Program-made: the position numbers and the translations under genes
Virus record (IMG/VR): IMGVR_UViG_3300017747_002922
Span: 13,918 to 77,917 of that record
Origin: a virus
Taxonomy: Duplodnaviria; Caudoviricetes
Direction: 5' to 3' (one strand)
Length of the DNA: 64,000 nt
Part shown: one piece after another, positions 1 to 64,000 of the stretch
Numbering within the stretch: position 1 is the stretch's first letter
Layout: the number at the start of each line of letters is the position of its first letter
Notes under the pieces: generated by a model
Told to the model about the DNA's origin: nothing
The model's database searches: none
Seen by the model: the letters and a program-made list of their open reading frames with translations, nothing else

Positions 1-78
1 ACGCACGTTGCGACAAACACATAGGTGAAACCGGCCGACTTCTACGATCGAGAAAGTGCGCGGGGTAGTCTCTCCCCC

Positions 79-1038
79 ATGCCGATCGAGGAAACCGTCA
101 TCCCCCCCACTTCCGAGGCCCCCGCCTCCGAAGTCGCGCAACCCGAGGCCCCGGCTACCGCCGTGGTCGACGCCGCACCGGCCGACGCCGCCCCCAAGGG
201 CTTCGACGCGTTCGATGCGTGGTACGCCGAACGAACGGCAAGCGCCGAGGGTGTGGACAAGACGCTGGACGAGTTCGCGTCCGGGTTCACGGTCGACGCG
301 TTCAACGCGTTGGACCCCGCCGCGCAGACGACGGCCCTTGCCGTGCGCGCGCAGTACGAGCGCCGGATGGCCGCCGCCGAGAAGGCCGCGGAGGAGAAGG
401 TCGCCAAGGCCAAGGCCGAGGCGGACAAGATCCTTGCGACCGCCAAGGCCAAGGAGAAGCAGTTGGCCCAGCGTGAGCGCGCGATGTTCGCCGCTGCCGC
501 TGCCGCGCCGGATCCTGGTGCCGCCCCCGAAGTGGACGTCTTCACCAAGGAGGGGATGACCGCGAACGCGGAGTACCTCGCCAAGAAGGCGGCATGGGAA
601 GCGGCGGCCCCGATGCGCGAGCGTGAGCGCGCCGAGGCGACCCGGCTGGCGTGGGAGTCCACGCAGGAGACGTACCCCGACCTCGCAGACCCCAAGGTCT
701 ACAGCGAGTTCGAGGCGTTCATGGACGAGAAGAACAAGGGATGGGACCCCAAGAGCGGCACCCCTCCCCGCGTCAGCCTGAAGGTCGGCGCCGAGTTGTT
801 CTTCAACGCCCGCGAGCTTGCCCAAGCGCGTGCCGATCGTGCCGCCCGCGTTCAGGCCGAGGACCGTGCCCGCGCGACGGCCGCAACGCAGATCGGACGC
901 CGTGCTGGTGGTTCGCCCGCTGGCGACCCGCTGTCCATCTTCAACGCCAAGATCAAGGCCGACGAGAACGAGGCGTGGCGGTACTTCGCCGGCCTGCCCG
1001 AGGGCGACAAAGCCCGCATCCAAGCATCCTTCACCTGA
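79..1038 (+). CDS. Capsid scaffolding protein (putative)
   Basis: Acidic, Ala/Pro-rich N-terminus and a central coiled coil, directly upstream of the capsid gene. ATG at 79 preferred over the ORF-track start at 25. Confidence 0.7.
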   Translation: MPIEETVIPPTSEAPASEVAQPEAPATAVVDAAPADAAPKGFDAFDAWYAERTASAEGVDKTLDEFASGFTVDAFNALDPAAQTTALAVRAQYERRMAAAEKAAEEKVAKAKAEADKILATAKAKEKQLAQRERAMFAAAAAAPDPGAAPEVDVFTKEGMTANAEYLAKKAAWEAAAPMRERERAEATRLAWESTQETYPDLADPKVYSEFEAFMDEKNKGWDPKSGTPPRVSLKVGAELFFNARELAQARADRAARVQAEDRARATAATQIGRRAGGSPAGDPLSIFNAKIKADENEAWRYFAGLPEGDKARIQASFT

Positions 1039-1055
1039 CCTGACGGAGAATCCTC

Positions 1056-2135
1056 ATGCCCGCTGTCAATCTGAACTTCGAGATCAGCGTACTGGCCGCC
1101 GCCGGTCAGCGCGCCGCCAGCACGTCCCGTGACGGCCTCCGTCGCGCCTGTTCCCTGCTCCACGCGCAGGAGATGGTCAACGGCAAGGGCAAGCCGAAGT
1201 GGGAGGGTGGGCAGTACATGACCACCGAGATCACGGTGCAGAACCACACCGGGATCACGCAGTTCGTGGACGGCTACGAACTCTACGACGCGTCCGCCTA
1301 CGAGACGCAGCAGGTCCCCCGCTACCCGCTCGCGATCTCCGGCCTGATGATGAAGATCGGCGAGGCCGAACGTCGCCTGCTCGGCGCGACCGAGGGCGCG
1401 CTCCGGCACAAGGTCGAGACGCTGACCGAGGCCACCATGGGCTTCCTCCAGCGCCAGTGGCAGTCCCGCGTGCTCACCGGCACCGGAACCGGGTTCACGA
1501 ACTTCGTCACCCTCAACGGCATCGACTCGACCGCGGGCGTGTTCGAGCAGGACGCCGTCGGGTCGCAGTCCAACGTCATCGGCGGCGTGTCCAAGGCCAC
1601 GTACTCCGGCGTCATCGGCTGGCAGAACCAGGTTGCCAATCTGAACAATGCGTTCGGGACGAACCAGATCGGGCTGTTCGGCCTGATCGCGAACACCGAG
1701 GTCCACAAGCCGCTGAACAAGAAGAAGAAGGTGTGGCTGATGACCGTCAACGGCGTCACCTTCCTCAAGCGCGTCACCCAGGGCGTGCAGCGGTTCGTCT
1801 CGACCGACCCGAAGGACACCGACTTCGGCGTGCCCATCGAGTACTACGACGGCGTGAAGATCTACCAGGAGTCGTTCCTGCCGACCTCCGGCGTGAACAC
1901 GACCACCTACCCGATCACCGCCATGCTCCTCGACCTCGAAGACATCTTCTTCGCGTGGGGCGGCGAGATGTCCGACGTCGGCGGCAAACTCCCGTCCGGG
2001 TACTTCGGCATGGGCGACTGGCGCCTCATCGGCGGCCTCCAGAGCGTGCTCGGGTGCCCGATGTCGGTGGTCGGTCAGACCATCGTCGCGGACATGGGCT
2101 CGTCCGGCATCGCGTACGCTGGCGAAATCTTCTGA
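1056..2135 (+). CDS. Major capsid protein (HK97-fold, putative)
   Basis: 359 aa with a strong GGAG RBS, after the scaffold. Segments EGGQY, ISG and LTGTGTG..LNGI resemble phage coat proteins. Confidence 0.8.
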   Translation: MPAVNLNFEISVLAAAGQRAASTSRDGLRRACSLLHAQEMVNGKGKPKWEGGQYMTTEITVQNHTGITQFVDGYELYDASAYETQQVPRYPLAISGLMMKIGEAERRLLGATEGALRHKVETLTEATMGFLQRQWQSRVLTGTGTGFTNFVTLNGIDSTAGVFEQDAVGSQSNVIGGVSKATYSGVIGWQNQVANLNNAFGTNQIGLFGLIANTEVHKPLNKKKKVWLMTVNGVTFLKRVTQGVQRFVSTDPKDTDFGVPIEYYDGVKIYQESFLPTSGVNTTTYPITAMLLDLEDIFFAWGGEMSDVGGKLPSGYFGMGDWRLIGGLQSVLGCPMSVVGQTIVADMGSSGIAYAGEIF

Positions 2136-2150
2136 TCCTACGGAGTCTCC

Positions 2151-2606
2151 ATGAACGCAGTCAATCTCTCTGGTTTCGCTCTCGACGGAACCAACGTCGC
2201 GTCCGACGCGGCGCAGGTCACGACCTACTGGTGTACGGAGGCGGTCACCCTCGGTGACTGGATCTCCTTCTACGACTCGGACACCACGAATCCCGCCGGG
2301 ATGAAGGGCTACTCCGTGCGCAAGGCGATCAACTCCAACGCGGACGCGCTCTACGGCACGTTCGGCGTCGCCACGCAGACCACGACCGCCGCGGGTCCGC
2401 TCGGGGTCCAGGTCAAGGGCTACTGCGCCGTCGCCAACGTCACCACGGCCGCGGACGGGCAGTTGTCCATCGGTGGCACCGGTGGGCGCGCGATCGACTA
2501 CGCCGGCACCAACCCCGAGCTTCGGGTCATCGGGGTCACGCAGGCCGCCGCATCGGGCAACCTCGCCGCGGTGTTCATCTTCGAGCACCCGCGCCTGTCG
2601 GCCTGA
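2151..2606 (+). CDS. Capsid decoration/cement protein
   Basis: 151 aa, beta-rich and Gly/Ala/Thr-rich (FGVATQ..GVQVKGY..IGV), follows the capsid gene with a GGAG RBS. Confidence 0.6.
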   Translation: MNAVNLSGFALDGTNVASDAAQVTTYWCTEAVTLGDWISFYDSDTTNPAGMKGYSVRKAINSNADALYGTFGVATQTTTAAGPLGVQVKGYCAVANVTTAADGQLSIGGTGGRAIDYAGTNPELRVIGVTQAAASGNLAAVFIFEHPRLSA

Positions 2607-2673
2607 TCGGTACGCGTCAGGGGGTGGCCTCTGTTGCGGTTTCCTCCCTTCCGGCCACCACCTGACGTTTCCT

Positions 2674-2707
2674 GTAGGGGGTGCTTCGGCGCCCCCTACG
2701 CTGTTTT
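2674..2707 (+). terminator. Intrinsic terminator after the capsid/decoration genes
   Basis: Hairpin GTAGGGGGTGC-TTCG-GCGCCCCCTAC followed by GCTGTTTT. A second stem (2615-2667) lies upstream. Confidence 0.75.
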
Positions 2708-2716
2708 GGAGTCCCC

Positions 2717-4054
2717 ATGCCGTACGACGTCCGCCAGTACCGCACCCGGTTGGGCCAGATGCTCCAACACTCGCCGCCGACGATCGACGAACGCGAGTTC
2801 CGGGTCAACGCGTTGAACGCCGCGTACATGGCGATCAACGACATGGCCGACCTCCTGTTCGCGGAGGTCGAAACGGACTGGAAGGTGTGGACCGAGCGCG
2901 ACGGGCAGAACCTCGGGATCACGGTGGCCGTGACGAGCGGGTCGTACGCGTTCACGTTCAGCGGGTCGCTCGGCGCGTCGTTCACGTCGGACGCGGGCGG
3001 GCAGGACTTCGAGGACGACCAGGGCAACGTCTACACGATCAACCGGTTCACCTCAACGACCGCCGGCTACTTCGCGTCGCCCTACGCCGGGCCCACCAAC
3101 GCCGCGATGACGGTGTGGAAGATCAAGCCCTACCGCTTCTACATGCCGGTGGACTGCGCGCGCCCCCTCGCGTTCCTCAACCGCGACGTGAAGCAGCAGT
3201 GGGCGGGGTGGATCCCAATCATCGACCGGCGCACGGAGGAACGCAACTTCTCGCCGTGGTCGACCTACAGCAGCAACGTCGTGTACGTCGCAGACAACAC
3301 GGCCGAGTATGACCGCGCGCCCGACATCGGCATGACGCTCTCCGAGAGCACCGCCGCCGGTTCGCTCGCCGCCTCGTCCGACTACGAGGTTTGCTACACG
3401 ACGACGCAGGAGGGCCGCGAGTCGCCGCCGTCCAAGCCGGTGCGGATCACGATGTCGAGTTCGGTCGGCTTTCACGAGATCGTCGTGGCCGACTTGGAGG
3501 ACACGCGCGATGGCCTGCTCCCGACCGGCATCTACAAGAACGTGTACATCCGGCGCCTCACGTCCTCGCAGGACTTGCCGGCGGGTGACTTCTACAGCCG
3601 GTGGTTGCTCGCGTCCGCTGACGTGGCCGAGGCGACGACCACGGTGACGATCTCGTCCTTCCCGCGGTCCAGCAACAAGTCGCTGACGTACCAGAACGGC
3701 CGCAAGTTCATGCGCACGATCTGGCGCCCCGGTCAGGACATGACGTTGCGCCTCCGCTACCTCGTGCGCCCCGACCCGCTCGTGGCCGACTCGGACGTGC
3801 CGCGCAACTGGCCCCCGGCGTACCAGGATCTCGTTGTCCTCGGCGCCGCGATCGACATCGGCACGTCGCAAGGTCAGTCGACCGCGAAGATCGCCGAGTG
3901 GCGAAACCGGTACAAGACGCTGCTTGACGACATGCTCGCCAACTGCACGCAGGTCGCGAACGCACCATCGCAACGTCAGATGCGCACGGACGGCAGCGGC
4001 GCGGCGGGCGTCCTCTACACCAACGGCCCGGTCTACGGGAACTACGGGACCTGA
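2717..4054 (+). CDS. Head-tail adaptor (tail tubular A-like) with inserted Ig/FN3-like module
   Basis: GGAG RBS before ATG 2717. C-terminal LRYLVRPDPL..D.P..WP..YQDLVVLGAA is typical of adaptors. Confidence 0.65.
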   Translation: MPYDVRQYRTRLGQMLQHSPPTIDEREFRVNALNAAYMAINDMADLLFAEVETDWKVWTERDGQNLGITVAVTSGSYAFTFSGSLGASFTSDAGGQDFEDDQGNVYTINRFTSTTAGYFASPYAGPTNAAMTVWKIKPYRFYMPVDCARPLAFLNRDVKQQWAGWIPIIDRRTEERNFSPWSTYSSNVVYVADNTAEYDRAPDIGMTLSESTAAGSLAASSDYEVCYTTTQEGRESPPSKPVRITMSSSVGFHEIVVADLEDTRDGLLPTGIYKNVYIRRLTSSQDLPAGDFYSRWLLASADVAEATTTVTISSFPRSSNKSLTYQNGRKFMRTIWRPGQDMTLRLRYLVRPDPLVADSDVPRNWPPAYQDLVVLGAAIDIGTSQGQSTAKIAEWRNRYKTLLDDMLANCTQVANAPSQRQMRTDGSGAAGVLYTNGPVYGNYGT

Positions 4055-6211
4055 ATGGCGACCAGCAAGCCAGCGGCGATCGTCACCGACTTCCGAGGAC
4101 TCGACGAGCGATGGGATCCTGCTGCGGGCGCAGGCATCACCGCGGGCGTTGCCGAGGATCTATGGTGGGAACCGCGTGGGGCGTGGCAGTCGTCTGGCGG
4201 CTACCAGCGGATCGTCCGTGGGCCCCCGACGTTCCCAGCCCCCACGCCGCCGACGTACATCAACCCGTTCGCGTCGTCGGGCGCGATCGAGTCGATCCAC
4301 TGGTTCAGCCAGCACACGGGCGCGCGCCGGTGGCTCCTCTACATCGACAGCACCGGCGCCCTGTATGCGTTCAACCCGGCGACGGCGGCCCGGTCAGCGT
4401 CCCCCGGCAACCGCGCGCACGACCGCAACGGCGACCCGATCACGCGGTCAGTGGTTGAAGGCCCGTGGATCCGCTCGCAGTCGGCTTCGTGGGGCGACCG
4501 CCTCTACCTGGTCAACGGCATCGACGCGCCGCTGGTGTTCGACGGCTACGTGTGGGACATCGCCGGGTGGCAGGGTCCGGCCGGCGTCGCGACCGCGTCC
4601 CCGATGTCGAAGCCGCAGGCGACCGACAACGGCGGAACGGCGTCGATCAAGATCCCGAACGTCGGCCTTGGACCAACCAGCGACACGGGGGGCACCGACT
4701 ACAAGTACGCGCGTCGGTACCGGGTGTCGTACATCAACGACCGTGGGGCCGAGTCTCCGCTTTCCGAGCCCTCCGAGTTGGTCTACTTCGTCAACACGGG
4801 CGGGACGGGGTTCGCGGACGGCGCACACTTCGCGCAGGTGTCGATCCCTGTCGGCCCGGTGTCGTGTGTGGCCCGCCGGGTGTACGCGACGCAGAACGTG
4901 TACGACTCGACCGGAACGCTGATTCAAGGCCGGGATGAGCAATACTTCTTCTGGGGCGACATCCCCGACAACGTGACCGCGACCATTCAGGACTCGTTGG
5001 ATGACGGATACCTCGGCGCGCTCGTGGATCCGCTCCAGTTCGGCGCATGGCCCGCGTCCGCCGGCATCATCTCCGCGTTCAAGGAGCGCATGTACGCGGC
5101 GGTCGGCGGCGACGTGTACTTCTCGCGCCGGGGCAACCCCGAGGTGTGGCCCGCACTGAACGTCCTGTCGGTCGGCGACGCGCACCTGGGGCCGATCACC
5201 GGCATGTACGCGACCCGGAACGCGCTTGTGGTCACGAAGGCGCGTGGCATCTACCTCGTGAAAGACGACGGCGTGAACGACCCGGTGGCCGAGACGTTGA
5301 CGCGTCAGACCGGGTGCATCTCGCAGAACACGATCCGGGAGATCCCCGGGATCGGCATCATGTTCCTGTCCGACGACGGCGTCACGGTGCTCAAGGGCAC
5401 CTTGCAGAACGAGGGCGTGGAGACGCAGACGTTCAACGCGGGCGTCGGCTTGTGCGAGACGTTCAAGCGGATCAACCGGTCGGCCCTGACCAACGCGTGC
5501 GCCGCCGTCTACCACCGCGACAAGGAGTATTGGCTCGCGGTCCCGATGCTGGGGGCGCCGAACAACACGCTCGTGCTCGTGTTCCACTACGAGATCCGCG
5601 AGTGGACGACCCGGTCGTTCTTCCCGATCGCGTCTATCCTCGAAACGCCCGACGCCACGGGGTCGCTCCTGTTCGCGTCCTACGCGGCGACCACGGGCAC
5701 ATCCCCCGACGGCATCGCGCACCCCGGCATCTTCGTCTACTCGCGCGGGTGCGCCGACAAGGATGGGACGCCGATCACGCCCGCGTACCAGACCAACCAG
5801 ATCAGCGTCGCCGCGTCGTTCCGGACGTTCAAACCGCTGCATGTGATTCCGCGCGTCGTGATGCACGGTGAGAACAAGCTCCGGTGTTCCGTGTTCGCCA
5901 ACTACTCCCCGGCGCCGATTGCGCCCGTCCAAGGCGTGTTGCAGAAGTACCCGCAACAGTACGCGCCCGTGTACGGTGCCGCAGGGTCGAACGCAGCCAC
6001 CTACGACGCCGGCCTGTTGTGGGCGTCGTGGTTCCCGGGCACGGTGCGGTTCGACCTTCCCGGCGAGAACGGTCAACCCGTGTTCACCGCCGCGATCCGG
6101 TTTGAACCCGAAGCTGGCAAGCGGTACATGACGCTTGAAGGGACCTCGTTGGAGATCCAGCCCGCCGACCCGACCGAGACGAAACCCCTGAAGCCCGACG
6201 GGACGAACTGA
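4055..6211 (+). CDS. Tail nozzle (tail tubular B / P22 gp10-like beta-propeller)
   Basis: 718 aa with N-terminal DFRGL, beta-propeller-like repeats (RLYLVNG, RMYAAVGG..VYFS) and the expected podovirus synteny. Confidence 0.7.
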   Translation: MATSKPAAIVTDFRGLDERWDPAAGAGITAGVAEDLWWEPRGAWQSSGGYQRIVRGPPTFPAPTPPTYINPFASSGAIESIHWFSQHTGARRWLLYIDSTGALYAFNPATAARSASPGNRAHDRNGDPITRSVVEGPWIRSQSASWGDRLYLVNGIDAPLVFDGYVWDIAGWQGPAGVATASPMSKPQATDNGGTASIKIPNVGLGPTSDTGGTDYKYARRYRVSYINDRGAESPLSEPSELVYFVNTGGTGFADGAHFAQVSIPVGPVSCVARRVYATQNVYDSTGTLIQGRDEQYFFWGDIPDNVTATIQDSLDDGYLGALVDPLQFGAWPASAGIISAFKERMYAAVGGDVYFSRRGNPEVWPALNVLSVGDAHLGPITGMYATRNALVVTKARGIYLVKDDGVNDPVAETLTRQTGCISQNTIREIPGIGIMFLSDDGVTVLKGTLQNEGVETQTFNAGVGLCETFKRINRSALTNACAAVYHRDKEYWLAVPMLGAPNNTLVLVFHYEIREWTTRSFFPIASILETPDATGSLLFASYAATTGTSPDGIAHPGIFVYSRGCADKDGTPITPAYQTNQISVAASFRTFKPLHVIPRVVMHGENKLRCSVFANYSPAPIAPVQGVLQKYPQQYAPVYGAAGSNAATYDAGLLWASWFPGTVRFDLPGENGQPVFTAAIRFEPEAGKRYMTLEGTSLEIQPADPTETKPLKPDGTN

Positions 6212-6849
6212 TGGCACTCCGGTACGCCCCCACCTACGACGAGAACGGCGACGTCATCAACCCGGCGTTCTTCGTCGAGGGCATGGCCGTATTCGCGGGC
6301 GAGTTCAACAGCGGACTCGACCGCGACAACCTCCCGCCGTCCAGCATCGTCGCCGGCAACGTCGACTCCGAGGCGTTCACGTCCGTGTTCGGCGGCAACA
6401 CCGACGACGACTTCGCGTTGGACAACACGACGACAGCATGGCAGGGCGGCGAAGGCAACGACACGGCGGGGATCGGAAACTTCCCCTTCACCCTCGAACA
6501 AGACGCACACGTCATGGTGTTCTGGTCGGGGTCGTGGTCGTGGGATGGGACCTACTCGTGGGTTCCGGATGGCGCACGTCCCGACCACACCGACACGTTC
6601 GACACGATCCGGATCCGCGGCACGATCGACGGTCGCGAAATCTTCATGCTCGGACCCTTCGAGGACGGCGCGGTGGAGTGTTCGGCGTTCGGGACGGGTT
6701 CGATCCAGTTGCAAGCCGGGTCGTACACGCTCCGGATTCAGGCCGAGTCCGTGCGCCGGATCGCGCAGACGGACCAGACCGACGGGCAGACTACGAACGT
6801 CTGTACGTTCGATGAGCGTTCGACCACGATCGTTGTGAGGATCCGATGA
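6211..6849 (+). CDS. Tail-associated/collar protein
   Basis: 212 aa, beta-rich, translationally coupled to the nozzle gene. Confidence 0.5.
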   Translation: MALRYAPTYDENGDVINPAFFVEGMAVFAGEFNSGLDRDNLPPSSIVAGNVDSEAFTSVFGGNTDDDFALDNTTTAWQGGEGNDTAGIGNFPFTLEQDAHVMVFWSGSWSWDGTYSWVPDGARPDHTDTFDTIRIRGTIDGREIFMLGPFEDGAVECSAFGTGSIQLQAGSYTLRIQAESVRRIAQTDQTDGQTTNVCTFDERSTTIVVRIR

Positions 6850-7499
6850 GCACCGTTGAAGTCACGGATCTGGTCCCCGGGACGCCGGCAACGTCAACGT
6901 CGGTGAACGACACACTTACGTCGTGGAACACCGAAACCGCCGCCGGCCAGGTCGACGGCACGAACGTCCGCGTGGAGGGCGTCGACCGTTGGGTGATGAA
7001 CCCGGCCGGGAACGTCGTGGAGATGGACACGGAGGCGGCCGAGTACGAGGAAGCTTCGCCGTCGCTCGCCACCGCCGCATCTACTGCCCTGTCGGTTGTC
7101 TCGCTCGCGGGCGGCACCTCGGACATGGTGACCCCCGCGGCCCTAAACCTCTCCGCGAACTCCGACGTCATCGTCCACGCGTCAGTACGGGTGTACAGCG
7201 AGGCGATTGCTCCCGCGGCGTTGCCGGAAGTGGTGCTCTACCTTCAGTATTCGACCAACGCGGGGGCCACGTGGACGTCGTTCCCGGGTTCGCGGCGGCG
7301 CTATCAGATGCGCGAAACGGATGAACTCTGCTCGCTCGACTTGACCACTACGATCCCTGGCGTCGACCAGACCGCAACGTGGGCGCACTGGTTCGTCTCT
7401 CTCGCAGATGACTACCTGTTCCGCGTCGCCTTTGAGAACACGGACGGCATCTTCACGTTCAGCGACGGCGTGATCTCGCCGCAGGTGTTCCTGAAGTAG
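6846..7499 (+). CDS. Tail-associated/collar protein
   Basis: 217 aa, ATGA overlap, architecture similar to the previous gene. Confidence 0.5.
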   Translation: MSTVEVTDLVPGTPATSTSVNDTLTSWNTETAAGQVDGTNVRVEGVDRWVMNPAGNVVEMDTEAAEYEEASPSLATAASTALSVVSLAGGTSDMVTPAALNLSANSDVIVHASVRVYSEAIAPAALPEVVLYLQYSTNAGATWTSFPGSRRRYQMRETDELCSLDLTTTIPGVDQTATWAHWFVSLADDYLFRVAFENTDGIFTFSDGVISPQVFLK

Positions 7500-7546
7500 T
7501 TGACGTGACCCTGACGGCGGGTAAGGCCGATCACGAGGAACCCGCC

Positions 7547-7870
7547 ATGATCACCCTGCTTCTCGCCTGCGCCGCCCCCGACAGCGATACCACCACGCCC
7601 ATCATCGGCGCGGACACCGACACCAAGGCCACCGAAGGCCCGCAGGTCGTCACGGTCGTCGAAGACCTCGGCGCGTGCGGGGCAGAGGAAGAGCTTGACG
7701 TGCGCGTCCCCGACGGTCAGTTGGTCGGGTTGCAGTCGTCGATCGTGTACGAGGATGGCCGCACGCTGTACCGATCGGACGCCACCGCCTACGTCGATGA
7801 CGGGTGGGTCGTCGTTCGGTGTGCCGAGGGTCAACCCGTCACCGTCATCATGTGGGTGCTGACCGAATGA
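7547..7870 (+). CDS. Small putative lipoprotein
   Basis: GAGG RBS; N-terminus MITLLLAC resembles a lipobox; followed by an acidic Thr-rich linker. Confidence 0.45.
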   Translation: MITLLLACAAPDSDTTTPIIGADTDTKATEGPQVVTVVEDLGACGAEEELDVRVPDGQLVGLQSSIVYEDGRTLYRSDATAYVDDGWVVVRCAEGQPVTVIMWVLTE

Positions 7871-8571
7871 GCACGAGCCTGACGCTGATCACCGCGAACT
7901 CCAACATCAACGCGACCGTACTCCGGACGCTGGTTGACGAGGTGCGCCTCTACGTGAACGAGCAGGTGGCGGCGGCGGACCTCGGCGCGTTCTTCATCAA
8001 GCCGAACCACATCTACCGCCCGGACTTCTTCGGCGGCACGAACCCGCACACGACGCTGACGAGCGGTGAGGTGTACTTCCGCAATCGCGACGACGACGTG
8101 GCGCGGGCGGCGTACTACTCGCACTACCTCGGCGAAGGGTACTTCCCGATCCCCGGCATGAACGCGACGATCCAGATTCCCGAGGACATCAACACGAACG
8201 GCGGCCATCGCGTACGGTTGCACGCGTCGCTGTACGCGTACGAGTACGGAGGGAATGACGGCCTCCTGAACGCAGGGATGCCCGAGGACGTGATCCCCGG
8301 CCAGCCGAACGCAGCCTTGTTCAAGGTGATGGTCAACGGGGTCGCGGTTGGTGGCGGCAAACCGCTGTACAAGGGTTCCATCGACGGAACCGAGCAATAC
8401 CGCGCGTACTACCCGCGAAAGCAGGTCAGCGCATTGTGGAGCGTCGCCTTGAACGAGGGTGTCCACACCCTCGGGATCGGCATCAACCCGCAGGCCCCCA
8501 CGACGGACGGGATCACGAAGCACTGCATCGTGCTCCAAGGCGGGCTAAACGTCCCTTACTGGTGTAGGTGA
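7867..8571 (+). CDS. Tail-associated/collar protein
   Basis: ATG at 7867 overlapping the previous stop; 234 aa, beta-rich. Confidence 0.5.
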   Translation: MSTSLTLITANSNINATVLRTLVDEVRLYVNEQVAAADLGAFFIKPNHIYRPDFFGGTNPHTTLTSGEVYFRNRDDDVARAAYYSHYLGEGYFPIPGMNATIQIPEDINTNGGHRVRLHASLYAYEYGGNDGLLNAGMPEDVIPGQPNAALFKVMVNGVAVGGGKPLYKGSIDGTEQYRAYYPRKQVSALWSVALNEGVHTLGIGINPQAPTTDGITKHCIVLQGGLNVPYWCR

Positions 8572-8575
8572 GATC

Positions 8576-9001
8576 ATGGCGATCGGACTGGATCTGACGA
8601 ACAAGCCGAAAGAAGGCACCAAAGAGCGATACGTCTCGGACAACAGCGTCGGCAACGCGGGCGCCGTGCTGACCGGGGCGGCGCAAGGCGCATCCGTCGG
8701 TTCGGTCGGCGGCCCGATCGGTGCCGTCATCGGTGCCGTCATGGGTGCCGCCCGTGCCGGCATCACCCAGCCGATCGAGGAGAAGAAGGCACTCGGCGAG
8801 GAGTACGACGCGATCAAGGCGGCCGAGGAGGAGCAGAAGAAGATGGAGCGCGACGCCGCCGCCGACGCCCGCGCTTCGGCCCGCGCCGCACCCCGCCTGA
8901 CACTCCCCAAGGCGTCCGTGTACGCGTCCAGCGACAGCTACGGGTCCACACTCCCCGACCCCATGGTGACGCGCTGGGATGCGTACAAGGGCGGTGCGTG
9001 A
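8576..9001 (+). CDS. Internal virion (pilot/ejection) protein, small
   Basis: Glycine zipper GAAQGASVGSVGGPIGAVIGAVMGAARAG followed by a coiled coil. Confidence 0.6.
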   Translation: MAIGLDLTNKPKEGTKERYVSDNSVGNAGAVLTGAAQGASVGSVGGPIGAVIGAVMGAARAGITQPIEEKKALGEEYDAIKAAEEEQKKMERDAAADARASARAAPRLTLPKASVYASSDSYGSTLPDPMVTRWDAYKGGA

Positions 9002-9804
9002 TGGCCGGCTACAACTACAAACTCGGCACCTACGACCTCGGCGAACCCCCCAAGGCGGCGACACTGTACGCCGACCCGTTCGACCAGGGCCCCGACTACT
9101 CGGCGATGTCGTACGAGGACATGAAGCGGTTGGAGGCGGGCGGCAACAAGCGGGCCACCATCGCCGCGGGCATCGGCGGACTCGGTTCGGCCGCGCAGAT
9201 CGCCGCCGCAGCACTCCCGACCGCGACCGACATCGAGAACGATCGTCGGCTTGCGGAGTTGAAGAAGCACAAGGGTCTGACTGAAGGCCAACGTGCGGAC
9301 ATCGACGAGCAGGCCATGCGGAAGGTCAACGCGTTCGCGGGCGAGTCGCAGGCCCGCACGGACAACGCGCTCGCGGCGTCGGGCCAGACCTCGGCGGCGG
9401 CCCTGAACCGGGCCCGCATCGCCGAGAAGACCGCACTGAACAACGCGGCGATTGACGCGGCCGACATCGGGATCCGCGAGAACCGGGCGCAGGTCCAGCG
9501 AGACACGATCGAGGAGCAGGAGCGGATCGGCGAGAAGGGCAAGCGTGAGGCCGAGATCAAGGGGTTGGTCGCGCGGACGATCTCGGAGGCGGTGCTCTCC
9601 GTCGCCAAGCCGATGGCCGCCGGCATCGTCGCGGACGAGCCCACGGACGCTCAACTGCTCTGGATGCAGAGCGCGAAGGACGCGAACGGGAACCCCCTCT
9701 ATCCGGGGCTCCAAGGCGCTTCGGGTGCCGACTCGATCCGTCGGATGTACCGGGCGATGGGCAAGCAGCAGAACCGACCGGACGGTGCCGTTCAGATGGC
9801 GTAG
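8998..9804 (+). CDS. Internal virion (ejection) protein
   Basis: Ala/Gly-rich and helical, with a GxxxG-like segment; lies in the ejection-gene block. Confidence 0.55.
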   Translation: MMAGYNYKLGTYDLGEPPKAATLYADPFDQGPDYSAMSYEDMKRLEAGGNKRATIAAGIGGLGSAAQIAAAALPTATDIENDRRLAELKKHKGLTEGQRADIDEQAMRKVNAFAGESQARTDNALAASGQTSAAALNRARIAEKTALNNAAIDAADIGIRENRAQVQRDTIEEQERIGEKGKREAEIKGLVARTISEAVLSVAKPMAAGIVADEPTDAQLLWMQSAKDANGNPLYPGLQGASGADSIRRMYRAMGKQQNRPDGAVQMA

Positions 9805-9854
9805 GGCGCACGCACGGGGGAACGTGCTAAAGTCCCCACGACTCCGGGTGAACC

Positions 9855-12041
9855 ATGGCCGTCGGTCGATTCTACAGCGACAACACCGAAGTGAACGTCG
9901 GCGCCCCCACGCTCGGACGCTTCATGGCCGACTACTTCGGCACCATCAAGGCGATGAACGACGACGCGTTGGCCTACGAACAGGCTGGCGAGGGAACGGA
10001 CGCCGCGGACCTCGACAAGATGGAGATCGCGGCACGCGAGCGGTTCGCCAAGATGGCCGAGGCGTTGCAGGAAGCGAAGTCTGGCGACTTCCGCAGCACG
10101 AACGACCTCATGCGCACGGTCATCGAGGGCGGCGTGTCGGAGCGCAACAAGCAGCGGGACGTGTCCGCCGAGATGGCTGGCAACCGCTTGCAGTTGCGTT
10201 CGGACTACCGGAAGATCAGCGCCGACGAGCAGGACGAGTTCCGACGCAAGACCGCGACGAAGCCGGAGACAGACGCCGCGATCGACGGGTTCGCGGCGAT
10301 CGTGCGCAACGACCGGAACGAACCCGCGTCCACCGTGACCGAGAAGATCGTCCAGCAACTTCGCCAGTTCGCGACTGCGGAGAAGGCGGGCGGCGAGTCC
10401 GACCCGAAGTTCGTCGCGATGGTCGTCCGCGCCCTGAACGCGGTCAAGGACGAGCCCCGCGGCGCCGAGATTGCGGCGCAGGTTCAGCAGCAGGTGCTCC
10501 CCGACAGCGTACGGCGCGGACAGACCGCAGGCGACTACCTCATGCAGATCATGCCGCCGACCCGCTCGCAGGTCGACGAGGAGGCCGAACGCGTCATCCG
10601 TGAAACCGGCGGGGCCGGTGCTCGTGGTTCGATGATCGAGGACATCCGGTCGGTGGGCGGCGACCCGAACGAGATCGGCAAGATGGCCGGCGTGAGCGCG
10701 TCCACGTCCACGAAGACCAAGGGCCCGAGCGGTGGCGGTTCCGCCGCCCCCGTTCGTGAGGGCGGGTCGGTGAGCATGGAGGGGATGTCGCCCGATGCGA
10801 TCCGTGCGTACCAGAGCGCGAGTGCGAGCGGGTCCGACCCGTACGCCGCCATGCTCGCCGCGATGGAGGCGCAACAGGCGTACATCGCGGACGTGGCCGC
10901 ACGTCGGAAGGAAGCCGCCGCGAAGGGCCGCCCGTCGCTCTACCCGCGCCCGAACGCCTACACCGTGAGCCCGAACCGCGCCGTGCCCGAGGCGGTCCAG
11001 CGGTCGATCCGCAAGGTCGGCAACATGGACCCCGGGCAGTTCGAGGCATGGGACACCGCGTTGGCCCGCAACGGCGGCAACATCGACCGCGCGTACAAGG
11101 AGATGGGCGGCACCCCCGAACGCCGCTACTCCGTGAAGGATTACGCCGCGTCCGAGTTCGAGGCCGGCGGTGGATTGGGTGCGCTGATCGCCGACAACCT
11201 GACCGTGTCCGCGGCCCCTCATTCGACCACGAGCAAGGGCGCGGAATCCCCACTTTCCGGCACCATGAAGATGATCGCGGCGCTCCCCAAGGAGGTCCGC
11301 GACCTGTTCGGTGAGTCGGTCATCTACGCGGAGAACGGCAAGTACGACGAGGCCATCGCCGCCGCTCGCGCCGTTGCCGACGATGACGTGCGCGCCGCGT
11401 TCGGGACCTCCCTGCGCCGCGCGTCGGATGACCCGAAGGCATTGGCCGAGGTGCTGAACGGACTCGCGGCCCTTCCCGAGAGCGTGACGGGCGAGTGGGG
11501 CGGGGCCGTACGCAACGCCATCGACGAGCACGCGCGTTCGTTGCCGAAGGTGGGCGCGAGGGCGGACGAGGTGCTGCGCGGGAACCTGGACCGCTTGGGG
11601 GGCGCGTTGGAGGGGTCCGGCGTGTCGAAGGCGAAGCGGGCGCGCAAGGAGGAGGCGGAACAGATCGAGGTCAAGGACCAGGCGGCGTACGATGCCGGCG
11701 CGAAGTCCGTCCGCGACGCGCTCGATCAGGGCATGGCGATGGAGGACATCCGGTCGGCGTGGAGCAAGGCGGCCGACTCCGAAACCAAGCGCGGGGCCCT
11801 CGAAGCGGCCCGCAGCGCGTACGAGAACGACTACCGGCGCACCGCCAAGGAGATGCCGATGGTTGAGCGTGGGGTCGACACCGTGTCTCCCGCGCGCCCT
11901 GGCACCGTGAAGGCCCCCGTCGTCGAGTCCGAGGTCAAGATCGAGGAAGACGATCCATTCGCCTCGTTCGCCGCCGAGTTCAAGACCGAATCCGCACCCG
12001 AGGAGGACCTGTTCGCGTCCTTCGCAAAGGAGTTCAAGTGA
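9855..12041 (+). CDS. Internal virion (ejection) protein, 728 aa
   Basis: Long helical Ala-rich ORF with high GC3 in this frame; synteny. Confidence 0.55.
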   Translation: MAVGRFYSDNTEVNVGAPTLGRFMADYFGTIKAMNDDALAYEQAGEGTDAADLDKMEIAARERFAKMAEALQEAKSGDFRSTNDLMRTVIEGGVSERNKQRDVSAEMAGNRLQLRSDYRKISADEQDEFRRKTATKPETDAAIDGFAAIVRNDRNEPASTVTEKIVQQLRQFATAEKAGGESDPKFVAMVVRALNAVKDEPRGAEIAAQVQQQVLPDSVRRGQTAGDYLMQIMPPTRSQVDEEAERVIRETGGAGARGSMIEDIRSVGGDPNEIGKMAGVSASTSTKTKGPSGGGSAAPVREGGSVSMEGMSPDAIRAYQSASASGSDPYAAMLAAMEAQQAYIADVAARRKEAAAKGRPSLYPRPNAYTVSPNRAVPEAVQRSIRKVGNMDPGQFEAWDTALARNGGNIDRAYKEMGGTPERRYSVKDYAASEFEAGGGLGALIADNLTVSAAPHSTTSKGAESPLSGTMKMIAALPKEVRDLFGESVIYAENGKYDEAIAAARAVADDDVRAAFGTSLRRASDDPKALAEVLNGLAALPESVTGEWGGAVRNAIDEHARSLPKVGARADEVLRGNLDRLGGALEGSGVSKAKRARKEEAEQIEVKDQAAYDAGAKSVRDALDQGMAMEDIRSAWSKAADSETKRGALEAARSAYENDYRRTAKEMPMVERGVDTVSPARPGTVKAPVVESEVKIEEDDPFASFAAEFKTESAPEEDLFASFAKEFK

Positions 12042-12673
12042 ACCGTGAAGAACTGATCCAGAAGGCCATCGCCCTCGGACGCACCCCCGAAGATGCCGCG
12101 AAGATCGCCGACGCGTGGATTGCGCGACAGGACGAGTCCAAGGGCGAGAAGAAGACCGCCCCCAAGGCCGCACCCGCAACCAAGGCGCCCCCGAAACCCC
12201 CCGCCGCGAAGACCCCGGAACCGCCGAAGCCGTCGCCCGTAGTTGCGGCGCAGGTGCCGAAGGTGGGCACGAAGACGTACGGGGCAGAACCGCCGCCAAC
12301 CCCGATGTACGAAAGCGCGTTGCCCGACAGTCCGCTCCGGCTGCCGACCCGGCGCGACGAACCGGAGATCGACATCATGGGTCGTGGTGGCCTCTGGCTT
12401 GACCGCGAGGCCGCCGCCAAGGCGCAGGCCAAAGACCGCGCGCGCGAGGCGGCGAGCGCGCCCACGGCCCCCTCCGTGATGAGGTACGCCGCCGAAGAGG
12501 ACGTGCGCGACTACTCGAACGGCGGCGGGTGGCAGTTCACCGCGCCCCGCGAGGTCCAGGCCATGCGCGAGGCGTTGCGCAAGGTGCCTCGGCTGGCCGA
12601 AGGGCTCGACGACGCCTCCGACGAGGATGTTAGGGCCGTCTACGAAGAAGAGATCGTCAAGGCACGGAGGTAG
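12038..12673 (+). CDS. Virion-associated hypothetical protein
   Basis: GGAG RBS, GTGA overlap, Pro/Lys-rich linker. Confidence 0.55.
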   Translation: MNREELIQKAIALGRTPEDAAKIADAWIARQDESKGEKKTAPKAAPATKAPPKPPAAKTPEPPKPSPVVAAQVPKVGTKTYGAEPPPTPMYESALPDSPLRLPTRRDEPEIDIMGRGGLWLDREAAAKAQAKDRAREAASAPTAPSVMRYAAEEDVRDYSNGGGWQFTAPREVQAMREALRKVPRLAEGLDDASDEDVRAVYEEEIVKARR

Positions 12674-12676
12674 ACG

Positions 12677-15600
12677 GTGGGCAAGTACCTCGACGCTGTT
12701 CGGGCCAGTCGCGAGGCCGTCAATGCTGTTCCGGTTGCCGAGGTGCCGCCCCCTGCCGAACCGGTGCGGGTGGACGATTCGGCGCCAGCCCCGTCGTACC
12801 TTGAGCGGGTTCGGGCCAGTCGCGAAAATGTCGGCGACCGCGCCCCGACCGTCCGTGTGGATGCGTTGAAGGAAGACCTGGCCCGCGGTGGTGCCTTGCT
12901 CGCGACCGCGACCCGCGCCGAACGCAAACGCGAGGGCGCATCCGACGAAGAAGCCGACGCCGCCGCGAAGGCGATCACCGACACCGCACTCGTCCTCGGC
13001 GACAACGCGGATTCGGGCCGGGTGCGTGAGGCGTTGGCGGCCCGCGTGGGCGTCGACACGCTCGACAAGGCGATGACGCGCGCGTTCGGTCAGCGGATCA
13101 TGGAGGTCCCGTTGGCGGCCCCCACGACGATCGAGCGTCAGGCCCGGTTGCGCGAGCAGGAGCGCGAGAACCGTTCCGTCGAGAAGGGGTTGGCCGCCGC
13201 ATGGAACGGCGAGGGCACCGGAGAGCGTCAGGCCGAGGAGGGGGAGATCCGCCCGTGGGTTGAGGCGGTCGATCGTCTCGGATGGAACTCGGGCGAAGAC
13301 GTGCTCACGTCGGTGTTCAGCGGCGGACTCGTCCCTGCCTACAAGTTGATCACGAACGCCCCCGAGATCGTGAAGGGGTACGCGACCGACAAGGATGTCC
13401 AGAAACTCACGGGCATGGCCGGGTCCGCGATGTCGGCTGGCGTCGCCCCCTTGCTTTCTGGCGGCGAAGACCCGTTCAGCCGGACGATCCGCGCCATGGC
13501 CGTGTCGTCCGGACTGCCCGACGTCACCGCCGAGGGCATGGACGCGTTGGGGTTTGACTCGTACTCCGTGAGCGAGTTCGCCGACAACGTCCACGCCAAG
13601 CCCGAGTTTGACGCCGCCGCGTACGACCTCGTGACCAAGGGCGACCGTGCCGCGTTCGAGGCGGTCCCGTTCAACAAGCTCCCCGAGATGGCGAAGGGCG
13701 AGCTTGTGGACGCCGAACGCGTGCGCGAGGCCATCCGCAACGGCACGCCCGGGTTCGAGGGGTTGGCCGGCATGGAAGGACTGCGCGACGACGTGCTGTC
13801 CACGCAGGCGTCGTTCCTGCCCGTCAGCGTCATCCGGTCGATCCAGCCAGACGCGGTCCCCGACGACCTCCGAATCAAGGACGTGTTCGCCAAGCGCGAG
13901 GCCGCAAAGCCGTGGCGCGGCGACGACATGGGGATGAGCGCGGCCCGGTTGATGAACAGCGCCCTGTTGCGCCCGGCCGGCGATGGCAAGACGCTGATGG
14001 TGGCCCCCGGTCGCTTTCAGGAGTTGTTGCGGTTCGCCAACGCTGTGCCCGCCGCGTTGATGAACGTGGACGCGGGCACCGACACGCCCGTCCTGAACCT
14101 CCCGCTGGCCCTCCCGCGCGCCGCCCTGTACGCCGCCGAGGCCATGGGCGTCCCGGGTGCCGAGAACGTGCGCGGCAAGGTAGAGGCGTTCAAGGTTCCC
14201 ACCACGGCCGGCGTCGAGTCCATGATCCAGTCGGGCGAGTACGACGACCTGTTGGAGTCCATGGGGTTCTTCACGTCCGACACGTACGCGAACCGCTACG
14301 ACCCCGAATCGACGTGGCTGTCCCGCACCCTGACCGAGATCGCGAACCCCGACGCCGCCGGCCAGTACCTCGGCGACACCTACGAACGATTGGGCGGCGA
14401 CCCCGAATCCACGACGGCGCGCGTGTTGGGTACCGCCGACCTTGCGGTGAACGTGCTGATGCCGGCCGAGGAACTGGCGTTGCTCCCGATCGCGAAGGCG
14501 ACGGCGGCCACGAACCGGGCCCGTCGTGCCGCAAACGCCGCCCGCGAACTCGGCTTGAACGGAAAGGCCGCGCGAAAGGCTGCAAAGGAAGCGGTGTTCG
14601 TCGGTTCGGACCCTCGGCAAGCGGTCGCCGATTCGCTCACCCGCGCGTCGATCGAGGGGATCCGCGACGGCACCCTGAACCCCGCCAAGGTCCCGCTCGC
14701 CACCAAGAAGGCGATCGAGTCCGTGCTCCGCGCCGCCGGGATGCCCGAGGATCTGCTCACCGTCGAGAAGGGCCGTCCGCACGCCAAGATTTGGGATGAC
14801 CTCGCCGACCGCCGCGCCCGCATCCTCGAAACGGCGGCGGACTTCGAGACGATCGGTGGCCCGGCCACGCAGAAGTTGCGCGCGTCGCCCGAGTATCGCG
14901 CGGTTGCAGATCAGTTGGACGTCTTCACGCGCACCCGTTCGATGACGCCCGACGAAGAGGCAGCGGTTGCGGCGGACGTGGCGGCGGGACGTGTGCCGAA
15001 GATGACGGGCAACCTGTCGATGCGTGATCGTGACCTCGTGTTGCGGTTCCTCGAAGCGGCGGCGTTTCGGGCAGCAGACGACGGGGTGGTCAAGTCCCCC
15101 GAAGAATACTTCGCCCGCCACTCGTGGGAGGTCGGCAAGGAGGGGGAGGCGTTGCCGGCGGGCACTCTGAACCAGACGACCACCGTGCGTTCTGGCGAAG
15201 AGTCCATGAAGAAGTACGGGTTGGAGCCCGGCAAGAAGTACACGAATCGGCAGGTCGCGGAAGCGTTGGAGAAGCGCCAACGCGCAAAGTACGGTTCGAT
15301 CGCCGCCGAGGATCGCAGTCCGGAGGCGAGGGCAAAGATCGCGAAGTGGATCCGCGACGAGGTGCTGTTCTCCATCAACAACCCCAAGAAGTCCGGGGTT
15401 GGGTGGTACTCAACCGAGTTCCAGAAGGCCCTTGACACCGTGGGTGAGCGGTTCCCCGAACTGCTGGACGATCAAGACGCGCGGGATCTGATGACCGTGC
15501 TGTTCGCCATCACCAGCGACGGGAAGTCGGTACCCGACAACCTCAAGCAAGCACTGGACTTGTACGAGGCCCGAAAGGTGACCGGATCGTTCACGGAGAT

Positions 15601-18600
15601 GGGCCATTCTTCGTACAGGGACGCACTATCCGACAATCTGGCAACGCTTCAAGACCTCTACGAGTCGCGCACGCCGGCAGAAGTCCGTCAGTACCTCATG
15701 GAGGAGATTACCGTTGCGGACTACAACAAGGCGATGCGGGCAGCGGGAAAGCCTGACGAGGTCATCGACACGTATCAGGGCCACGTACGCATCCCCCGTG
15801 CCGCCGCGGTGCTTGGCGCGAAGTTGGGCGCGTTCTACGCGAACCTCATGGGTGCTGAAGGGTACCTGACCATGGATCGGTGGTGGTCGCGGTCGTTCAA
15901 CCGCTACCGCGGAACGCTCCTGTCGCATGCCACCGAAACCGGGAAGGCGCGGGTCAAGGAGATGCTTGGCAACCCCGACATGTCCGACGCGGACCTGATG
16001 ACGGCAATCAAGCCGATCGTCAAGGCGTACGACAAGAGCGGGTTCAAGGACAAGACTCCCCTCAACGTGGCCGCAAACACGGTGTGGAAGAACGCGAACG
16101 AACTGGAAGATTCGCCGTTCGGTGCCCCTGACCGCACGTTCATGATCGACACCGTGAGGGAGGCACAACGCCTTCTTCGGCAGAAGGGCCACGCCATCAG
16201 TGCCGCTGACATTCAGGCCATCCTGTGGTACTACGAGAAACGCCTCTATGGAGAACTTGGTGCCCGAAACTCCCTCGACGCCGCCTACTCCGACATCGCC
16301 CGAAACGTCATCGACGCCTACAAGCGCGGAGTTCGACCCGGAACACCCGATGTGGGTGCCCCTGTCGCGCGCCAAGGCGTCGATGTCGCCGAAGGCATGG
16401 AACGCCTTGATCGCGTCGATCCCGGCGGCCCCACCCCGGACGTAGGCGCCGAGGCATTCGACGGCGACGCCGCAAACGCTCTCGCCGCCTTGGACGATCC
16501 CGACCGCCTCCTCTCCCAAGAATCCGGCGTCACCCGCGGGTCGATCGAACGCGTGTCCCCCGAACGCGCCGCCGGCACCGACTACGCCAAGGCCGAGATC
16601 GCCCGCCTTGTCGCCGAAGGGTCGTCCGAGGTCGCCGCCGCGATGAAGGTCCGCGACGCCCTCCCGCGTCGGATCGCAGACATGACCGAGCGCGACCTTG
16701 GGATCCGCGACTACTTCACCGGCGGCCCCACGAAGGCGCGTACGGCACCCCGTCGTCCCGCTCGTCCTGATCCGCTTGCAGATCCCGCCGTTGTCGCGGC
16801 ACAACGCGAACTTGACGCGGCGACTGCTGCACGTCAGGCCATTGCCGCCGAGGCGTTGGCGCGCGGCGAGAAACCGTGGTCGTTCCCGCCGTCGCCCGAG
16901 ATGCGCGCGGCGGACGATGTGGTGGAGCGTGCCTACACGCGCCACATGCTCGCGTTGGACCGAGCCAAGTCCGTGCTTCGGTCGGAAGAGGGCGGCGTCG
17001 TTCGCGGGACGATTGAGAGGGTGCCGAGCGATGCCCCCGCCCGTGTCCTGCCCTCGCAGTACGGCGTCACCCCCGAGGATCTGAACCAGACGTCGAAGGG
17101 GATCCCCTACCTCTCCATCACGGTTCAGGACGTGGACACGGACGGAATCAGCATGGAACTGATGTCCGCAGATGGCAGGGCCACGCCCATGCGCGTTCGG
17201 CCCGATGCCGTGGATGCCGAGTTTGGGGAGCGTGTCGGCACGCACATCCGCGACGCGGTGCGCCGGTTTGAGCGCACTGGCGACAACGTCGAAATCCACC
17301 CAGAAGGCGAACTGATCTCCCGGCTGTTCACCAACCCAGACGGCGCACCGGACCATGTCGACGTCCGCACGATGCTGAAAGCCGTTGTGGACATCGCCGA
17401 CGAGACGGACGACATTCTGGCCGCAGAACTCGCGCGCAACCTGCTCGACAACGCTGATTCCGACCTGTTCGCGCGCACATCCGTCGAACTCGTCCCGTAC
17501 GACGGCGAGAACGTGGGGGCGTACTACGACGGGATGGTCACTCTCACGAGGGACGTGGGGCCCCGCGTCGCGCTCCATGAGGCCGCCCACGCCGCGACCT
17601 ACCGCATCCTTCATGCCGACCCTGCGACCCTCTCGGAAGCAGGGCGCACCGCCGTTCGCCGGCTGAACGAGTTGTACGACGAGGTCAAGGCATCGGGTCG
17701 TATTCCGAAGGCCGAATACGGGTTTACCAACATCGATGAGTTCGTGGCCGAGGCATACAGTAACGACGAATTTCAGTCGTGGTTGCGATCGGTTCCGGTC
17801 GCGGGTAGCTCTCGGTCGTTGTGGGACGCGTTCGTTGAGACGATCTCGGAATGGCTTGGGTTGTCCAGTTCCGACGCGTTCGCGCACGTTATGGCGAACA
17901 CGCAGATCGTGATCCGGGAACGACCGAGCGGTGCGACTGCGACACCGTCGGCCCCGCTGTTCTCGCGCAAGGGCGACACGATCCGCGGCGCAATCTCGCC
18001 CGACGCCCGCACCGTCACCGTGGACAACCCCGAGTACGCCGCGTGGGTCGCGAGGGAGGCCGCGCTTTCGGCCGAGGTTGACGCGCTTCGGGACGCGCCC
18101 GCCGCCGTGGGTGCCGAGGTCCCAAACCCCGCCTACCCCGATGCGGTCAAGCAAGTTCAGGCCACCGACGCCGAGATCCGCGACATCAAGCAGCAGGCAT
18201 CGCGCGCGTTCGGCGTCAACCCGGCGTGGACGGCGTGGGAAGCCGAGATCCCCCGGCTGGCGAACGACCCCGAGGCGTTGGGTCGGCACATGGCCGCGCA
18301 ACCCCCGAAGTCCGCGCAGCACGTCAACAACGCCCTGATTGCGCAGAAAGAGGCGGACCTTGCGGCGTTGCGGGCGAACATCCCGCCGAAGACGCTGACG
18401 CAACCCGCGCCTGTTGACCCCGCCATCGCCGCGCGCGAGGCCGACCTTGCCGCGACCCGTGCCGCCGAACCGCCACGGACGGTCACGAAGCCCGACGACG
18501 TGTCTCGCTGGCTGCTCAAGTTGTTCCGCACGGGCGACGTCAAGACCGCGCTTCACGAGGGCACGCACCTCCTCGACCTGATGATGGGCGAGGAGTGGAC

Positions 18601-21600
18601 GCGCAAAGCGATGGAGGCCCTTGGCTACGACCCGACGGGGCCGATCACGACGGAGGTTCGGGAGCGCATCGCCGAAGCGGGAACGCGTGCGCTTCGGGGC
18701 ACGTTGCGGCCCGGAACCGTGCTCGGGAACGTCATGGAGGACTTGCGCGACACCGTGGGCGACGTGTGGCGGCGGGTCAAGCGTGAACCCGCGGTGACGA
18801 CGCCCGCGTTCCGGAAGTTGTGGGACAAGACCTTTGCGCCCGACGACGCCGAGATGATGGTGGCCGCGCACCTTGTCGACCAGCACGGCACGGGTCCGTT
18901 GGGGCGCGTGGTGACGACGAGCGGCAACGTGGCCGAGGAGATCCGCGAGGGTGCCCAACGCGCCGCGGGCCAGGCCGAGAACGCCGCCAACGTGATGCGC
19001 GCCAATCAGGAGGTGCGGCAGGCGTTGGGCCTCACCAACGACATGGACACGATCGCGGTCGGCGACCTGTTGGGGCGCGCGCTTGCCTACACCGCCACGA
19101 CGCACGCCCTTCGCGGGTGGGGGTTTGGTGACCTTGAAGGACTGACGGCGCGGACGGCGGTTCCGGCGGTACGTGCGAAGCGGATCCGCAACGAGGTAGC
19201 CGCGTACCGAAAGGCGGTCCTCGGAGGCAAAGATGCCCCGGTCCCGACGCTGGTGGACGGGCGCGAAGTGTTCATGCTCAACCGCGACCAGCAGGCCGGC
19301 GTGCGTCGGATGCTCGCGGACCTCGCCAACGAACCCGTGAGTGTCGACCTTCCCGAGCGGTTGCAGGACCCCCGCGCCGACCTTTCGCAGATCACCCGCG
19401 AAGAGTGGGCGAACATCGCGGATCGTCAGTTGGAGGTCCGGGCGGGTGCGGGTGCATGGCGCGACCGTCTCGCCGAACGGGCCGCCGTGTCCGCCGGGGT
19501 GCGCTTCGGGCAGATGGCGATGGACGCCGCCCGCAACCAGCAAAGCGCCGTGTCCGCGGAGGCCAACGCGCTTCGGGACGCGTTCGTCACCACGATCGCC
19601 GCCGACGAGTACCTGAACCCGGCGACGCGCGAAGTGCTGAAGTCGGTGGCGCGCGAGATTGGCGAGTCGGGTTCGCGCGTGAAGAACGCCGTGATCAAAG
19701 CCATGAACGGCGGCGAGAAGGCGTGGGCGGAAGCGTTCAAGGACGTGGCCGCCGCGCTTCCCCCCGAAGTGGTGCCGGTCGAAGAACTCCGCACGCTTCG
19801 GCGCGTGGAACCCCTCGCGACCGCGGACACGTTTGAGCAGGTGGCGACGGGTGCGCCCGAGATTCAACGCCTGTTCACGAACGCGCCGCTGGGCGACACC
19901 GAGCAGACCGTACAGGAGTGGGCGGGGTTGACCGTCATCGACCGCGTGAACTGGCGTGTGCGCGAGGACGGGATGGACTTCACCGCCGCGATCTCGGACG
20001 CCGGCTACACGCTGGATGAGGTCAACGACGCGATGGCCCGCGTACAGGAGGGCATCAAGCGCCGTGTCGCCGTGTTCGACAACCGCGCGAGCGAGATCAT
20101 GCACGCGTTCGCCGGAAGTGACGACGCGCAGGTGTTCGCCGGAATGGATCCCGCACGGTTGGCGGCGGCCAAGTACCGTGCGTACGAGTCGTGGTACACG
20201 GGCGATTGGGCGGACAACCTGTTGCTCAACACCGAACTTGGGCAGGCTGCACGCGGCCCCGTCTACGATCAGGGCATGGCGGTCCTCAACGTCCTGACCC
20301 GCCTCGAAGCGGCGAAGGTGCGGGCATCGCTCGCGCGCAGGCTTGCGGACGTGGGCGTGGTCGCGGATCCGACGTCGTTCCTTCGCGGCGGGGTGCGCCT
20401 TGACCGGCCCTACGTGTTCGGGTCGGCGGCGAACGACGTGGAGGCAATCACGGGCGAGGCGTACAAGCAGGACGTGATGCACTACCTCGCGGCGTTTACG
20501 GGTTGGAAGGTGACGTCCACGAACCGCCTGCCGACCATGGAGACGGAGGGGGTGTTTGTCCCGGGCACAGGGATGCGCGCGGCGTCAGGGTCGGTCAACA
20601 AGGCCGCCGCTTCCGACGCGCTCCGCATGATCCAGTCGTGGGGCATGAAGATGGGCAAGGGGTCGGAGTGGGAGACGATCACCCTTCCCGACGGCGGGCA
20701 GATCGTGATGCCGACCATGTTCCGCGAACCGATCGAGAAGGCGTTGGCGGACTCGGCGCCGCTTGGGGGTGCATTCACGAGCGGGCCGCCGAAGCTCGGC
20801 AACATCGTGCCCGGCACCGACGAACCGATCGCCGCCCACTACCGCGCCGTCAACGCCGCCCTGACCATGCTCGGGACCGCCTACCAGTATTCGTTCGGGA
20901 TGCTGAAGACCGGACTGACGACGGGCATGGGTCCGTTGATCCGGCCGGCGTTCTTCATGGGGCAGTTCATCGGCGGCATGGGGCAGTTGTACCAGGGCGT
21001 CGGGGCGATCAAGGCGTTGGAGATCATGGCCCGTCCGCTGTTGCCGACCGCCGAGGGCCGCATGACGCGCGCTGTCATCGCCAGGATGTGGAACAACGGC
21101 GCGGGGTTGACCGGGACCGGGGCGATGATGCCGGCCGAACTCGGGCGCTTCGATGTGGTCGGGCGGTGGCACTCGGATCAGTCGCTCGCGTCGGGTGCGT
21201 CGCGAGCGGGGCTCAACTCGTCCTTGGTAAAGACCGAGTTCGCGCAGAGCATCGCCGAGGATATCAAGGCGGCCGAACCGACGTTGTGGAACCGCCTCAT
21301 GGACTCGCCGAAGCTGAAGGCCGCCGCGGGTGCCGTCATCGGTGGCGCAGTCGCGGGGCTCGGGGGTGCCGTTGTCGGTGCGGGGGCGTTCGCGTCCTTG
21401 TCGCGGACGTGGCAGGACTTCTTCCGCGAGGCCGCGACCGGGATCGACAACTACTACCGGGTGTCGACCTACATCGGTGAGGTGCTCCGCGGCGTCCCCG
21501 AGGAGCAGGCGGCCGAACTCGCGCGCCGTGTCGCGTTCGACTACAACAACGTCACCGAGTTTGAGAAGAACTACCTGCGCAAGGGCGTGTTGTTCTACTC

Positions 21601-22528
21601 GTTCCAGCGCAACAATCAAAACCTGTTCTGGTGGACGCTCCTGAACCACCCGTCGCGCATCATGGTCCAACTGCGCGCGCTTCGGGGGGCGCAACAGGAG
21701 AACTTCGGCGAGGACGCGGAGTTGTTCGCGCCGACGTGGGGGGAGGGCCGGGTGCCGTTCCGGTTCCGCCCGGCGTTCGAGGCAGGGCACGCCGACCGCG
21801 CCACGCAAGGCGCCGTCACGCTGACGCCCCGGTTGTCGATCGCGGACGCCGTCGGGTTGTGGCAGTCGCTCCTTGGGGTGACGACCGAGCTTGACCCGTC
21901 CGCCGCCGGGGACCTCGCGTCGAAGCTGAACCCGTGGATCCAGTTGTCGTTCGTGATGTCGACGGGGCAGGACATTCACTGGCAGCGGTCGATCGAGGGG
22001 TTCAACACGATCCCCAACTGGTTCGTCGAGATGGACGAGAACCTGACCGGCGGGATGGTCGTCAACGACCTCTTCGGCAAGATCCCCGCGCAGTACCGCA
22101 ACCCGTCGCAGGAGGGTTACCCGGGCGCCCCGCAGTGGATCGTCAAGCCCGACGGCCCGCACTCCCGCGCGTGGTGGGTGTTCCGGCAGATGACGATGGG
22201 CGGGGCCATGCTCGACACGATCACCGCCATGCAGCGCGCGGACTTCGGCGACACGCTGATTGAGGGCGGCATCGTGCAGAAGGGCGTCGACCTGTCGCGG
22301 GAGGTCGCACGGGCAGACGGGCGCGAACCCCTGCGCAACGAGCCCGACACCGAGATGGCGCGGTCAGGGTTGACCGAAGCGGAGGAACTCGGGTCGTGGC
22401 TCGGGTTCAAACCGGTTCAGGTGCTCGACCGGGACCAGGCCCTCGCGCCCCTCATTCAGCGTCGCGAGTCCGAGCAGAACGCGAAGATGCGCACCCTCAA
22501 GAAAGAGGGCGAGCGGACCTACCACTAA
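12677..22528 (+). CDS. Giant polyvalent ejection protein (3283 aa) with zincin metallopeptidase domain(s)
   Basis: HEAAH...EFVAEAYSN (near 17576), LHEGTH (near 18554), a glycosylase-like segment (15170-16330) and a C-terminal AFDY...FYSF motif typical of large ejection proteins. Confidence 0.8.
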   Translation: MGKYLDAVRASREAVNAVPVAEVPPPAEPVRVDDSAPAPSYLERVRASRENVGDRAPTVRVDALKEDLARGGALLATATRAERKREGASDEEADAAAKAITDTALVLGDNADSGRVREALAARVGVDTLDKAMTRAFGQRIMEVPLAAPTTIERQARLREQERENRSVEKGLAAAWNGEGTGERQAEEGEIRPWVEAVDRLGWNSGEDVLTSVFSGGLVPAYKLITNAPEIVKGYATDKDVQKLTGMAGSAMSAGVAPLLSGGEDPFSRTIRAMAVSSGLPDVTAEGMDALGFDSYSVSEFADNVHAKPEFDAAAYDLVTKGDRAAFEAVPFNKLPEMAKGELVDAERVREAIRNGTPGFEGLAGMEGLRDDVLSTQASFLPVSVIRSIQPDAVPDDLRIKDVFAKREAAKPWRGDDMGMSAARLMNSALLRPAGDGKTLMVAPGRFQELLRFANAVPAALMNVDAGTDTPVLNLPLALPRAALYAAEAMGVPGAENVRGKVEAFKVPTTAGVESMIQSGEYDDLLESMGFFTSDTYANRYDPESTWLSRTLTEIANPDAAGQYLGDTYERLGGDPESTTARVLGTADLAVNVLMPAEELALLPIAKATAATNRARRAANAARELGLNGKAARKAAKEAVFVGSDPRQAVADSLTRASIEGIRDGTLNPAKVPLATKKAIESVLRAAGMPEDLLTVEKGRPHAKIWDDLADRRARILETAADFETIGGPATQKLRASPEYRAVADQLDVFTRTRSMTPDEEAAVAADVAAGRVPKMTGNLSMRDRDLVLRFLEAAAFRAADDGVVKSPEEYFARHSWEVGKEGEALPAGTLNQTTTVRSGEESMKKYGLEPGKKYTNRQVAEALEKRQRAKYGSIAAEDRSPEARAKIAKWIRDEVLFSINNPKKSGVGWYSTEFQKALDTVGERFPELLDDQDARDLMTVLFAITSDGKSVPDNLKQALDLYEARKVTGSFTEMGHSSYRDALSDNLATLQDLYESRTPAEVRQYLMEEITVADYNKAMRAAGKPDEVIDTYQGHVRIPRAAAVLGAKLGAFYANLMGAEGYLTMDRWWSRSFNRYRGTLLSHATETGKARVKEMLGNPDMSDADLMTAIKPIVKAYDKSGFKDKTPLNVAANTVWKNANELEDSPFGAPDRTFMIDTVREAQRLLRQKGHAISAADIQAILWYYEKRLYGELGARNSLDAAYSDIARNVIDAYKRGVRPGTPDVGAPVARQGVDVAEGMERLDRVDPGGPTPDVGAEAFDGDAANALAALDDPDRLLSQESGVTRGSIERVSPERAAGTDYAKAEIARLVAEGSSEVAAAMKVRDALPRRIADMTERDLGIRDYFTGGPTKARTAPRRPARPDPLADPAVVAAQRELDAATAARQAIAAEALARGEKPWSFPPSPEMRAADDVVERAYTRHMLALDRAKSVLRSEEGGVVRGTIERVPSDAPARVLPSQYGVTPEDLNQTSKGIPYLSITVQDVDTDGISMELMSADGRATPMRVRPDAVDAEFGERVGTHIRDAVRRFERTGDNVEIHPEGELISRLFTNPDGAPDHVDVRTMLKAVVDIADETDDILAAELARNLLDNADSDLFARTSVELVPYDGENVGAYYDGMVTLTRDVGPRVALHEAAHAATYRILHADPATLSEAGRTAVRRLNELYDEVKASGRIPKAEYGFTNIDEFVAEAYSNDEFQSWLRSVPVAGSSRSLWDAFVETISEWLGLSSSDAFAHVMANTQIVIRERPSGATATPSAPLFSRKGDTIRGAISPDARTVTVDNPEYAAWVAREAALSAEVDALRDAPAAVGAEVPNPAYPDAVKQVQATDAEIRDIKQQASRAFGVNPAWTAWEAEIPRLANDPEALGRHMAAQPPKSAQHVNNALIAQKEADLAALRANIPPKTLTQPAPVDPAIAAREADLAATRAAEPPRTVTKPDDVSRWLLKLFRTGDVKTALHEGTHLLDLMMGEEWTRKAMEALGYDPTGPITTEVRERIAEAGTRALRGTLRPGTVLGNVMEDLRDTVGDVWRRVKREPAVTTPAFRKLWDKTFAPDDAEMMVAAHLVDQHGTGPLGRVVTTSGNVAEEIREGAQRAAGQAENAANVMRANQEVRQALGLTNDMDTIAVGDLLGRALAYTATTHALRGWGFGDLEGLTARTAVPAVRAKRIRNEVAAYRKAVLGGKDAPVPTLVDGREVFMLNRDQQAGVRRMLADLANEPVSVDLPERLQDPRADLSQITREEWANIADRQLEVRAGAGAWRDRLAERAAVSAGVRFGQMAMDAARNQQSAVSAEANALRDAFVTTIAADEYLNPATREVLKSVAREIGESGSRVKNAVIKAMNGGEKAWAEAFKDVAAALPPEVVPVEELRTLRRVEPLATADTFEQVATGAPEIQRLFTNAPLGDTEQTVQEWAGLTVIDRVNWRVREDGMDFTAAISDAGYTLDEVNDAMARVQEGIKRRVAVFDNRASEIMHAFAGSDDAQVFAGMDPARLAAAKYRAYESWYTGDWADNLLLNTELGQAARGPVYDQGMAVLNVLTRLEAAKVRASLARRLADVGVVADPTSFLRGGVRLDRPYVFGSAANDVEAITGEAYKQDVMHYLAAFTGWKVTSTNRLPTMETEGVFVPGTGMRAASGSVNKAAASDALRMIQSWGMKMGKGSEWETITLPDGGQIVMPTMFREPIEKALADSAPLGGAFTSGPPKLGNIVPGTDEPIAAHYRAVNAALTMLGTAYQYSFGMLKTGLTTGMGPLIRPAFFMGQFIGGMGQLYQGVGAIKALEIMARPLLPTAEGRMTRAVIARMWNNGAGLTGTGAMMPAELGRFDVVGRWHSDQSLASGASRAGLNSSLVKTEFAQSIAEDIKAAEPTLWNRLMDSPKLKAAAGAVIGGAVAGLGGAVVGAGAFASLSRTWQDFFREAATGIDNYYRVSTYIGEVLRGVPEEQAAELARRVAFDYNNVTEFEKNYLRKGVLFYSFQRNNQNLFWWTLLNHPSRIMVQLRALRGAQQENFGEDAELFAPTWGEGRVPFRFRPAFEAGHADRATQGAVTLTPRLSIADAVGLWQSLLGVTTELDPSAAGDLASKLNPWIQLSFVMSTGQDIHWQRSIEGFNTIPNWFVEMDENLTGGMVVNDLFGKIPAQYRNPSQEGYPGAPQWIVKPDGPHSRAWWVFRQMTMGGAMLDTITAMQRADFGDTLIEGGIVQKGVDLSREVARADGREPLRNEPDTEMARSGLTEAEELGSWLGFKPVQVLDRDQALAPLIQRRESEQNAKMRTLKKEGERTYH

Positions 22529-22767
22529 GGCCCGCGGTCCAGTGGGTCGGGCCGGTCGCCGAAGACGATCCAGTCCGGGGCGAAGGCGTAGACGCGCGAC
22601 AAACGCACGAGCCATTCCGCCGTAAGCCGCTTGTCGGTCGTCTCCAGTTGCCCGATCCAACGCCGGCTAACCCCGAAGCGCGCGGCGACCTGCGATTGCG
22701 TCAGGCCCGACCGTTCGCGTGCTTGGCGTAGGCGGGTGGCGATCGTGACGGGTTGGTCAGGAACCAT
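22525..22767 (-). CDS. XRE-family HTH regulator
   Basis: RLRQARERSGLTQSQVAARFGVSRRWIGQLE...PDWIVFG. Confidence 0.85.
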   Translation of the reverse strand: MVPDQPVTIATRLRQARERSGLTQSQVAARFGVSRRWIGQLETTDKRLTAEWLVRLSRVYAFAPDWIVFGDRPDPLDRGP

Positions 22768-22844
22768 AGTCGGTTCCCTAACCCCAGCGGGCCCGGTCGC
22801 GCCAACGGGCCAACGGGTACAACTGCCGAGTCAGGAGATTTCAC

Positions 22845-23753
22845 ATGTCGTTCGGCCAAGGTCAGATCACCGACTGGACCATTCGCTTCGAGTCCAATGC
22901 CGCCGCCGCCCCGTACGGGGTCGGGCCGCAGGGCATCGCCAACCGCGATGACAGTGTCTCCGTCAAGTTCACGTCCACAGGCATGACCTTCACCGGCGCC
23001 GTGACGTTTGCGGCGGCCGGGGCCATCGCGGGCGCTGCGGGCGCGGCGGGTTCCGGCACCACCAACGGCAGCGCAGGGTCCGCCCTCACCTTCACGGGCG
23101 GCGCGGGTGGGGCCAAGACTGGCACCGGCACGGCGAACGGCGGTGCGGGTGCCTCGTCCACGAACATCGGCGGCGCGGGTGGGGCCACGGCCGCAACCGC
23201 AGGCACAGCGGTCGGCGGGGCGGGCGGCAACGCGGGCCTCACGGGCGGTGTCGGTGGCGCGGCCACGGCGGGCACCGCAAACGGCGGGGCGGGCGGGTCG
23301 ATCCCCCTCCAGCCCGGCCCGGGTGGGGCCTCGGCCGGCGGCATCGCGGGGCAGGCGGGTGTCGTCTACGTCGCCGGCACCGCACCGATGCCGTTCCTCC
23401 AGAACCAGGCCATCGCCGCCCTCGCGGACACCGACGCGACCGTCACGGCGGCCGATGTCCGAAGCGGCATCTGGACCGTGGCGACTGGCGCGACGAACCG
23501 AACCAAGACCACCCCGGCGGCGTCGGCCCTGATCTCGACGTTCCCCGGCATTCAGGTCGGCAGCGTGATCGAACTCACGATCTGCAACCTGAAGGCCGCC
23601 AACACCGTCACCCTCGGCCTCGGCGCGGGCGTCACGGCGGCCGGCGGCACGAACCTCGTGGTCGCGGCGGCGGCGGCGGTCATCTTCAAACTCGTCGCTA
23701 CGAACGTCGGGACCGGCACCGAAGCGTTCACGGTCGTTCGCGCCGCGGGGTAG
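22845..23753 (+). CDS. Gly-rich fibre/decoration protein
   Basis: AGGAG RBS; about 130-aa GxGG-rich central region and a beta-rich C-terminal domain. Confidence 0.55.
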   Translation: MSFGQGQITDWTIRFESNAAAAPYGVGPQGIANRDDSVSVKFTSTGMTFTGAVTFAAAGAIAGAAGAAGSGTTNGSAGSALTFTGGAGGAKTGTGTANGGAGASSTNIGGAGGATAATAGTAVGGAGGNAGLTGGVGGAATAGTANGGAGGSIPLQPGPGGASAGGIAGQAGVVYVAGTAPMPFLQNQAIAALADTDATVTAADVRSGIWTVATGATNRTKTTPAASALISTFPGIQVGSVIELTICNLKAANTVTLGLGAGVTAAGGTNLVVAAAAAVIFKLVATNVGTGTEAFTVVRAAG

Positions 23754-23784
23754 TCGGTTAGCCTCGGTTCAGGAGGAATCCGCC

Positions 23785-23976
23785 ATGCCCGTCAAGTTCA
23801 CCGTAGCCGCCGAGATTCACGAGGACGGGTCGTACCGTTGGAGTGCCGAAAGCCCCGACGGTTCGCCCGTCAATCTCCTCGACGTCGTGTCGTTCTTCAA
23901 CCGCGCGCAGGGCGACGCGATCGGGCAGATGGTGGCGCCGCCTGCCGTCGAACCCGAACCGCCCAAGGAAGGGTAG
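23785..23976 (+). CDS. Hypothetical protein
   Basis: AGGAGG RBS, 63 aa. Confidence 0.6.
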   Translation: MPVKFTVAAEIHEDGSYRWSAESPDGSPVNLLDVVSFFNRAQGDAIGQMVAPPAVEPEPPKEG

Positions 23977-24423
23977 ATGGCGACTTCATACGTCACCAAC
24001 GCAGTCGAGAAAACCGGCGTCACGACAACGTTCGTGGTGGTCCCGTTGCTCGTCCTCGCGACCGAAGGGGCTACGGTCCCCGCGGTCCCGCAGGCCGGAT
24101 GGATGGACAACCTCGAACTGAACTACACGGTCACGGCGGGTGGGCCCCCGACTGTCGTGAGCGCGTACCTGACGTGGGACGTGACGGGCGACATCCCCCT
24201 CACCACCGTCGGTACCATGACCCCCGTGGCGGGTCAGACGGTGAACAAGTACGGGGGGGCGATCACGATCGGCAAGTGGTACCGGCGCCCGCAGTTGCTC
24301 GCGACCGACCTCACGTCGACCTGTACGATCTACCTCTGGGTCAAGGTCGACGCCGGGACGGTCACCTTCCCGGTTGACGGCGCGCGCCTCGTCTGCACCA
24401 CCGACTACTCCAACCAGTCGTAG
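23977..24423 (+). CDS. Putative virion beta-sandwich protein
   Basis: Thr/Val-rich 148 aa, coupled to the previous gene. Confidence 0.55.
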   Translation: MATSYVTNAVEKTGVTTTFVVVPLLVLATEGATVPAVPQAGWMDNLELNYTVTAGGPPTVVSAYLTWDVTGDIPLTTVGTMTPVAGQTVNKYGGAITIGKWYRRPQLLATDLTSTCTIYLWVKVDAGTVTFPVDGARLVCTTDYSNQS

Positions 24424-24431
24424 GAGGTTTC

Positions 24432-25004
24432 GTGCCGGACATGATGGGCCGACTGACCGCCAACGCCGTAAGCGCAACGGCGCGTGCGGTGTCGTCGTAC
24501 AACCAGCGCGTGCTCCGGTCCCCGGCGACGCCCGGGATCGGGAACATCCTCACGACGAGCGGCACAGCCTACTGGCTGTACGTGGGCACGCTCACGCAGG
24601 ACACGACGTACGCGCGGATCCGCTACTTCGTCGCGACGGCGGCGGGCGGCACGCAGACGGCCGAGTTCGCCATCGCATCATCCCCTCTCCCGCCGTGTGG
24701 TGCGGCACAGGTGTTGACGAAGCTCGGAGCGACCGGAAGCGTCACGGACCTCACCGGGACCAACAACCAGAACACGCCGCTCGCGATCACGATCCCCGCC
24801 GGGACGAACGTGTGGATCGGGTTCCGCTCGGCGATGGGCACCACGCAGCCGACGTTCCGGGGGTTGAGCTACGACCTTGCGGACGGGTCCGTGTTGCGGA
24901 CGGCGGCCTCTGGCGCGCTCACGGGTTCGGGACCCTGGACGGGATCCGTTGTCGCCGGATCTACCGGGACGACCACCCCCGACTTCGCCTTGTGCATGGA
25001 CTGA
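24432..25004 (+). CDS. Putative fibre/virion protein
   Basis: AGGAGG RBS, GTG start, Thr/Gly-rich beta protein. Confidence 0.55.
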   Translation: MPDMMGRLTANAVSATARAVSSYNQRVLRSPATPGIGNILTTSGTAYWLYVGTLTQDTTYARIRYFVATAAGGTQTAEFAIASSPLPPCGAAQVLTKLGATGSVTDLTGTNNQNTPLAITIPAGTNVWIGFRSAMGTTQPTFRGLSYDLADGSVLRTAASGALTGSGPWTGSVVAGSTGTTTPDFALCMD

Positions 25005-25005
25005 C

Positions 25006-25665
25006 ATGGTCACTCCCTCCCCATCGCGCACCATCCTGAAAGCGGGCGACTCCCTCACGGATGGCTTCGGGTCTACGGACGGCAACGGCTGGCGTGCGGC
25101 CGTCATGGCTTCGATCCCCCGGTGGTTGGAGGTCGGCCTCGTCCCCCTCGGAAGCTCGGCAACAAGCGGCGGCGGCGCGACGGGGTGGCAGGACTACATG
25201 TCGGGCGTGTCGGGTGCCGAGACGCCCGTGATCCTCGCCGCCCTGACCATAGACGTGCCCCTGTTCAAGCCGGACGTAGTGACGATCTACGCCGGGACCA
25301 ACGACTCCAACCACCGGGTATCCGGGTTCGGGACGCCGCCCACGCTCGCGGAAACGGTCGCCAACATCGGCGCGATGATCACGCTCTGCCAAAACAACTT
25401 CGCAGAGGTCGTGCTCATCTGCCCGTTGTCGCCGAACGTTGACCCAACGTACGACGCTGCGATTCAGGTGCAGGACGCCGCCGTACTCGCGATGGTCGCG
25501 ACGCACCCGTGGGCCGCACACGTTCAACTTGTCGACGGTCGCACGCCGATCACGAACATCGCGTCGTGGCAGGTCGCCGCGATGGCCGACAACACCCACA
25601 TGAACGACACGGGGTATGCGGCCATCGCAGTCCCGATCTCGGCCGGTATTGCCGCCGCCCTCTGA
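25006..25665 (+). CDS. SGNH/GDSL hydrolase (esterase/deacetylase)
   Basis: Blocks AGDSLTDG, GVSG, YAGTND and DNTHMN. ATG at 25006. Confidence 0.85.
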   Translation: MVTPSPSRTILKAGDSLTDGFGSTDGNGWRAAVMASIPRWLEVGLVPLGSSATSGGGATGWQDYMSGVSGAETPVILAALTIDVPLFKPDVVTIYAGTNDSNHRVSGFGTPPTLAETVANIGAMITLCQNNFAEVVLICPLSPNVDPTYDAAIQVQDAAVLAMVATHPWAAHVQLVDGRTPITNIASWQVAAMADNTHMNDTGYAAIAVPISAGIAAAL

Positions 25666-25675
25666 CGGAGTTCCG

Positions 25676-26110
25676 ATGCCTGCTGTTGAGACGCACATGC
25701 CCCCCACCAAGACCGAACGCCCACGCGTGAACCGCGCGACGCTGGACCCCACCGTCGCCGCACTCCTCGAAGCGCAGGACGACACGCGCGACATGATCCG
25801 GCAGGAGATCGTGGCCGTCCGCGTCGAGATCGGCGGATTCAAGAAGATCGGGTGGGCGCTGCTCGGCGGGTTCTTCGTCCTCCAGGTCGTCCAGATCGTC
25901 ATCTTCGCCCAACTCCTCGGCGTGGACGTGCGCGAGACGGCGGCAGCGACCCGCGAGATCGTGAGCGCGACCACGAGCACCACCGTCGGCACGGACGCGG
26001 CTGGCGAGCCCACCACGACCGTGACGACCACGACCCCCGCCGCACCCCCACCCGCCGCGACGGACGCGCCAGAAGCGCAACCAGCGGCCCCCACGGACAC
26101 GGAGCACTGA
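25676..26110 (+). CDS. Single-TM membrane protein (holin- or spanin-like candidate)
   Basis: GGAG RBS; hydrophobic IGWALLGGFFVLQVVQIVIFAQLLGV; Thr/Pro-rich tail. Confidence 0.45.
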   Translation: MPAVETHMPPTKTERPRVNRATLDPTVAALLEAQDDTRDMIRQEIVAVRVEIGGFKKIGWALLGGFFVLQVVQIVIFAQLLGVDVRETAAATREIVSATTSTTVGTDAAGEPTTTVTTTTPAAPPPAATDAPEAQPAAPTDTEH

Positions 26111-26111
26111 C

Positions 26112-26447
26112 ATGGGCAACGGCGTACCTGACGCGGGCCACGAACTCGACTTCGAGCCAACCACGGGCGAACTTCGCGTGTCGCTCACCCTCCGCTCGCA
26201 CATCACCCTGACCCGCGCGCAGCACAACGACGTGCGTGCCGCTGGGTTGAACGCGGGCGGGATGTCCGACGTGTCCGCCGCCTACACCGCCATCAAGGCC
26301 GAGATCAACGACATCGAGGCGGGCCGTGGCGCGTGGCTCGACCACTACACGACCGGCATGAACGGCACGGAGACGGACAACATCCGGCGCGGCGTGGTGT
26401 GGCACTACGTGGCCCGGGGCGACATCCCGAGCCCTCCGCAGCCTTAG
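26112..26447 (+). CDS. Hypothetical protein, end of late operon
   Basis: High GC3 ORF coupled to the previous gene. Confidence 0.65.
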   Translation: MGNGVPDAGHELDFEPTTGELRVSLTLRSHITLTRAQHNDVRAAGLNAGGMSDVSAAYTAIKAEINDIEAGRGAWLDHYTTGMNGTETDNIRRGVVWHYVARGDIPSPPQP

Positions 26448-26752
26448 CCGACGACGCGGCGTAGCAGCCGCCGAACCCACGTCACCCGACCGACGACCAC
26501 CGGCGCGGGTGGCGGCGCGGGCGCCGATGCGACGACGCCCGGCAGGAGCGTCAGCCAGAGCACGTGCGCCTGACCGACGCGGCGCAACATCTCGCGCTGA
26601 ACGTCGATCGAGTGCCGGCACTCTTGCGGCGACATCGGGCGCGTCTCGGTGGCGGCGTGGACCCTGTCGAGCGCCTGCGCCTGGCCCTCGCACCACTGCG
26701 CGAGGTCCGTCGTGTTGGCGACGATAGCGGCAACGGCGGTATGCAAGTCCAT
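26444..26752 (-). CDS. Hypothetical protein
   Basis: ATG 6 nt downstream of the extended -10 TGCTACCGT (leaderless). Confidence 0.55.
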   Translation of the reverse strand: MDLHTAVAAIVANTTDLAQWCEGQAQALDRVHAATETRPMSPQECRHSIDVQREMLRRVGQAHVLWLTLLPGVVASAPAPPPAPVVVGRVTWVRRLLRRVVG

Positions 26753-26844
26753 GCGTTCACGGTAGCACGGGGGCGGACACGACGCGAACCGAGGCGAGGA
26801 CAAGCGCGATACAGCGCCGTTGCGTTACGACTCGGACCCCAACG

Positions 26845-26976
26845 TCAGCACCGCCAACCGCACGCGTAGGTCGTCAGGCCGAGTTGATCGCGCGTGTACC
26901 GGGGCCGCCGCTTGCGTTCGTCGAGGTCGTAGGCAGACCACTGCTTGCTCATCTTGCGGGCTTGGCGGCGGTTCAC
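26845..26976 (-). CDS. Small basic hypothetical protein (43 aa)
   Basis: GTGA-coupled to the upstream gene; MNRRQARK start. Below the ORF-track length cut-off. Confidence 0.4.
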   Translation of the reverse strand: MNRRQARKMSKQWSAYDLDERKRRPRYTRDQLGLTTYACGWRC

Positions 26977-27299
26977 GGACGTACCGGCAACGGCGCACCC
27001 GGCCGGAAGATGCGACCCGCCGCGTAACTGCTCATGTGCCCTTCCAGCCAGACCCGCGGTTCCTTCGACCCGCGACGGTCGCGCTTGTTCGGCGAGATCG
27101 CCCGCACGGTCGTCGCAAACGCGTTGCCGTAGTCGTCGACCACGACCACGTCGGTGCCCTCAACCAACGAGCGGATCCACACCTGACGGCGGTAGGGGAC
27201 GTCACGCCAGAGGGCCGACCGGTGCGGTTCACACGCGACGTCGAGGCGCACGGCGGGGGCCTCGAACTCGGCGTGTTCGCGGGCTTGGGCGGGGGTCAC
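26973..27299 (-). CDS. Hypothetical protein
   Basis: GGAGG RBS and GTG start overlapping the previous stop. Confidence 0.6.
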   Translation of the reverse strand: MTPAQAREHAEFEAPAVRLDVACEPHRSALWRDVPYRRQVWIRSLVEGTDVVVVDDYGNAFATTVRAISPNKRDRRGSKEPRVWLEGHMSSYAAGRIFRPGAPLPVRP

Positions 27300-27454
27300 G
27301 GGGTCACCTCCCACGACACCCACACAGACGGCAAGTCGTACCGGTCGCCCAGCCACCACCCGACGGCAAAGAGCGCGAGCATCGAGAAGACGATGATCGT
27401 ACCAACGAACCCGAAGATGCGGGCGAGTTCGCCCCCGATGTCGGAACCGTTCAC
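27296..27454 (-). CDS. Small membrane protein
   Basis: TM segment IFGFVGTIIVFSMLALFAVGWWLG; GGAGG RBS. Confidence 0.6.
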   Translation of the reverse strand: MNGSDIGGELARIFGFVGTIIVFSMLALFAVGWWLGDRYDLPSVWVSWEVTP

Positions 27455-27864
27455 GGGGTCACCTCCCGCCCGTCCGCCGAGAGCGCGACGACCTTGGATC
27501 CGGGGTGCCTGTCGGCGTAGGCGCGAGCGAATCGCAGGGCGGCCTCGTTCGTGTAGGTCGGCGAGATCCAATCCCGGAAGGAGTGGTCGACCCGTAGCAG
27601 CCGATCACACCCCATCGCCACCGGGGCGCCGCCGGACACGAGGAGCAACCCGGTCGCCTCACGCCACCGCTTGCGCGCCGAGCAGGCGTTGCACACGGGG
27701 GCGCCGACCGGTTCGCGGTCGCCTACGGTCCACCACAACCCGTGTGCGATGTCGTTGCACGCGAACCCCTCGGCTTGCGGCACCCGTCCCCCGCCCGCTT
27801 CGTCCGCGAGTAGGGTGGCGTCGCCATTCGGGGGAATCAGGATGAGGGTGTGGAGGTCAGACAT
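27451..27864 (-). CDS. Hypothetical protein (CxxC)
   Basis: Coupled gene chain; GAGG RBS. Confidence 0.6.
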   Translation of the reverse strand: MSDLHTLILIPPNGDATLLADEAGGGRVPQAEGFACNDIAHGLWWTVGDREPVGAPVCNACSARKRWREATGLLLVSGGAPVAMGCDRLLRVDHSFRDWISPTYTNEAALRFARAYADRHPGSKVVALSADGREVTP

Positions 27865-28123
27865 CGGACACCTCGAACGTCGGCGCCGCGGACCAGAGGT
27901 TGCTCGTCCCCGGCGGCAGCGCGAGGGCCATCCCGTCGGGCAGGTACTCCTCCCGGATCACGGTGGTCGCCATGGATGTCGGCGCGCCAAAGTGGACGAT
28001 CAGCGCGTCGGCGGCGTCGGCGGCCAGCGCGATCGTCGGGTAGCCGTGGTGTGCGGCCTCGGCGACGAACGCGAGGATGGTCGGGACATCGGTGCCGACG
28101 TTGCGGCGGACGGGGGGTTTCAT
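27857..28123 (-). CDS. Hypothetical protein
   Basis: Coupled gene chain; GGAG RBS. Confidence 0.6.
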   Translation of the reverse strand: MKPPVRRNVGTDVPTILAFVAEAAHHGYPTIALAADAADALIVHFGAPTSMATTVIREEYLPDGMALALPPGTSNLWSAAPTFEVSDV

Positions 28124-28398
28124 TGGGGGTCATCTCCAGAGGTTGAGGCGCCCGCCTTGGACACTTCCCGCCGCAACGCCCGCAACGTGCGGATCACGCG
28201 CTCGGTGCCGACGGGGTGGCGCAAGAGGTGGTCGTACGCGCCGACGATCTCGCGGAGGGCGAAGAAGTCGGCGCTGGTGATGGTGAACGGGCCTTTGTCG
28301 TCGAGACTCATGGGGCCGCCGATGCGCTCGATCGCCTCGTGCCCGGTGTTGGGGTGCGGCCACGAGCAGCCGGGGGTTGGGTGTAGGCGGGGGATCAT
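28120..28398 (-). CDS. Hypothetical protein
   Basis: ATGA overlaps at both ends. Confidence 0.5.
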   Translation of the reverse strand: MIPRLHPTPGCSWPHPNTGHEAIERIGGPMSLDDKGPFTITSADFFALREIVGAYDHLLRHPVGTERVIRTLRALRREVSKAGASTSGDDPQ

Positions 28399-28691
28399 GG
28401 CTTTACCGCCGGAATCGTGACCGCCCGGATCGCCTCGACCCCGACGCCAGACCAGCGATCGGCGGCGAGGATGGCGGCGCGCATCTCCTCCGCGCCTTCG
28501 CGGCGGCCTTGCTCGCGCGCGGTCGCGATCTCGGCGAGCATCCCGGCACGCACACCTTGCTCGCGGGCGTCGGCGAGGGCGCGGGCGATGGTGTCGATCA
28601 GCGGGTAGCCTTGCCACATGCCGAGTCGATCCGCGAAGTCCTCTACGATGTCGCGCGCGGTAGCCTTGTCGGCGTCGGTGGGGTCACTCAT
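28395..28691 (-). CDS. Hypothetical protein
   Basis: Helical 98 aa; coupled chain. Confidence 0.6.
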   Translation of the reverse strand: MSDPTDADKATARDIVEDFADRLGMWQGYPLIDTIARALADAREQGVRAGMLAEIATAREQGRREGAEEMRAAILAADRWSGVGVEAIRAVTIPAVKP

Positions 28692-28920
28692 GGCCGGGAT
28701 CCTTCCGCGGGCGAGCGTGCATGTTGTCGGCGCACTGACCGTGACCGGGCAACTGGAGGTCCGGCACCCAAAGCGCGCACCGACATCCGATGCACGGGAG
28801 CGACATCTCCGCGAGTTCGTTCCGGTTGTACGCCTGAACGCCGGCCGACACCACCGCCCGACCCGTGATCATGGCGGCGGTGAAGCGGTGGCAGATGGGG
28901 GGCTTGTCGGGTTCGCTCAT
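28684..28920 (-). CDS. Cys-rich hypothetical protein
   Basis: CIGCRCALW motif; GAGGT RBS downstream of the 28938-28966 promoter. Confidence 0.55.
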   Translation of the reverse strand: MSEPDKPPICHRFTAAMITGRAVVSAGVQAYNRNELAEMSLPCIGCRCALWVPDLQLPGHGQCADNMHARPRKDPGHE

Positions 28921-28937
28921 CTCTACCTCACGCCCCA

Positions 28938-28966
28938 CCATTACTACACCGTCCCCACCACGTCAA
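28938..28966 (-). promoter_or_regulatory. Sigma70-like promoter, class A
   Basis: TTGACG-N17-TAATGG; spacer ends in GTGTAG. Confidence 0.65.
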
Positions 28967-29316
28967 GGGAACTTGCAACGCTCGCAGTCCATGCCGCCCG
29001 TACACCCGCACGGGAGCGGCTTCGGGTCCTTCTTCACCGACGCGAGGATCAACCGCGCGATGGCGTAGGCGATCGGCCCGTCCAGCACCTCGGCGACCAT
29101 GCCGACGGGGCCGAAGACTCCAAGCGGCAACAGGTCGTCTACCCACACCGCGACCGTGCGCGCGATCTCGTCGTCGTCCACGCCGTCGGCGCGAAGGATT
29201 GCAACATCCTGCCGTATGGCCGTGAGGGCGTCCGGCCGCTTGTTCCGCGCGTGCTCCAGTGCCACCCGTGCGCGCTTGCGGACCTGGCGAGCGTGGCGGC
29301 GGTCGGTGGGGGTCAT
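28963..29316 (-). CDS. Hypothetical protein coupled to the endolysin
   Basis: ATGA overlap with the amidase; amphipathic central segment. Confidence 0.6.
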   Translation of the reverse strand: MTPTDRRHARQVRKRARVALEHARNKRPDALTAIRQDVAILRADGVDDDEIARTVAVWVDDLLPLGVFGPVGMVAEVLDGPIAYAIARLILASVKKDPKPLPCGCTGGMDCERCKFP

Positions 29317-29816
29317 GCGTTCACCCGGGCCATGAATGCCTCCCACGGGAACGCCGGCCCCGGATCGGTGTGCGTTGCGCCGGGGACCTCGGAGTGCCCA
29401 ACGATGTGCGTGCGGTCGACCGGGATCCCGAACTTCGCGCAGAGGATTGCCGTCACCTCGGCGCCCGCGTCAACCATCGCGGCGGGCCAGTCGTTCAGCG
29501 GGAAGTGCGTGCGGCCCTTCCACGGGTTGATCCGTACCTCGAACTCCAACCCAATCGATCGGTCGTTCCAGCCGGCTTGCGTTGGACTCCCGGCGTGGAT
29601 CGCCTTGCAGTCGTCGGGCACCATCTGGACCACGGCGCCGTCGCGACCGATCAGGTAGTGGGCGGCGGTCGGGGGCGAGCGTCCGACCTTGCGGAACCAC
29701 GACATGGTCCCGGCTTGCGTGCCGTCTTGAGCGTGGATCACGATGCGGTTGATGGGGTACCGCAGCGACCGAGCCTTGATGCAGTCGGGGGCGGCGGGGA
29801 TGTATCGGCCGTTCAT
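29313..29816 (-). CDS. N-acetylmuramoyl-L-alanine amidase (Amidase_2-type endolysin)
   Basis: IVIH, AAHYLIGRDG, AIHAG, NDRSIGLE and GHSEV..HTDPG Zn-amidase motifs. Confidence 0.9.
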   Translation of the reverse strand: MNGRYIPAAPDCIKARSLRYPINRIVIHAQDGTQAGTMSWFRKVGRSPPTAAHYLIGRDGAVVQMVPDDCKAIHAGSPTQAGWNDRSIGLEFEVRINPWKGRTHFPLNDWPAAMVDAGAEVTAILCAKFGIPVDRTHIVGHSEVPGATHTDPGPAFPWEAFMARVNA

Positions 29817-30193
29817 CGCTTCTCCATGTTCTTGAGGTTCCGCGCTTTGATGCGATCCCGCCGCGCTTCGGCCTTCGCCATGATCGCGGCCTGAATGTCG
29901 TCGGGCGGCTTCGGGGCCTTCGTCGGCACGCGGAACAGGTCGCGCTCACCGGGCATCGGGGGGACGCCGGAAGCGAGGGCGGACATCATGGCGAGGGCGG
30001 TGAAGGGGGACATGTTGCTCCGGGTGCCACGTCGGCGTGGCGGGTCGGTGGTTCCGTCGGCGTCGTCGAAGACATCGGCCGCGCCGGGGTAGTAGACCGT
30101 TCCGTCGTGTGTGGGGCAGGGCCCGATCGCGCCTACGTGCGTCGTCATGCCCATGTTGCAAGTACAGATCGGCGGGTCACCGTAGGGGCTCAC
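29813..30193 (-). CDS. Hypothetical protein
   Basis: Coupled chain; CTC...CPTH motif. Confidence 0.5.
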   Translation of the reverse strand: MSPYGDPPICTCNMGMTTHVGAIGPCPTHDGTVYYPGAADVFDDADGTTDPPRRRGTRSNMSPFTALAMMSALASGVPPMPGERDLFRVPTKAPKPPDDIQAAIMAKAEARRDRIKARNLKNMEKR

Positions 30194-30954
30194 TCGCGCA
30201 CGCGGAGGTCGCCGGCCACGGTGGCGGGGTCGAGGCGGCGCACGTCAGAGGCGGCGTCAACGAGCACGGCGTCAAGAATGGCGTCGAGGCCCATTACGCG
30301 GTGCTCCTCCCACGCCGCGAGATTCGTCGTACGCTTGACGGCGGGCCACGGGTCGAATCCGCCGTCGTTGAGGATGGCTGCGATGCTGTCCCGCATCGCC
30401 CGTGCCCCGTCGACGCGGGCGGCTTGGAGTGCAGCGCGGGCTTCGTCGCGCTCGGCCTCCGCAAACCCCAACCGCGCATCCCGATCGCGCAGGGCCTCGA
30501 TCAGCGCGTGGACGGCGCGGACGGCGGTGACCTCGCCCTGAAGCCGTCGAACCTCGGGGATGTCCAGTGACAGCACCACGGATGCGGCGGCGGACTCGCG
30601 GTTGCGGGCTTCGTCACGCTCGCGGCGCAACCTGTCCACGGCCGACACGATGGCGTGTGCGGGCGGGTCGGCCAACGACTCGCCGGGTGCGAGGGACGCG
30701 GCCACGAGGGCGGCACCGACGTTGTGCGCGAGCCTTTCGAGACCCGCCGCGTTGGCGTTCTCGTCCGCGGCGGCGCGTTCGGCCCACTCGCGCATCGTGT
30801 CGGCCTCCGTGGTCAGGCGGCGGACCTCGGCCAACAGGTCCCGAAGATACCCGATGTCGACCACCGTGATCGGGGTGCAACCCGCATCGCGAACGGAATC
30901 GGCCACGTCGATCGCACGCTGGGCGGCGTCAACCACGTTCAGAGCATCACTCAC
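30190..30954 (-). CDS. Coiled-coil hypothetical protein (Ead/Ea22-like composition)
   Basis: Repeated LLAEVRRL / RRERDEAR-type helices. Confidence 0.55.
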   Translation of the reverse strand: MSDALNVVDAAQRAIDVADSVRDAGCTPITVVDIGYLRDLLAEVRRLTTEADTMREWAERAAADENANAAGLERLAHNVGAALVAASLAPGESLADPPAHAIVSAVDRLRRERDEARNRESAAASVVLSLDIPEVRRLQGEVTAVRAVHALIEALRDRDARLGFAEAERDEARAALQAARVDGARAMRDSIAAILNDGGFDPWPAVKRTTNLAAWEEHRVMGLDAILDAVLVDAASDVRRLDPATVAGDLRVRE

Positions 30955-31360
30955 GATCCACCTCCACAACCTCAACCTCGCCACCCTCAACCATCAACGG
31001 CCCCCCATCATCGAGGATCCGCCGGCCGTCCGCATCCGTGCCCACAACCCGCGCCACGACGAGCCCCACGACACCGGCACGGCGCACCCTCACGCGGCGT
31101 TCGGCCTCGGCGACGATCGCGGGCAGGTAGCCGGCGCAGTCGCAGTCGCAGTTGACGGGCAGGCGGAAGCTCACCCGCCGCCACGGAGCGACGACGGGCA
31201 CGCGTTCGGGGTGATGGAGCGGCGTCGGCAGAAGGACTGCCGTGCGCATGAACTCGCCGACCGTCTCACCGTCCATCAGCAGGCCGCGGATCCGGGCATA
31301 CAGCGCGTCCGGGACGGCTACGGAGGTCACGCGGGATGGGGCGTCGGGGGCGGGGTTCAT
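30947..31360 (-). CDS. Hypothetical protein, possible tandem ribbon-helix-helix
   Basis: TSVAVPDALYARI and RVSFRLP segments; GGAGG RBS. Confidence 0.5.
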   Translation of the reverse strand: MNPAPDAPSRVTSVAVPDALYARIRGLLMDGETVGEFMRTAVLLPTPLHHPERVPVVAPWRRVSFRLPVNCDCDCAGYLPAIVAEAERRVRVRRAGVVGLVVARVVGTDADGRRILDDGGPLMVEGGEVEVVEVDRE

Positions 31361-31758
31361 TCGCCCTCCACGGCTTTGGCGTTCTCACGGTCAACCATGC
31401 ACGACATGTAGAAGTCCATGTACGAGTACGGGGTGCCGTCTTCGGTCGTGTAGATGCACGCGAGGGCGTCCCCCCATGCGCGATACGAGAACGTCGCGAT
31501 CGTGCCGTCGCTGAACACGGGCGCACCGTCATCGGCCTCTTGGTGCCAGTCGCCGCCCTCCCGAAGTCCGCGCGCGAGGACCGCGACCCGGAACGCTTCG
31601 GCGTACGGTGCCACCTCTGGCCCGGTCTCTGCGATGTAGTCGGCCCATGTGTTTCCGTGGGCCCACCCGCCCATTCCGCCCAGCGGCGACTCGGGAAGGG
31701 TGGCGTGTTCGCCGTAGTCACCCCATCGGGCAACGGTCAGGGGGTTTGTGGGGTTCAT
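31357..31758 (-). CDS. Hypothetical protein
   Basis: GAGGAG RBS; Trp/Tyr-rich globular protein. Confidence 0.65.
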   Translation of the reverse strand: MNPTNPLTVARWGDYGEHATLPESPLGGMGGWAHGNTWADYIAETGPEVAPYAEAFRVAVLARGLREGGDWHQEADDGAPVFSDGTIATFSYRAWGDALACIYTTEDGTPYSYMDFYMSCMVDRENAKAVEGE

Positions 31759-31991
31759 TCGCGCTCCTCGGCGATCCGTCGCCCGAGTTCTTCGTGAAGG
31801 GCCACCGCCTGCTCACGCGTCAGGAACAGGTCCACGAACACGTCGCGGCCGTCGGTGTTGTGGTAGCCCGTGATCATGACGTGCCGGTCGGTTTGGCGAC
31901 ACTCTACGCAGTTAGGGCCCATCGCGCGGGTCCACTCGACAACGTGGCCGTTCGGGTGGTTGGTCGAGGACGACGGGAGGTTCGGGTTCAT
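31755..31991 (-). CDS. Hypothetical protein
   Basis: GAGGAG RBS, ATGA overlap. Confidence 0.55.
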   Translation of the reverse strand: MNPNLPSSSTNHPNGHVVEWTRAMGPNCVECRQTDRHVMITGYHNTDGRDVFVDLFLTREQAVALHEELGRRIAEERE

Positions 31992-32347
31992 TCGGGGCGC
32001 TCCTCTGGCAATCCGCACAACTTGCGGCCCGTCGCGGAAAGGCCCATCCAGATCACGGCGTCGGCGGTCGCACCGAAGAAGATGTCGGCGGTTCCCCCGT
32101 ATGCGTCGGCGTTGAACCCGTCGCCGGTCGGGCCCCAATCGGTGTCCCACGCGACGAATCGGCCGTCGGCCAACCGCGCGACTCCGGCGGATTCGCCATC
32201 CCAGCCGAACCCGGAATGGCCTGCGTGCAGAACTTCCTCTGGTTCGGTGTCCGGGTTGAAGTCGGTCGCGTCGGTGCCGTCGACCGAGATCAGACGGCCG
32301 AACCACTGACTGCGCGAGAAGGGATGAGCGGTGGGGAGGGAGATCAT
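31988..32347 (-). CDS. Acidic hypothetical protein
   Basis: ATG 6 nt after the -10 of the 32354-32382 promoter (leaderless). Confidence 0.6.
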   Translation of the reverse strand: MISLPTAHPFSRSQWFGRLISVDGTDATDFNPDTEPEEVLHAGHSGFGWDGESAGVARLADGRFVAWDTDWGPTGDGFNADAYGGTADIFFGATADAVIWMGLSATGRKLCGLPEERPE

Positions 32348-32802
32348 ACATTACCCTTACTACACCCGTCGCCAGCCGTCAAGCCGACCGTGTACGGGTA
32401 GTCGTCCAACGCCTCGACCTCGTTGACGCCCAACCGCCGACCGTCCACGTACCACCACCCGTCCGCGCGATGTTCGACGGCAGGGCGGCCGTTCAAGTGG
32501 AGCACGGTGCCGACGGGGCAACGTCCGGTCCCGACGATCCGCCACTCGTCATCCCGCCACGGCCGATCGTCGCGGTCGAACGGTCGCGCGGCCACACGGA
32601 TCGGCCCGACCTGTTCCGCGAGCACGACGAACCGATGCGCGTCGTGGTCGTCCGGGTGTTGGCGGAACCAGAGGAACGGCCCTGTGTGTGCGTTCCCGTG
32701 GTTCATCACGATCCGGACAAGCGCCTGTTGCCGGTTGGTCCACGGCGCACCGACGGGCCGGACTTCGACCCACCAATCGCGGGCGGGAGGGGTGAAGATC
32801 AT
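32344..32802 (-). CDS. Hypothetical protein
   Basis: ATGA overlap; Trp-rich. Confidence 0.55.
   Translation of the reverse strand: MIFTPPARDWWVEVRPVGAPWTNRQQALVRIVMNHGNAHTGPFLWFRQHPDDHDAHRFVVLAEQVGPIRVAARPFDRDDRPWRDDEWRIVGTGRCPVGTVLHLNGRPAVEHRADGWWYVDGRRLGVNEVEALDDYPYTVGLTAGDGCSKGNV
32354..32382 (-). promoter_or_regulatory. Sigma70-like promoter, class A (inside the 3' end of the upstream gene)
   Basis: TTGACG-N17-TAAGGG; spacer ends in GTGTAG. Confidence 0.6.
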
Positions 32803-33476
32803 GCAACCCCCTTCGCGCGAGCGTAGGCGCGGAGGGCGGCGTCTTCGGTGGGGAACTCGGTGCCGGGGCCCCACTTGCAGGTCAGGTCGGCGTACCAACA
32901 AGATGACCCCTCCCACACCCAGAGTTGACCATCGGCCGCGCGCCACTCGGCCGTTTCGTCGTCCTCGTCGATCAACCGGACCAACCCCAACCGCTCCACC
33001 AGTTCGGCGATCGGCACCTCGGCGGGCATCTCGCGCGCCTTCCAGCCGGGGCAGCCGGTGGCGCCGGTGATGACGCTGCCGTTGCGGGTAAGGTTGTCGT
33101 TCCCCCACGCAACGACCTCCTCATGCTCCTCCGTGTCGATGAGGTTGCACCCCGGATTCCCGTCGCGCGTCCGGTAGTCGTGCGCGCACGAATCGCAGTT
33201 GGTCGGCGGCGCACCCACCCGTGTCGGCGGATCCGTCGAGGTGTCCCACACGGTCACGACGGACGCATCGGGCCCGTTCCCGTGGTCCACGCCGATCACG
33301 TAGGGGGTCGTCTCCCGCTCCCCGTTGAGCGCCGTCGTCAGCACCCGGATCGCGTTGGGCACGCCGGACAGGTGCTCGATCGCGGTGTCGGGGTCGTAGG
33401 CGTACTCGACCCGTGTGAGAAGGTCGCGGATCGCCTCAATCGCGGCGAGTCGGGCGGGGGGACAGGGCGGGGTCAT
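32799..33476 (-). CDS. Mosaic hypothetical protein
   Basis: GGAG RBS; contains YVIGVDHGNGPDASVVTVWD and a CxxC module. Confidence 0.6.
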   Translation of the reverse strand: MTPPCPPARLAAIEAIRDLLTRVEYAYDPDTAIEHLSGVPNAIRVLTTALNGERETTPYVIGVDHGNGPDASVVTVWDTSTDPPTRVGAPPTNCDSCAHDYRTRDGNPGCNLIDTEEHEEVVAWGNDNLTRNGSVITGATGCPGWKAREMPAEVPIAELVERLGLVRLIDEDDETAEWRAADGQLWVWEGSSCWYADLTCKWGPGTEFPTEDAALRAYARAKGVA

Positions 33477-33775
33477 GCGGGCTCCTTCAATGTGCTGTAG
33501 TCGGCCGGATTCGCGGGCGTCCACTCGCCGTACCATGCGAGGATGTCGGCCAATGTCTGCGGGGCACCGCCGTTGTTGGCGTAAATCCACGGCCCCACGA
33601 GTCGGTACGTTGACCCGCTCACCGTCGTGACGATGCCGGCGTTCGCGTCAACCGAGACGAGGGCCGACGTCACCTTGCGGTCGCCGTCGGGGGTGTCGCC
33701 CCGAACGGTCATGCGGTACTTGCCCGAACGCTCGGACCTGAACCGGTTGAACACCCAATGCGTGAGGTCGGTCAT
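33473..33775 (-). CDS. Hypothetical protein
   Basis: GGAGG RBS, coupled chain. Confidence 0.6.
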   Translation of the reverse strand: MTDLTHWVFNRFRSERSGKYRMTVRGDTPDGDRKVTSALVSVDANAGIVTTVSGSTYRLVGPWIYANNGGAPQTLADILAWYGEWTPANPADYSTLKEPA

Positions 33776-34215
33776 GTCGCCTCCGTGGTAGGCGCGTCCC
33801 AACGCTTGACGACGCGGCAGTAGTGGCGGATGTCGCCGACGGTGCCGTCAACGAGCACTTGCCCGTTGCGAAACTCGACGGTGTAGATGTGGTCGGGCGC
33901 GTCGCAGGTGCGCGTCCACTCCCGCCCATCGAACGCGAGCGTGTCGCCGACGTGGACTGGGTTTCCGTTGCGGTCGTTGACGCCGAGGGGGAGCCCGATG
34001 CCGGTGACGAGTCGGGCGCGGAGGTTGGCGATCGTGGTGAGGGCGACGCGTAGATGCGCCTCGGCGCCGGGCATGTGGCGGTTCATTGGCGCGGACGTGC
34101 GTTCACCCGTCAACCGGCGCGCCACGATGTCGCGTCCGGTTGCGTCGAATGCGGCCAACGACTCCCACGCCCTTCGCTCCTCCGGCGTCAGGATGGCGAT
34201 CTGTTCGGGGGTCAC
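33772..34215 (-). CDS. YopX-like domain protein
   Basis: GLPLGVNDRNGNPVHVGDTL resembles the YopX G.KDKNGKEIYEGDI motif. Confidence 0.55.
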   Translation of the reverse strand: MTPEQIAILTPEERRAWESLAAFDATGRDIVARRLTGERTSAPMNRHMPGAEAHLRVALTTIANLRARLVTGIGLPLGVNDRNGNPVHVGDTLAFDGREWTRTCDAPDHIYTVEFRNGQVLVDGTVGDIRHYCRVVKRWDAPTTEAT

Positions 34216-34448
34216 GAGATCACCTCGATGTGCGCGGAACCCACCCACTCGGACGCGGTGTGGCCGTTCGTGCGAAGGTCGGCGTTGTCGTGGGTGCCGT
34301 CGTCGCAGCGGGCCATGAAGTCGCCGCGGATGCACTTGCGCATGATGGCGTTCGTCTTCTTGACCGTGCGCACGGTGCCGACGGTGCGATCGTCGCCGAA
34401 CACGCAGCGGGCGCCGACGGTGACGGTGTTGCCCTTGGCGTCTTTCAC
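34212..34448 (-). CDS. Small beta-barrel (SH3/KOW-like) hypothetical protein
   Basis: KDAKGNTVTVGARCVF; GTGA-coupled. Confidence 0.5.
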   Translation of the reverse strand: MKDAKGNTVTVGARCVFGDDRTVGTVRTVKKTNAIMRKCIRGDFMARCDDGTHDNADLRTNGHTASEWVGSAHIEVIS

Positions 34449-35113
34449 GACGCACCCCCGAACGGCGAGGAGCGGAACGCCGACATCCCCGCCGGACTCT
34501 CGATCTTGCCGTACGCCGTCGCCATCACGTCGCGGCTGGTCGCGGTGCGGAGGTTGATCGCGTAGGTAGCCTCGTACCAGTCTGCTACTGCCTCGGGGTC
34601 CACGTTGAGGTACTTGCGCACGTCGACCGCCCAGCCAGTGAAGAGGGACGCGGGGGCGTCGTTGGGCGGTCGCTGGTTGCCCGTCGGTGCGGTCGTCGGC
34701 CCCGGCGTCGCGAGCGGCCGGATCGTGTACGTCGTGTACTCGTTGCGCCGCGTCGGCAGCGTCACGTCGAACGGTTCGGACAGGTTGCTCATGTGCGAGA
34801 CACGCACACCGCCCGTCTTGTTCTTCCCGTACGTCACGGCGGGGTCGTTGTAGATCGTGACCGACCGACCGACCCACTTGGCGGGGTTCCCCCACTTGCC
34901 GATCATCATGTGGCGCATCGTCAGGCACGGGAACCACGGCTTGAACCCGCCGTCGATCAGTACCTTGATCGGCTGCTTCCCGTCGGCGCTGTTGTTGTTC
35001 TTCACGCCGAGGATGCGAACCGTTGCGGGTCCACCTACGAGGTCCACGGCATTCAACTGCGCGGAGTTCGCCTTGGTCAACTCAACCACATCGAACGTCT
35101 CTTCGTCACTCAT
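34445..35113 (-). CDS. Putative single-strand annealing / ssDNA-binding recombination protein
   Basis: SAQLNAVDL..GP.TVRI..KPWFPCLTMR..WVGRSVTIY.DP motif; directly coupled to the exonuclease. Confidence 0.6.
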   Translation of the reverse strand: MSDEETFDVVELTKANSAQLNAVDLVGGPATVRILGVKNNNSADGKQPIKVLIDGGFKPWFPCLTMRHMMIGKWGNPAKWVGRSVTIYNDPAVTYGKNKTGGVRVSHMSNLSEPFDVTLPTRRNEYTTYTIRPLATPGPTTAPTGNQRPPNDAPASLFTGWAVDVRKYLNVDPEAVADWYEATYAINLRTATSRDVMATAYGKIESPAGMSAFRSSPFGGAS

Positions 35114-36011
35114 CTTCGATCTCCGTGTCTTCAAAGGGTTCGTCGAGGTCGCCGAGGGCCCACGTCGGGACCTCGATGACGCGCAGGTCGGGTGCCACGC
35201 CCGGCCACTTGCCGCTCTCCGTGTGCATCTTGATCTTGCCGAGAAGTTCGGCCATCTTCGCCTTCCCGGCGTCCATGCTCTGCGTTCCGAGTTCGTACAC
35301 CGCCACATCGAACGGCGGCTTGCTCTCGACGGCGATGATGATGAACTTCGGTTCGACTGCGAACAAGCCGGCCGCCATCGCGCCGTTGACGTAATGGGCC
35401 GCCTGAACGTAGTAGCCGCGCGTTGCGACTTCCCGCGCGAACCGGTCGGGCACGATCGACCGCGCCGTCTTCAGGTCCACGATCGCGCCGCGCCGGGTGA
35501 CCGCGTCGATCCTCGCCTTGCAGGGGAGGTTTGTGGCCGCGTCCGTCCACGTCACGTTGCGCTCGTTCTCGGACCCATCGAGGTACCACGCGGCGACAGG
35601 ATGCGCGAATACCGCGCGCGCCATCGCTTCGACGTTGCTCCATGCTTCCTCGGTCAGCGTTGTACAGTCGTGCCACGTCTCCTTGTGCGACTCCCACGCC
35701 TTGCCCGAACGCCGGCCTTGGTAGAACGTGAACCGCTCGCCGCTCCACACGCCGCCGGGATGCGCGCCCCACTTCGAGGGCTCCAGCACACGCGTGTGGA
35801 CGGCCCGCCCAACGCGCATGGGGTCGGTGTCATCGCGGCCCTTGTCGGTCGTGACCAGGTGCCAGTACGCGAGCGGGGACACGTCGATCGCCTTCGCGCG
35901 GGACACGTTGACGGCGTCCCAGCGGCAGTACGCATCGAACCCGGCGTCCGGCGACAGCCGCGGCCCCGTCTCCTGTTCGGCCCAAAGGCGCTCGATCTCG
36001 GGGTCAATCAC
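35106..36011 (-). CDS. PD-(D/E)XK exonuclease (RecE/DUF3799-like)
   Basis: GRAVHTRVLEP, CKARIDAV, IVDLKT and YYVQAAHY motifs. Confidence 0.85.
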   Translation of the reverse strand: MIDPEIERLWAEQETGPRLSPDAGFDAYCRWDAVNVSRAKAIDVSPLAYWHLVTTDKGRDDTDPMRVGRAVHTRVLEPSKWGAHPGGVWSGERFTFYQGRRSGKAWESHKETWHDCTTLTEEAWSNVEAMARAVFAHPVAAWYLDGSENERNVTWTDAATNLPCKARIDAVTRRGAIVDLKTARSIVPDRFAREVATRGYYVQAAHYVNGAMAAGLFAVEPKFIIIAVESKPPFDVAVYELGTQSMDAGKAKMAELLGKIKMHTESGKWPGVAPDLRVIEVPTWALGDLDEPFEDTEIEDE

Positions 36012-36276
36012 GGGTCACCATCCACGCGGCGCCTTTGTTGGTGCCTTTGTCGCGCTTCCACCATTCGGCGGCGTTGACTACGAACAACTTGCGCAGGACT
36101 CGATACGCCACCGGAACCGGCACGCCCGCCGCTTTGGCGATCTCGCTTGTCGTCTGGAGATTCTCCGTCAACGCCTCGGAGACGAGCAGGAACGGCCGCA
36201 CGCGTCGCCCCTCGATCCGTCCCAACGCATCGGCGGCGATGGTGTTGCGCACGTAGTCGAACTCGTTGGGTTTCAT
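36004..36276 (-). CDS. Winged-HTH protein
   Basis: TTSEIAKAAGVPVPVAYRVLRKL. Confidence 0.65.
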   Translation of the reverse strand: MKPNEFDYVRNTIAADALGRIEGRRVRPFLLVSEALTENLQTTSEIAKAAGVPVPVAYRVLRKLFVVNAAEWWKRDKGTNKGAAWMVTRD

Positions 36277-36686
36277 CGCCCACCCCGCCGCGCAACCTGC
36301 GCCCGACGCTTGCACAACGCCTTGCGCGACCGATCCGTGGGCATCTCGTTGTGGACGCGCTCGATCTCGGCCAACGTCATGTCCACCCACGCGATCCGCT
36401 TCGGGGCGGCGGCCTTGGTGGCGGTATCGATCTCGTTGAAGCTGAAGTCCAACGCGTCGGCGAAGTCATCGACCGTGACCGACACCGACGGGCGGATCGG
36501 CGTGGTCAGGCGCCGTTCCTCGCGCGCGTTGTGGATGTGGACCGCGACGGGAGCGGGGGTGCGGGAAAGGTCGCCGTGCATGGCGGACTCCTTGGGGACG
36601 ACCGACTTCGCCGCGAACCGCACGACACCCGCGAGGATGAAGACGAACGCTGCGAAGGCGGCGAGGTTGAGGGGGTCGGTGGTCAT
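36273..36686 (-). CDS. Hypothetical protein with N-terminal TM segment
   Basis: LAAFAAFVFILAGVV; leaderless start after the 36693-36722 promoter. Confidence 0.55.
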   Translation of the reverse strand: MTTDPLNLAAFAAFVFILAGVVRFAAKSVVPKESAMHGDLSRTPAPVAVHIHNAREERRLTTPIRPSVSVTVDDFADALDFSFNEIDTATKAAAPKRIAWVDMTLAEIERVHNEMPTDRSRKALCKRRAQVARRGGR

Positions 36687-36692
36687 ATGAAC

Positions 36693-36722
36693 GTCTTACT
36701 ACACCCCGTGGTGCGGCGTCAA
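36693..36722 (-). promoter_or_regulatory. Leftward promoter of the divergent switch (class A)
   Basis: TTGACG-N18-TAAGAC, then 6 nt to ATG 36686. Confidence 0.6.
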
Positions 36723-36745
36723 GGTCATTCTGCAATCATTTCTTC

Positions 36746-36774
36746 TTGCACCGTGGGCCGCGGTCGGGTAGACG
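36746..36774 (+). promoter_or_regulatory. Rightward promoter of the divergent switch
   Basis: TTGCAC-N17-TAGACG, then 6 nt to ATG 36781. Confidence 0.55.
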
Positions 36775-36780
36775 TTCCCC

Positions 36781-37197
36781 ATGTTCGACGAACTCGCCCT
36801 ATCCCGCCTGCTGCGCTCGACCGGCAAGACCGCCGTGCAGATCGCCGCCGCCATGAACGAGACGAAGCCGGAGCACGCCCGCTCGATCTCCTCGCAGAAG
36901 GTAGACGCGTGGGTCCGCGCCAAGAGTCGGCCGCGGGACGACGTGCGGGTCTGGCTGGCGTCCGCGCTCGGGCTCGACCTCAACACGTTGCTGCGGGCGT
37001 GCGCCGGCACAACCCCCGACCCGTCCCCGCTCCACGCCGTCACCGGCAGCGGGCTCCCGGTCGAACTCTGCTACCACCCCGACGCCGACCCCGGCAACGG
37101 GCGCGGGTGGTCGGTCCTGATCGGCGACCGCACCACGTACGGCGACCTCGACACGATGCTGGCGCGGGTGGCGGTTGAGGTGCCCCGTGCCTCGTGA
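36781..37197 (+). CDS. XRE/Cro-like HTH regulator with C-terminal extension
   Basis: ISSQKVDAWVRAKSRPR..LASALGLDLNTL; first gene of the divergent operon. Confidence 0.65.
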   Translation: MFDELALSRLLRSTGKTAVQIAAAMNETKPEHARSISSQKVDAWVRAKSRPRDDVRVWLASALGLDLNTLLRACAGTTPDPSPLHAVTGSGLPVELCYHPDADPGNGRGWSVLIGDRTTYGDLDTMLARVAVEVPRAS

Positions 37198-37408
37198 CCC
37201 CCGCACGAACCCCCAACGCGGCGACCGGCTGTACATCCACGCCGGAAACGCCGTCCGCTACGTCGTCGCGAATGACGGCGTGACCGTGCGCTACACCGTC
37301 GGCGTCCACGCGTACGAGATGACGCTCCCTGACTGGCGCGTGCGGATGGTCGGCGCCGTCGTTGTCCCGCCCGCGCGGATCGAGATGCCGGCGGGGGTGA
37401 CCTCGTGA
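37187..37408 (+). CDS. Hypothetical protein
   Basis: RDPRTNPQRGDRL start; GAGG RBS. Confidence 0.55.
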   Translation: MPRDPRTNPQRGDRLYIHAGNAVRYVVANDGVTVRYTVGVHAYEMTLPDWRVRMVGAVVVPPARIEMPAGVTS

Positions 37409-37587
37409 TCGCCCTCCCCGTCCGCACCCCGTTCGACTTCCTGCGCTACCTGCTCGCGCAACAGGTGGCCGCAACCGCCGACCGTGACCGCGCGCTACGG
37501 CGTGGGGATGCGGCGACGGCGGCGGATTCGATCGTGCGGGCGAACGACACGGCGGATCTGTTGCGGTTGTTCGGGGTGCCGTCCTAA
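37405..37587 (+). CDS. Hypothetical protein
   Basis: GTGA-coupled, helical. Confidence 0.5.
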   Translation: MIALPVRTPFDFLRYLLAQQVAATADRDRALRRGDAATAADSIVRANDTADLLRLFGVPS

Positions 37588-37822
37588 TGGCCTCACACGC
37601 CTACTTCGCGGACCCCGACGCTACGGGCGTTCCGTGTTCAACCTTTCGGCCAGGGCAACATGCACTCCATGCAGAAGAAAGCCCCGCCGCGAACGCGCAT
37701 GTTGCCTTGGATCGGGGTCCGATCGTGGCGCGCGCCGCGGGCTTGCCGCCTGACCCGTCGGTAGACCGCACCTGCCAGAAGGTGCGGAACGGGTCCCTTT
37801 CAACGTCAGGAGTCAAGTAGCC

Positions 37823-38416
37823 ATGGTCAACAAGGTCATCCTCATCGGGTCGCTCGGGCAAGATCCCGAACTTCGCAGCACGTCCGGCGGTCAGTCTGTC
37901 GCGTCCCTGCGCCTCGCGACGAACGAGAAGTACAAAGACAAAGAGGGCAATCTCCAAGAGTCGACCGAGTGGCACTCTGTCGTCGCGTGGGGTCGGGACG
38001 CCGAGAACGTCAACAAGCACTGCAAGAAGGGGAAGCAGTTGTACATCGAAGGCCGCCTCCAAACCCGCAAGTGGCAGGACAAAGAGGGCAAGGACCGCTA
38101 CACCACCGAGGTCGTCGCGACCACGATCCGCTTCCTCGGCGGTGCTTCGGGCGAGGCCGAAAGTGGGGGTTCCTCGCGTGGCGGTTCCGGCGGCGGCTAC
38201 GGTCGTGGTCGCGACGGCGGCGGTTCGTCCGGCGGCGGGTACGGGGGCGGTTCCTCCAGCGGTGGCGGCTACGGCGGTGGTTCGGGTGGCTACGGGGGCG
38301 GCGGCGGGTACGGTGGGGGAGGTGGATACGGCGGCGGTGGGGGCGGCAGTGGCGCGACCCCTCCCCCGAATCCGACCGATGGTGACCCAGAGATCCCCTT
38401 CAAACCGGTGCTTTGA
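37823..38416 (+). CDS. ssb: Single-stranded DNA-binding protein
   Basis: [35 protein letters not shown]; Gly-rich linker; EIPF near the end. Confidence 0.97.
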
Positions 38417-38625
38417 TGTGGTCCCGCTCGCCCCCAACCATCCCCTTCGCCCCCCGTATGCTGCGACAGGGCGACGTCTCGCTCTGGTTCGATCAGTGGG
38501 AAGGTCGGTGGTGCGCCGTCGTCGGGACCGTCGTGGACGTGGACGACCTGGCCGCGTTCTGCGCCGAGATCGGGATCGACGCGCCGACGGACGAGGAACA
38601 GGCGTGGGCCAAGGAGGAAGGATGA
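38416..38625 (+). CDS. Hypothetical protein
   Basis: Coupled to ssb. Confidence 0.45.
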   Translation: MWSRSPPTIPFAPRMLRQGDVSLWFDQWEGRWCAVVGTVVDVDDLAAFCAEIGIDAPTDEEQAWAKEEG

Positions 38626-39125
38626 CCGCCCTCCCCCGCTGGCTCCCCGAAGACCATCGCCACCGCGGCGACACGGTCAACCGCGTTCGCGCCGACATCA
38701 CCGCGCACGCCGGATCGACCTCCCGCGAAGTCGCCGACCGGTGTGAGGTCACGCCGCTACAGGCATCGCGCGCCCTCTGCTACCTGCGCGACACCATGCG
38801 CGAGGTTCACGCCGTCGCGGTGTCGGGCGGCGGCTACCGGTGGGCCCTCGTCGGCGTCCACATCGATCCCGCGTCCCGGCCCCCGTTGTCGCGCGAGACG
38901 GCGGCACGGGCGCGAGCACTGGAGGCGAAACGGGCCAAGCGCGCCGACCGGATGGCGACACTCCTCGAACGCCTCGCCAGTGGCCCCCACACGCGCCGTG
39001 AACTTGCCGACGCGTTGCGGTGGCCCCCGCGTCGGGTTGAGCATCTGTTGCTACTGCTCGCGCGGGAAGGGCGTGCGGCGAATCGCGAGGTGTGGGGACT
39101 CGCAGGGAAGTGGGTGGCGTTGTGA
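38622..39125 (+). CDS. Tandem winged-HTH protein
   Basis: STSREVADRCEVT..ASRALCYL and HTRRELADALRWP..VEHLL; GGAGG RBS. Confidence 0.6.
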   Translation: MTALPRWLPEDHRHRGDTVNRVRADITAHAGSTSREVADRCEVTPLQASRALCYLRDTMREVHAVAVSGGGYRWALVGVHIDPASRPPLSRETAARARALEAKRAKRADRMATLLERLASGPHTRRELADALRWPPRRVEHLLLLLAREGRAANREVWGLAGKWVAL

Positions 39126-39469
39126 TCCTGACCATCCCCTACAACCTCCCGTCCGCCGCGAACCTGCGCGAGGTGTGGCAGGTCAAGGCCCGCCGCGTCC
39201 GGCAACAACGCGACCTCGTCCGCATGTTCATCGGCGGCAAGCCCCGCCCGACGTTGCCCGTGGTCGTGACGCTCACCCGGATCGCGCCAAGGGCACTGGA
39301 CGACGACAACCTCTCGGGCGCGTTCAAGGCGATACGCGACGAGATCGCGGACTGGCTTGGGGTCAAGGACAACCACCCGGGCATCGTGTGGGCGTACACC
39401 CAAGAGCGCGGGGTGCCGAAGGAGTACGCGATCCGGGTGCGGGTCATGCCGTCGTTGGGCGCGTTGTGA
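39122..39469 (+). CDS. rusA: RusA-like Holliday junction resolvase
   Basis: PSAAN...LDDDNLSGAFKAIRD...KDN catalytic pattern. Confidence 0.7.
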   Translation: MILTIPYNLPSAANLREVWQVKARRVRQQRDLVRMFIGGKPRPTLPVVVTLTRIAPRALDDDNLSGAFKAIRDEIADWLGVKDNHPGIVWAYTQERGVPKEYAIRVRVMPSLGAL

Positions 39470-39478
39470 TTGTTCGCC

Positions 39479-39507
39479 TTGACGCCGCCCCGCGACTGTA
39501 GTAATGG
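39479..39507 (+). promoter_or_regulatory. Sigma70-like promoter, class A
   Basis: TTGACG-N17-TAATGG; spacer ends in CTGTAG. Confidence 0.65.
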
Positions 39508-39572
39508 TGTCGGGCGAGGTGAGAATGTTTCAACGAGCCCCCGGTGAACTTGACCCGTTCGCAAACGGGAAC

Positions 39573-39863
39573 ATGTCGGACGAGTACAAGATCCAGACCA
39601 TCAAGGACAACCTGCGCGCCCGTCAGCAGGCCCCCAACTACACCGGCTTTCTGACCGAGGAAGAGGCTGACTTCCTGTTCGGCGCCGTCGACCGCGCGAA
39701 GGAAGAGGCCGAAGAGGCGCGACAGGAACTCGAATCCACGCGCTCCGACCTGACCACGCAGATCGAAGAACTCGACGAGAAGGTCAGTGCCGCCGACGAC
39801 AAGATCAAGGACCTCGAAGACGAGATCGAAGAACTCCGCAACAACAAGGACGCAACCCCGTGA
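39573..39863 (+). CDS. Acidic coiled-coil protein
   Basis: Heptad-rich C-terminal half. Confidence 0.65.
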   Translation: MSDEYKIQTIKDNLRARQQAPNYTGFLTEEEADFLFGAVDRAKEEAEEARQELESTRSDLTTQIEELDEKVSAADDKIKDLEDEIEELRNNKDATP

Positions 39864-40975
39864 ACCTCATCATCTCCCGCAAAGAACTCGACGAACTCGC
39901 CGCCCGCGCACGGGGCATCGTCGAATCGAAGCCAAGCAACCCCGTCCTCGGGTGCGTCATCATCGACGCGACGCCTGACGGGGTCACCGCCACGTCCTAC
40001 CGCTCGTCCATGGGCTACGTCGGCACCTACACGGCGAACGTGAGCGACCGCGGCCGGATCGCCGTCGACGTCGACGCGCTCCAGAAGGCGATCAAGACGC
40101 TCCCGCCCGGCCCGATCGCGATGGACGTGTCGACCACGAACCTGCGCCTCAAGATGTCCGTCGGCAAGTCGACGACGACGATCGGCACACTGGACCCCGC
40201 CGACCATCCCGGCGTCGTCGACGTCAAGGCCACCCACACGCTCACCGTCGACGCGCCCGCACTCCGGACGATCATCGACCAGACCGTCAAGTGCATCGCC
40301 GAGGACGACAACAAGTATGGCCTGTCGGTGCTCCTGTTGGAGTTCGTCGGCGGCAAGGTCCGCGCCGTGTCGACCGATGGGAACCGGCTGGCGTGGTCCG
40401 AGTGCGACGCCACGGGGGACGCGCCGTCCGGTACGCTCGTGCCCCGCGCGTGCGTGCTGGAGATGCGCGCGATGATCGACAAGATCGCCGGCCCGGTTGA
40501 GATCGCCATCGAGCCCGGCCCGCGCGCTGGCTCCAAGCCGCGCGCACTCGCCGTCAAGTTGCCGGGCGAGACGCTGACGATCCGGTGCGCCGAGGTCGAC
40601 TTTCCCGACTACCGGCAGGTGTTGCCGACGAACTACAAGCGGACGTGGACGGTCGACCGCGTCAACCTGCACGACACGTTGCGTCGCTTCCCGGTCGCGA
40701 CGGGGTCCAACGCCGTCACCGTCACGCTCACCAACGGCACGGTCCACATGCGCCGGACGTGGGACACCAGCGAGACGAGCGCCGAGATCGACGCGAACTA
40801 CACCGGCGACCGCACGGTGATGGGGTTCAACGTCGTCTATCTGGCGAACGCGCTGGGCGTCTGCACCGGCACCGACGTCGCGATCAAGATGGGTGACACG
40901 CTGTCGCCGGTCGTGATCGAGGACCCTACCAACTCGGCGGCGCAGTTCGTCGTCATGCCCGTGCGGCTGGATTGA
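39860..40975 (+). CDS. dnaN: DNA polymerase III beta sliding clamp
   Basis: 371 aa; P(V/I)LG, AVSTDGNRLAW, FPDYRQVLP, GFN..YL and FVVMPVRL motifs. Confidence 0.92.
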   Translation: MNLIISRKELDELAARARGIVESKPSNPVLGCVIIDATPDGVTATSYRSSMGYVGTYTANVSDRGRIAVDVDALQKAIKTLPPGPIAMDVSTTNLRLKMSVGKSTTTIGTLDPADHPGVVDVKATHTLTVDAPALRTIIDQTVKCIAEDDNKYGLSVLLLEFVGGKVRAVSTDGNRLAWSECDATGDAPSGTLVPRACVLEMRAMIDKIAGPVEIAIEPGPRAGSKPRALAVKLPGETLTIRCAEVDFPDYRQVLPTNYKRTWTVDRVNLHDTLRRFPVATGSNAVTVTLTNGTVHMRRTWDTSETSAEIDANYTGDRTVMGFNVVYLANALGVCTGTDVAIKMGDTLSPVVIEDPTNSAAQFVVMPVRLD

Positions 40976-40978
40976 GCG

Positions 40979-42361
40979 ATGGACTACCTCGACTTCATCG
41001 ACAAGAAGACGCAGGCCGGGAGCGACGAGGGGTTCGCGCCCATCGACCTCCCGCCCGCGCTCTTCGACTTCCAACGGTCGGTCGTTGAGTGGGCGGTTCG
41101 CAAGGGCCGCGCCGCCATCTTCGCCGATACCGGGCTCGGTAAGACGCTCATGCAGTTGGTGTGGGCGCACAACGTCGTGCTCCACACGAACCGCCCCGTG
41201 CTCCTCCTGACCCCGTTGGCGGTAGGCGGTCAGACGGTGTTGGAGGCGGCCAAGTTCGGCATCGATGCGCGTCGCTCGCTCGACGGAAAGACGGGCGCGG
41301 TGTGCGTGTGGGTGACGAACTACGAGAAGCTTCACCACTTCGACCCGCTCGACTTCGCGGGCGTCGTGTGTGACGAGTCGTCCATCCTCAAGTCCTTCGA
41401 CGGTTCAACACGTTCGGCCATCACCGAGTTCATGCGGAAGACGCCCTATCGCCTACTCTGCACGGCGACGGCGGCACCCAACGACTACATCGAGTTGGGC
41501 ACATCGTCGGAAGCCCTCGGCTACCTCGGTCACATGGACATGCTGTCGCGGTTCTTCAAGAACGACGCCGGCAACTCAATCCGCCCCGTCGCGTTCGGTC
41601 ACGACAAGCGGTATGCGGGGTCCATGTGGCGGTTCAAGGGGCACGCCGAGGCGCCGTTCTGGCAGTGGGTGTGCTCGTGGGCGCGGGCCTTGCGCAAGCC
41701 GTCGGACGTGGGCGGCGATGACACGCCGTTCATCCTGCCGGCACTCACCCAAGCGGAGCACGTCATCAAGACAGCGACGCCGCGCGAAGGGTTCCTGTTC
41801 ACGCTGCCGGCCCGCGGGTTGGACGAGCAGCGCGACGAGCGCCGCCGGACCATCACCGAGCGGTGCGAACGGACGGCGGATCTCGTGAACGGAACCGGTC
41901 AACCCGCGCTTTCGTGGTGCCACCTGAACGCGGAGGGGGACCTGCTGACGAAGTTGATCCCCGACGCCGTTCAGGTCAGCGGTGCCGACTCCGACGAAGC
42001 CAAGGAAGAGGCGTTCATGGGGTTCGTGCGCGGGGACATCCGCGTCCTCGTGACCAAGCCGTCCATTGGAGCGTGGGGGCTCAATTTTCAGCATTGTGCC
42101 CACGTCACCATGTTCCCGTCGCACTCGTACGAGCAGACGTACCAGGGAATCCGGCGGTGCTGGCGCTTCGGGCAGACGCGCCCCGTTCACGTCGACATGG
42201 TCACGTCCGAAGGGGAGCGCGGTGTCCTCGACAACTATCTGCGGAAGGCCGTCGCCGCTGACAAGATGTTTTCTCAACTCGTCGCGGAGATGAACCGCGC
42301 CAACTCCATCGACCGTTCCCGAACCTTCAACAACGCAACCAAGGTGCCAACGTGGCTGTAA
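40979..42361 (+). CDS. Superfamily 2 (SNF2/ResIII-like) helicase
   Basis: GLGKT, CDESS, TATAAPND, GLNFQ and RRCWRFGQ motifs. Confidence 0.9.
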   Translation: MDYLDFIDKKTQAGSDEGFAPIDLPPALFDFQRSVVEWAVRKGRAAIFADTGLGKTLMQLVWAHNVVLHTNRPVLLLTPLAVGGQTVLEAAKFGIDARRSLDGKTGAVCVWVTNYEKLHHFDPLDFAGVVCDESSILKSFDGSTRSAITEFMRKTPYRLLCTATAAPNDYIELGTSSEALGYLGHMDMLSRFFKNDAGNSIRPVAFGHDKRYAGSMWRFKGHAEAPFWQWVCSWARALRKPSDVGGDDTPFILPALTQAEHVIKTATPREGFLFTLPARGLDEQRDERRRTITERCERTADLVNGTGQPALSWCHLNAEGDLLTKLIPDAVQVSGADSDEAKEEAFMGFVRGDIRVLVTKPSIGAWGLNFQHCAHVTMFPSHSYEQTYQGIRRCWRFGQTRPVHVDMVTSEGERGVLDNYLRKAVAADKMFSQLVAEMNRANSIDRSRTFNNATKVPTWL

Positions 42362-43317
42362 CCGACCAGATCATCACCGACCGATACGCCATCTACAACG
42401 GGGACTCTGTCGAGGTAATGCGCGACTTGCCTTCGGGCGTCGTCGGCCTCTCCGTCTACTCGCCCCCGTTCGGCGGGCTCTACTGCTACTCGTCCAACGA
42501 GCGCGATCTCTCCAACTGCAAGGACTACGAACAATTCTTCGATCAGTACGGGTACTTCATCCGCGAGATCCTGCGCCTCACCATGCCGGGCCGGATGTCG
42601 GTCGTCCACGTCACCGACGTCCCGTCGGGCAACTCCGGCGGCGACCACCTGATCGACTTCTCCGGCGATGTGATCCGCGCCCACCAGAAGGAAGGGTGGA
42701 AGTACGTTGCGCGCTACTCCGTGTGGAAGGAGCCCCTCGGCGTGCGGAACCGGACCATGCGCAAGGACCTGGCCCACAAGTCCATCGTTGACGACTCGTC
42801 GCGGTGCTCGTGCGCGCAGGCCGACTACATGCTCGTGTTCCGCAAGCCCGGCGAGAACGCCGTACCCATCGAGCACCCGACCGGACTGACCGACTACTAC
42901 GGCGAGCGCGAGATCCCGGCGGAACTCCTGCCCTTCAAGAACTGGAAGGGCAACCAGATCGAGAACCGGTACTCTCACTGGATCTGGCGTCAGTACGCGT
43001 CCTCGTTCTGGGATGACGTGCGCGGCGAGCGCGTGTTGCCCTTCCACGAAGCGCGCGAGGATGAGGACGAGAAGCACGTTCACCCGCTGCAACTCGACGT
43101 GATCGACCGCTCTATCATCCTCTGGTCCAACCCCGGCGAGGTCGTGTTCACGCCGTTCATGGGCGTGGGGTCCGAGGTCCACGAAGCGGTCAAGTTGGGC
43201 CGCAAGGGCATCGGCTGCGAACTGAAGCCGTCGTACTTCGCGCAGGCCGTGAAGAACCTCGCGGCGGTCGACGTCGGCCCCGACGACTCGCAACTCTCGT
43301 TGTTCGGGAAGCCCTGA
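42352..43317 (+). CDS. Beta-class amino-methyltransferase (N4-C or N6-A)
   Basis: YSPPF catalytic motif precedes the TPFMGVGSE SAM-binding motif; GCELK.SYF..A..N. Confidence 0.88.
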   Translation: MAVTDQIITDRYAIYNGDSVEVMRDLPSGVVGLSVYSPPFGGLYCYSSNERDLSNCKDYEQFFDQYGYFIREILRLTMPGRMSVVHVTDVPSGNSGGDHLIDFSGDVIRAHQKEGWKYVARYSVWKEPLGVRNRTMRKDLAHKSIVDDSSRCSCAQADYMLVFRKPGENAVPIEHPTGLTDYYGEREIPAELLPFKNWKGNQIENRYSHWIWRQYASSFWDDVRGERVLPFHEAREDEDEKHVHPLQLDVIDRSIILWSNPGEVVFTPFMGVGSEVHEAVKLGRKGIGCELKPSYFAQAVKNLAAVDVGPDDSQLSLFGKP

Positions 43318-43319
43318 CC

Positions 43320-43544
43320 ATGTGGACCATCTTCGCGACCGGCTACCCGGACTGCCCTCTGATCGTGGACTACCCCGCGGCCGACCTGTCGTCAGCGGTG
43401 TCGGCGATCGTCGGCGAATGGGTGCCGGTCGCGTCGGATGGTCCCCACATCCTCCCGCTCACCGTCTACGGGCCGGGCGGGCAAACCATCGTCACCGCCC
43501 GCGTCGTCGTGATTGACGACGCAGTATCGGAGGTGTCGCTTTGA
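43320..43544 (+). CDS. Hypothetical protein
   Basis: 74 aa; high GC3. Confidence 0.55.
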   Translation: MWTIFATGYPDCPLIVDYPAADLSSAVSAIVGEWVPVASDGPHILPLTVYGPGGQTIVTARVVVIDDAVSEVSL

Positions 43545-44155
43545 TTGGCCGACCCAAAAAGAACACCCCCACCGGCCGCATCCTCGTCCTGATCTGCGCG
43601 ACCCCGGGCGAGGAGACGATCGAATCGTTGGCCGCCCACGTTTATCCAACCCCCCGCCGCGTCAAGGCGTTCACCAACCACGCCGAGGTCCGCGAGTGGG
43701 CGAAGTCGCAAGCAGAGGCGAGACAGCAGGCCCGCGCCCGAACCGCGCGCGTGGTCCAGCACCTCGCCGAAGCCGGCTACCTCCAGTCCAACGGCCGCCC
43801 CGTGATCGCGGACTGGTTCGCGGCCAAGGTCGCCGCCGTCGGTCTGCCCGAAGCGTTGCGGCGTGCGGGCCCGCGGTGGAACCGGTCGCTGGCGAACACC
43901 GCGCCCACCGGCCCGCTCGCGTTCAGCGGCTACCACGAGGGGCCGGGCGTGCTCCATGCCGCGATGGTCAACCGGGTTGCGGCTTCGGTGGGGAATCCGC
44001 GCTGCACCGTCGCGGACATCATCGGGAGCAAGCCGACGACGCGCGAACAACAGGTGTGGGGCAACCTGATCGAGTGGGGAATAATCGTACCCCCACGCGC
44101 CCGCTTCCCGACGGCGAAGGCGTTGGACCTGGTCGCGTCGTGGGGAGCGCCGTGA
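43541..44155 (+). CDS. Hypothetical protein (possible winged HTH)
   Basis: GGAGG RBS with a TTG start. Confidence 0.55.
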   Translation: MIGRPKKNTPTGRILVLICATPGEETIESLAAHVYPTPRRVKAFTNHAEVREWAKSQAEARQQARARTARVVQHLAEAGYLQSNGRPVIADWFAAKVAAVGLPEALRRAGPRWNRSLANTAPTGPLAFSGYHEGPGVLHAAMVNRVAASVGNPRCTVADIIGSKPTTREQQVWGNLIEWGIIVPPRARFPTAKALDLVASWGAP

Positions 44156-44411
44156 CCCTCTTCAACCAGCCCGCGCCGCCCATGCCCCGCGTCGGGGTGT
44201 GGGCGGACATCGGGCGATGGATCACCGGAGACGCCGAATGGCCCGCCGACATCCCCCGCGCCTGTACCGCGTCCTCGTCATCGCCCGTCGCCGTCGTCGC
44301 GAGCGAATCGCCGACCTCAAACTGCAAGCCGAGTTCGGGTGGTGGGACGACTACCGACGCGCCCACAACCTGCCCGCCGACGCCGACCCCTACGCGGGCG
44401 GCTACTTCTGA
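44152..44411 (+). pseudogene. Hypothetical gene split by a -1 frameshift at a C5 run
   Basis: GC3 is high in frame A up to 44257 and in frame B afterwards; one extra C gives WPADIPPRLYRVL...GGYF*. Confidence 0.5.
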
Positions 44412-44492
44412 CCCCAACGTCGTCCGCGTCGCGCTCGATCACTGGGCGCGCGTGTGGGCGACCTACCCGAACCACCGCCCACGAGGTGACGA

Positions 44493-44726
44493 ATGAGACT
44501 CTCCTACCGACTCCGATGGCCCCCCTACCTGTTCTGGTGGGCGTGGGTCGTCACCCCATGGCGCCGACTCGTTGTGTGGACCGATCGCCTTCGCGGCCTG
44601 TCGTGGTCGCGCTGTCCGGGTTGCGGTGCCTTCGAGGAGGAGATGCAGGACCCGTGCGACGCCTGCCCTTCCCGGTGCCATCACCCGATCACCGTCAACC
44701 GCTACGGGAGTGTGACCACACCATGA
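44493..44726 (+). CDS. Hypothetical Trp/Cys-rich protein
   Basis: CPGC..CDAC; GAGG RBS. Confidence 0.5.
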   Translation: MRLSYRLRWPPYLFWWAWVVTPWRRLVVWTDRLRGLSWSRCPGCGAFEEEMQDPCDACPSRCHHPITVNRYGSVTTP

Positions 44727-45085
44727 ACCCCGCCGACCTGACCGCTATCCGCACCTCGATCCTGACGGCCGACACGTCCACGATGTCCGGTGCCGAGCGT
44801 GACTGGTACCGTGCCTGCGTCGCCCTGCTCGCCGAGGTCGACCGCCTCACGCCCGCGCCGAAGCCCGAACTGCCGCCGATCGACGAGTTGCCCATGGTGG
44901 TCGGCAGGACGTGGGGCCGCTTCTACGGCACGGCCCTGTTTCACTCGCTCGCCAAGTACAACGACGAGCACTTCCCAGCGTGTGGTCGGGTCATGCCCCG
45001 GCGCTACATGACGCACGCCGTCACTACGCAGTCTCGCCCCTGCGCCGCCTGCCTCGCGTTGGCGAAATCTTCGGAGCAACCATGA
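44723..45085 (+). CDS. Hypothetical protein (CxxC)
   Basis: ATGA overlap; LLAEVDRL and PCAAC. Confidence 0.55.
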   Translation: MNPADLTAIRTSILTADTSTMSGAERDWYRACVALLAEVDRLTPAPKPELPPIDELPMVVGRTWGRFYGTALFHSLAKYNDEHFPACGRVMPRRYMTHAVTTQSRPCAACLALAKSSEQP

Positions 45086-45441
45086 ACCCCACCTGCGCTC
45101 ACACCGTCATCGTCCCGTCGCCGTCCAACGGCCACCACTGTCGCGACTGCGGCACCCCGTTCGTCCTCGCCCGGTTCGCACCCCTGACCCCGTGGAGCAC
45201 CTTGGCCGCCGTGGTTGAGGAGCGCAACCGCTACTATGCCGAGGTCGCCGCGCTTCGGTCGCAGGTCGAGGAGTTGATGCGGTGCGGGGTGTCGATCCAC
45301 AAAGCGGCATCGGCGGCCGTGGACTTCGAGCGCGAACGGGTCAACGGGATCCTCACGCGCATGGCCTCGGACGCGCACGACCGGGGCGACTCGGCGGCGG
45401 CGGACGCGTTGGCGGCGGCGGCGATTGCGGTGCGGCCGTGA
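45082..45441 (+). CDS. Zn-ribbon plus coiled-coil hypothetical protein
   Basis: CAH..HCRDCG; GGAG RBS. Confidence 0.6.
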   Translation: MNPTCAHTVIVPSPSNGHHCRDCGTPFVLARFAPLTPWSTLAAVVEERNRYYAEVAALRSQVEELMRCGVSIHKAASAAVDFERERVNGILTRMASDAHDRGDSAAADALAAAAIAVRP

Positions 45442-45466
45442 CCCCGCGCCACTTGCGGCGGGGGCG

Positions 45467-45495
45467 TTGACGGGGGCGGCGTGATCTGGTAAGAA
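45467..45495 (+). promoter_or_regulatory. Promoter of the TGT-like/queC operon
   Basis: TTGACG-N17-TAAGAA with a TG extension. Confidence 0.65.
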
Positions 45496-45615
45496 GACTT
45501 CGATTCGCTGATGTTCGATGGCAGTCGAACGGAAGCTCCGATTCTTAGCGGCGATGGCCGCGCCCTGCGCCACCCGGTTCCGCTGCCACGGCGCCGGGTG
45601 GCCTTCGGAGTTTCG

Positions 45616-46236
45616 GTGATCTCGTACGCCTCTCGCACCGGCACCAAACGCAACCTCGCGGCCCTCCGTGGCGCGGGGTGGCGGATCCTTGTGTCGGCGA
45701 AGGGCGTCCACCGCACCGAGGGATTCCCCTACGCGATCGACAACGGGGCGTGGACGGCGCATCAGCAGGGCATCCCGTTCGACGATGCGGCGTTCATCAA
45801 GTGCGTGAACTACCTCGGCGCCGACGCTGACTTCGTGGTGGCCCCTGATGTCGTCATGGGCGGCATGGGGTCGCTCGCGTTGTCGCTGACGTGGCTCCCG
45901 TGGTTGCGCGATCGGTGCCGCCGGATCCTTGTCCCCGTTCAGGACGGGATGACCGACGAGGACATCGCGCCGCTCCTGTCTCCCGAGCTCGGGATCTTCG
46001 TGGGCGGATCGACCGAGTGGAAGGAGGCGACCACCCTCCGATGGTCGCGCCTTGCTCACGCTCACGGGGCGTGGTGCCACGTCGGGCGCGTCAACACGGT
46101 TCGTCGGATCCGCATCTGTCAGTTCGCCGCCGTCGATTCGATCGATGGTTCGTCCGCCTCTCGCTACGCCGTGACCCTGCCGAAACTTGACGGGGCCGTT
46201 CGTCAACCTTCTCTCTTCGGGTGCCTGAATGCCTGA
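45616..46236 (+). CDS. TGT/DpdA-like base-exchange transglycosylase (TIM barrel)
   Basis: YAIDNGAW, VVAPDV, VPVQDG, FVGG, HVGRVNT and DSIDGSS; GGAG RBS before GTG 45616; coupled to queC. Confidence 0.7.
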   Translation: MISYASRTGTKRNLAALRGAGWRILVSAKGVHRTEGFPYAIDNGAWTAHQQGIPFDDAAFIKCVNYLGADADFVVAPDVVMGGMGSLALSLTWLPWLRDRCRRILVPVQDGMTDEDIAPLLSPELGIFVGGSTEWKEATTLRWSRLAHAHGAWCHVGRVNTVRRIRICQFAAVDSIDGSSASRYAVTLPKLDGAVRQPSLFGCLNA

Positions 46237-46825
46237 CCTTGTCGTCCTTCTCTCCGGTGGCCTTGACTCGACGGTGTGCGCCGAGATTGCCCGTCGATCG
46301 GGACACCTTCACTCCGTCGTCTCGTTCGCGTACGGACAAGCGAATACCGTGCAGGAGATGGGTGCGGCCGAACGGTGGGCGGCGCGTCACAGGGTTCCCC
46401 GCAAGGTGTTCGCGGTCGACGTGCCCGGCGTGTCCGCCCTCGACATCGGGGCGGGCGCCCACGGCCCCCGCGTGGTCGCCGGCCGCAATCTGCTTCTCCT
46501 GTCGCACGCCACCGCCTACGCGTTGTCGGTCGGTGCCTGTCGCGTGTGGATCGGTTGCAACGCGGACGACGCCGAGGACTACCCCGACTGTCGGCGCGAG
46601 TTCATCGAGGCCGCCGGGATGATGACGTGGCTCGCCTACGGGTCGCGGGTGTGGGCCCCCCTGATCGACATGAACAAGCGGCAAGTCGTGGCGAAGGCGC
46701 GCGAACTCGGGGTCGACATCGCTGATACGTGGTCCTGCTACCAGCCGTCGATCGCTCGCCCGCTGGAACCGTGCGGGACCTGCAACGCGTGCCGACTTCG
46801 GGCGTCCGCGATGGGTGACGAATGA
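46229..46825 (+). CDS. queC: 7-cyano-7-deazaguanine synthase (QueC family)
   Basis: VLLSGGLDST, YGQ, GRN, YPDCR.EF, APL...K and TWSCY..PCGTC.AC.LR. Confidence 0.95.
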   Translation: MPDLVVLLSGGLDSTVCAEIARRSGHLHSVVSFAYGQANTVQEMGAAERWAARHRVPRKVFAVDVPGVSALDIGAGAHGPRVVAGRNLLLLSHATAYALSVGACRVWIGCNADDAEDYPDCRREFIEAAGMMTWLAYGSRVWAPLIDMNKRQVVAKARELGVDIADTWSCYQPSIARPLEPCGTCNACRLRASAMGDE

Positions 46826-47109
46826 CCGCCCCCGCCAACTTCGGCCTCTACATCAAATCCCTCCGCACCGCCGCCAACCTGTCGCAGCACGAGCTTGCCC
46901 GCGACCTCGGCGTGTCTCACGTCACCCTCGGCGAAGTGGAGCGCGGCAAGCGGACCACGCTCGCGCCGCGCCACTGGCCCGAACTCGTGCGCCGGATCGG
47001 TGCTGACTTCGGGGTGCTTCAGGCCCTCGCCACGACGGAGCGCGTAGCCACCCTACAGCGCCGGATCGACGCGCTACAGGTTGGCAATCTGCCTACTGAC
47101 GGGGTATGA
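46822..47109 (+). CDS. XRE-family HTH regulator (paralogue 1)
   Basis: FGLYIKSLRTAANLSQHELARDLGVS..LGEVERG. Confidence 0.85.
   Translation: MTAPANFGLYIKSLRTAANLSQHELARDLGVSHVTLGEVERGKRTTLAPRHWPELVRRIGADFGVLQALATTERVATLQRRIDALQVGNLPTDGV
46849..46888 (+). repeat. 40-bp direct repeat, copy 1
   Basis: TACATCAAATCCCTCCGCACCGCCGCCAACCTGTCGCAGC; 39/40 identical to 47852-47891. Confidence 0.95.
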
Positions 47110-47115
47110 TGCGTC

Positions 47116-47820
47116 ATGGTTCACGCGTTGTCTCCTGAATGGCCGCACCCGTGGCCCCGACCGGTTCGCGTGCCGCTTGACGTGGTGACGCCGCTCCTCC
47201 GTGAGTACCACCACTACAAGGGCGGCGGGGACGTGGGCGACGCGTGGGCGTGCATCGAGCGCGGGCGTGTGGTCGCCGGTTGGGTGTGGACCCCGCCGGC
47301 ACCGGGGGCGGCGTCGAAGTACGCGCCATCGTGTCCTGCGGCCGTGCTCGCCCTGTCGCGCATGGTCGCGATCCCGAAGGCGGATCGGGCGTGGCAGATC
47401 AGCAAACCCCTCCTCTGGATCATGCGCCACGGGCTCGACCGGGGCCGATGGCCGGTCCTCCTCACGTACTCCGACAAGGGCGCCGGCCACGAGGGGATCG
47501 CCTACATGGCGTCCCGGTGGAAGCGCGGCGAGACGACGGTATCGGACACGTATGAGGACAGCGACGGGCGCCGCCGCTGTCGGTGCGTGAGGGGGGGGCA
47601 ACGCGTCCCCGGCCTGACGCGCACGGGGTCCACCGAGATCACGGCGTGGACGCACCGCGTGTGCCCCATGGGTGAGGAGCAGGCGTGGATGGAGGCCCAC
47701 GGGTGGCAGCGGGTCAGGGTGCCCGGCAAGACGTGGCGGTCGGGCGCGGACGCTCACACATGGCAGTGGGTCGACCCGCGGCAGTTGAACCTCTTTGAAG
47801 GAGTGCGTCATGCACTGTAA
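47116..47820 (+). CDS. Mom-like GNAT-fold DNA adenine modification enzyme
   Basis: LREYHHY, LALSRM and LLTYSD.GAGHEGIAYMAS.W..G match the Mom-family SYAD..GH.G.IY.A.NW pattern. Confidence 0.75.
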   Translation: MVHALSPEWPHPWPRPVRVPLDVVTPLLREYHHYKGGGDVGDAWACIERGRVVAGWVWTPPAPGAASKYAPSCPAAVLALSRMVAIPKADRAWQISKPLLWIMRHGLDRGRWPVLLTYSDKGAGHEGIAYMASRWKRGETTVSDTYEDSDGRRRCRCVRGGQRVPGLTRTGSTEITAWTHRVCPMGEEQAWMEAHGWQRVRVPGKTWRSGADAHTWQWVDPRQLNLFEGVRHAL

Positions 47821-48118
47821 AACCGAGGACCGAGCGACTTCGTTCGGGTCTTACATCAAATCCCTTCGCACCGCCGCCAACCTGTCGCAGCGGGCGTTGG
47901 CCGAGCGGTTGGGCGTCACCCCTGCCCACATCGCGCACATCGAGCAGGGGGAGCGCCGCGCCCTCGCCGAACGCCACTGGCCCGCGCTGGTCGCGATCGG
48001 GGCGGACCTCAACACCTTGCGCCGGCTGGCGGCCCGCCCCGAGGTTGCCGCCCTTCACGACGAGATCGACCGACTGCGTGCGCAGTTGGCTGGTAGTGCG
48101 CTTATCGGCGTGGTATAG
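47810..48118 (+). CDS. XRE-family HTH regulator (paralogue 2)
   Basis: FGSYIKSLRTAANLSQRALAERLGVT..IAHIEQG; GGAG RBS. Confidence 0.85.
   Translation: MHCKTEDRATSFGSYIKSLRTAANLSQRALAERLGVTPAHIAHIEQGERRALAERHWPALVAIGADLNTLRRLAARPEVAALHDEIDRLRAQLAGSALIGVV
47852..47891 (+). repeat. 40-bp direct repeat, copy 2
   Basis: One mismatch to 46849-46888. Confidence 0.95.
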
Positions 48119-48124
48119 TGCTGC

Positions 48125-49063
48125 ATGGCGTGGTTCAGCACTGACGAGAGCGTATGGGAGGCGGCGTGCTCCGACCTCCCCCAACCGTGGCCAGAGGCGT
48201 TCGCGCGCATGGATCTGCGCTACCACGAGAACCGGCACCGGATGAAGGTTGCGCCGTTTCCGGGGCGCGTCGCCCTGTCGAACCGGTGGGGGTGGACTGA
48301 CCGCAAGGTGCGGAATCTCCTCGACGCCGACGACTGGCACGACCCCCAACGGCCGGTCGCCCGTGAGGACCTGCGCGGCAAGTGGGACGGAAAAGTCCAA
48401 CAGCCCGCCAACACGCCGCCAACACCGCGTCCAACAGACCGCCAACAGGACAACGAACCAACGCCGGTAGTTGAGAAGAATCCGCCAACAGCCTGCCAAC
48501 AGGATGTCCAACAGCCTGCCAACTCGGTGTCCATCGCGCGCGTCTCTTCTCTAACCACGGGAACCACTGAACCACGGGAACCACTGGAGACACATACAGC
48601 GCCCGCAAGCGGGCCCGTGTGTGTCGAACCTGAACCGCAACTGACCCTGCTCACCCTACCTGCTCCGAAGCCCGTCGACCTCGAAGCGGCATGGACGGCA
48701 CTCACGGCATGGACCCCGAAGCCGGCAGCGTGGAAGCTAACGGCCGAGCGTCGCAAGCACCTGACCGCGAGGATCGCCGACCACGGGGAAGCGACCGTGT
48801 ACCGGGTGGCCGAATGGGTGCGGACCTCGGAGCACGATCGGGCGGCGTTCCTTAGGGGTCACGGAGACGTCGACACTCTGTTGAGGCCGGGGAAGTTCGC
48901 CACCTACGCCGCGATGAGTGCGGGGCCGGCACCGGCAGCGAAGGTCAACGGGCGCCCGGTCGCCCCGTCCTACGCCGACACCCGCCGCGAGATCGAAGAG
49001 ATGGAGCGGGGCGCAACGCTACGAACCGGCGCATTCGACGCCGACTATGAGGTACTCCAGTGA
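48125..49063 (+). CDS. Replication initiator (lambda O-like organisation)
   Basis: N-terminal wHTH (GRVALSNRWGWTDRKVRNLL), repeat-coded linker, C-terminal RRKHLTARI..DTLLRPGKF..Y; upstream of loader and dnaB. Confidence 0.75.
   Translation: MAWFSTDESVWEAACSDLPQPWPEAFARMDLRYHENRHRMKVAPFPGRVALSNRWGWTDRKVRNLLDADDWHDPQRPVAREDLRGKWDGKVQQPANTPPTPRPTDRQQDNEPTPVVEKNPPTACQQDVQQPANSVSIARVSSLTTGTTEPREPLETHTAPASGPVCVEPEPQLTLLTLPAPKPVDLEAAWTALTAWTPKPAAWKLTAERRKHLTARIADHGEATVYRVAEWVRTSEHDRAAFLRGHGDVDTLLRPGKFATYAAMSAGPAPAAKVNGRPVAPSYADTRREIEEMERGATLRTGAFDADYEVLQ
48391..48586 (+). repeat. Iteron array / probable replication origin inside the initiator gene
   Basis: CCAAC at 48397, 48408, 48419, 48431, 48442, 48458, 48485, 48496, 48508 and 48519 (mostly 11-12 bp apart), plus a perfect 17-bp tandem at 48553-48586. 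Confidence 0.75.
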
Positions 49064-49677
49064 TCACGATCAACCAGATCCTCGACATGTTCGAGGTGCT
49101 CGAATCGACGGGACTCCGGCCCCCCGACGTCTACGGCCGCCCGGCGGATCGGGCGACGGGCACCCCGAGCGGTCGGGCGTTCGCGGCACGGGTGTACGTG
49201 GTGGCGTTCGACCAAGGCGGGTACACATGGCCCGAGGTCGAAGCGGCGGCGATGGCGTACGCGCTCGAACCGCAGGAAGGGCAGTACCCGAAGCCGTGGC
49301 CGAGCCCGGGGCACATCGCGGCCCGTACGGCGATGGGTCGACTCGCGTTGACCCTCGGCACCCCCGCCGACGCGGATCGGGCATGGGTCGACTTCGTGGC
49401 CCGCGGGCAGTCGCTCGTCAGCAAGGGCCGCCCCCCGACGATGGAGTACGGCCGCGATGCCCTCGACCCGGACCCGCACCGACACAAGGCGATGTGGGCG
49501 GGGCTCTGCGCACTCGGCGGGTGGGACCTGTACCGCATGGCCGACCCGTCCGACCGGGGCCTGTCGATGCGCTTCCGTGCCGCCTTCACGGCGTTCCGTG
49601 AGCAGCAGCGGACCTCACCCGGCGTGGTGCGTGAGATCCTGGCCGCGTCCCCCCGCCTGCTTTCGGTGGCGTCGTGA
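49060..49677 (+). CDS. Putative helicase loader
   Basis: Lies between the initiator and dnaB; W..V..A...Y....WPSPGHI pattern. Confidence 0.5.
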   Translation: MITINQILDMFEVLESTGLRPPDVYGRPADRATGTPSGRAFAARVYVVAFDQGGYTWPEVEAAAMAYALEPQEGQYPKPWPSPGHIAARTAMGRLALTLGTPADADRAWVDFVARGQSLVSKGRPPTMEYGRDALDPDPHRHKAMWAGLCALGGWDLYRMADPSDRGLSMRFRAAFTAFREQQRTSPGVVREILAASPRLLSVAS

Positions 49678-51044
49678 GCAACCGCGGCCTCCCTCACGAC
49701 TGGCACATCGAGCAGGTGTTGTTGGGGACCATTCTCGCGTGCGGCGACGTGTCCGCCGTGGTCGACGTGGTCAAGCCCGACGACTTCCACAAGCCGACGC
49801 ACGCGCTGTTGTTCGGCCACATCCTCGCGTGCGCCGCCGAGGGCGACCCCCCGACCCCGGCCCGCTTGCTCCGCCGGATCGAGGCGGCGGGTGCGCTGGA
49901 GTCGTTGGCGGCCGTCTCGCACATGGGCCCGACGCACTACGTGCTGTCACTGTCGTCGCATGGCGACATCCCCGAGAACATCGGCGGCCTGGTCCGGGAC
50001 CTCCTCCGCGACTCACGCCGACGGGCGGCCGTCCTCGAACTGCGCGCCCTCGAAGAACGGCTGTTGTCGGATGTGAGCGTGGACCCCGCCGTGGGCCTGA
50101 TGGAGATGCAGGCCCGGTTGGAGGCGAGCCAGCCGCCAGCGAAGGGCGAGGGGTGGGTACCGCAGGCCGACGTCGTGCGCGAACGGCTGGAGGACATCCG
50201 ACACCGGACGGCGAACCCCGGGCAGATCACCGGGATCCCGACGGGGATCGACGCCCTCGACCGGCTGATCGGCGGCTTTCAGCGGACCCGGTTCTACGTC
50301 ATCGCTGGCCGCCCTGCGATGGGAAAGAGCGCGGTCATGCAGTGCTTTGCGGAACACGGCGCGAAGTTCGGCGACGTGGGGATCATCACGTTGGAGATGC
50401 CGAAAGAGGAGATCGGAGAGCGCGCCCTCGTCAAAGAGGCGCGCGTCAACAGCACCCGCGTACGGGATGGCGCGATTGACGAACACGACTGGCGGCGATT
50501 GTGCGATGCGGAAGAGTCACTGTCGGCGCGCAACGTGTGGATTGATGATGCGTCTGCCGCGTCAATCTCGCAGATCGTCAACAAGATCCGAAAGCTGAAA
50601 GAACGTCGGCCGAACCTGCATACGGTCTATTTGGACTACCTCCAGCTTGCGACGGCGGAAGGGAAGAAGAATGGGAGTCGTCAGCAGGAGATTGGACAGA
50701 TCACCCGCGGTTGTAAGACCATCGCAAAGCAAGTCGATATTGCCGTGGTTGCACTTGCCCAACTGTCGCGCCAATGCGAAGCGAGGGTAGACAAGCGCCC
50801 CGTACCCTCGGACCTGCGCGAGTCGGGCGACATCGAGCAGGACGCCGACGCGATTATCTTCGTGTACCGCGACGAGGTTTACGTGAAGGAAAGCCCGAAA
50901 AAGGGAACGATGGAGATCATCGTCGGGAAGCAAAGGAAGGGCGCGACCGGCACGATCGAGTGTGCGTGGATCGGCGCCGAGTATCGGATCGCGAACATCG
51001 ATCGCCACGTCGAACCAGACTACCCCCGGAGCTACGAACAATGA
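49674..51044 (+). CDS. dnaB: Replicative DNA helicase
   Basis: GIPTG...LD, IAGRPAMGKS, TLEM, LDYLQL, LAQLSR, DLRESGDIEQDAD and KQRKG. Confidence 0.97.
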   Translation: MSNRGLPHDWHIEQVLLGTILACGDVSAVVDVVKPDDFHKPTHALLFGHILACAAEGDPPTPARLLRRIEAAGALESLAAVSHMGPTHYVLSLSSHGDIPENIGGLVRDLLRDSRRRAAVLELRALEERLLSDVSVDPAVGLMEMQARLEASQPPAKGEGWVPQADVVRERLEDIRHRTANPGQITGIPTGIDALDRLIGGFQRTRFYVIAGRPAMGKSAVMQCFAEHGAKFGDVGIITLEMPKEEIGERALVKEARVNSTRVRDGAIDEHDWRRLCDAEESLSARNVWIDDASAASISQIVNKIRKLKERRPNLHTVYLDYLQLATAEGKKNGSRQQEIGQITRGCKTIAKQVDIAVVALAQLSRQCEARVDKRPVPSDLRESGDIEQDADAIIFVYRDEVYVKESPKKGTMEIIVGKQRKGATGTIECAWIGAEYRIANIDRHVEPDYPRSYEQ

Positions 51045-51421
51045 TCGACCTCGCCAACCCCGCCGCCGTGCGCCTGCTTCAACTCGCGGTTCACCGGCCC
51101 GCGCTGGTTGGGCCCGTCCTGCGCGACGAGGACCCGGCCGCCCTCTTTCACGACTCCGAGGTGTTCGACGCCCTGGCGCGCTTGCTGGGTGGGTGGACGG
51201 CGCAGAAAACCGCCGACGCGTCCCGCGACCCCGAGGTCAAGCGCCGCCTGCCGTGGATGGCGTCGATGCCGTGGTGCGGGGTGAAGCACGCCCGCGGCGA
51301 GGTGTGCGCGTGCGAGGGCGACCCGGCCGAGGTGCGGCGCCTCGTCGGGGAGGTCAAGGCGTGGCGCGCGAAGGTGGCGGAAGACGGCGACGTGCTCGCG
51401 TCCGTGCTGGTGCCCCGATGA
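51041..51421 (+). CDS. Hypothetical protein
   Basis: Coupled to dnaB. Confidence 0.55.
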   Translation: MIDLANPAAVRLLQLAVHRPALVGPVLRDEDPAALFHDSEVFDALARLLGGWTAQKTADASRDPEVKRRLPWMASMPWCGVKHARGEVCACEGDPAEVRRLVGEVKAWRAKVAEDGDVLASVLVPR

Positions 51422-51594
51422 CCCCCGCGCCCGAACCCGAGTCCGCCCCGCACTTCTGGTGGTGCTCCGTGTTTTTGCACAAGCACCGCCCGGGCGTTCG
51501 GTGCTCGTGTCCGCCGACCATGCTGGCCGAGGCGGTTGAGAAGGAACGGCTGATCAAGATGGCCGCCACCATGCCGCCAGCGGTCGCGAAGTGA
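51418..51594 (+). CDS. Small Cys/His hypothetical protein
   Basis: C..H.H..CSC; ATGA overlap. Confidence 0.4.
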   Translation: MTPAPEPESAPHFWWCSVFLHKHRPGVRCSCPPTMLAEAVEKERLIKMAATMPPAVAK

Positions 51595-52160
51595 TCACGC
51601 TCACCGCCAGCGAACTCCTCCACGCGTCCGGGGTGGGCGCGCGGCGTCACGCCCAAAACCTCATCGCCGGCCGACCCGATCGCTACGGTGCGCCGCCGGA
51701 TTGGTCAGTCCATATCGAGGGCTCGTGTGGGGAGTTAGCGGCGGCCAAGGCACTCAATGTCTACTGGCCCGCGTCCGTGGACTTCCGCGAACGGCAAGCG
51801 GGGGACCTCCCGGGCGGCATCGAGGTCCGCACCACATCACACGCGATGGGGTGTCTCCTGCTCCATCCCGAGGACAAAGACGATCGCCGCTACATCCTCG
51901 TGACGGGGCGCGCGCCGTCGTTCGTCGTGGTCGGATGGTGTCGCGGGTGGGAGGGCAAACACCAACAGTTCTGGAAGGACCCGGCCGGGGGTAGGCCCGC
52001 GTTCTTCGTCGGTCAGAAGTACCTTCGCCCGATGTCGGAATGGTCGGCGCCCGACGACCTGCGTGCAAGGGTCGAGGCTACTCCAGGGATCCGCCGCCTC
52101 GTCGCCGCGGTGGACGGGACGGTGGAGAGCGTCACGGCGTCTCGGATCGAGGTGCCGTGA
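51591..52160 (+). CDS. Putative PD-(D/E)XK-like nuclease
   Basis: G..GELAAAKAL...GDL..IEVRTT pattern. Confidence 0.5.
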   Translation: MITLTASELLHASGVGARRHAQNLIAGRPDRYGAPPDWSVHIEGSCGELAAAKALNVYWPASVDFRERQAGDLPGGIEVRTTSHAMGCLLLHPEDKDDRRYILVTGRAPSFVVVGWCRGWEGKHQQFWKDPAGGRPAFFVGQKYLRPMSEWSAPDDLRARVEATPGIRRLVAAVDGTVESVTASRIEVP

Positions 52161-52163
52161 GCG

Positions 52164-53006
52164 TTAGCGCGAACGTTCGCGGGTCATGATCACCCGTCCG
52201 ATGACTTCGGCGACGGCGGGCACGACGGCGTTTCCGAGGCAGCGCAGTTGACCCACCCGTCCGGGAACCCCATGAGCCACTCGACCCACCGGGGGTTCAA
52301 TGGTCCACCAACCGCGTTCGGGAGTTGATCCCCACTCCCTGCGGGTCGCTTCAACCTGCTCGCCCCATCCGGGGCGTTCGGGTAGCGGTAGTCCCGCGCC
52401 GCGGGTGTCGGCCACTTCGTTACGAAGTCGGTGAGCGTGTCCCCCACATGAATCCCGCTCGGCGGAATCCTCGACCTGTTCGCTGTCGAGTTGCGTGATG
52501 CCTTGCTGTCCCCCACCGTAGGCGTCGGTATACGCAAGGATGAAGAGGCGGTCCCTCCGGTGAGGGGCGCCGACGGCGGAAGCGGGGATGCAGTCCCACT
52601 CCGCATCGTACCCGCTCGCGGCCAAGTCTCCGAGAACGCGACCCAGCCCCCGAACAAGGAGCGCTGCGACGTTCTCCACGACGACGTACCGGGGTCGTAC
52701 GTCGCGAATGAGTCGTGCGTAGTGGGACCAGAGGCCGGAGCGGGTGCCGTCGGCGATTCCTGCTCCCTTCCCAGCGAGGGAGATGTCTTGACAGGGGAAT
52801 CCGCCACATAGAACGTCGACATAAGGGGGCGCCTCCAGCGTTGTGATGTCCTCAAACCGGTGTGCGGCGGGCCAGTGGTGGGCAAGAACGGAGCGGGCGA
52901 ACGGATCCCGCTCGCACTGCCACACGACAGGCCCGAGGCCCGCGCGCTCTAAGCCACATTCGAGGCCGCCTATACCCGAGAACAGCGACCCGATCGTGAG
53001 ACTCAT
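52164..53006 (-). CDS. DNA cytosine-C5 methyltransferase, large subunit
   Basis: Motifs I (LFSGIGG), IV (GGFPCQDIS), VI (ENV), VIII (HRRDRLF) and X (LGNAVVP); no motif IX in this frame. Confidence 0.92.
   Translation of the reverse strand: MSLTIGSLFSGIGGLECGLERAGLGPVVWQCERDPFARSVLAHHWPAAHRFEDITTLEAPPYVDVLCGGFPCQDISLAGKGAGIADGTRSGLWSHYARLIRDVRPRYVVVENVAALLVRGLGRVLGDLAASGYDAEWDCIPASAVGAPHRRDRLFILAYTDAYGGGQQGITQLDSEQVEDSAERDSCGGHAHRLRNEVADTRGAGLPLPERPGWGEQVEATRREWGSTPERGWWTIEPPVGRVAHGVPGRVGQLRCLGNAVVPAVAEVIGRVIMTRERSR
52190..52822 (-). CDS. Nested alternative-frame ORF, probable C5-MTase small subunit carrying motif IX
   Basis: GGAGG 9 nt upstream of ATG 52822; WPTP.ARD and LNPRWVEWLMGFPDGW. 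Confidence 0.65.
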   Translation of the reverse strand: MSTFYVADSPVKTSPSLGREQESPTAPAPASGPTTHDSFATYDPGTSSWRTSQRSLFGGWVAFSETWPRAGTMRSGTASPLPPSAPLTGGTASSSLRIPTPTVGDSKASRNSTANRSRIPPSGIHVGDTLTDFVTKWPTPAARDYRYPNAPDGASRLKRPAGSGDQLPNAVGGPLNPRWVEWLMGFPDGWVNCAASETPSCPPSPKSSDG

Positions 53007-53149
53007 CCGAGCAACCGCGCCCGAATCCACGTCGACCGGTCCACACCCGCGGCCTTCGCGTCGGCGTCGATCTTCGCGATCTCGGCGTCGGACAAGCGCA
53101 CCGATACGCGCTTGGTCGGCGCGTCGGTGCGGAACGGGTGGCCCCTCAC
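53003..53149 (-). CDS. CopG-like ribbon-helix-helix protein
   Basis: RVSVRLSDAEIAKIDADAKAAGVDRSTWIR. Confidence 0.75.
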   Translation of the reverse strand: MRGHPFRTDAPTKRVSVRLSDAEIAKIDADAKAAGVDRSTWIRARLLG

Positions 53150-53421
53150 GACGGGCGACCGGCGAGGAGCCACGCGTCGACCGCGTCCTGAACAGCGGCG
53201 CACTCGTCCAGCCATGCGGCGTGGTCTTCGGGGTCCGCGTTGCCGTCCTCGTCCTCGGCCATCGCGGGCCACGTCGACTCGTCGCAGAGCGCGCCGAGTT
53301 CGTTCGCGTCGATGTAGTCGTGAAGCTCGGAGAAGTTCGCGACCGTGGCGGGGATGGTTCCGGCCGCGATGAGGGCGACGATCGAGGACTTGGCGAGGGC
53401 GATTCGGTCTTGGGCGTTCAT
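53146..53421 (-). CDS. Small acidic early protein
   Basis: GGAG RBS directly after the 53444-53472 promoter. Confidence 0.7.
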   Translation of the reverse strand: MNAQDRIALAKSSIVALIAAGTIPATVANFSELHDYIDANELGALCDESTWPAMAEDEDGNADPEDHAAWLDECAAVQDAVDAWLLAGRPS

Positions 53422-53443
53422 GGTGACTCCGTGTTGCCCCCTC

Positions 53444-53472
53444 TCTATACGTCGGACGTAATCACACGTCAA
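53444..53472 (-). promoter_or_regulatory. Early promoter, class B
   Basis: TTCC-TTGACG-N17-TATAGA. Confidence 0.7.
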
Positions 53473-53483
53473 GGAACTTTCTG

Positions 53484-53612
53484 CTACCGCCCCCGCGACA
53501 GGTCCCGCAACGCCGCCAACGCGACCGCAAGGATCCCGATCCCGATCCCGCCGTCGATCCAGGACACGACCGCGGACCAGTCGTGTGAGGTCAGATAGAT
53601 CGCGGCGGTCAC
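53484..53612 (-). CDS. 42-aa membrane peptide
   Basis: GTGA-coupled; GIGIGILAVALAAL. Confidence 0.4.
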   Translation of the reverse strand: MTAAIYLTSHDWSAVVSWIDGGIGIGILAVALAALRDLSRGR

Positions 53613-53833
53613 GAGCGGGGCCGGGTGAACGGGCGCGGCAACTTGCCGTTGAGGCGCGCGGGTGCGTCGGTGCAGAAGAACATCGGCGCCCCACTGTTGA
53701 ACTTGTAAGCGAACCTTACACGTTCGTCACCGCGCGTGATGCTGATCTCACCCTCGGTGTCGACGTCCGCCGACCACCCGTCCTCGCCAATCTCGCGCAT
53801 GTAGGCGAGCAGGTACAGCATGGGGGCGGTCAC
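53609..53833 (-). CDS. Hypothetical protein
   Basis: Coupled chain. Confidence 0.55.
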   Translation of the reverse strand: MTAPMLYLLAYMREIGEDGWSADVDTEGEISITRGDERVRFAYKFNSGAPMFFCTDAPARLNGKLPRPFTRPRS

Positions 53834-53997
53834 GACGACACCCGCGCCAGCCGGATCGTCAGCGTCGCCGCTTCGATCTGCGCGGTCGCAACGGCAAGCG
53901 CGGCCGGGCTCGCGGGGTTGCGGTGGTACTCGGCGAGGGCGGCGTCAGCGGCGCGGAGATGACCGCGGACGGCGGCGCGTGCGGTGTCGGGGATCAC
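53830..53997 (-). CDS. Hypothetical protein
   Basis: Coupled chain; helical. Confidence 0.45.
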   Translation of the reverse strand: MIPDTARAAVRGHLRAADAALAEYHRNPASPAALAVATAQIEAATLTIRLARVSS

Positions 53998-54188
53998 GAG
54001 GGCACCACACGAGCCAATCGCCAACCGCGACCCCACCAGACCTTACGTGCGACGACCGTACCGTCCAACGCGTAGACCACGTGGACGAACGGCCCGTCTT
54101 GGTCACGGGTCGGGCGCGAGGTCCGCACGATGGTGCCGGCCGGGATTCCGATGTGGCGGCACACGACATCCGGCGGGACGGCGATCAC
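53994..54188 (-). CDS. Hypothetical protein
   Basis: Coupled chain. Confidence 0.45.
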   Translation of the reverse strand: MIAVPPDVVCRHIGIPAGTIVRTSRPTRDQDGPFVHVVYALDGTVVARKVWWGRGWRLARVVPS

Positions 54189-54451
54189 GACGCCACCCCG
54201 CCCCGGAGCGCCAACTCTGCGCGCCACACGCCGAGGTCAATCGCGCGCCACCCGCCGCGGGATGCGGTGTCGGCTTCGAGGTCGGCGATGGTCGCGACGA
54301 TCTGCGCGACGGATGCGGCCGACGCTTCGGCGCGCTCCTCGTTCTCGTGGCGGGCGTCGCTGCGCGCGTCCCAATCGTCGTCGGTGTCGTCCCATGCGCC
54401 GTCGCTGTCGCCTTCGATCCAGCGGTCGAGGGCGGAAAGGTCGAGGTCCAT
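54185..54451 (-). CDS. Highly acidic Asp/Trp-rich small protein
   Basis: EGDSDGAWDDTDDDWD; GGAG RBS. Confidence 0.65.
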   Translation of the reverse strand: MDLDLSALDRWIEGDSDGAWDDTDDDWDARSDARHENEERAEASAASVAQIVATIADLEADTASRGGWRAIDLGVWRAELALRGGVAS

Positions 54452-54527
54452 TTGTTGGCTCCGTGTCGGGGGTTCTACCGCCTCAACCCCGCCCGGAGGA
54501 CCGGAGCGGGGTGGGCGTGGGGGAGGG

Positions 54528-54734
54528 TTAGGGGAGGAGGCCGATGATGCGTCCGGCTGGAGGCGGTGTGTACGGTTTCACCGCGTAGACGAACGACCAC
54601 CGGTCCGAAAGGTCACGGATCTCGTGCTTCACGATCACCTGCGCGTCAGCCTCGGTCGCGGCCTCGACGACGTACGACGTGGTTGGGTTGTAGTTGGTCG
54701 GGATCCGGGTGACTGAAACTACGAACTGACTCAC
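54528..54734 (-). CDS. Hypothetical early protein
   Basis: AAGGAG RBS after the 54778-54806 promoter. Confidence 0.7.
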   Translation of the reverse strand: MSQFVVSVTRIPTNYNPTTSYVVEAATEADAQVIVKHEIRDLSDRWSFVYAVKPYTPPPAGRIIGLLP

Positions 54735-54777
54735 GGGTGGCTCCTTGACCCGCGGCGTTCATCGCCGGGGTGACTTC

Positions 54778-54806
54778 AAGATACCGCGGCCCTAATGCCG
54801 CGTCAA
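54778..54806 (-). promoter_or_regulatory. Early promoter, class B
   Basis: TATTTCC-TTGACG-N17-TATCTT. Confidence 0.8.
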
Positions 54807-54815
54807 GGAAATAGT

Positions 54816-55169
54816 CTAACTCTCTTTCGGGGTGGCGTTCGCGGCCAACAATCGCGACCACTTGCCGCGGGTCTTCACCGACACGCCGATCCGCCGCGCC
54901 TCGTGGATTCGCTGACGGCTGACCCCGAGGACCGCTCGAAGCTCCTCGGTCGGCAGGGTGAGCAGGTCCGCGACGGGGACCAGGTCCGACCGCGCCGGCC
55001 GTCCGCGCCCCTCGATCGACGGGATCCCGCGAGCACGGCGCCACCGACCGACCACGGCCACGTCGAGGTCAACGCCGGTCGCCTTCTGCCACCACTCGAC
55101 GATCGCGGCGTCGGTCGAGATGCCGAGGTGGGGGAGGACTTCGGGCGGGCAGGTCGTGCGGGCGCTCAT
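54816..55169 (-). CDS. HTH protein with GRGRP (AT-hook-like) motif
   Basis: EELRAVLGVSRQRIHEARR. Confidence 0.65.
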   Translation of the reverse strand: MSARTTCPPEVLPHLGISTDAAIVEWWQKATGVDLDVAVVGRWRRARGIPSIEGRGRPARSDLVPVADLLTLPTEELRAVLGVSRQRIHEARRIGVSVKTRGKWSRLLAANATPKES

Positions 55170-55717
55170 CGCGTCACCTCGGCAGCGAGCATGGCGCGCA
55201 CGCGTTCGATCTCGTCGTCGGTGTGGATCGTACCGCCACGGTTGAGGCGCAGGTACAGGCGCAATCGGTCGGCGCGGGGGAGCGTCACGTACCAGACCTC
55301 GAAGTGCGGCCCCGTCAACCAGTAGCCGGTGACGTCAGCCTGATCACGGTCGGACAGGTCGCGCAGGTGGAGTGTCGACCCGTCGTAGAGTTCGGCGCCG
55401 ATCTCCCCCTTGAGCCACCGGTACACTGACCGGAGGCGCTGCTGCCCGTCGATCACCTCGTCGGGTTGCAGCGTCTTGGTGATGGGGAACCGGTTGACGA
55501 TCACGGGCTGAACGCGGCCGCCCTCGATGAAGTGCCCGACGAACTGCGCCGCCTGACGTTCGGTCCAGACGTATGCGCGTTGGTAGTCGGGTGCGAGGTT
55601 CAGTGCGCGGTCGGGGTTGGTTGATTCGATGCGGTCGATCAGGGACCGCATCATCAACGTCTCGGTGCCGCCGCTGCGGATCGGCTGGTAGATGCTTTCG
55701 ATTGACGGGCGGTTCAT
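55166..55717 (-). CDS. Stand-alone DUF262 (ParB-like, GmrSD N-terminal) domain protein
   Basis: PDYQRAYVW, EVIDGQQRL and LN.GGT motifs. Confidence 0.8.
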   Translation of the reverse strand: MNRPSIESIYQPIRSGGTETLMMRSLIDRIESTNPDRALNLAPDYQRAYVWTERQAAQFVGHFIEGGRVQPVIVNRFPITKTLQPDEVIDGQQRLRSVYRWLKGEIGAELYDGSTLHLRDLSDRDQADVTGYWLTGPHFEVWYVTLPRADRLRLYLRLNRGGTIHTDDEIERVRAMLAAEVTR

Positions 55718-55845
55718 CGCGACTCCATGGGGCGAACGTGAAGCGGGGGATGCACGGCCACGGTCGTCGCCCACCTTCGCGGACGACCACCACGTCTCCC
55801 ACGCGGGATCCTCGGGAGGGCCGGCGTAGTGTGCGTCGAGCCCCC

Positions 55846-56256
55846 TCACGCCGACACCCGCGCCGACCACCGAGCGGCGGCCTGCTCGTGGGCGTCCGCC
55901 TTGCGAGCGAACCCCGCCGCAGTGCGCAGGTCGGACGAGCGCCACCACGCGCGCTCCTCGTCGGTGTCGCCGATGGCTCTCTGCGCGGCCTCCAGACGCA
56001 CCGCCGCCGCGTCGCGCATCTCGCGGGCAGCACGGACATGGGGGCCGACCACGAGCGCGACCAGTGATGCGCGGAGGGGCACGGCGCGCACGGGGCAGAC
56101 CGTCGCGCGCATGTCGGCGGGGGTGACCCACGCGCGACCGGTCGGCCATGCGTCGTGCGGCCACGTCTCGCCGGACTCGATCGCGAAGTGCGCGCGGTCG
56201 TGCCCGTATTCGAGGGAGCAGGGGGCGCCGTTGCGGGTGGCGGTGCAGGTGTTCAC
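55846..56256 (-). CDS. Hypothetical protein
   Basis: GGAG RBS, GTG start; C..C..H..H N-terminus. Confidence 0.55.
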   Translation of the reverse strand: MNTCTATRNGAPCSLEYGHDRAHFAIESGETWPHDAWPTGRAWVTPADMRATVCPVRAVPLRASLVALVVGPHVRAAREMRDAAAVRLEAAQRAIGDTDEERAWWRSSDLRTAAGFARKADAHEQAAARWSARVSA

Positions 56257-56319
56257 GGGGGCTCCAGTGCCGGCCGGGCCGGCGGTGAATGGGGTTTAGG
56301 TTCTAAAGGACAGTGTCCT

Positions 56320-56730
56320 TTAGGCGGCGACTTGCCACGCGAATACGCCGGCCTTGTCGATCTTGGTCCAACCCGCCGGCACGGTGCCGAGGTAGTGGCG
56401 GTTCCACACCTTGACCGACACGCCGTCGATCTCGCCGATGGCCGGGCCCGCGTAGTTGCAACCGCCGTCGGTCGCGCGCCAAATCTTCTCGATCGTCCAC
56501 CAGTCGATCCGCGCCGTGCCGCGCACCAACTTCTCGGCGCGGTCAGCCGACACCTTCCACCCAAGGGCACGGGCGCCGCAGTCGCGGCCGTAGCGGACCT
56601 CGCCCACGCCGTCCCCATCGGCATCGTTCTCGGAAAGGACCATCGTGCACTTCAGGTCGGCCTTGCCGCAAAGTTCGCAGGTGGTCACTTCGTCGTCGAT
56701 TCCGAGGAGAGTGAATCGGCTGGTCATCAT
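56320..56730 (-). CDS. Zn-finger early protein
   Basis: TTCELCGKADLK...YGRDC; GGAG RBS. Confidence 0.7.
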   Translation of the reverse strand: MMTSRFTLLGIDDEVTTCELCGKADLKCTMVLSENDADGDGVGEVRYGRDCGARALGWKVSADRAEKLVRGTARIDWWTIEKIWRATDGGCNYAGPAIGEIDGVSVKVWNRHYLGTVPAGWTKIDKAGVFAWQVAA

Positions 56731-56769
56731 GGCTCCGTGGTTGGTCGCGGGCTTCGTCGCCCGCCCCTT

Positions 56770-56798
56770 CCTTTCACATGGCGTGGGGCGAGCGTCAA
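56770..56798 (-). promoter_or_regulatory. Early promoter (weak -10)
   Basis: AAATACTTAC-TTGACG; the -10 is poorly matched. Confidence 0.4.
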
Positions 56799-56830
56799 GT
56801 AAGTATTTAGCGTGACGTGGATAGCGGGCC

Positions 56831-57181
56831 TTAGACGAGGGTAAGGCGCGCGCCCTTCGGCATGGTGTCGCGGAGGTGGAGCCCGACCACCCGTCCGCCT
56901 TGGTCCTTCCGGGTGACGGCCTTGACCCGCGCACCCGCCGCTCGAAGCTCGTCACCGAGGACGACCAACGCCGCCGAGTGCGCCACGGGATCGCGGTTGT
57001 CGCGGATGCCGACCCAGAGCCCGCCGCCGTCGTGCTCGACGTAGGCCACGGCGTCAGGGCGCCCCGACGTGTCGAGCCAAGCCCGGACGGCGTGAGCGTC
57101 CGACACGCGCCACGGGGCGATCGGGGAACCGTCGAGAGCGGGGGCGGGCGTGGACCACTTGAAGGCGGCGAGGGTCTGCAT
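56831..57181 (-). CDS. Hypothetical protein
   Basis: GGAG RBS after a hairpin element. Confidence 0.65.
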   Translation of the reverse strand: MQTLAAFKWSTPAPALDGSPIAPWRVSDAHAVRAWLDTSGRPDAVAYVEHDGGGLWVGIRDNRDPVAHSAALVVLGDELRAAGARVKAVTRKDQGGRVVGLHLRDTMPKGARLTLV

Positions 57182-57254
57182 GGTTGACTCCGTGGGGGTG
57201 TGACGCCTCAAGCCCCGTGCCGGTGAGGGCTACGGGGCGGGCGGGGTGCGAGGG

Positions 57255-57449
57255 TCAGGCGATCTCTTTCTCGCAGGCGTCCACGATCTTGGTGTAGGTC
57301 GGCTGGACCTTCTTGGGCAACGCGCGAACGTGGGCGCGGGCGTTCTCGATGAAGTGCGCGGCGTACGGGCGATTCGCCTTGTGCTCGCGCGCGAAGTTCA
57401 TGGAGCGTTCGAGCATCATCGCGCGGTGGATCAGGTCAGAGGCGGTCAT
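57255..57449 (-). CDS. Hypothetical early protein
   Basis: AAGGAG RBS after the 57497-57525 promoter. Confidence 0.7.
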   Translation of the reverse strand: MTASDLIHRAMMLERSMNFAREHKANRPYAAHFIENARAHVRALPKKVQPTYTKIVDACEKEIA

Positions 57450-57496
57450 CGTGGACTCCTTCGTTGTCGTCGGCTTCAGTGCCGCCCGACATGAAC

Positions 57497-57525
57497 AAGA
57501 TACCGTGGCGCCTATTCGGTGTCAA
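57497..57525 (-). promoter_or_regulatory. Early promoter, class B
   Basis: TTGACA-N17-TATCTT. Confidence 0.8.
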
Positions 57526-57534
57526 CAAAGTATT

Positions 57535-57711
57535 TCACACTCGCTTGAAACCGGCTTTGCGCGCCAGCCATTCGGACCTCGACACCTGGCCGCGGTCGGC
57601 GTCCATGATCGCGGCCTCGTCCGGGGTCAGGCGGACGGTGACGTCGACGGTTCGGACGGCGTCACCTTTCGGGGGGCGGCCGGGGCCACGGCGGGGAGTG
57701 TCGGCGGTCAC
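57535..57711 (-). CDS. AT-hook plus ribbon-helix-helix protein
   Basis: RGPGRPPK..VTVRLTPDEAAIMD..SRSEWL. Confidence 0.65.
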   Translation of the reverse strand: MTADTPRRGPGRPPKGDAVRTVDVTVRLTPDEAAIMDADRGQVSRSEWLARKAGFKRV

Positions 57712-57986
57712 GGGGTCACCCGCGCAGAGTGAGGGGACACGCGAGCGTCGCCACCCATGGGGCCGCCGATGACGCTGCACACCTCGCCGACCTCGGCACG
57801 GCAGCGGGGGCACGGGCGGGACAGCCACTCGGGCAACACGGGCGGTGTGCCAGACTCGGGCCCGGCGCAGTCGCCGCCTTCGAGGGTGAATGACCACCAC
57901 TCGGGCACGGTCTGAACGGAGGCGCCGGCAAGGGGGCGGCCGGGGATGCCGGTGAGGTGTTCGCAGTCGTCGTTATCGGGGTGCAT
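57708..57986 (-). CDS. Zn-finger hypothetical protein
   Basis: CPRCRA..GEVC...PHSAR; GGAG RBS. Confidence 0.6.
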   Translation of the reverse strand: MHPDNDDCEHLTGIPGRPLAGASVQTVPEWWSFTLEGGDCAGPESGTPPVLPEWLSRPCPRCRAEVGEVCSVIGGPMGGDARVSPHSARVTP

Positions 57987-58042
57987 GGTTGTTCTCCAGT
58001 GGTGAACCCGCGCCCCCGGAGAGGCGCGGGTGTGGGGGTGGT

Positions 58043-58591
58043 TCAGGCGGCGCGAGCGGCCTTGAATGCGGCGGCGTACGCCTCATAGACAGGCTTGATC
58101 GTGGCGTACATCGTGCCGGCGGACTCGAACGTGTAGGCGACCTCAACCGCGGTCGGGTCAAGGGTCAGGCCGGCGGGCAACACGAGGTCTGCGACGTCGA
58201 CGATCTCACGCTTGATCGTGCGTTCGGTGCCGTTCGAGCGGAGCACCACGTCAACCTCGCGCGGGGTGACGCCTGCGCGCACGGGGTAGTATGTGCCGAG
58301 CGTCTTGTGGACGTCGTCCGCCTGACCATACCGCGCCTTCATGTCGTCGCGGGTCGAGACGTGCGAACCGATCCGGCTGCACATCGTGCCGCCCGTGATG
58401 GTGCCGCTCATCTGCGCGTAGATGGAGTGGCCGCAGGAGGGCAGGCCGTCGCGCCAGTCCACGTAGGCAACGACCGTGTAGGTCCCGGCGGGCACGGTGG
58501 TGACCTTCTCCCACGCGGCGCATTCGTAGTGCTGGACGACGTCGACAGGGCCGGTGGTGGTGAGAGTGCCGATCGTGAGGAGGGTAGACAT
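58043..58591 (-). CDS. Hypothetical early protein
   Basis: GGAG RBS after the 58637-58665 promoter. Confidence 0.7.
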   Translation of the reverse strand: MSTLLTIGTLTTTGPVDVVQHYECAAWEKVTTVPAGTYTVVAYVDWRDGLPSCGHSIYAQMSGTITGGTMCSRIGSHVSTRDDMKARYGQADDVHKTLGTYYPVRAGVTPREVDVVLRSNGTERTIKREIVDVADLVLPAGLTLDPTAVEVAYTFESAGTMYATIKPVYEAYAAAFKAARAA

Positions 58592-58636
58592 CGTGGGCTC
58601 CAGTGTGCCGGCGGGTGAATCTCGCCCGGCACCAGT

Positions 58637-58665
58637 CTATTACCGTGGCACTAAACAAGCGTCAA
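58637..58665 (-). promoter_or_regulatory. Early promoter, class B
   Basis: TATTTCC-TTGACG-N17-TAATAG. Confidence 0.75.
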
Positions 58666-58682
58666 GGAAATAGTTAGGGCTA

Positions 58683-58994
58683 TCAGAAGATGCGGCAGGC
58701 GACGTGCTCAATCACGACCTGCACCCGGACCTCGCGCGTCGGGAAGTCTGCGAGCGCGATCCCGCAACCGCCGCACCGTTGCCCGATGTCGCACGCGCGG
58801 TCGGTCTCGATGTCCGAGGCCGACACCGTCGAGCGCACCGGGTAGCGCCCGACCGTCTCCGGGTAGGGGCCGTGCCCCCGCCCGTGTCCGCGGCCATGCT
58901 CGTCGCAGTCGGCGCAGTACATGTACCCGAGGCGATCGACCATGGAGGGCCGGACCACGAAGGGGCGGTCCTCGATCGTCAGGGTGGCGCTCAC
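58683..58994 (-). CDS. CxxC...CxxC hypothetical protein
   Basis: YCADC and CGGCG; GTGA-coupled. Confidence 0.55.
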   Translation of the reverse strand: MSATLTIEDRPFVVRPSMVDRLGYMYCADCDEHGRGHGRGHGPYPETVGRYPVRSTVSASDIETDRACDIGQRCGGCGIALADFPTREVRVQVVIEHVACRIF

Positions 58995-59194
58995 GCACAC
59001 ACCGAGCACTTGACCGTGCCATCCCAGACGATCCGCCATGATTGCAGCATGTAGGAGCAACCACGCCCGCAGAGGCGGTCAGCGCACTTGGCGCAGATCG
59101 TGTGCTCGCCGTCGGTCCATCCGGCGAGGGCGTGACTTGTTGCGGCCGGCGGGGGCGCGTGCTCGATCGCTGACCGGATCGTGTCGATGTTCAT
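58991..59194 (-). CDS. Small Zn-binding protein
   Basis: ICAKC..CSVC; GGAG RBS after a hairpin element. Confidence 0.65.
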   Translation of the reverse strand: MNIDTIRSAIEHAPPPAATSHALAGWTDGEHTICAKCADRLCGRGCSYMLQSWRIVWDGTVKCSVCA

Positions 59195-59269
59195 GCTGGA
59201 CTCCGAGGGTTGTACGCCGTCGAGCCCGCCCCGTTGCCGGGTGCGGGCCATGGGGGCGGACGGTGCCGG

Positions 59270-59581
59270 CTACGTGAGGGCGCCGATGGTCGCACGGGCG
59301 GACTGGATGCGGGCATACGCTTCGTTGGCGCCCATGCAGCAGTCATCGGCCGCGTGCGAGTAGGCGCGTTCAGCGTCGCGGGCGATGCGCTCCGCTTCTT
59401 CGTAAGCGACCTGCGCGGCCTTCAGCGCGGACAGGGCGGCAGCGCGGGCGGTGTCCGCCTCACGGGCCACGAGGTCGAGCGCGTCACGGCGGGCGATGTT
59501 CGCCATGCGCGCGGCGGTCAACTGCTCGTTGTCCATGCATGCGAACATGTGGGCGGCGGCGTCGAAGTTGTAGGCGGACAT
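59270..59581 (-). CDS. Coiled-coil early protein
   Basis: GGAG RBS after the 59627-59655 promoter. Confidence 0.7.
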   Translation of the reverse strand: MSAYNFDAAAHMFACMDNEQLTAARMANIARRDALDLVAREADTARAAALSALKAAQVAYEEAERIARDAERAYSHAADDCCMGANEAYARIQSARATIGALT

Positions 59582-59626
59582 CGGTAGGCTCCAAGGTGAG
59601 GCGCCGGGTTCGTTCCCGACAAACAA

Positions 59627-59655
59627 CCATTAGCGCCCCGCCTATACAGCGTCAA
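59627..59655 (-). promoter_or_regulatory. Early promoter, class B
   Basis: TTCC-TTGACG-N17-TAATGG. Confidence 0.75.
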
Positions 59656-60186
59656 GGAACATTCTCACACTCTCCGGCGCCGGCACCAACCTCCCCCGCG
59701 GGAACGTCGGTGGATCCGGCGCAACTGGCGATGAGACTCGCGCGCCACTCTCGGCACGGCGCACACGTCTCGACGTGCACCGGGTTTCCGCCGCCGCCGT
59801 GGGAGACGTGCTCGATCCACCGTCCGCGGCAGTCTGGCGCGCACCCAGATGGGCACCGGCACGACCTGGTCCGCGGCACGACGGGGGATCGGCGCGCACG
59901 CGGTGAGGGTGTACGGGAGGGCGACGCGGGGCACATCGATCGGGGGGAGGTGAGGGGGGATCCGCGGCGGGTGGGGTGAGCGTGTCGACGCCGTCAAGGT
60001 TGAGGGACGAGAGCAGGTGAGGGACGCTGCACGACCACTGCGACCACGAGGGCCGACCTCGCTACGGGGTCACGTCCGTCCACATGTAGCAACGCCCGTG
60101 CCGAAGTGAACGCGTTCAGGTGGACCGTCGCCTCTCCCTGCAACGCCTCGACCTATCTCAACCCCCCAGAGCAGAAGTCCGCGCGA

Positions 60187-60216
60187 GGGATACCGTACAT
60201 TTTAGCCGTTTGTCAA
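60187..60216 (-). promoter_or_regulatory. Promoter reading into a region without a clear ORF
   Basis: CC-TTGACA-N18-TATCCC; CGG precedes the -10 as in class B. Confidence 0.5.
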
Positions 60217-60363
60217 GGCCAGTCGCGACGACGGCGATTCATGACGGTTCGTCGGGCGCAATCGGCCGATGTTTTTTCTCGCGAACACCTTAGCGCGGAC
60301 ATGCGACGCGGGGCGCGGGGCGGGCCTGTAGGTTGAACGCCGATAGTCGCCGCCGCGCTTCCG

Positions 60364-60642
60364 TTAGTTCGTGATGCACGATTGCTCGGTGACCTTTCGT
60401 GACAACTCGGCGGCATGTGCGCGCAGGGTTTCGAGAGGCCCGTCTGGACAGTGGACCCCGTACCAGTACCGCTTCAGCCGCTCGTGTGGCAGGCCGATGC
60501 GCGCGCCGAGGGCCCGCCACGCCGCACGCCGCACGCGCCCCTTGTGGCGATTGTTGAACGCGTTCACGGGGAGGAGCCAGAGGAGGAGTGCGCGGACTTC
60601 GAGGGCCCGCTCTACTTCTTGTCGGTCGGTCAACATGTACAC
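60364..60642 (-). CDS. Hypothetical basic protein (possible HTH)
   Basis: WRALGARIGLPHERLKRYWY. Confidence 0.5.
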   Translation of the reverse strand: MYMLTDRQEVERALEVRALLLWLLPVNAFNNRHKGRVRRAAWRALGARIGLPHERLKRYWYGVHCPDGPLETLRAHAAELSRKVTEQSCITN

Positions 60643-60731
60643 CTCGAACGCAGCATATCACGGATCGAGTCGCGACCAGGGCGGACAACCGGCCCCAAAG
60701 TGGCTACCCTTGACCGCGAGGAACCGCCACA

Positions 60732-61202
60732 ATGCCGCCCCCCACCACTGGACTCGCAGCCAAGTTGATCGCCGAAGCCGGCAAGGGCTACCCCTTGCGC
60801 CTCGTTGCCCGTCTCGCCCGCATCCGGCCCCACGACCTGGCCGCATGGGTCAAGGAGGGGGACGCCGACGACGCCACACCCGAGGCGCAACGGTTCACGC
60901 GCGACTGGCACGAGGCGCAGTGCCGGTTCCTCGCGGGGCAACATGACGCCGTCGCCGAGTCGGGCGCCACCGGCCGCGATGAACCCAACGCCGGGGCTCG
61001 CCTGGCCTTGCTCGAACGGTTGGCCCCCGACGAGTACGCGCGCCGCGCTCCCTCGGGAGAGGCGCCCCCGGCCCCCTCGGGAGTGCCCGCCGCGGTGGCC
61101 GCCCTCCCGCCCGAAGCTCGCGCCGAACTGAAAGCCGTGATGGACAAGCGCCGCGGTGCTCAACAGGCAGACGTCAGCCTACCCAGCACGAAGACCATGT
61201 AG
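60732..61202 (+). CDS. Terminase small subunit-like HTH protein
   Basis: VARLARI...LAAWVKEG...F...A...ALLERLAPDEY resembles TerS-like W.LER..P.EW proteins. Confidence 0.6.
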   Translation: MPPPTTGLAAKLIAEAGKGYPLRLVARLARIRPHDLAAWVKEGDADDATPEAQRFTRDWHEAQCRFLAGQHDAVAESGATGRDEPNAGARLALLERLAPDEYARRAPSGEAPPAPSGVPAAVAALPPEARAELKAVMDKRRGAQQADVSLPSTKTM

Positions 61203-61235
61203 AACGCCGCGATTCAACGACGTTCAAGTATTTCC

Positions 61236-61264
61236 TTGACGGTGGATTAGCGCCATGGCATATT
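61236..61264 (+). promoter_or_regulatory. Early promoter, class B (rightward)
   Basis: TATTTCC-TTGACG-N17-CATATT. Confidence 0.75.
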
Positions 61265-61311
61265 GATTGTGCGGGGCGGCAATCAAGCGGCCCCCACGAA
61301 AGGAGCCCACC

Positions 61312-61599
61312 GTGAACCGCACCATCACCGTCACCCGCCCCCGCGAACGTGCTCCCCTCTTCGTCCTGCCCACCCGCACCGGCGTGGTCGACGTCGACAT
61401 CCGCGACCACGACGGCACCTTCCTTTGCGCCGCCAACAAGCACGCGTTCACCGCCGGTGGCGCCGTGTTCGTCGAGGTCGCTACCACCCACTACGCCGTC
61501 TACGTCGAGAACGACCGCCCCAGCGTGCGCCTCCACTGGGGCGACCTTGCCGCCATGCGCATCAACAACACCGCCCGCTACTGGCTCGGTGTCGCATGA
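61312..61599 (+). CDS. Hypothetical early protein
   Basis: AAGGAG RBS, GTG start. Confidence 0.7.
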   Translation: MNRTITVTRPRERAPLFVLPTRTGVVDVDIRDHDGTFLCAANKHAFTAGGAVFVEVATTHYAVYVENDRPSVRLHWGDLAAMRINNTARYWLGVA

Positions 61600-61742
61600 T
61601 CTCCGACCTCCGCAAGATCGCCCTCGTCCACCACTTCCGCCGCGCGTACGCCGCGACCCAGACCGACGAAGCCCGCCGCCGCCTGTTCGACGCGGAGTCC
61701 AGTGCCATCGTCGCCGGTCTGGAAATCTCCCGCACGGTCTAA
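61596..61742 (+). CDS. Small hypothetical protein
   Basis: ATGA overlap. Confidence 0.5.
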   Translation: MISDLRKIALVHHFRRAYAATQTDEARRRLFDAESSAIVAGLEISRTV

Positions 61743-61824
61743 CGGCCCCCCACCCCCACGCCGCCCCGCACCCTGCAAAGGGCCGGGGCTTGTGGGCGTG
61801 CAACCCCTGACCCTTGGAGTCCAC

Positions 61825-62178
61825 ATGTTCGCCACCCCCACGATCCTCCCCGTCGACCTGTTCCCCACCCGCTACGAGGCGTTCGACCATCCCGGCGTGT
61901 GGTGCGTGTTCACCCCCGCCGAGGATGGCACCTTCTGGCACTGTCGCCGCGATGGTGCGCGCTCGAACGTCCGTGACTTCGTGGCCCCCGCGGCCACGGA
62001 GTTGGCGGTCTACCACGACCCCGAGACGAACCGCTACGCCGAGGTGTCCGCGCGGAAGTCCGGCGTCATGGTCGACTGCTGGCGCGGCCAGAACGGCGGC
62101 GACGTACGGGCCCACATCATGGCCGCCGACGTGACCGAAGCGATCCGCCTCGCGAACGAGTGGTTCGCCGCGAACTGA
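61825..62178 (+). CDS. Hypothetical protein
   Basis: GGAG RBS after a hairpin element. Confidence 0.7.
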   Translation: MFATPTILPVDLFPTRYEAFDHPGVWCVFTPAEDGTFWHCRRDGARSNVRDFVAPAATELAVYHDPETNRYAEVSARKSGVMVDCWRGQNGGDVRAHIMAADVTEAIRLANEWFAAN

Positions 62179-62234
62179 ACCCCACCCCGCCCGGGTCCGA
62201 CCCCCGGCCACCATCACCCCCCTTGGAGTCTACC

Positions 62235-62511
62235 ATGTCCCTCGTTCTGCTCTCCCTCGCGCTGTTCGGCACCGCTCAACTCCTCGCCGCGTTTGTGGTG
62301 GCCCGATGAGCGCGCCCCTCGGCTACCCGACCTCGTGCCTGTCGGCCTACTGCGGGAAGATCGACTGCACTGGATGCCGGTTCCTGCCCGCCCTCAACGC
62401 GTACAAGGCGAGGCAGGCGAAGAAGTGACCCCCGCGCAGGTCACCGCCGCACTTGCCGCGTTGCAGGCGGCGATCGAGCGGCAACGATGGCGCCGAGTGC
62501 GGGCGAGGTAG
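62235..62511 (+). other. Three coupled micro-ORFs: 62235-62309 (24-aa hydrophobic), 62306-62428 (40-aa Cys-rich), 62425-62511 (28 aa)
   Basis: GGAG RBS before 62235; consecutive ATGA/GTGA overlaps. Confidence 0.45.
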
Positions 62512-62551
62512 AGAGAGGGCCGGCATCCGAGAGGGTGTCGGCCCTTCGCGT

Positions 62552-63034
62552 TTAGCGGCGCGACACCGCGTCACGGGAGATGGGCGCCACGATGCCGCGC
62601 TCCCGCCTCCAGAGGGTGACTCGTCCGCGCTCCACGCGACACGCCCGCGCGAGGTCGACGTCAGTCAGCGTGCCCAGCCGCTCCTCGATGTGGGGCGGGC
62701 AGAGGTCCGTCGGGGCGGTGACGTGCCCGCGCACCTCGTGCCACTGGCGCATGATCTGCGGCGCCCGCGAGGTCCCCCGCTCCCATCGGTCGCGGGTGTT
62801 GTCGAGGGCTCGACCTGCGATGAGGTGCGCGAGGTTGACGCACTCCTGGTTGTCGCAGATGTGCCGCACCACGTTGCGGACGTGGTCAATCCGCGGGACG
62901 AAGGCGCGTACCCTCTTCGCGTTCGGGGGGTACAGGAGTTGATGATCCTGCCGGATCGGGATGTAGCAGGGCGTCGACATGTGGGGCATGGTCGGCCCGT
63001 CGAGGTCGATCCGGACGATCGGGTTACGTGACAT
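62552..63034 (-). CDS. HNH endonuclease with C-terminal HTH
   Basis: VVRHICDN..CVN.AHL..G...DN.RD; LTDVDLARACRV.R.RV..WRR. Confidence 0.85.
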   Translation of the reverse strand: MSRNPIVRIDLDGPTMPHMSTPCYIPIRQDHQLLYPPNAKRVRAFVPRIDHVRNVVRHICDNQECVNLAHLIAGRALDNTRDRWERGTSRAPQIMRQWHEVRGHVTAPTDLCPPHIEERLGTLTDVDLARACRVERGRVTLWRRERGIVAPISRDAVSRR

Positions 63035-63166
63035 GGGAGTCTCCAGCGATGGCCGCTGTTGAGGTTCAGTGAGGCTCGGGTCGTGCGGACTCGGGCCTCA
63101 CGTCATTCTACCACGTCCAACGCCGGTTCGTGGTCTACAGCGCGAGGTCCCCTGAATGGCCGCGCC

Positions 63167-63206
63167 CTGTCAGCCGTTGACAGGACCACGGGCGAGGGAG
63201 TACAGG
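63167..63206 (+). promoter_or_regulatory. Promoter with a palindromic operator over the -35
   Basis: CTGTCA-N5-TGACAG overlapping TTGACA-N18-TACAGG. Confidence 0.5.
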
Positions 63207-63226
63207 GAGGGGGAGAGGAATCCGCC

Positions 63227-63469
63227 ATGCTCACTTCGTTCGATCCCAACTGGTTCAACCTGTCCGCCCCCGGCTTCGTGTGGCGGTGTCGCCTGATCAA
63301 GCCGTGGAACGCCTTCCACCGCGTCTATGACCAGGAGTGGGCGCGAACCGCCGAGGAGCCCGCCCGTCAGTGGGGATTCGGCCTCCTTCAGATCGGCCAC
63401 CGGCACCTGCTGTTCATCGGCCACGCCTACATCTACGTGGGGTTCGTCCGTGTGTGGGGGTCCCGATGA
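63227..63469 (+). CDS. Trp/Phe-rich hypothetical protein
   Basis: GAGGA RBS. Confidence 0.55.
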   Translation: MLTSFDPNWFNLSAPGFVWRCRLIKPWNAFHRVYDQEWARTAEEPARQWGFGLLQIGHRHLLFIGHAYIYVGFVRVWGSR

Positions 63470-63921
63470 GCACCCACCCACCCCTGAACACGCCCCTGTC
63501 CGCCTTCACGCCCGAGATGCTGGAACGGTTGCCCGTGGGGTCGAGGTTCGGTGTGCCGCCCGGACACCCTGGCAACGTCGAGGTGGAGAAGGTGGCCGGC
63601 GGCGGATGGCAGCACGTCGGACGGGACCGCCCACCCGAACAGGGTGACGCGCTACTCGGTGTGCGCCCCCTCATCCGCGTAGGCCCCGAGCAGGCCGCCG
63701 ACCCCGGACCCCTGCCGGACCCGTGGCCCGGGATGATCGCTGAAGTCCAGGCAGACCGCGAGGAGGAGTGGGACCGGGGCACGATCCGCCGCGCCTACCG
63801 TGCCCGTCACGGCGCCGTGTACGTTCACGTCGACGGACTGGAGGACCCAGTGCAGTGGCGCGCCGACCACATCCGCGAGGTCCGCACCGCGACCGGCGAA
63901 GTGCTCTGGAGGCGGGCGTGA
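63466..63921 (+). CDS. Hypothetical protein
   Basis: ATGA overlap. Confidence 0.6.
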   Translation: MSTHPPLNTPLSAFTPEMLERLPVGSRFGVPPGHPGNVEVEKVAGGGWQHVGRDRPPEQGDALLGVRPLIRVGPEQAADPGPLPDPWPGMIAEVQADREEEWDRGTIRRAYRARHGAVYVHVDGLEDPVQWRADHIREVRTATGEVLWRRA

Positions 63922-64000
63922 GTCGGCCCCTCTCCTCCTTCACCGTCGCCGAGCTTGACGCGCTCCCCATCGGCTACCGGTTCGTGGACCCGAGCGACGG
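63918..64000 (+). CDS. Hypothetical protein (partial; N-terminus paralogous to the previous gene)
   Basis: GGAGG RBS; PLSSFTVAELDALPIGYRF versus PLSAFTPEMLERLPVGSRF. Confidence 0.55.
   Translation, partial: MSRPLSSFTVAELDALPIGYRFVDPSD

Follow-up and report, generated by a model that had tools for sequence, protein, structure and literature searches.

Several kinds of described systems come close to the locus analysed here. Polyvalent proteins (Iyer et al., 2017; PMC5512222) are giant proteins of phages and conjugative elements combining unrelated enzymatic modules with HExxH zincin-like modules, and processing by zincin-like peptidases has been proposed for them. The protein studied here, P0001, is built in the same way; unlike the described families it matches no Pfam or PHROG family, and the whole protein has no match among PDB sequences either. 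A fixed frame, a single hotspot, a junction peptide derived from the leader of an HExxH module and a glycosylase-like cassette are new here compared with that description, in which the words "linker" and "glycosylase" do not occur.

The second kind is the T7 gp16-type internal virion proteins, whose IVP-D homologues host domains destined for the host cytoplasm (Hardies et al., 2016; PMC4819975, a study that needed custom HMM-HMM chains). With these homologues, for instance the N4 gp50 virion RNA polymerase and H66 gp60, P0001 shares the position as last large gene, the very large size, a mostly helical character and domains which are sensible only inside the host cell. It differs in that its frame has no detectable sequence similarity to T7 gp16 or N4 gp50. 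A looser analogy, of mechanism only, may be drawn to the polyproteins cut by picornavirus 3C and coronavirus Mpro: in P0001 too a short conserved peptide in a disordered context marks the module joints, also the one just ahead of the protease-like module. Here, however, the candidate protease is zincin-like and belongs to a DNA phage, and the junctions double as points of genome exchange.

The giant gene and its fixed frame

P0001 is encoded by an uncultured freshwater phage with a complete 77.9-kb viral genome carrying terminal repeats. All coordinates refer to the window, the whole stretch of 64,000 nucleotides that was analysed (Table 1). The terminase gene TerL lies upstream in the genome and is followed by a gene of 762 aa, the tail adaptor gene, the gene for a 718-aa structural protein (phrog_511), further genes and finally the giant gene, which closes a block of podovirus tail and ejection genes; this gene order is kept in the loci of six relatives. 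The position at the end of the block suggests delivery with the virion, and judged from gene order P0001 is probably packaged into the virion and, as T7 gp16-type internal virion proteins do, leaves it together with the DNA. The label "ejection protein", given in a first, sequence-only reading of this DNA, fits the gene order, from which all its support comes: no sequence similarity to T7 gp16 or N4 gp50 could be detected in the C-terminal frame (PHROGs, and PDB searched with the single sequence and with a profile of the anchor module), an RNA polymerase domain has no Pfam, PHROG or PDB sequence match in P0001, and no transglycosylase domain was found in it.

Table 1. Features of the giant gene and of the upstream tail adaptor gene, in window coordinates
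Feature	Residues	Position	Strand	Remarks
Tail adaptor gene		2681..4054	+	Pfam SU10_adaptor, 30.9 bits against a cut-off of 27
P0001 polyvalent protein gene	3283 aa	12677..22528	+	No internal stop; full-length relatives P0002-P0007
N-terminal frame	1-831	12677..15169	+	In all close relatives; BLASTP HSPs to P0002-P0007 stop at aa 817-851
Cassette A, HhH-GPD glycosylase-like domain (predicted)	832-1218	15170..16330	+	AF2 pLDDT 81.7, pTM 0.80
Gly/Pro/Asp-rich linker	1219-1277	16331..16507	+	AF2 pLDDT < 35; common to P0005 until the motif
Junction motif copy 1	1278-1293	16508..16555	+	DNA similarity to P0005 stops at 16513
Cassette B, helical, Ala/Arg/Pro-rich	1294-1433	16556..16975	+	Homologous modules in P0004 and P0007
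Junction motif copy 2	1434-1449	16976..17023	+	HSP to P0004 stops at aa 1450
Cassette C, second HExxH	1450-1760	17024..17956	+	Absent from other close relatives
HEAAH of cassette C	1634	17576-17590	+
Junction motif copy 3	1761-1776	17957..18004	+	Leader of HExxH module; AF2 pLDDT about 30
Recombination patch, aligned to P0002 gene		17957..18101	+	143/145 nt identical (blastn 98.6%)
Helical repeat spacer	1777-1937	18005..18487	+	AF2 pLDDT 78-96; between motif and HExxH element
Zincin-like module, conserved	1938-~2075	18488..18901	+	HEGTH aa 1960-1964, window 18554-18568
C-terminal frame, rest	2076-3283	18902..22525	+
C-terminal anchor module, widespread	~2909-3263	21401-22465	+

The gene product is a phage polyvalent protein. 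Within 3283 aa it unites a glycosylase-fold cassette, two separate HExxH modules and a helical module. Pfam matches to the signature domains are absent in P0001 itself; ART-PolyVal is found in the orthologues P0006 and P0007, and the relatives of P0001 carry ART-PolyVal, C5 methylase, zeta toxin, RadC and LPD22/38 domains. A tblastn search of phage records with the C-terminal 1342 aa gave no match, and viral contigs searched with P0001 alone and with a seven-protein alignment returned its own genome only.

Eight relatives share with P0001 the first ~830 aa and the last ~1,520 aa, and the middle differs in every one of them. The N-terminal frame terminates in a half-motif, G-T-L-N/L-Q/S, in the alignment of the junction at aa ~830. 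The C-terminal frame starts with motif copy 3, and the HSPs to all relatives begin at aa 1753-1761. This frame is matched by 579 cluster representatives at E <= 1e-3. It contains a Gly-zipper-like hydrophobic segment (hydropathy peak at aa 2882-2900), and its last ~350 aa, the anchor module, lie at the very C-terminal end of proteins that are 2,000-7,833 aa long. Searches for a PDB sequence relative of the anchor module found none, and the module profile gave coiled-coil noise only.

The overall explanation which we consider best, and well above even chances, is a fixed frame with an array of cassettes that are exchanged at a short peptide. The N-terminal frame and the C-terminal frame stay in place; the latter opens with a zincin-like HExxH module and closes with a module that hundreds of giant phage proteins carry. 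The array of P0001 between them consists of the glycosylase-like, the helical and the second HExxH module.

The cassettes of P0001

By its AF2 model, cassette A has the two-lobed helical fold of the HhH-GPD DNA glycosylases. The top 23 matches in the VIA structure comparison all belong to the HhH-GPD superfamily (Z 9.6-6.3, 164-221 aligned residues), after which the list drops to unrelated fragments; the VIA-align Z-scores are 9.6 for Tm1821 Ogg, 9.4 for human QNG1, 9.2 for NTHL1 and 8.9 for MagIII. Foldseek gave weak matches with a probability of at most 0.6. Pfam HhH-GPD does not match at E <= 0.1, and the cassette is therefore filed as having the fold of these enzymes and not as a member of the superfamily. 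It has in common with HhH-GPD glycosylases and the queuosine-nucleoside glycosylase QNG1/DUF2419 also a hairpin-plus-Asp pattern: the HhH-like hairpin G-x-K-L-G (aa 1047-1051), Asp1067 and the residues next to this Asp are invariant in 20 cassette A homologues, which makes Asp1067 a candidate for the catalytic residue. Cassette A differs from these proteins by about 150 extra residues.

Among the close relatives only P0002 and P0005 have cassette A. Elsewhere it recurs, at other positions, in ~23 other polyvalent proteins, whose domains also comprise ART-PolyVal, LPD22, LPD38 and zeta toxin. The A cassettes of P0001 and P0005 are 81% identical and the frames of the same pair 34-36%, so the trees conflict; for P0002 the corresponding figures are 66% and 54-61%.

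Cassette B has homologues in P0004 (930-1089) and P0007 (766-885), elsewhere in their arrays. It is helical filler rather than an evident effector, and here the proposal that effector domains are swapped in went too far. Residues 1562-1727 of cassette C are similar (27% identity, E about 5e-6) to aa 258-455 of internal virion protein C from Pectobacterium phage PP16 and related phages, and also to P0008. In the ESM Atlas the neighbours of the cassette are viral clusters, and LPD23 gives a weak lead.

At third codon positions all three cassettes are poorer in G/C than the frame: they have GC3 values of 0.804 (A), 0.782 (B) and 0.792 (C; Fisher p = 7e-5, 7e-4 and 2e-5), against 0.865 in the N-terminal and 0.892 in the C-terminal frame. 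Cassettes A and C lie below the lowest frame window of equal size (0.84), and GC3 is back to 0.87 right after motif 3; over the whole open frame it ranges from 0.68 to 0.98. GC3 is thus not flat across the gene. The more specific claim, a visible excess of A/T at third positions in 15170-16330 and 17040-17950, holds to the extent that the dip is real. The dip is modest, however, and most of the visible A/T enrichment is found at first and second codon positions and so reflects the amino-acid composition.

Recombination at the junction motif

The peptide at the junctions is 14-16 residues long and reads hydrophobic-hydrophobic-Ser, 2-3 residues, Gly-Gly, 2 residues, then Arg/His/Ala-Gly-Ser/Ala-Ile-Glu/Ser/Thr. 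The three near-copies noticed at 16508, 16976 and 17957 are all there (aa 1278, 1434 and 1761), and what follows them is unrelated as had been claimed, with BLASTP E > 1 past the motif between the following stretches. Every cassette of P0001 except the first is preceded by the full peptide; at the junction of cassette A (aa ~830) there is the degenerate half-motif, which counts against the overall explanation preferred here. A regular-expression search found 17 copies in the seven closest family proteins where 0.015 would be expected (200 shuffles), and further copies occur in P0054, P0051, P0056, P0058, P0069, P0074 and P0091. An HMM of the motif has no match in 25 other polyvalent proteins, and the exact junction peptide is therefore specific to this frame family.

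Between the frames the nine proteins hold at least 13 cassette types in nine arrangements, which means that the homologues do not have one continuous architecture and that the cassettes vary between the motifs, as the sequence-only reading had anticipated. The ends of homology pile up at the motif: of the 262 internal HSP ends, 68 are no more than 10 aa away from a motif, where 7.7 would be expected and none of 1000 randomisations gave more than 17. As the nine proteins are related, these counts are not of independent events. That the repeats might be chance or low complexity in an ordinary large structural protein of fixed architecture has a negligible probability. It has to face 17 copies instead of 0.015 and an architecture that differs in every relative, and copy count, breakpoint pile-up and variable architecture together refute it.

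The clearest trace of exchange is the patch that begins at the first codon of motif 3 (Table 1). Outside of it the P0001 and P0002 genes are about 68% identical in DNA (66-70%), and inside it the codon choice agrees at 46 of the 46 positions with the same residue, where the background is 0.6. Near-identity to P0002 returns in a second patch at aa ~1930-2010. Apart from these two patches codon identity at identical residues is 0.5-0.6 against 0.47-0.52 expected from codon usage, so the cassettes cannot be dated by synonymous sites. The spacer between motif 3 and the HExxH element is a P0003-like variant (73% aa identity) and its flanks are P0002-like; P0001 and P0003 share an exact run of 19 nt at the motif start.

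In contigs from other freshwater metagenomes the DNA that begins at motif 3 also stands behind two other left-hand cassettes, and the joints lie at the first codon of motif 3 or one codon upstream (17957, 17954). In the contig from run X3, 18/18 nt of a P0003-type cassette end come before 126 nt of window-type DNA, which starts at 17954 and has one mismatch. In that from run X2 an ART-PolyVal-type tail ends exactly at 17956, and the contigs from runs X1 and X2 switch to P0002-type sequence past 18101. It should be noted that this population evidence consists of short assembled contigs (151 nt, depth 2-5) and not of raw reads, and that it bears on the parts of the window under contig cover.

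These data show that related phages gain, lose and reorder cassettes at the peptide through recombination between phages. An insertion hotspot with recombinational swapping had been proposed from the DNA letters, and homology breakpoints at the motif, the near-identical patch and the contigs with other cassettes bear it out. The crossover takes place within the short DNA common to corresponding motifs, 19 nt between two lineages, so that to one side of it the DNA is nearly identical and to the other the cassettes are unrelated.

The proposal had been that swapping takes place at the duplicated motif. Exchange at the motif stands; the duplication within the gene as its substrate does not. DNA identity between the copies in P0001 is 48-67% and the exact runs measure 6-7 nt, so the copies are not themselves the recombination substrate. 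The exchange is between corresponding motifs of different phages, not between the copies within one gene.

The literal form of that proposal would be that the motif matters as DNA only, a hotspot sequence whose peptide has no role. The breakpoints and the near-identical patch do abut the motif, and the 19-nt run between the two lineages has counterparts in runs of 16-17 nt common to motif copies within P0005 and within P0007. Against it, the copies of P0001 keep their amino-acid pattern at this low DNA identity through synonymous changes (Gly and Ile are encoded by several codons, and the motif Ser by both TCN and AGC), and the same peptide is the integral leader of the HExxH module in single-copy proteins. 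We consider a DNA-only role unlikely. Since the copies within the gene lack useful DNA identity, selection acts on the peptide itself, and this conservation at the protein level despite diverged DNA shows that the junction peptide is itself functional.

The HExxH module and the role of the peptide

The junction peptide goes back to the leader of the HExxH module. The sequence-only reading had expected the continuation of the motif near 18510-18570, and the HEGTH continuation begins at aa 1946 (window 18512). In P0056, P0069, P0074 and P0091 the spacer is missing and the motif runs directly on into the HExxH element, which is thus the expected continuation. H1960, E1961 and H1964 are invariant across seven relatives and an acidic residue at +12 is conserved. 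From the HExxH motif and the proposal for polyvalent proteins (Iyer et al., 2017) we infer that the module is a metallopeptidase. Searches of Pfam, PHROGs and PDB sequences matched it to no peptidase family, and a PDB profile search with spacer and HExxH region gave coiled-coil noise only. In the AF2 model of aa 1749-2130 motif 3 is disordered, the spacer confident and the HExxH part poorly modelled (pLDDT 45-70). The model speaks neither for nor against a single fold of which motif 3 and the HExxH element would be the halves, parted by the spacer.

The peptide could be the first structural strand of the zincin-like fold, its extra copies being functionless leftovers of serial insertions. This would agree with the contiguity of motif and HExxH element in the remoter relatives, and unrelated polyvalent proteins have a similar layout, R-G-x-F/I-x-P, a few residues, I-x-L and then HExxH. 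Leftovers, however, should decay, while at least 17 copies have preserved the pattern at a distance from any HExxH element, corresponding joints of diverged relatives included. The low pLDDT of the motif beside a confidently modelled spacer, from a shallow alignment, likewise speaks against this reading. We find this reading quite improbable.

The role which we regard as the likeliest one, at somewhat less than an even chance, is that the peptide is the site recognised and cut by the resident zincin-like peptidase. The peptidase would free the modules of the polyprotein from one another, either inside the capsid or once the polyprotein has been ejected, and cassettes bearing the cut site would keep their function wherever they were inserted. 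The motif has no position resembling a strictly invariant P1 residue, which speaks against a cutting site. Self-cleavage of intein-like or SEA type at Gly-Ser was dropped as a candidate, as several copies have Ala or Thr there.

Cutting might also be done by a separate head-maturation protease of the phage. In T4 and phiKZ such a protease trims packaged internal proteins at Ser-x-Glu-type sites, and Ser-x-Glu stands just before Gly-Gly in 9 of the 17 copies. The remaining copies, on the other hand, have Lys, Ile, Thr, Ala, Asp or Ser in place of the Glu, T7-like podoviruses are generally without a prohead protease, and no S78 prohead protease was found in the complete 77.9-kb genome. An S77 search of the genome had no match either, but its control was equally silent. 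A separate maturation protease is in our view very unlikely.

A more far-reaching proposal, which we put forward tentatively and hold to be rather doubtful as a whole, makes the peptide both the self-cutting site of the zincin and an adaptor for in-frame exchange; P0001 would then be a virion-delivered polyprotein whose cassettes pass from phage to phage, as units ready for use, by short-homology recombination. If this is true, effector cassettes with their own release sites would amount to an integron cassette array in protein-coding form.

Among the weapons of a phage, polyvalent proteins are believed to act first in the infected cell, and their evolutionary assembly and their cutting into separate enzymes have been a prediction since 2017. 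The locus described here offers a small family whose single fixed frame has a defined hotspot, exactly placed candidate cut sites, and natural recombinants in which the crossover is narrowed to about 20 nt. Both questions, assembly and cutting, thereby come within reach of ordinary proteomics, mutagenesis and long-read metagenomics, and the predicted glycosylase-fold module, present in dozens of polyvalent proteins, would enlarge their known repertoire.

The frame and its exchangeable middle

The open frame of the giant gene has no internal stop; its protein is P0001. A search of 5.8 billion proteins gave six close full-length relatives (P0002-P0007); two more, P0051 and P0054, came from an exhaustive search with HMMER. 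Residues ~26-831 and ~1756-3283 of P0001 are common to all eight, and the middle is different in each of them. Splitting the middles at the junction motif and clustering the pieces yields nine arrangements of at least 13 types of cassette; there is thus no single continuous architecture.

Cassette A occurs also in P0002 and P0005, cassette B in P0004 and P0007 (elsewhere in the protein), and cassette C, among the family proteins compared, in P0001 only; a cassette of 560-660 residues common to P0003 and P0005 is absent from P0001. Cassette A is further present at varied positions in about 23 other giant proteins (35-53% identity), which carry ART-PolyVal, LPD22, LPD38, zeta-toxin, RadC, GNAT or methylase domains. 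Both these proteins and the P0001 family belong to the polyvalent proteins described by Iyer et al. 2017 (PMC5512222). Hundreds of proteins that are 2,000-7,833 residues long (579 cluster representatives, E <= 1e-3) have the final ~350 residues of this frame at their extreme C-terminus; these residues are therefore a widespread anchor module.

The structure model of cassette A is confident (pLDDT 81.7, pTM 0.80). In the structural comparison the 23 best matches are without exception HhH-GPD glycosylases or their relative QNG1 (Z 9.6-6.3), below which only unrelated fragments follow; Foldseek alone gave weak matches. Across 20 homologues neither Asp1067 nor a hairpin near aa 1047 varies. As modelled, cassette A folds like the HhH-GPD DNA glycosylases and the queuosine-nucleoside glycosylase QNG1. 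Glycosylases are absent from the 2017 survey of polyvalent proteins (Iyer et al., PMC5512222), and the cassette recurs in dozens of giant polyvalent proteins. One homologue lies in a 3125-residue protein of Limnohabitans phage DC33 (PQ492659.1, 3247-12624), a 39-kb record labelled Inoviridae; the label looks wrong for a tailed-phage-like genome. In cassette C there is another HExxH, and the cassette is similar to a portion of internal virion protein C of PP16-like phages. Helical filler makes up cassette B as well as the spacer behind motif 3.

The sequence-only reading had pointed to A/T-richer third positions in the middle of the gene. GC3 is indeed not flat: it is 0.804, 0.782 and 0.792 in three stretches within aa 832-1760, against 0.865 and 0.892 in the two conserved parts and below the lowest equal-sized window of those parts (Fisher p 2e-5 to 7e-4), and returns to 0.87 immediately past motif 3. 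Codon positions 1 and 2, however, account for most of the A/T excess that can be seen.

Coordinates of features in the window and in the loci of relatives (L002, P0002 phage; L008; L009, P0007)
Feature	Window	Residues of P0001	Relatives	Remark
Giant gene	12677-22528 (+)			3283 residues
Cassette A	15170-16330	832-1218		HhH-GPD glycosylase/QNG1 fold predicted from structural matches
Motif 1 (start)	16508	1278
Motif 2 (start)	16976	1434
Motif 3 (start)	17957	1761
HEGTH-bearing continuation (start)	18512	1946
Second insertion point	18640-18700	~1990	L008 9949-10770; L009 5053-5640	inside HExxH module
Hydrophobic segment	21320-21400	2882-2908
Small HTH gene	about 22530-22800 (aligned region)		L002 18284-18538 (-); L008 15006-15275 (-); L009 9389-9811 (-)	HTH_31/HTH_3
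Identity islands to L002	23750-24009; 26877-26980; 28128-28397; 28925-29317

Origin and role of the junction peptide

The three motif copies and the HEGTH continuation lie where they had been reported, and past the 16-residue motif the three downstream stretches are mutually dissimilar, as claimed. With a regular expression for the motif, the seven closest proteins yield 17 copies where shuffles yield 0.015; P0054, P0051, P0056, P0058, P0069, P0074 and P0091 hold more. In nine family proteins, 68 of 262 internal BLASTP alignment ends fall within 10 residues of a motif (7.7 expected; maximum 17 over 1000 randomisations), and the remaining ends gather at the ART insertion point and at the degenerate half-motif in which the N frame ends.

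P0056, P0069, P0074 and P0091 have only the C-terminal frame in common and carry one motif copy each, followed after 8-15 residues by a hydrophobic strand and the HExxH helix; the idea of an expected continuation was therefore right. In P0001 the same elements lie 185 residues 3' of motif 3. The motif is the leader of the HExxH module; in the P0001 clade a spacer of helical repeats (AF2 pLDDT 78-96) has been inserted after it, and the extra copies head the upstream cassettes. Relatives have spacers of 112 to 176 residues, and one low-depth contig of metagenome run X4 joins 18048 to 18430, which leaves out 381 nt of the spacer in frame. A motif HMM gave no match in 25 other polyvalent proteins, which have tails of their own, e.g., the G-x-F-D-P-x-N-P-x-I-L end of ART-PolyVal. 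It should be noted that in P0006 and P0007 an ART-PolyVal domain is inserted ~40 residues past HExxH; its left border is a copy of the motif, its right border the usual ART tail.

The motif is conserved as a peptide and not as DNA, also at joints far from any HExxH element, since the copies within the gene have diverged (48-67% DNA identity, exact runs of 6-7 nt) and several codons, both serine codon classes among them, encode its conserved Ser, Gly and Ile across the family. We conclude that the peptide has a function and that it stems from the HExxH module's leader. It is predicted to be disordered, and a viral polyprotein has the same layout, with a conserved disordered peptide at module joints, including one directly before a protease-like module. 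This fits the proposal of Iyer et al. (PMC5512222) that zincin-like modules process polyvalent proteins: the motif would be the cutting site at which such a module separates the protein into its parts. We infer this cleavage tentatively and consider it possible, if somewhat short of probable; the HExxH module matches no peptidase family and its structure model is poor. Cutting by a head protease at Ser-x-Glu is unlikely: only 9 of the 17 copies have this pattern, and a search of the genome found no S78 protease. The motif may instead be purely structural.

Exchange between phages

The protein trees of cassette and frame conflict. P0001 and P0005 have 81% identity in cassette A and 34-36% in their frames; for P0001 and P0002 the values are just 66% in cassette A and 54-61% in the frames. 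At the DNA level the giant genes of P0001 and P0002 are about 66-70% identical overall, yet 143 of the 145 nt from the first codon of motif 3 are the same, with the same codon at 46/46 identical residues (0.6 elsewhere). A second near-identical patch spans the HExxH region, and the spacer between the patches is of the P0003 type.

Recombinant joints were found in contigs, short and of low depth, of public freshwater metagenomes. One contig (X3) has 18/18 nt of a P0003-type cassette end followed from 17954 by 126 nt of window-type DNA with a single mismatch; in another (X2) an ART-PolyVal-type tail ends at 17956; contigs of X1 and X2 match the window to 18101 and are of P0002 type thereafter. 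Near-identical right-hand DNA is therefore joined to at least four left-hand cassettes at the motif start (window 17954-17957), where a 19-nt exact run common to P0001 and P0003 is plausibly the crossover site. The proposed insertion hotspot with recombination at a duplicated motif thus holds as far as cassettes vary and are joined at the motif start, but exchange runs between corresponding motifs of different phages, not among the copies inside one gene.

In genes 3' of the giant gene there are islands where DNA identity to the P0002 phage reaches 90-93%, the two genomes otherwise being about 65-75% identical. Such short islands in this background indicate that patchy recombination between these phages is frequent.

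Genome setting

The window belongs to a complete viral genome of 77,917 bp with direct terminal repeats. The giant gene is preceded, in order, by genes for a large terminase, a protein of 762 residues, a tail adaptor (Pfam SU10_adaptor, 30.9 bits) and a structural protein of 718 residues (phrog_511/3287), followed by several small genes, one gene of 728 residues and one of 211. The same upstream block is found in five of six relatives' loci, the L009 contig having too little upstream DNA. This position is that of the T7 gp14-16 internal proteins, and from it we infer that P0001 is an ejection protein delivered with the virion. Hardies et al. (PMC4819975) showed that gp16-type proteins of podoviruses carry domains whose destination is the cytoplasm; the classic example is N4 gp50. 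The sole strongly hydrophobic, Gly-zipper-like segment of P0001 sits immediately N-terminal to the anchor module and is possibly a membrane-insertion element. In several relatives the stop codon of the giant gene adjoins a small opposite-strand HTH gene, with which the matching stretch of the window aligns.

The original observation is confirmed and its interpretation supported with three corrections: the partners in exchange are matching motifs of different phages, the motif is a peptide with a function that stems from the HExxH leader, and virion delivery and cleavage are putative. Proteins of this kind are already known; new are the constancy of the frame, the single hotspot, the source of the junction peptide, and recombinants found in nature.

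Follow-up and report, generated by a model that had tools for sequence, protein, structure and literature searches.

The complete, ~78 kb genome of an uncultured phage encodes, the family assignments having held, enzymes of four DNA-modification chemistries. The window that we analysed, 64,000 nucleotides, spans bases 13918-77917 of a 77,917-bp IMG/VR virus record bearing a 123-bp direct terminal repeat. We consider it fairly probable that four independent functions for modifying DNA after replication have been gathered in this phage, where they most likely broaden the range of host restriction systems that it can evade. The initial annotation had described a beta-class SPPF amino-methyltransferase, a TGT/DpdA-like gene with QueC, a Mom-like GNAT and a C5-methyltransferase, interleaved with replication genes, as a layered anti-restriction armour. 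All five named genes were found where it had placed them or nearby, using Pfam, PHROG, fold and profile evidence, and both fold and profile evidence were needed for two of the four gene sets. The replication genes around them were also identified, as a beta clamp, an SNF2-like helicase and DnaB. The relevant features are as follows:

39860-40975, plus strand: DNA polymerase III beta clamp of the replication block (PF00712, PF02767, PF02768; phrog_947, 2.5e-49)
40979-42361, plus strand: SNF2-like helicase (phrog_62, 3.7e-48)
42352-43317, plus strand: beta-class N6-adenine/N4-cytosine DNA methyltransferase (PF01555, E 9.5e-18)
45616-46236, plus strand: short DpdA-like transglycosylase candidate, 206 aa, with a TIM barrel of the TGT type that lacks the zinc subdomain
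46229-46825, plus strand: QueC, 7-cyano-7-deazaguanine synthase (PF06508, E 3.8e-44, 151 bits)
46822-47109, plus strand: XRE-type HTH protein, paralogue 1 (PF13560, 7.7e-10), upstream of the Mom-like gene
47116-47820, plus strand: divergent Mom-family GNAT, candidate DNA base acyl-/aminoacyl-transferase (best solved structure Mu Mom)
47810-48118, plus strand: XRE-type HTH protein, paralogue 2 (PF13560, 2e-10)
49674-51044, plus strand: DnaB-type replicative helicase, given for context (phrog_19, 1.2e-88; TIGR00665, 7.4e-99)
52164-53006, minus strand: C5-cytosine DNA methyltransferase (PF00145, E 7.4e-39; phrog_363 over its full length, 1e-82)

The methyltransferase at 42352 scores 65.4 bits against PF01555 (cut-off 26.7), and no other PF01555 gene occurs in the whole genome. 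Its translation contains SPPF (motif IV) at residues 37-40, followed by FxGxG (motif I) near the C-terminus; this is the beta-class order and, with the PF01555 match, bears out the original call. The start of the gene overlaps the stop of the SNF2-like helicase gene by 10 nt, and both products match the 986-position model phrog_16, the helicase over positions 268-590, the methyltransferase over 817-922. The closest PDB sequence match is 2zie (6e-19), and the PDB relatives include enzymes acting on adenine, with weaker matches to N4-cytosine enzymes. The predicted product, m4C or m6A, stands as far as the N6/N4 family is concerned, but the choice of base is not readable from the sequence. As an AdoMet-dependent beta-class enzyme, it would methylate an exocyclic amine (N4 of cytosine or N6 of adenine) at some motif. 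Phage methyltransferases can also serve in regulation or packaging, instead of anti-restriction.

The C5-methyltransferase, identified by PF00145 and phrog_363 as had been proposed, lies on the minus strand, a correction to the earlier description, and is convergent with the plus-strand block. It is the single PF00145 gene of the whole genome. Its catalytic motifs I, IV, VI, VIII and X (FSGIGG, GGFPCQ, ENV, RRDR and GNAV) are present, and motif IX was not seen in the main frame. The expected product would be m5C.

Mu Mom uses Gly-tRNA(Gly) as donor and the N6 of adenine as target, and the transferred group rearranges to yield carbamoylmethyl-adenine. The protein encoded at 47116 scores 15.7 bits against the Pfam Mom model, under the cut-off of 27.1, and two of its relatives score above it (P0007, 29.3 bits; P0067, 43.4 bits). 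Its AlphaFold2 model (pLDDT 90.7) has Mu Mom (8bv8) as the top solved-structure match (Foldseek E 9e-9; VIA Z 16.5, rmsd 3.0), with 178 residues aligned out of a Mom chain span of 210, compared with a Z of 13.3 and 134 residues for other GNATs. The claim of a Mom-like GNAT is thus sustained by the nearest solved structure and by the scores of the relatives. In hhalign, comparison with the true-Mom profile gave a probability of 79.7% (E 1.5e-5), and H58, R111, W143, D149 and Y159 of Mu Mom correspond to H32, R82, W112, D120 and Y130 in the profile-profile alignment. The two proteins therefore share the GNAT fold, five counterpart residues and the character of a single-gene phage accessory function (PF25680 for Mu Mom). 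They differ in that they are only 11-14% identical, in that S124 and R151 of Mu Mom align with A92 and G122, and in that the HTH-like insertion (Mu Mom residues 175-209) is absent, with a shorter Arg-rich loop and a C-terminal beta extension instead. S124 and R151 are essential in Mu Mom, and deletion of the insertion kills it (PMC13219725). A further difference is that no Com-type zinc-finger gene was seen here, and two XRE-type HTH paralogues flank the Mom-like gene.

The same differences would suit an inactive relic, or a GNAT whose acetylation substrate is a protein, a small molecule or, as for TacT, a charged tRNA; in that case the genome would hold three chemistries rather than four. The fold is common to enzymes of very many specificities, the score is under the Pfam cut-off, and an alignment of 178 of 210 residues leaves room for the missing 35-residue insertion. 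We nevertheless regard this alternative as unlikely. Conservation within the clade is strong (26 invariant columns among 34 sequences at identities down to 37%), which argues against decay; its members occur in phage contigs at typical accessory-gene positions; and among solved structures that of Mom is clearly the closest. Moreover, the Arg-rich loop, in which G151, R153 and G160 are conserved, is situated between the last long strands of the model, at what we interpret as the site of Mom's DNA-binding insertion. Under the preferred assignment, the Mom-family GNAT would place an acyl or aminoacyl group on a DNA base.

The gene at 45616-46236 starts with GTG after GGAG, and its homologues share this start. 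Its product had no match in Pfam, NCBIfam or PADLOC, and Pfam TGT is absent from the genome at E <= 1. In contrast, the top 39 PDB matches of its AlphaFold2 model (pLDDT 87) in Foldseek were all tRNA-guanine transglycosylase (TGT; E 1e-5). VIA ranked TGT first (Z 14.2) and the DNA preQ0 insertase DpdA (7ui4) third (Z 13.8), with other TIM barrels less than 1 Z unit behind (pyruvate kinase, 13.8). The proposal of a TGT/DpdA-like gene is accordingly confirmed at the level of fold. In hhalign against E. coli Tgt (E-value 0.006), the family-invariant residues D78, Q109, G130-G131 and D177 fall on the active-site positions of the substrate-binding Asp, the Gln, the GGL and the nucleophile Asp, respectively. 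Clustering at 50% identity divides the family into about 3,000 groups, and those of its loci that were examined lie on phage or prophage contigs. It includes genes of Arthrobacter, Mycobacterium and Rhodococcus phages that are annotated as "DpdA-like tRNA-guanine transglycosylase".

The start of QueC overlaps the stop of the transglycosylase-like gene by 8 nt, and the PF06508 match confirms the predicted neighbor. The protein is intact, with its SGGxDS PP-loop and a Cys cluster at the C-terminus; it scores 129.6 against NCBIfam TIGR00364, under the cut-off of 150.3, and its best-scoring PADLOC model is the defence-type QueC. QueC adjoins the transglycosylase-like gene, in either order, in 21 of 80 IMG/VR viral loci, and one natural fusion (P0317) joins both domains in one protein. 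A distant member of the transglycosylase family (A3 profile, E 5.7e-7), a 304-aa protein with a weak match to the PADLOC DpdA model, is encoded in another viral record, G071 (IMGVR_UViG_3300000033_000127), within a cluster of QueE-like radical-SAM, QueD, FolE and QueC genes. Complete phage preQ0 clusters of this type accompany DNA modification (PMC6884629).

The present protein shares with the DpdA systems (phages 9g, CAjan and Rosebush; DpdA1-4; bacterial DpdA 7ui4) the TGT-type barrel, the candidate catalytic Asp residues and tight linkage to QueC, but it is short, without the zinc subdomain, and missed by the Pfam TGT and PADLOC DpdA models, and its genome carries QueC alone out of the preQ0 pathway. 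No FolE, QueD or QueE was found in the genome at E <= 1, so deazaguanine insertion needs 7-carboxy-7-deazaguanine (CDG) made by the host. Host precursors are likewise needed by the singleton-DpdA phages (Salmonella phage 7-11, Mycobacterium phage Orion), and the short family is shared with actinophage genes annotated as DpdA-like; unlike those phages, the present one has QueC. Those lone-DpdA phages that were measured, whose DpdA may differ from the short family, had 0 to about 0.1% modified G (PMC8306585, citing PMC6884629). In the proposed pathway, QueC would convert host-made CDG to preQ0, and the TGT-fold transglycosylase would exchange guanine in double-stranded DNA for preQ0, giving dPreQ0 or a derivative.

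The pair of a QueC-type and a TGT-type gene also resembles Cap9 (QueC-like) and Cap10 (TGT-like) of type IV CBASS, which carry out protein deazaguanylation. The two products might therefore modify no DNA and instead attach deazaguanine to protein, or act on tRNA, where they might, for example, alter decoding or blunt anticodon nucleases. Cap10 in complex with CdnD (9ntn_B) matches the transglycosylase-like model over 198 residues with a Z of 12.4, less than 2 Z units from TGT/DpdA; no DpdA or TGT sequence model matches the protein directly, and QueC prefers the defence-type model and misses the NCBIfam equivalog cut-off. We judge this alternative quite improbable, however, since the TGT/DpdA scores exceed that of Cap10, the loci of the family that were examined are on phage or prophage contigs, and the phage gene block has no CD-NTase or effector, no CD-NTase partner being seen in the transglycosylase-like loci examined. 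In established TGT structures, the zinc subdomain belongs to the C-terminal part contributing to tRNA binding, and it is missing here. The distant member in the complete preQ0 cluster of G071 also favors action on DNA.

Across the four sets, family or fold identity is established and most catalytic motifs are kept; enzyme activity on the phage DNA, the target bases or motifs, the extent of modification and an anti-restriction role are what we infer from it. The layered armour is supported by the gene content, with all four families confirmed, but the target base, the Mom residues and the precursor genes fall short of it. Two of the four sets are too divergent or too host-dependent for the content of the virion DNA to be deduced from them.

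The pairing of Mom-like and deazaguanine genes, considered unusual from the outset, is indeed rare (it occurs in none of 50 whole viral records that have the transglycosylase-like gene and in 2 of the 25 that have the Mom-like clade, the present genome included), but it is not unique, as G071 is the one other viral record found with both. That the two act sequentially on one base as a two-step hypermodification module, with an intervening HTH gene, is hardly credible: the four genes do run head to tail at 45616-47820, each start overlapping or nearly abutting the preceding stop, and G071 has both functions, but there about 14 kb separates the genes, no Mom-like gene lies within 8 kb in any of the 80 transglycosylase-like loci, no transglycosylase-like gene or QueC lies within 8 kb in 27 Mom-like loci, and a near-identical transglycosylase-QueC cassette (L114) has no Mom-like gene. 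Nothing indicates that the Mom-like and deazaguanine genes act together.

The gene set looks like a mosaic of separately acquired parts rather than one co-evolved system. This is suggested by the Mom-like and transglycosylase-like genes, which do not consistently occur together in the loci and records compared, by a 97%-identical transglycosylase-like gene (DNA 90% identical over 877 bp) in an otherwise unrelated phage backbone, by the strand and atypical codon composition of the C5-methyltransferase gene (GC3 0.70, compared with 0.83-0.91 for its neighbors), and by the HTH paralogues on either side of the Mom-like gene. These are 54% identical (E 9e-26), and the pair is marked by a 60-nt DNA repeat at a spacing of 1003 nt. 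The open reading frame of paralogue 2 opens with TTG at 47795, and the ATG at 47810 is preceded by GAAGGAG.

The window covers bases 13918-77917 of a phage genome record in IMG/VR that is rated complete (77,917 bp, with a 123-bp direct terminal repeat), and its GC content is approximately 68%. The initial annotation placed genes for four DNA-modification chemistries within the interval 42352-53006. All four gene sets were confirmed, with the N6/N4 methyltransferase, QueC and the C5 methyltransferase recognized by Pfam, and the transglycosylase-like and Mom-like proteins by fold and profile comparisons. The modification genes sit in a block of plus-strand genes with early and replication functions, and the C5 methyltransferase gene lies on the minus strand, convergent with this block:

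39860-40975, plus strand, beta clamp
40979-42361, plus strand, SNF2-like helicase
42352-43317, plus strand, amino-methyltransferase
45616-46236, plus strand, transglycosylase-like protein
46229-46825, plus strand, QueC
46822-47109, XRE-type HTH protein flanking the Mom-like gene, 54% identical to its paralogue at 47795-48118
47116-47820, plus strand, Mom-like protein
47795-48118, XRE-type HTH paralogue on the other side of the Mom-like gene
49674-51044, plus strand, DnaB
52164-53006, minus strand, C5 methyltransferase

A megablast search of the 10.7-kb region against the isolated-phage collection found no phages similar in DNA. The nearest named relatives are the Erythrobacter phages R6L and ZS04, with 51% amino-acid identity in one protein only. 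A search of IMG/VR with DnaB returned no close relatives, so that no syntenic phage is available for dating the insertions, and the sole match in a host search with the beta clamp was a 23% identical protein from a Lentimonas metagenome-assembled genome.

The amino-methyltransferase matches PF01555 (N6_N4_Mtase) with approximately 65.4-65.6 bits against a gathering cut-off of 26.7, and a whole-genome scan identified exactly this one PF01555 gene. In beta-class enzymes, motif IV, (D/S)PP(Y/F), precedes the AdoMet motif I, FxGxG. The SPPF sequence (motif IV) occupies aa 37-40 ahead of FMGVGS (motif I) near aa 269-274, toward the C-terminus, which corresponds to the beta-class order. The PDB relatives of this protein include a putative methylase from Thermus (6e-19) and the adenine enzymes CcrM, MboIIA and DpnA, with N4-cytosine enzymes matching weakly in the same comparison. 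It is thus predicted to be a beta-class N6/N4 enzyme, modifying either N4 of cytosine or N6 of adenine. Its gene and the end of the helicase gene overlap by 10 nt. Since phrog_16 (986 positions) matches the SNF2-like helicase and then the amino-methyltransferase at successive positions, the two genes could represent the split version of a helicase-methyltransferase fusion found in other phages.

The C5 methyltransferase exceeds the cut-offs of both PF00145 (134.5 vs. 22 bits) and TIGR00675 (119.6 vs. 100.65 bits), and contains motifs I (FSGIGG), IV (GGFPCQ), VI (ENV), VIII (HRRDR) and X (GNAVVP). The main frame showed no canonical motif IX; since phrog_363 matches the protein over its full length, this absence may be usual in the family. 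The third-position GC content (GC3) of the gene is 0.70, compared to 0.83-0.91 in the other modification genes, a value consistent with a separate origin or a more recent one. A 231-aa open reading frame in another frame (52190-52885, minus strand) is nested in this gene and has no Pfam match.

The frame of the transglycosylase-like protein opens at 45511, and all homologues start at the GTG at 45616, which is preceded by GGAG. None of the Pfam, NCBIfam or PADLOC models matched the resulting 206-aa protein, whose only family match was a PHROG of unknown function. The family is nevertheless large, with 3,472 matches (E ≤ 0.001) in a database clustered at 90% identity and 3,049 representatives at the 50% level, and its actinophage homologues are annotated as "DpdA-like tRNA-guanine transglycosylase". 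An AlphaFold2 model built from 31 sequences (pLDDT 87, pTM 0.85) was compared with known structures by two independent approaches. The top 39 Foldseek matches in the PDB were all tRNA-guanine transglycosylases (TGT), with E values of approximately 1e-5, 15-18% identity and a query-normalised TM-score of about 0.6. VIA, which is independent of Foldseek, ranked a TGT first (Z 14.2), DpdA (7ui4) third (Z 13.8) and an archaeosine TGT fifth (Z 13.5); the TGT margin is small, with pyruvate kinase also reaching a Z of 13.8. The nearest fold of the modeled protein is therefore a TGT-type (beta/alpha)8 barrel, but other TIM barrels fall within one Z unit, so that the fold alone is not decisive.

An hhalign comparison of a 50-sequence family profile with E. 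coli Tgt covered 122 columns and was statistically weak (E 0.006); in this weak alignment, the family-invariant D78, Q109, G130-G131 and D177 fall on the Tgt segments FDEC, IIQG, VGGL and MFDC, which in established TGT enzymology contain, respectively, the Asp that binds substrate, the Gln, the GGL and the Asp that acts as nucleophile. The alignment ends at residue 274 of the 375 in Tgt, and the protein lacks the C-terminal zinc subdomain of TGT and DpdA, as it ends at aa 206 and no Cys/His cluster is conserved across the family. Searches of PDB sequences with the family profiles found no TGT or DpdA, and when 1.84 billion representative proteins were searched with a profile, the matches listed were strong members of the family only, with no bridge to TGT. 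A preQ1-type riboswitch was likewise sought upstream of the gene; no Rfam match in the window reached the gathering score, and the sole match in 45300-45700 was at chance level (E 4.9).

Gene context provides the strongest evidence that the transglycosylase-like protein is of the DpdA/TGT type. The start of QueC overlaps its stop codon, and in 21 of 80 IMG/VR loci QueC directly adjoins a member of the family, in either order. In addition, two homologous proteins are natural fusions, P0317 (433 aa) with a transglycosylase-like domain followed by QueC, and P0160 (312 aa) with a short transglycosylase-like domain joined to QueC. A further homologue, P0256 (912 aa), combines a short transglycosylase-like domain with a PD-(D/E)XK nuclease domain. 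The window QueC itself scores 151.2 bits against PF06508 (cut-off 22) and lies below the cut-off of the NCBIfam equivalog TIGR00364 (129.6 vs. 150.3 bits); it retains the SGGxDS PP-loop (LLSGGLDS, at the N-terminus) and the C-terminal zinc-binding Cys cluster WSC...CGTCNAC.

A more distant family member of 304 aa (profile E 5.7e-7, with a weak match to the PADLOC DpdA model at E 0.0013) was found in another viral record, IMGVR_UViG_3300000033_000127 (G071). It is located in a preQ0 cluster (L131, G071:C1:11000-26000) comprising genes for a QueE-like radical-SAM protein, NT5C, MazG, the 304-aa protein, QueD, FolE and QueC, in which FolE is fused to a phosphoribosyltransferase-like N-terminus. 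This cluster is followed by a SNF2 helicase and a DUF6884 protein, and the Mom-like clade is represented on the same contig. A search of the whole genome of our phage at E ≤ 1 found no match to FolE, QueD, radical-SAM or the Pfam TGT family (PF01702), and any preQ0 must consequently be made from 7-carboxy-7-deazaguanine supplied by the host. For phages with DpdA alone, PMC8306585 (citing PMC6884629) gives measured replacement of none to approximately 0.1% of G.

The Mom-like protein scores below the gathering cut-off of the Pfam Mom family (PF25680; 15.7 vs. 27.1 bits), whereas three relatives exceed it, namely P0007 (29.3 bits), which is 67% identical to the Mom-like protein, and the more distant P0018 (34.1 bits) and P0067 (43.4 bits). 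The clade is strongly conserved and has at least 289 relatives in metagenomes. BLASTP against Mu Mom was not significant, a search of PDB sequences with the Mom-like profile gave no match, and neither did tblastn against isolated phages. The structural model (34 sequences, pLDDT 90.7) had the Mu Mom crystal structure as its best Foldseek match (E 9e-9, compared to 5e-5 for the next GNAT), and VIA gave Mom a Z of 16.5 over 178 aligned residues, compared to 13.3 over 134 for the next GNAT. On the basis of this model, no solved structure is nearer than Mu Mom, which stands well apart from generic GNATs. The profile-profile comparison of the clade with true Mom proteins is in agreement (79.7% probability, E 1.5e-5, 136 columns).

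Residues H58, R111, W143, D149 and Y159 of Mu Mom are kept as the clade-invariant H32, R82, W112, D120 and Y130. In contrast, Mu Mom S124 and R151 align to A92 and G122 in the profile alignment, as distinct from superposed coordinates. Substitution of S124 or R151 abolishes the activity of Mu Mom (PMC13219725). A second, apparent difference concerns the HTH-like insertion of Mu Mom (residues ~175-209), which is needed for activity in Mu. This region was left unaligned by hhalign, and at the corresponding place the model has a shorter, 20-residue Arg-rich loop, beta strands and an extra C-terminal beta hairpin region; VIA spreads its 178 aligned residues over Mom 20-229. Because the fold and profile match Mom while S124, R151 and apparently the insertion differ, we read the protein as a probable real but rebuilt Mom relative, for which neither the Gly-tRNA(Gly) donor nor the adenine N6 target in dsDNA of Mu Mom can be assumed. 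It is a speculative and rather unlikely extension that the clade installs a hypermodification other than the carbamoylmethyl-adenine of Mu, using a different acyl or aminoacyl donor or a different base, and that this modification coexists here with a deazaguanine as well as two methylations, which would leave G, A and C all altered in one virion genome. The window contains no tRNA genes, including no tRNA-Gly for Mom.

The two XRE-type HTH paralogues around the Mom-like gene share a 60-nt DNA repeat (83% identical, 1003 nt apart), and a promoter-like sequence, TTGGCA-18-TATGAT, ends 5 nt upstream of the Mom-like ATG. Promoter-like sites are no commoner than in shuffled sequence. The paralogues, the repeat and the promoter-like site suggest either that a cassette was inserted by duplication or that a possibly toxic gene is locally controlled.

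The initial annotation had described the Mom-deazaguanine pairing as unusual. A single module of the Mom-like and transglycosylase-QueC genes was rejected on co-occurrence counts: no Mom-like gene was found within 8 kb of the transglycosylase-like gene in 80 loci, nor in 50 whole viral records carrying that gene (27 of them at least 90% complete), and none of 27 loci had a transglycosylase-like gene or QueC within 8 kb of a Mom-like gene. With our own phage genome as a positive control, 1 of 24 other viral records with the Mom clade (G071) also had a deazaguanine system, approximately 14 kb away. The pairing is thus rare, as proposed, but not unique, and on these counts it does not form a functional unit. 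No report of DpdA and Mom combined in one phage was present among the papers found that mention both.

Further evidence came from a locus in an otherwise unrelated phage backbone that carries Dam, an HD domain and DUF5131 (L114:10001-11707, ENA contig k141_95392). Its transglycosylase-like gene is 97% identical to that of the window, with DNA 90% identical over 877 bp, ending inside QueC. Similarity to the window QueC stops at codon 88, the QueC called there has 137 aa, and an unrelated 223-aa open reading frame follows, which places a recombination breakpoint inside QueC. Given the near absence of co-occurrence and this 97%-identical gene in an unrelated backbone, the four functions look separately acquired.

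The interpretation of these genes as a layered armour is partly supported, in that the genome encodes predicted enzymes of four modification chemistries. If all four act on phage DNA, few natural DNA-modification repertoires in mid-sized phages would be as heavily layered, and this one would include a minimal zinc-free DNA transglycosylase working with QueC alone and a Mom relative whose active site has been rebuilt. Both candidate enzymes bear on the natural reach of the newly described tRNA-dependent DNA modification and of deazaguanine insertion, and are relevant to tools based on restriction-resistant DNA. Should the enzymes be inactive or act at a low level, the genome would simply be that of a mosaic phage in which several common anti-restriction genes have come together.

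Outside the modification genes, the structural region contains a single open frame at 12677-22528 (plus strand, 3283 aa); a glycosylase-like reading of the segment at 15194-16323 was rejected, as this segment matched no Pfam family at E ≤ 0.01. Outside the window, a scan of bases 1-14000 of the genome covered ten of the larger open reading frames, including ones of 812 and 762 aa; nine had no Pfam family, and the tenth encodes a zinc ribbon that weakly resembles RbpA. The leftward block ending with the C5 methyltransferase also includes a gene at 55166-56164 (minus strand) for a 332-aa protein with a GmrSD_N/DUF262 (ParB-like) domain (PF03235, 1.1e-12) and weak PADLOC matches to defence candidates, NsnA among them. 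With so many modification genes nearby, it is notable that the phage carries a relative of enzymes that restrict modified DNA.
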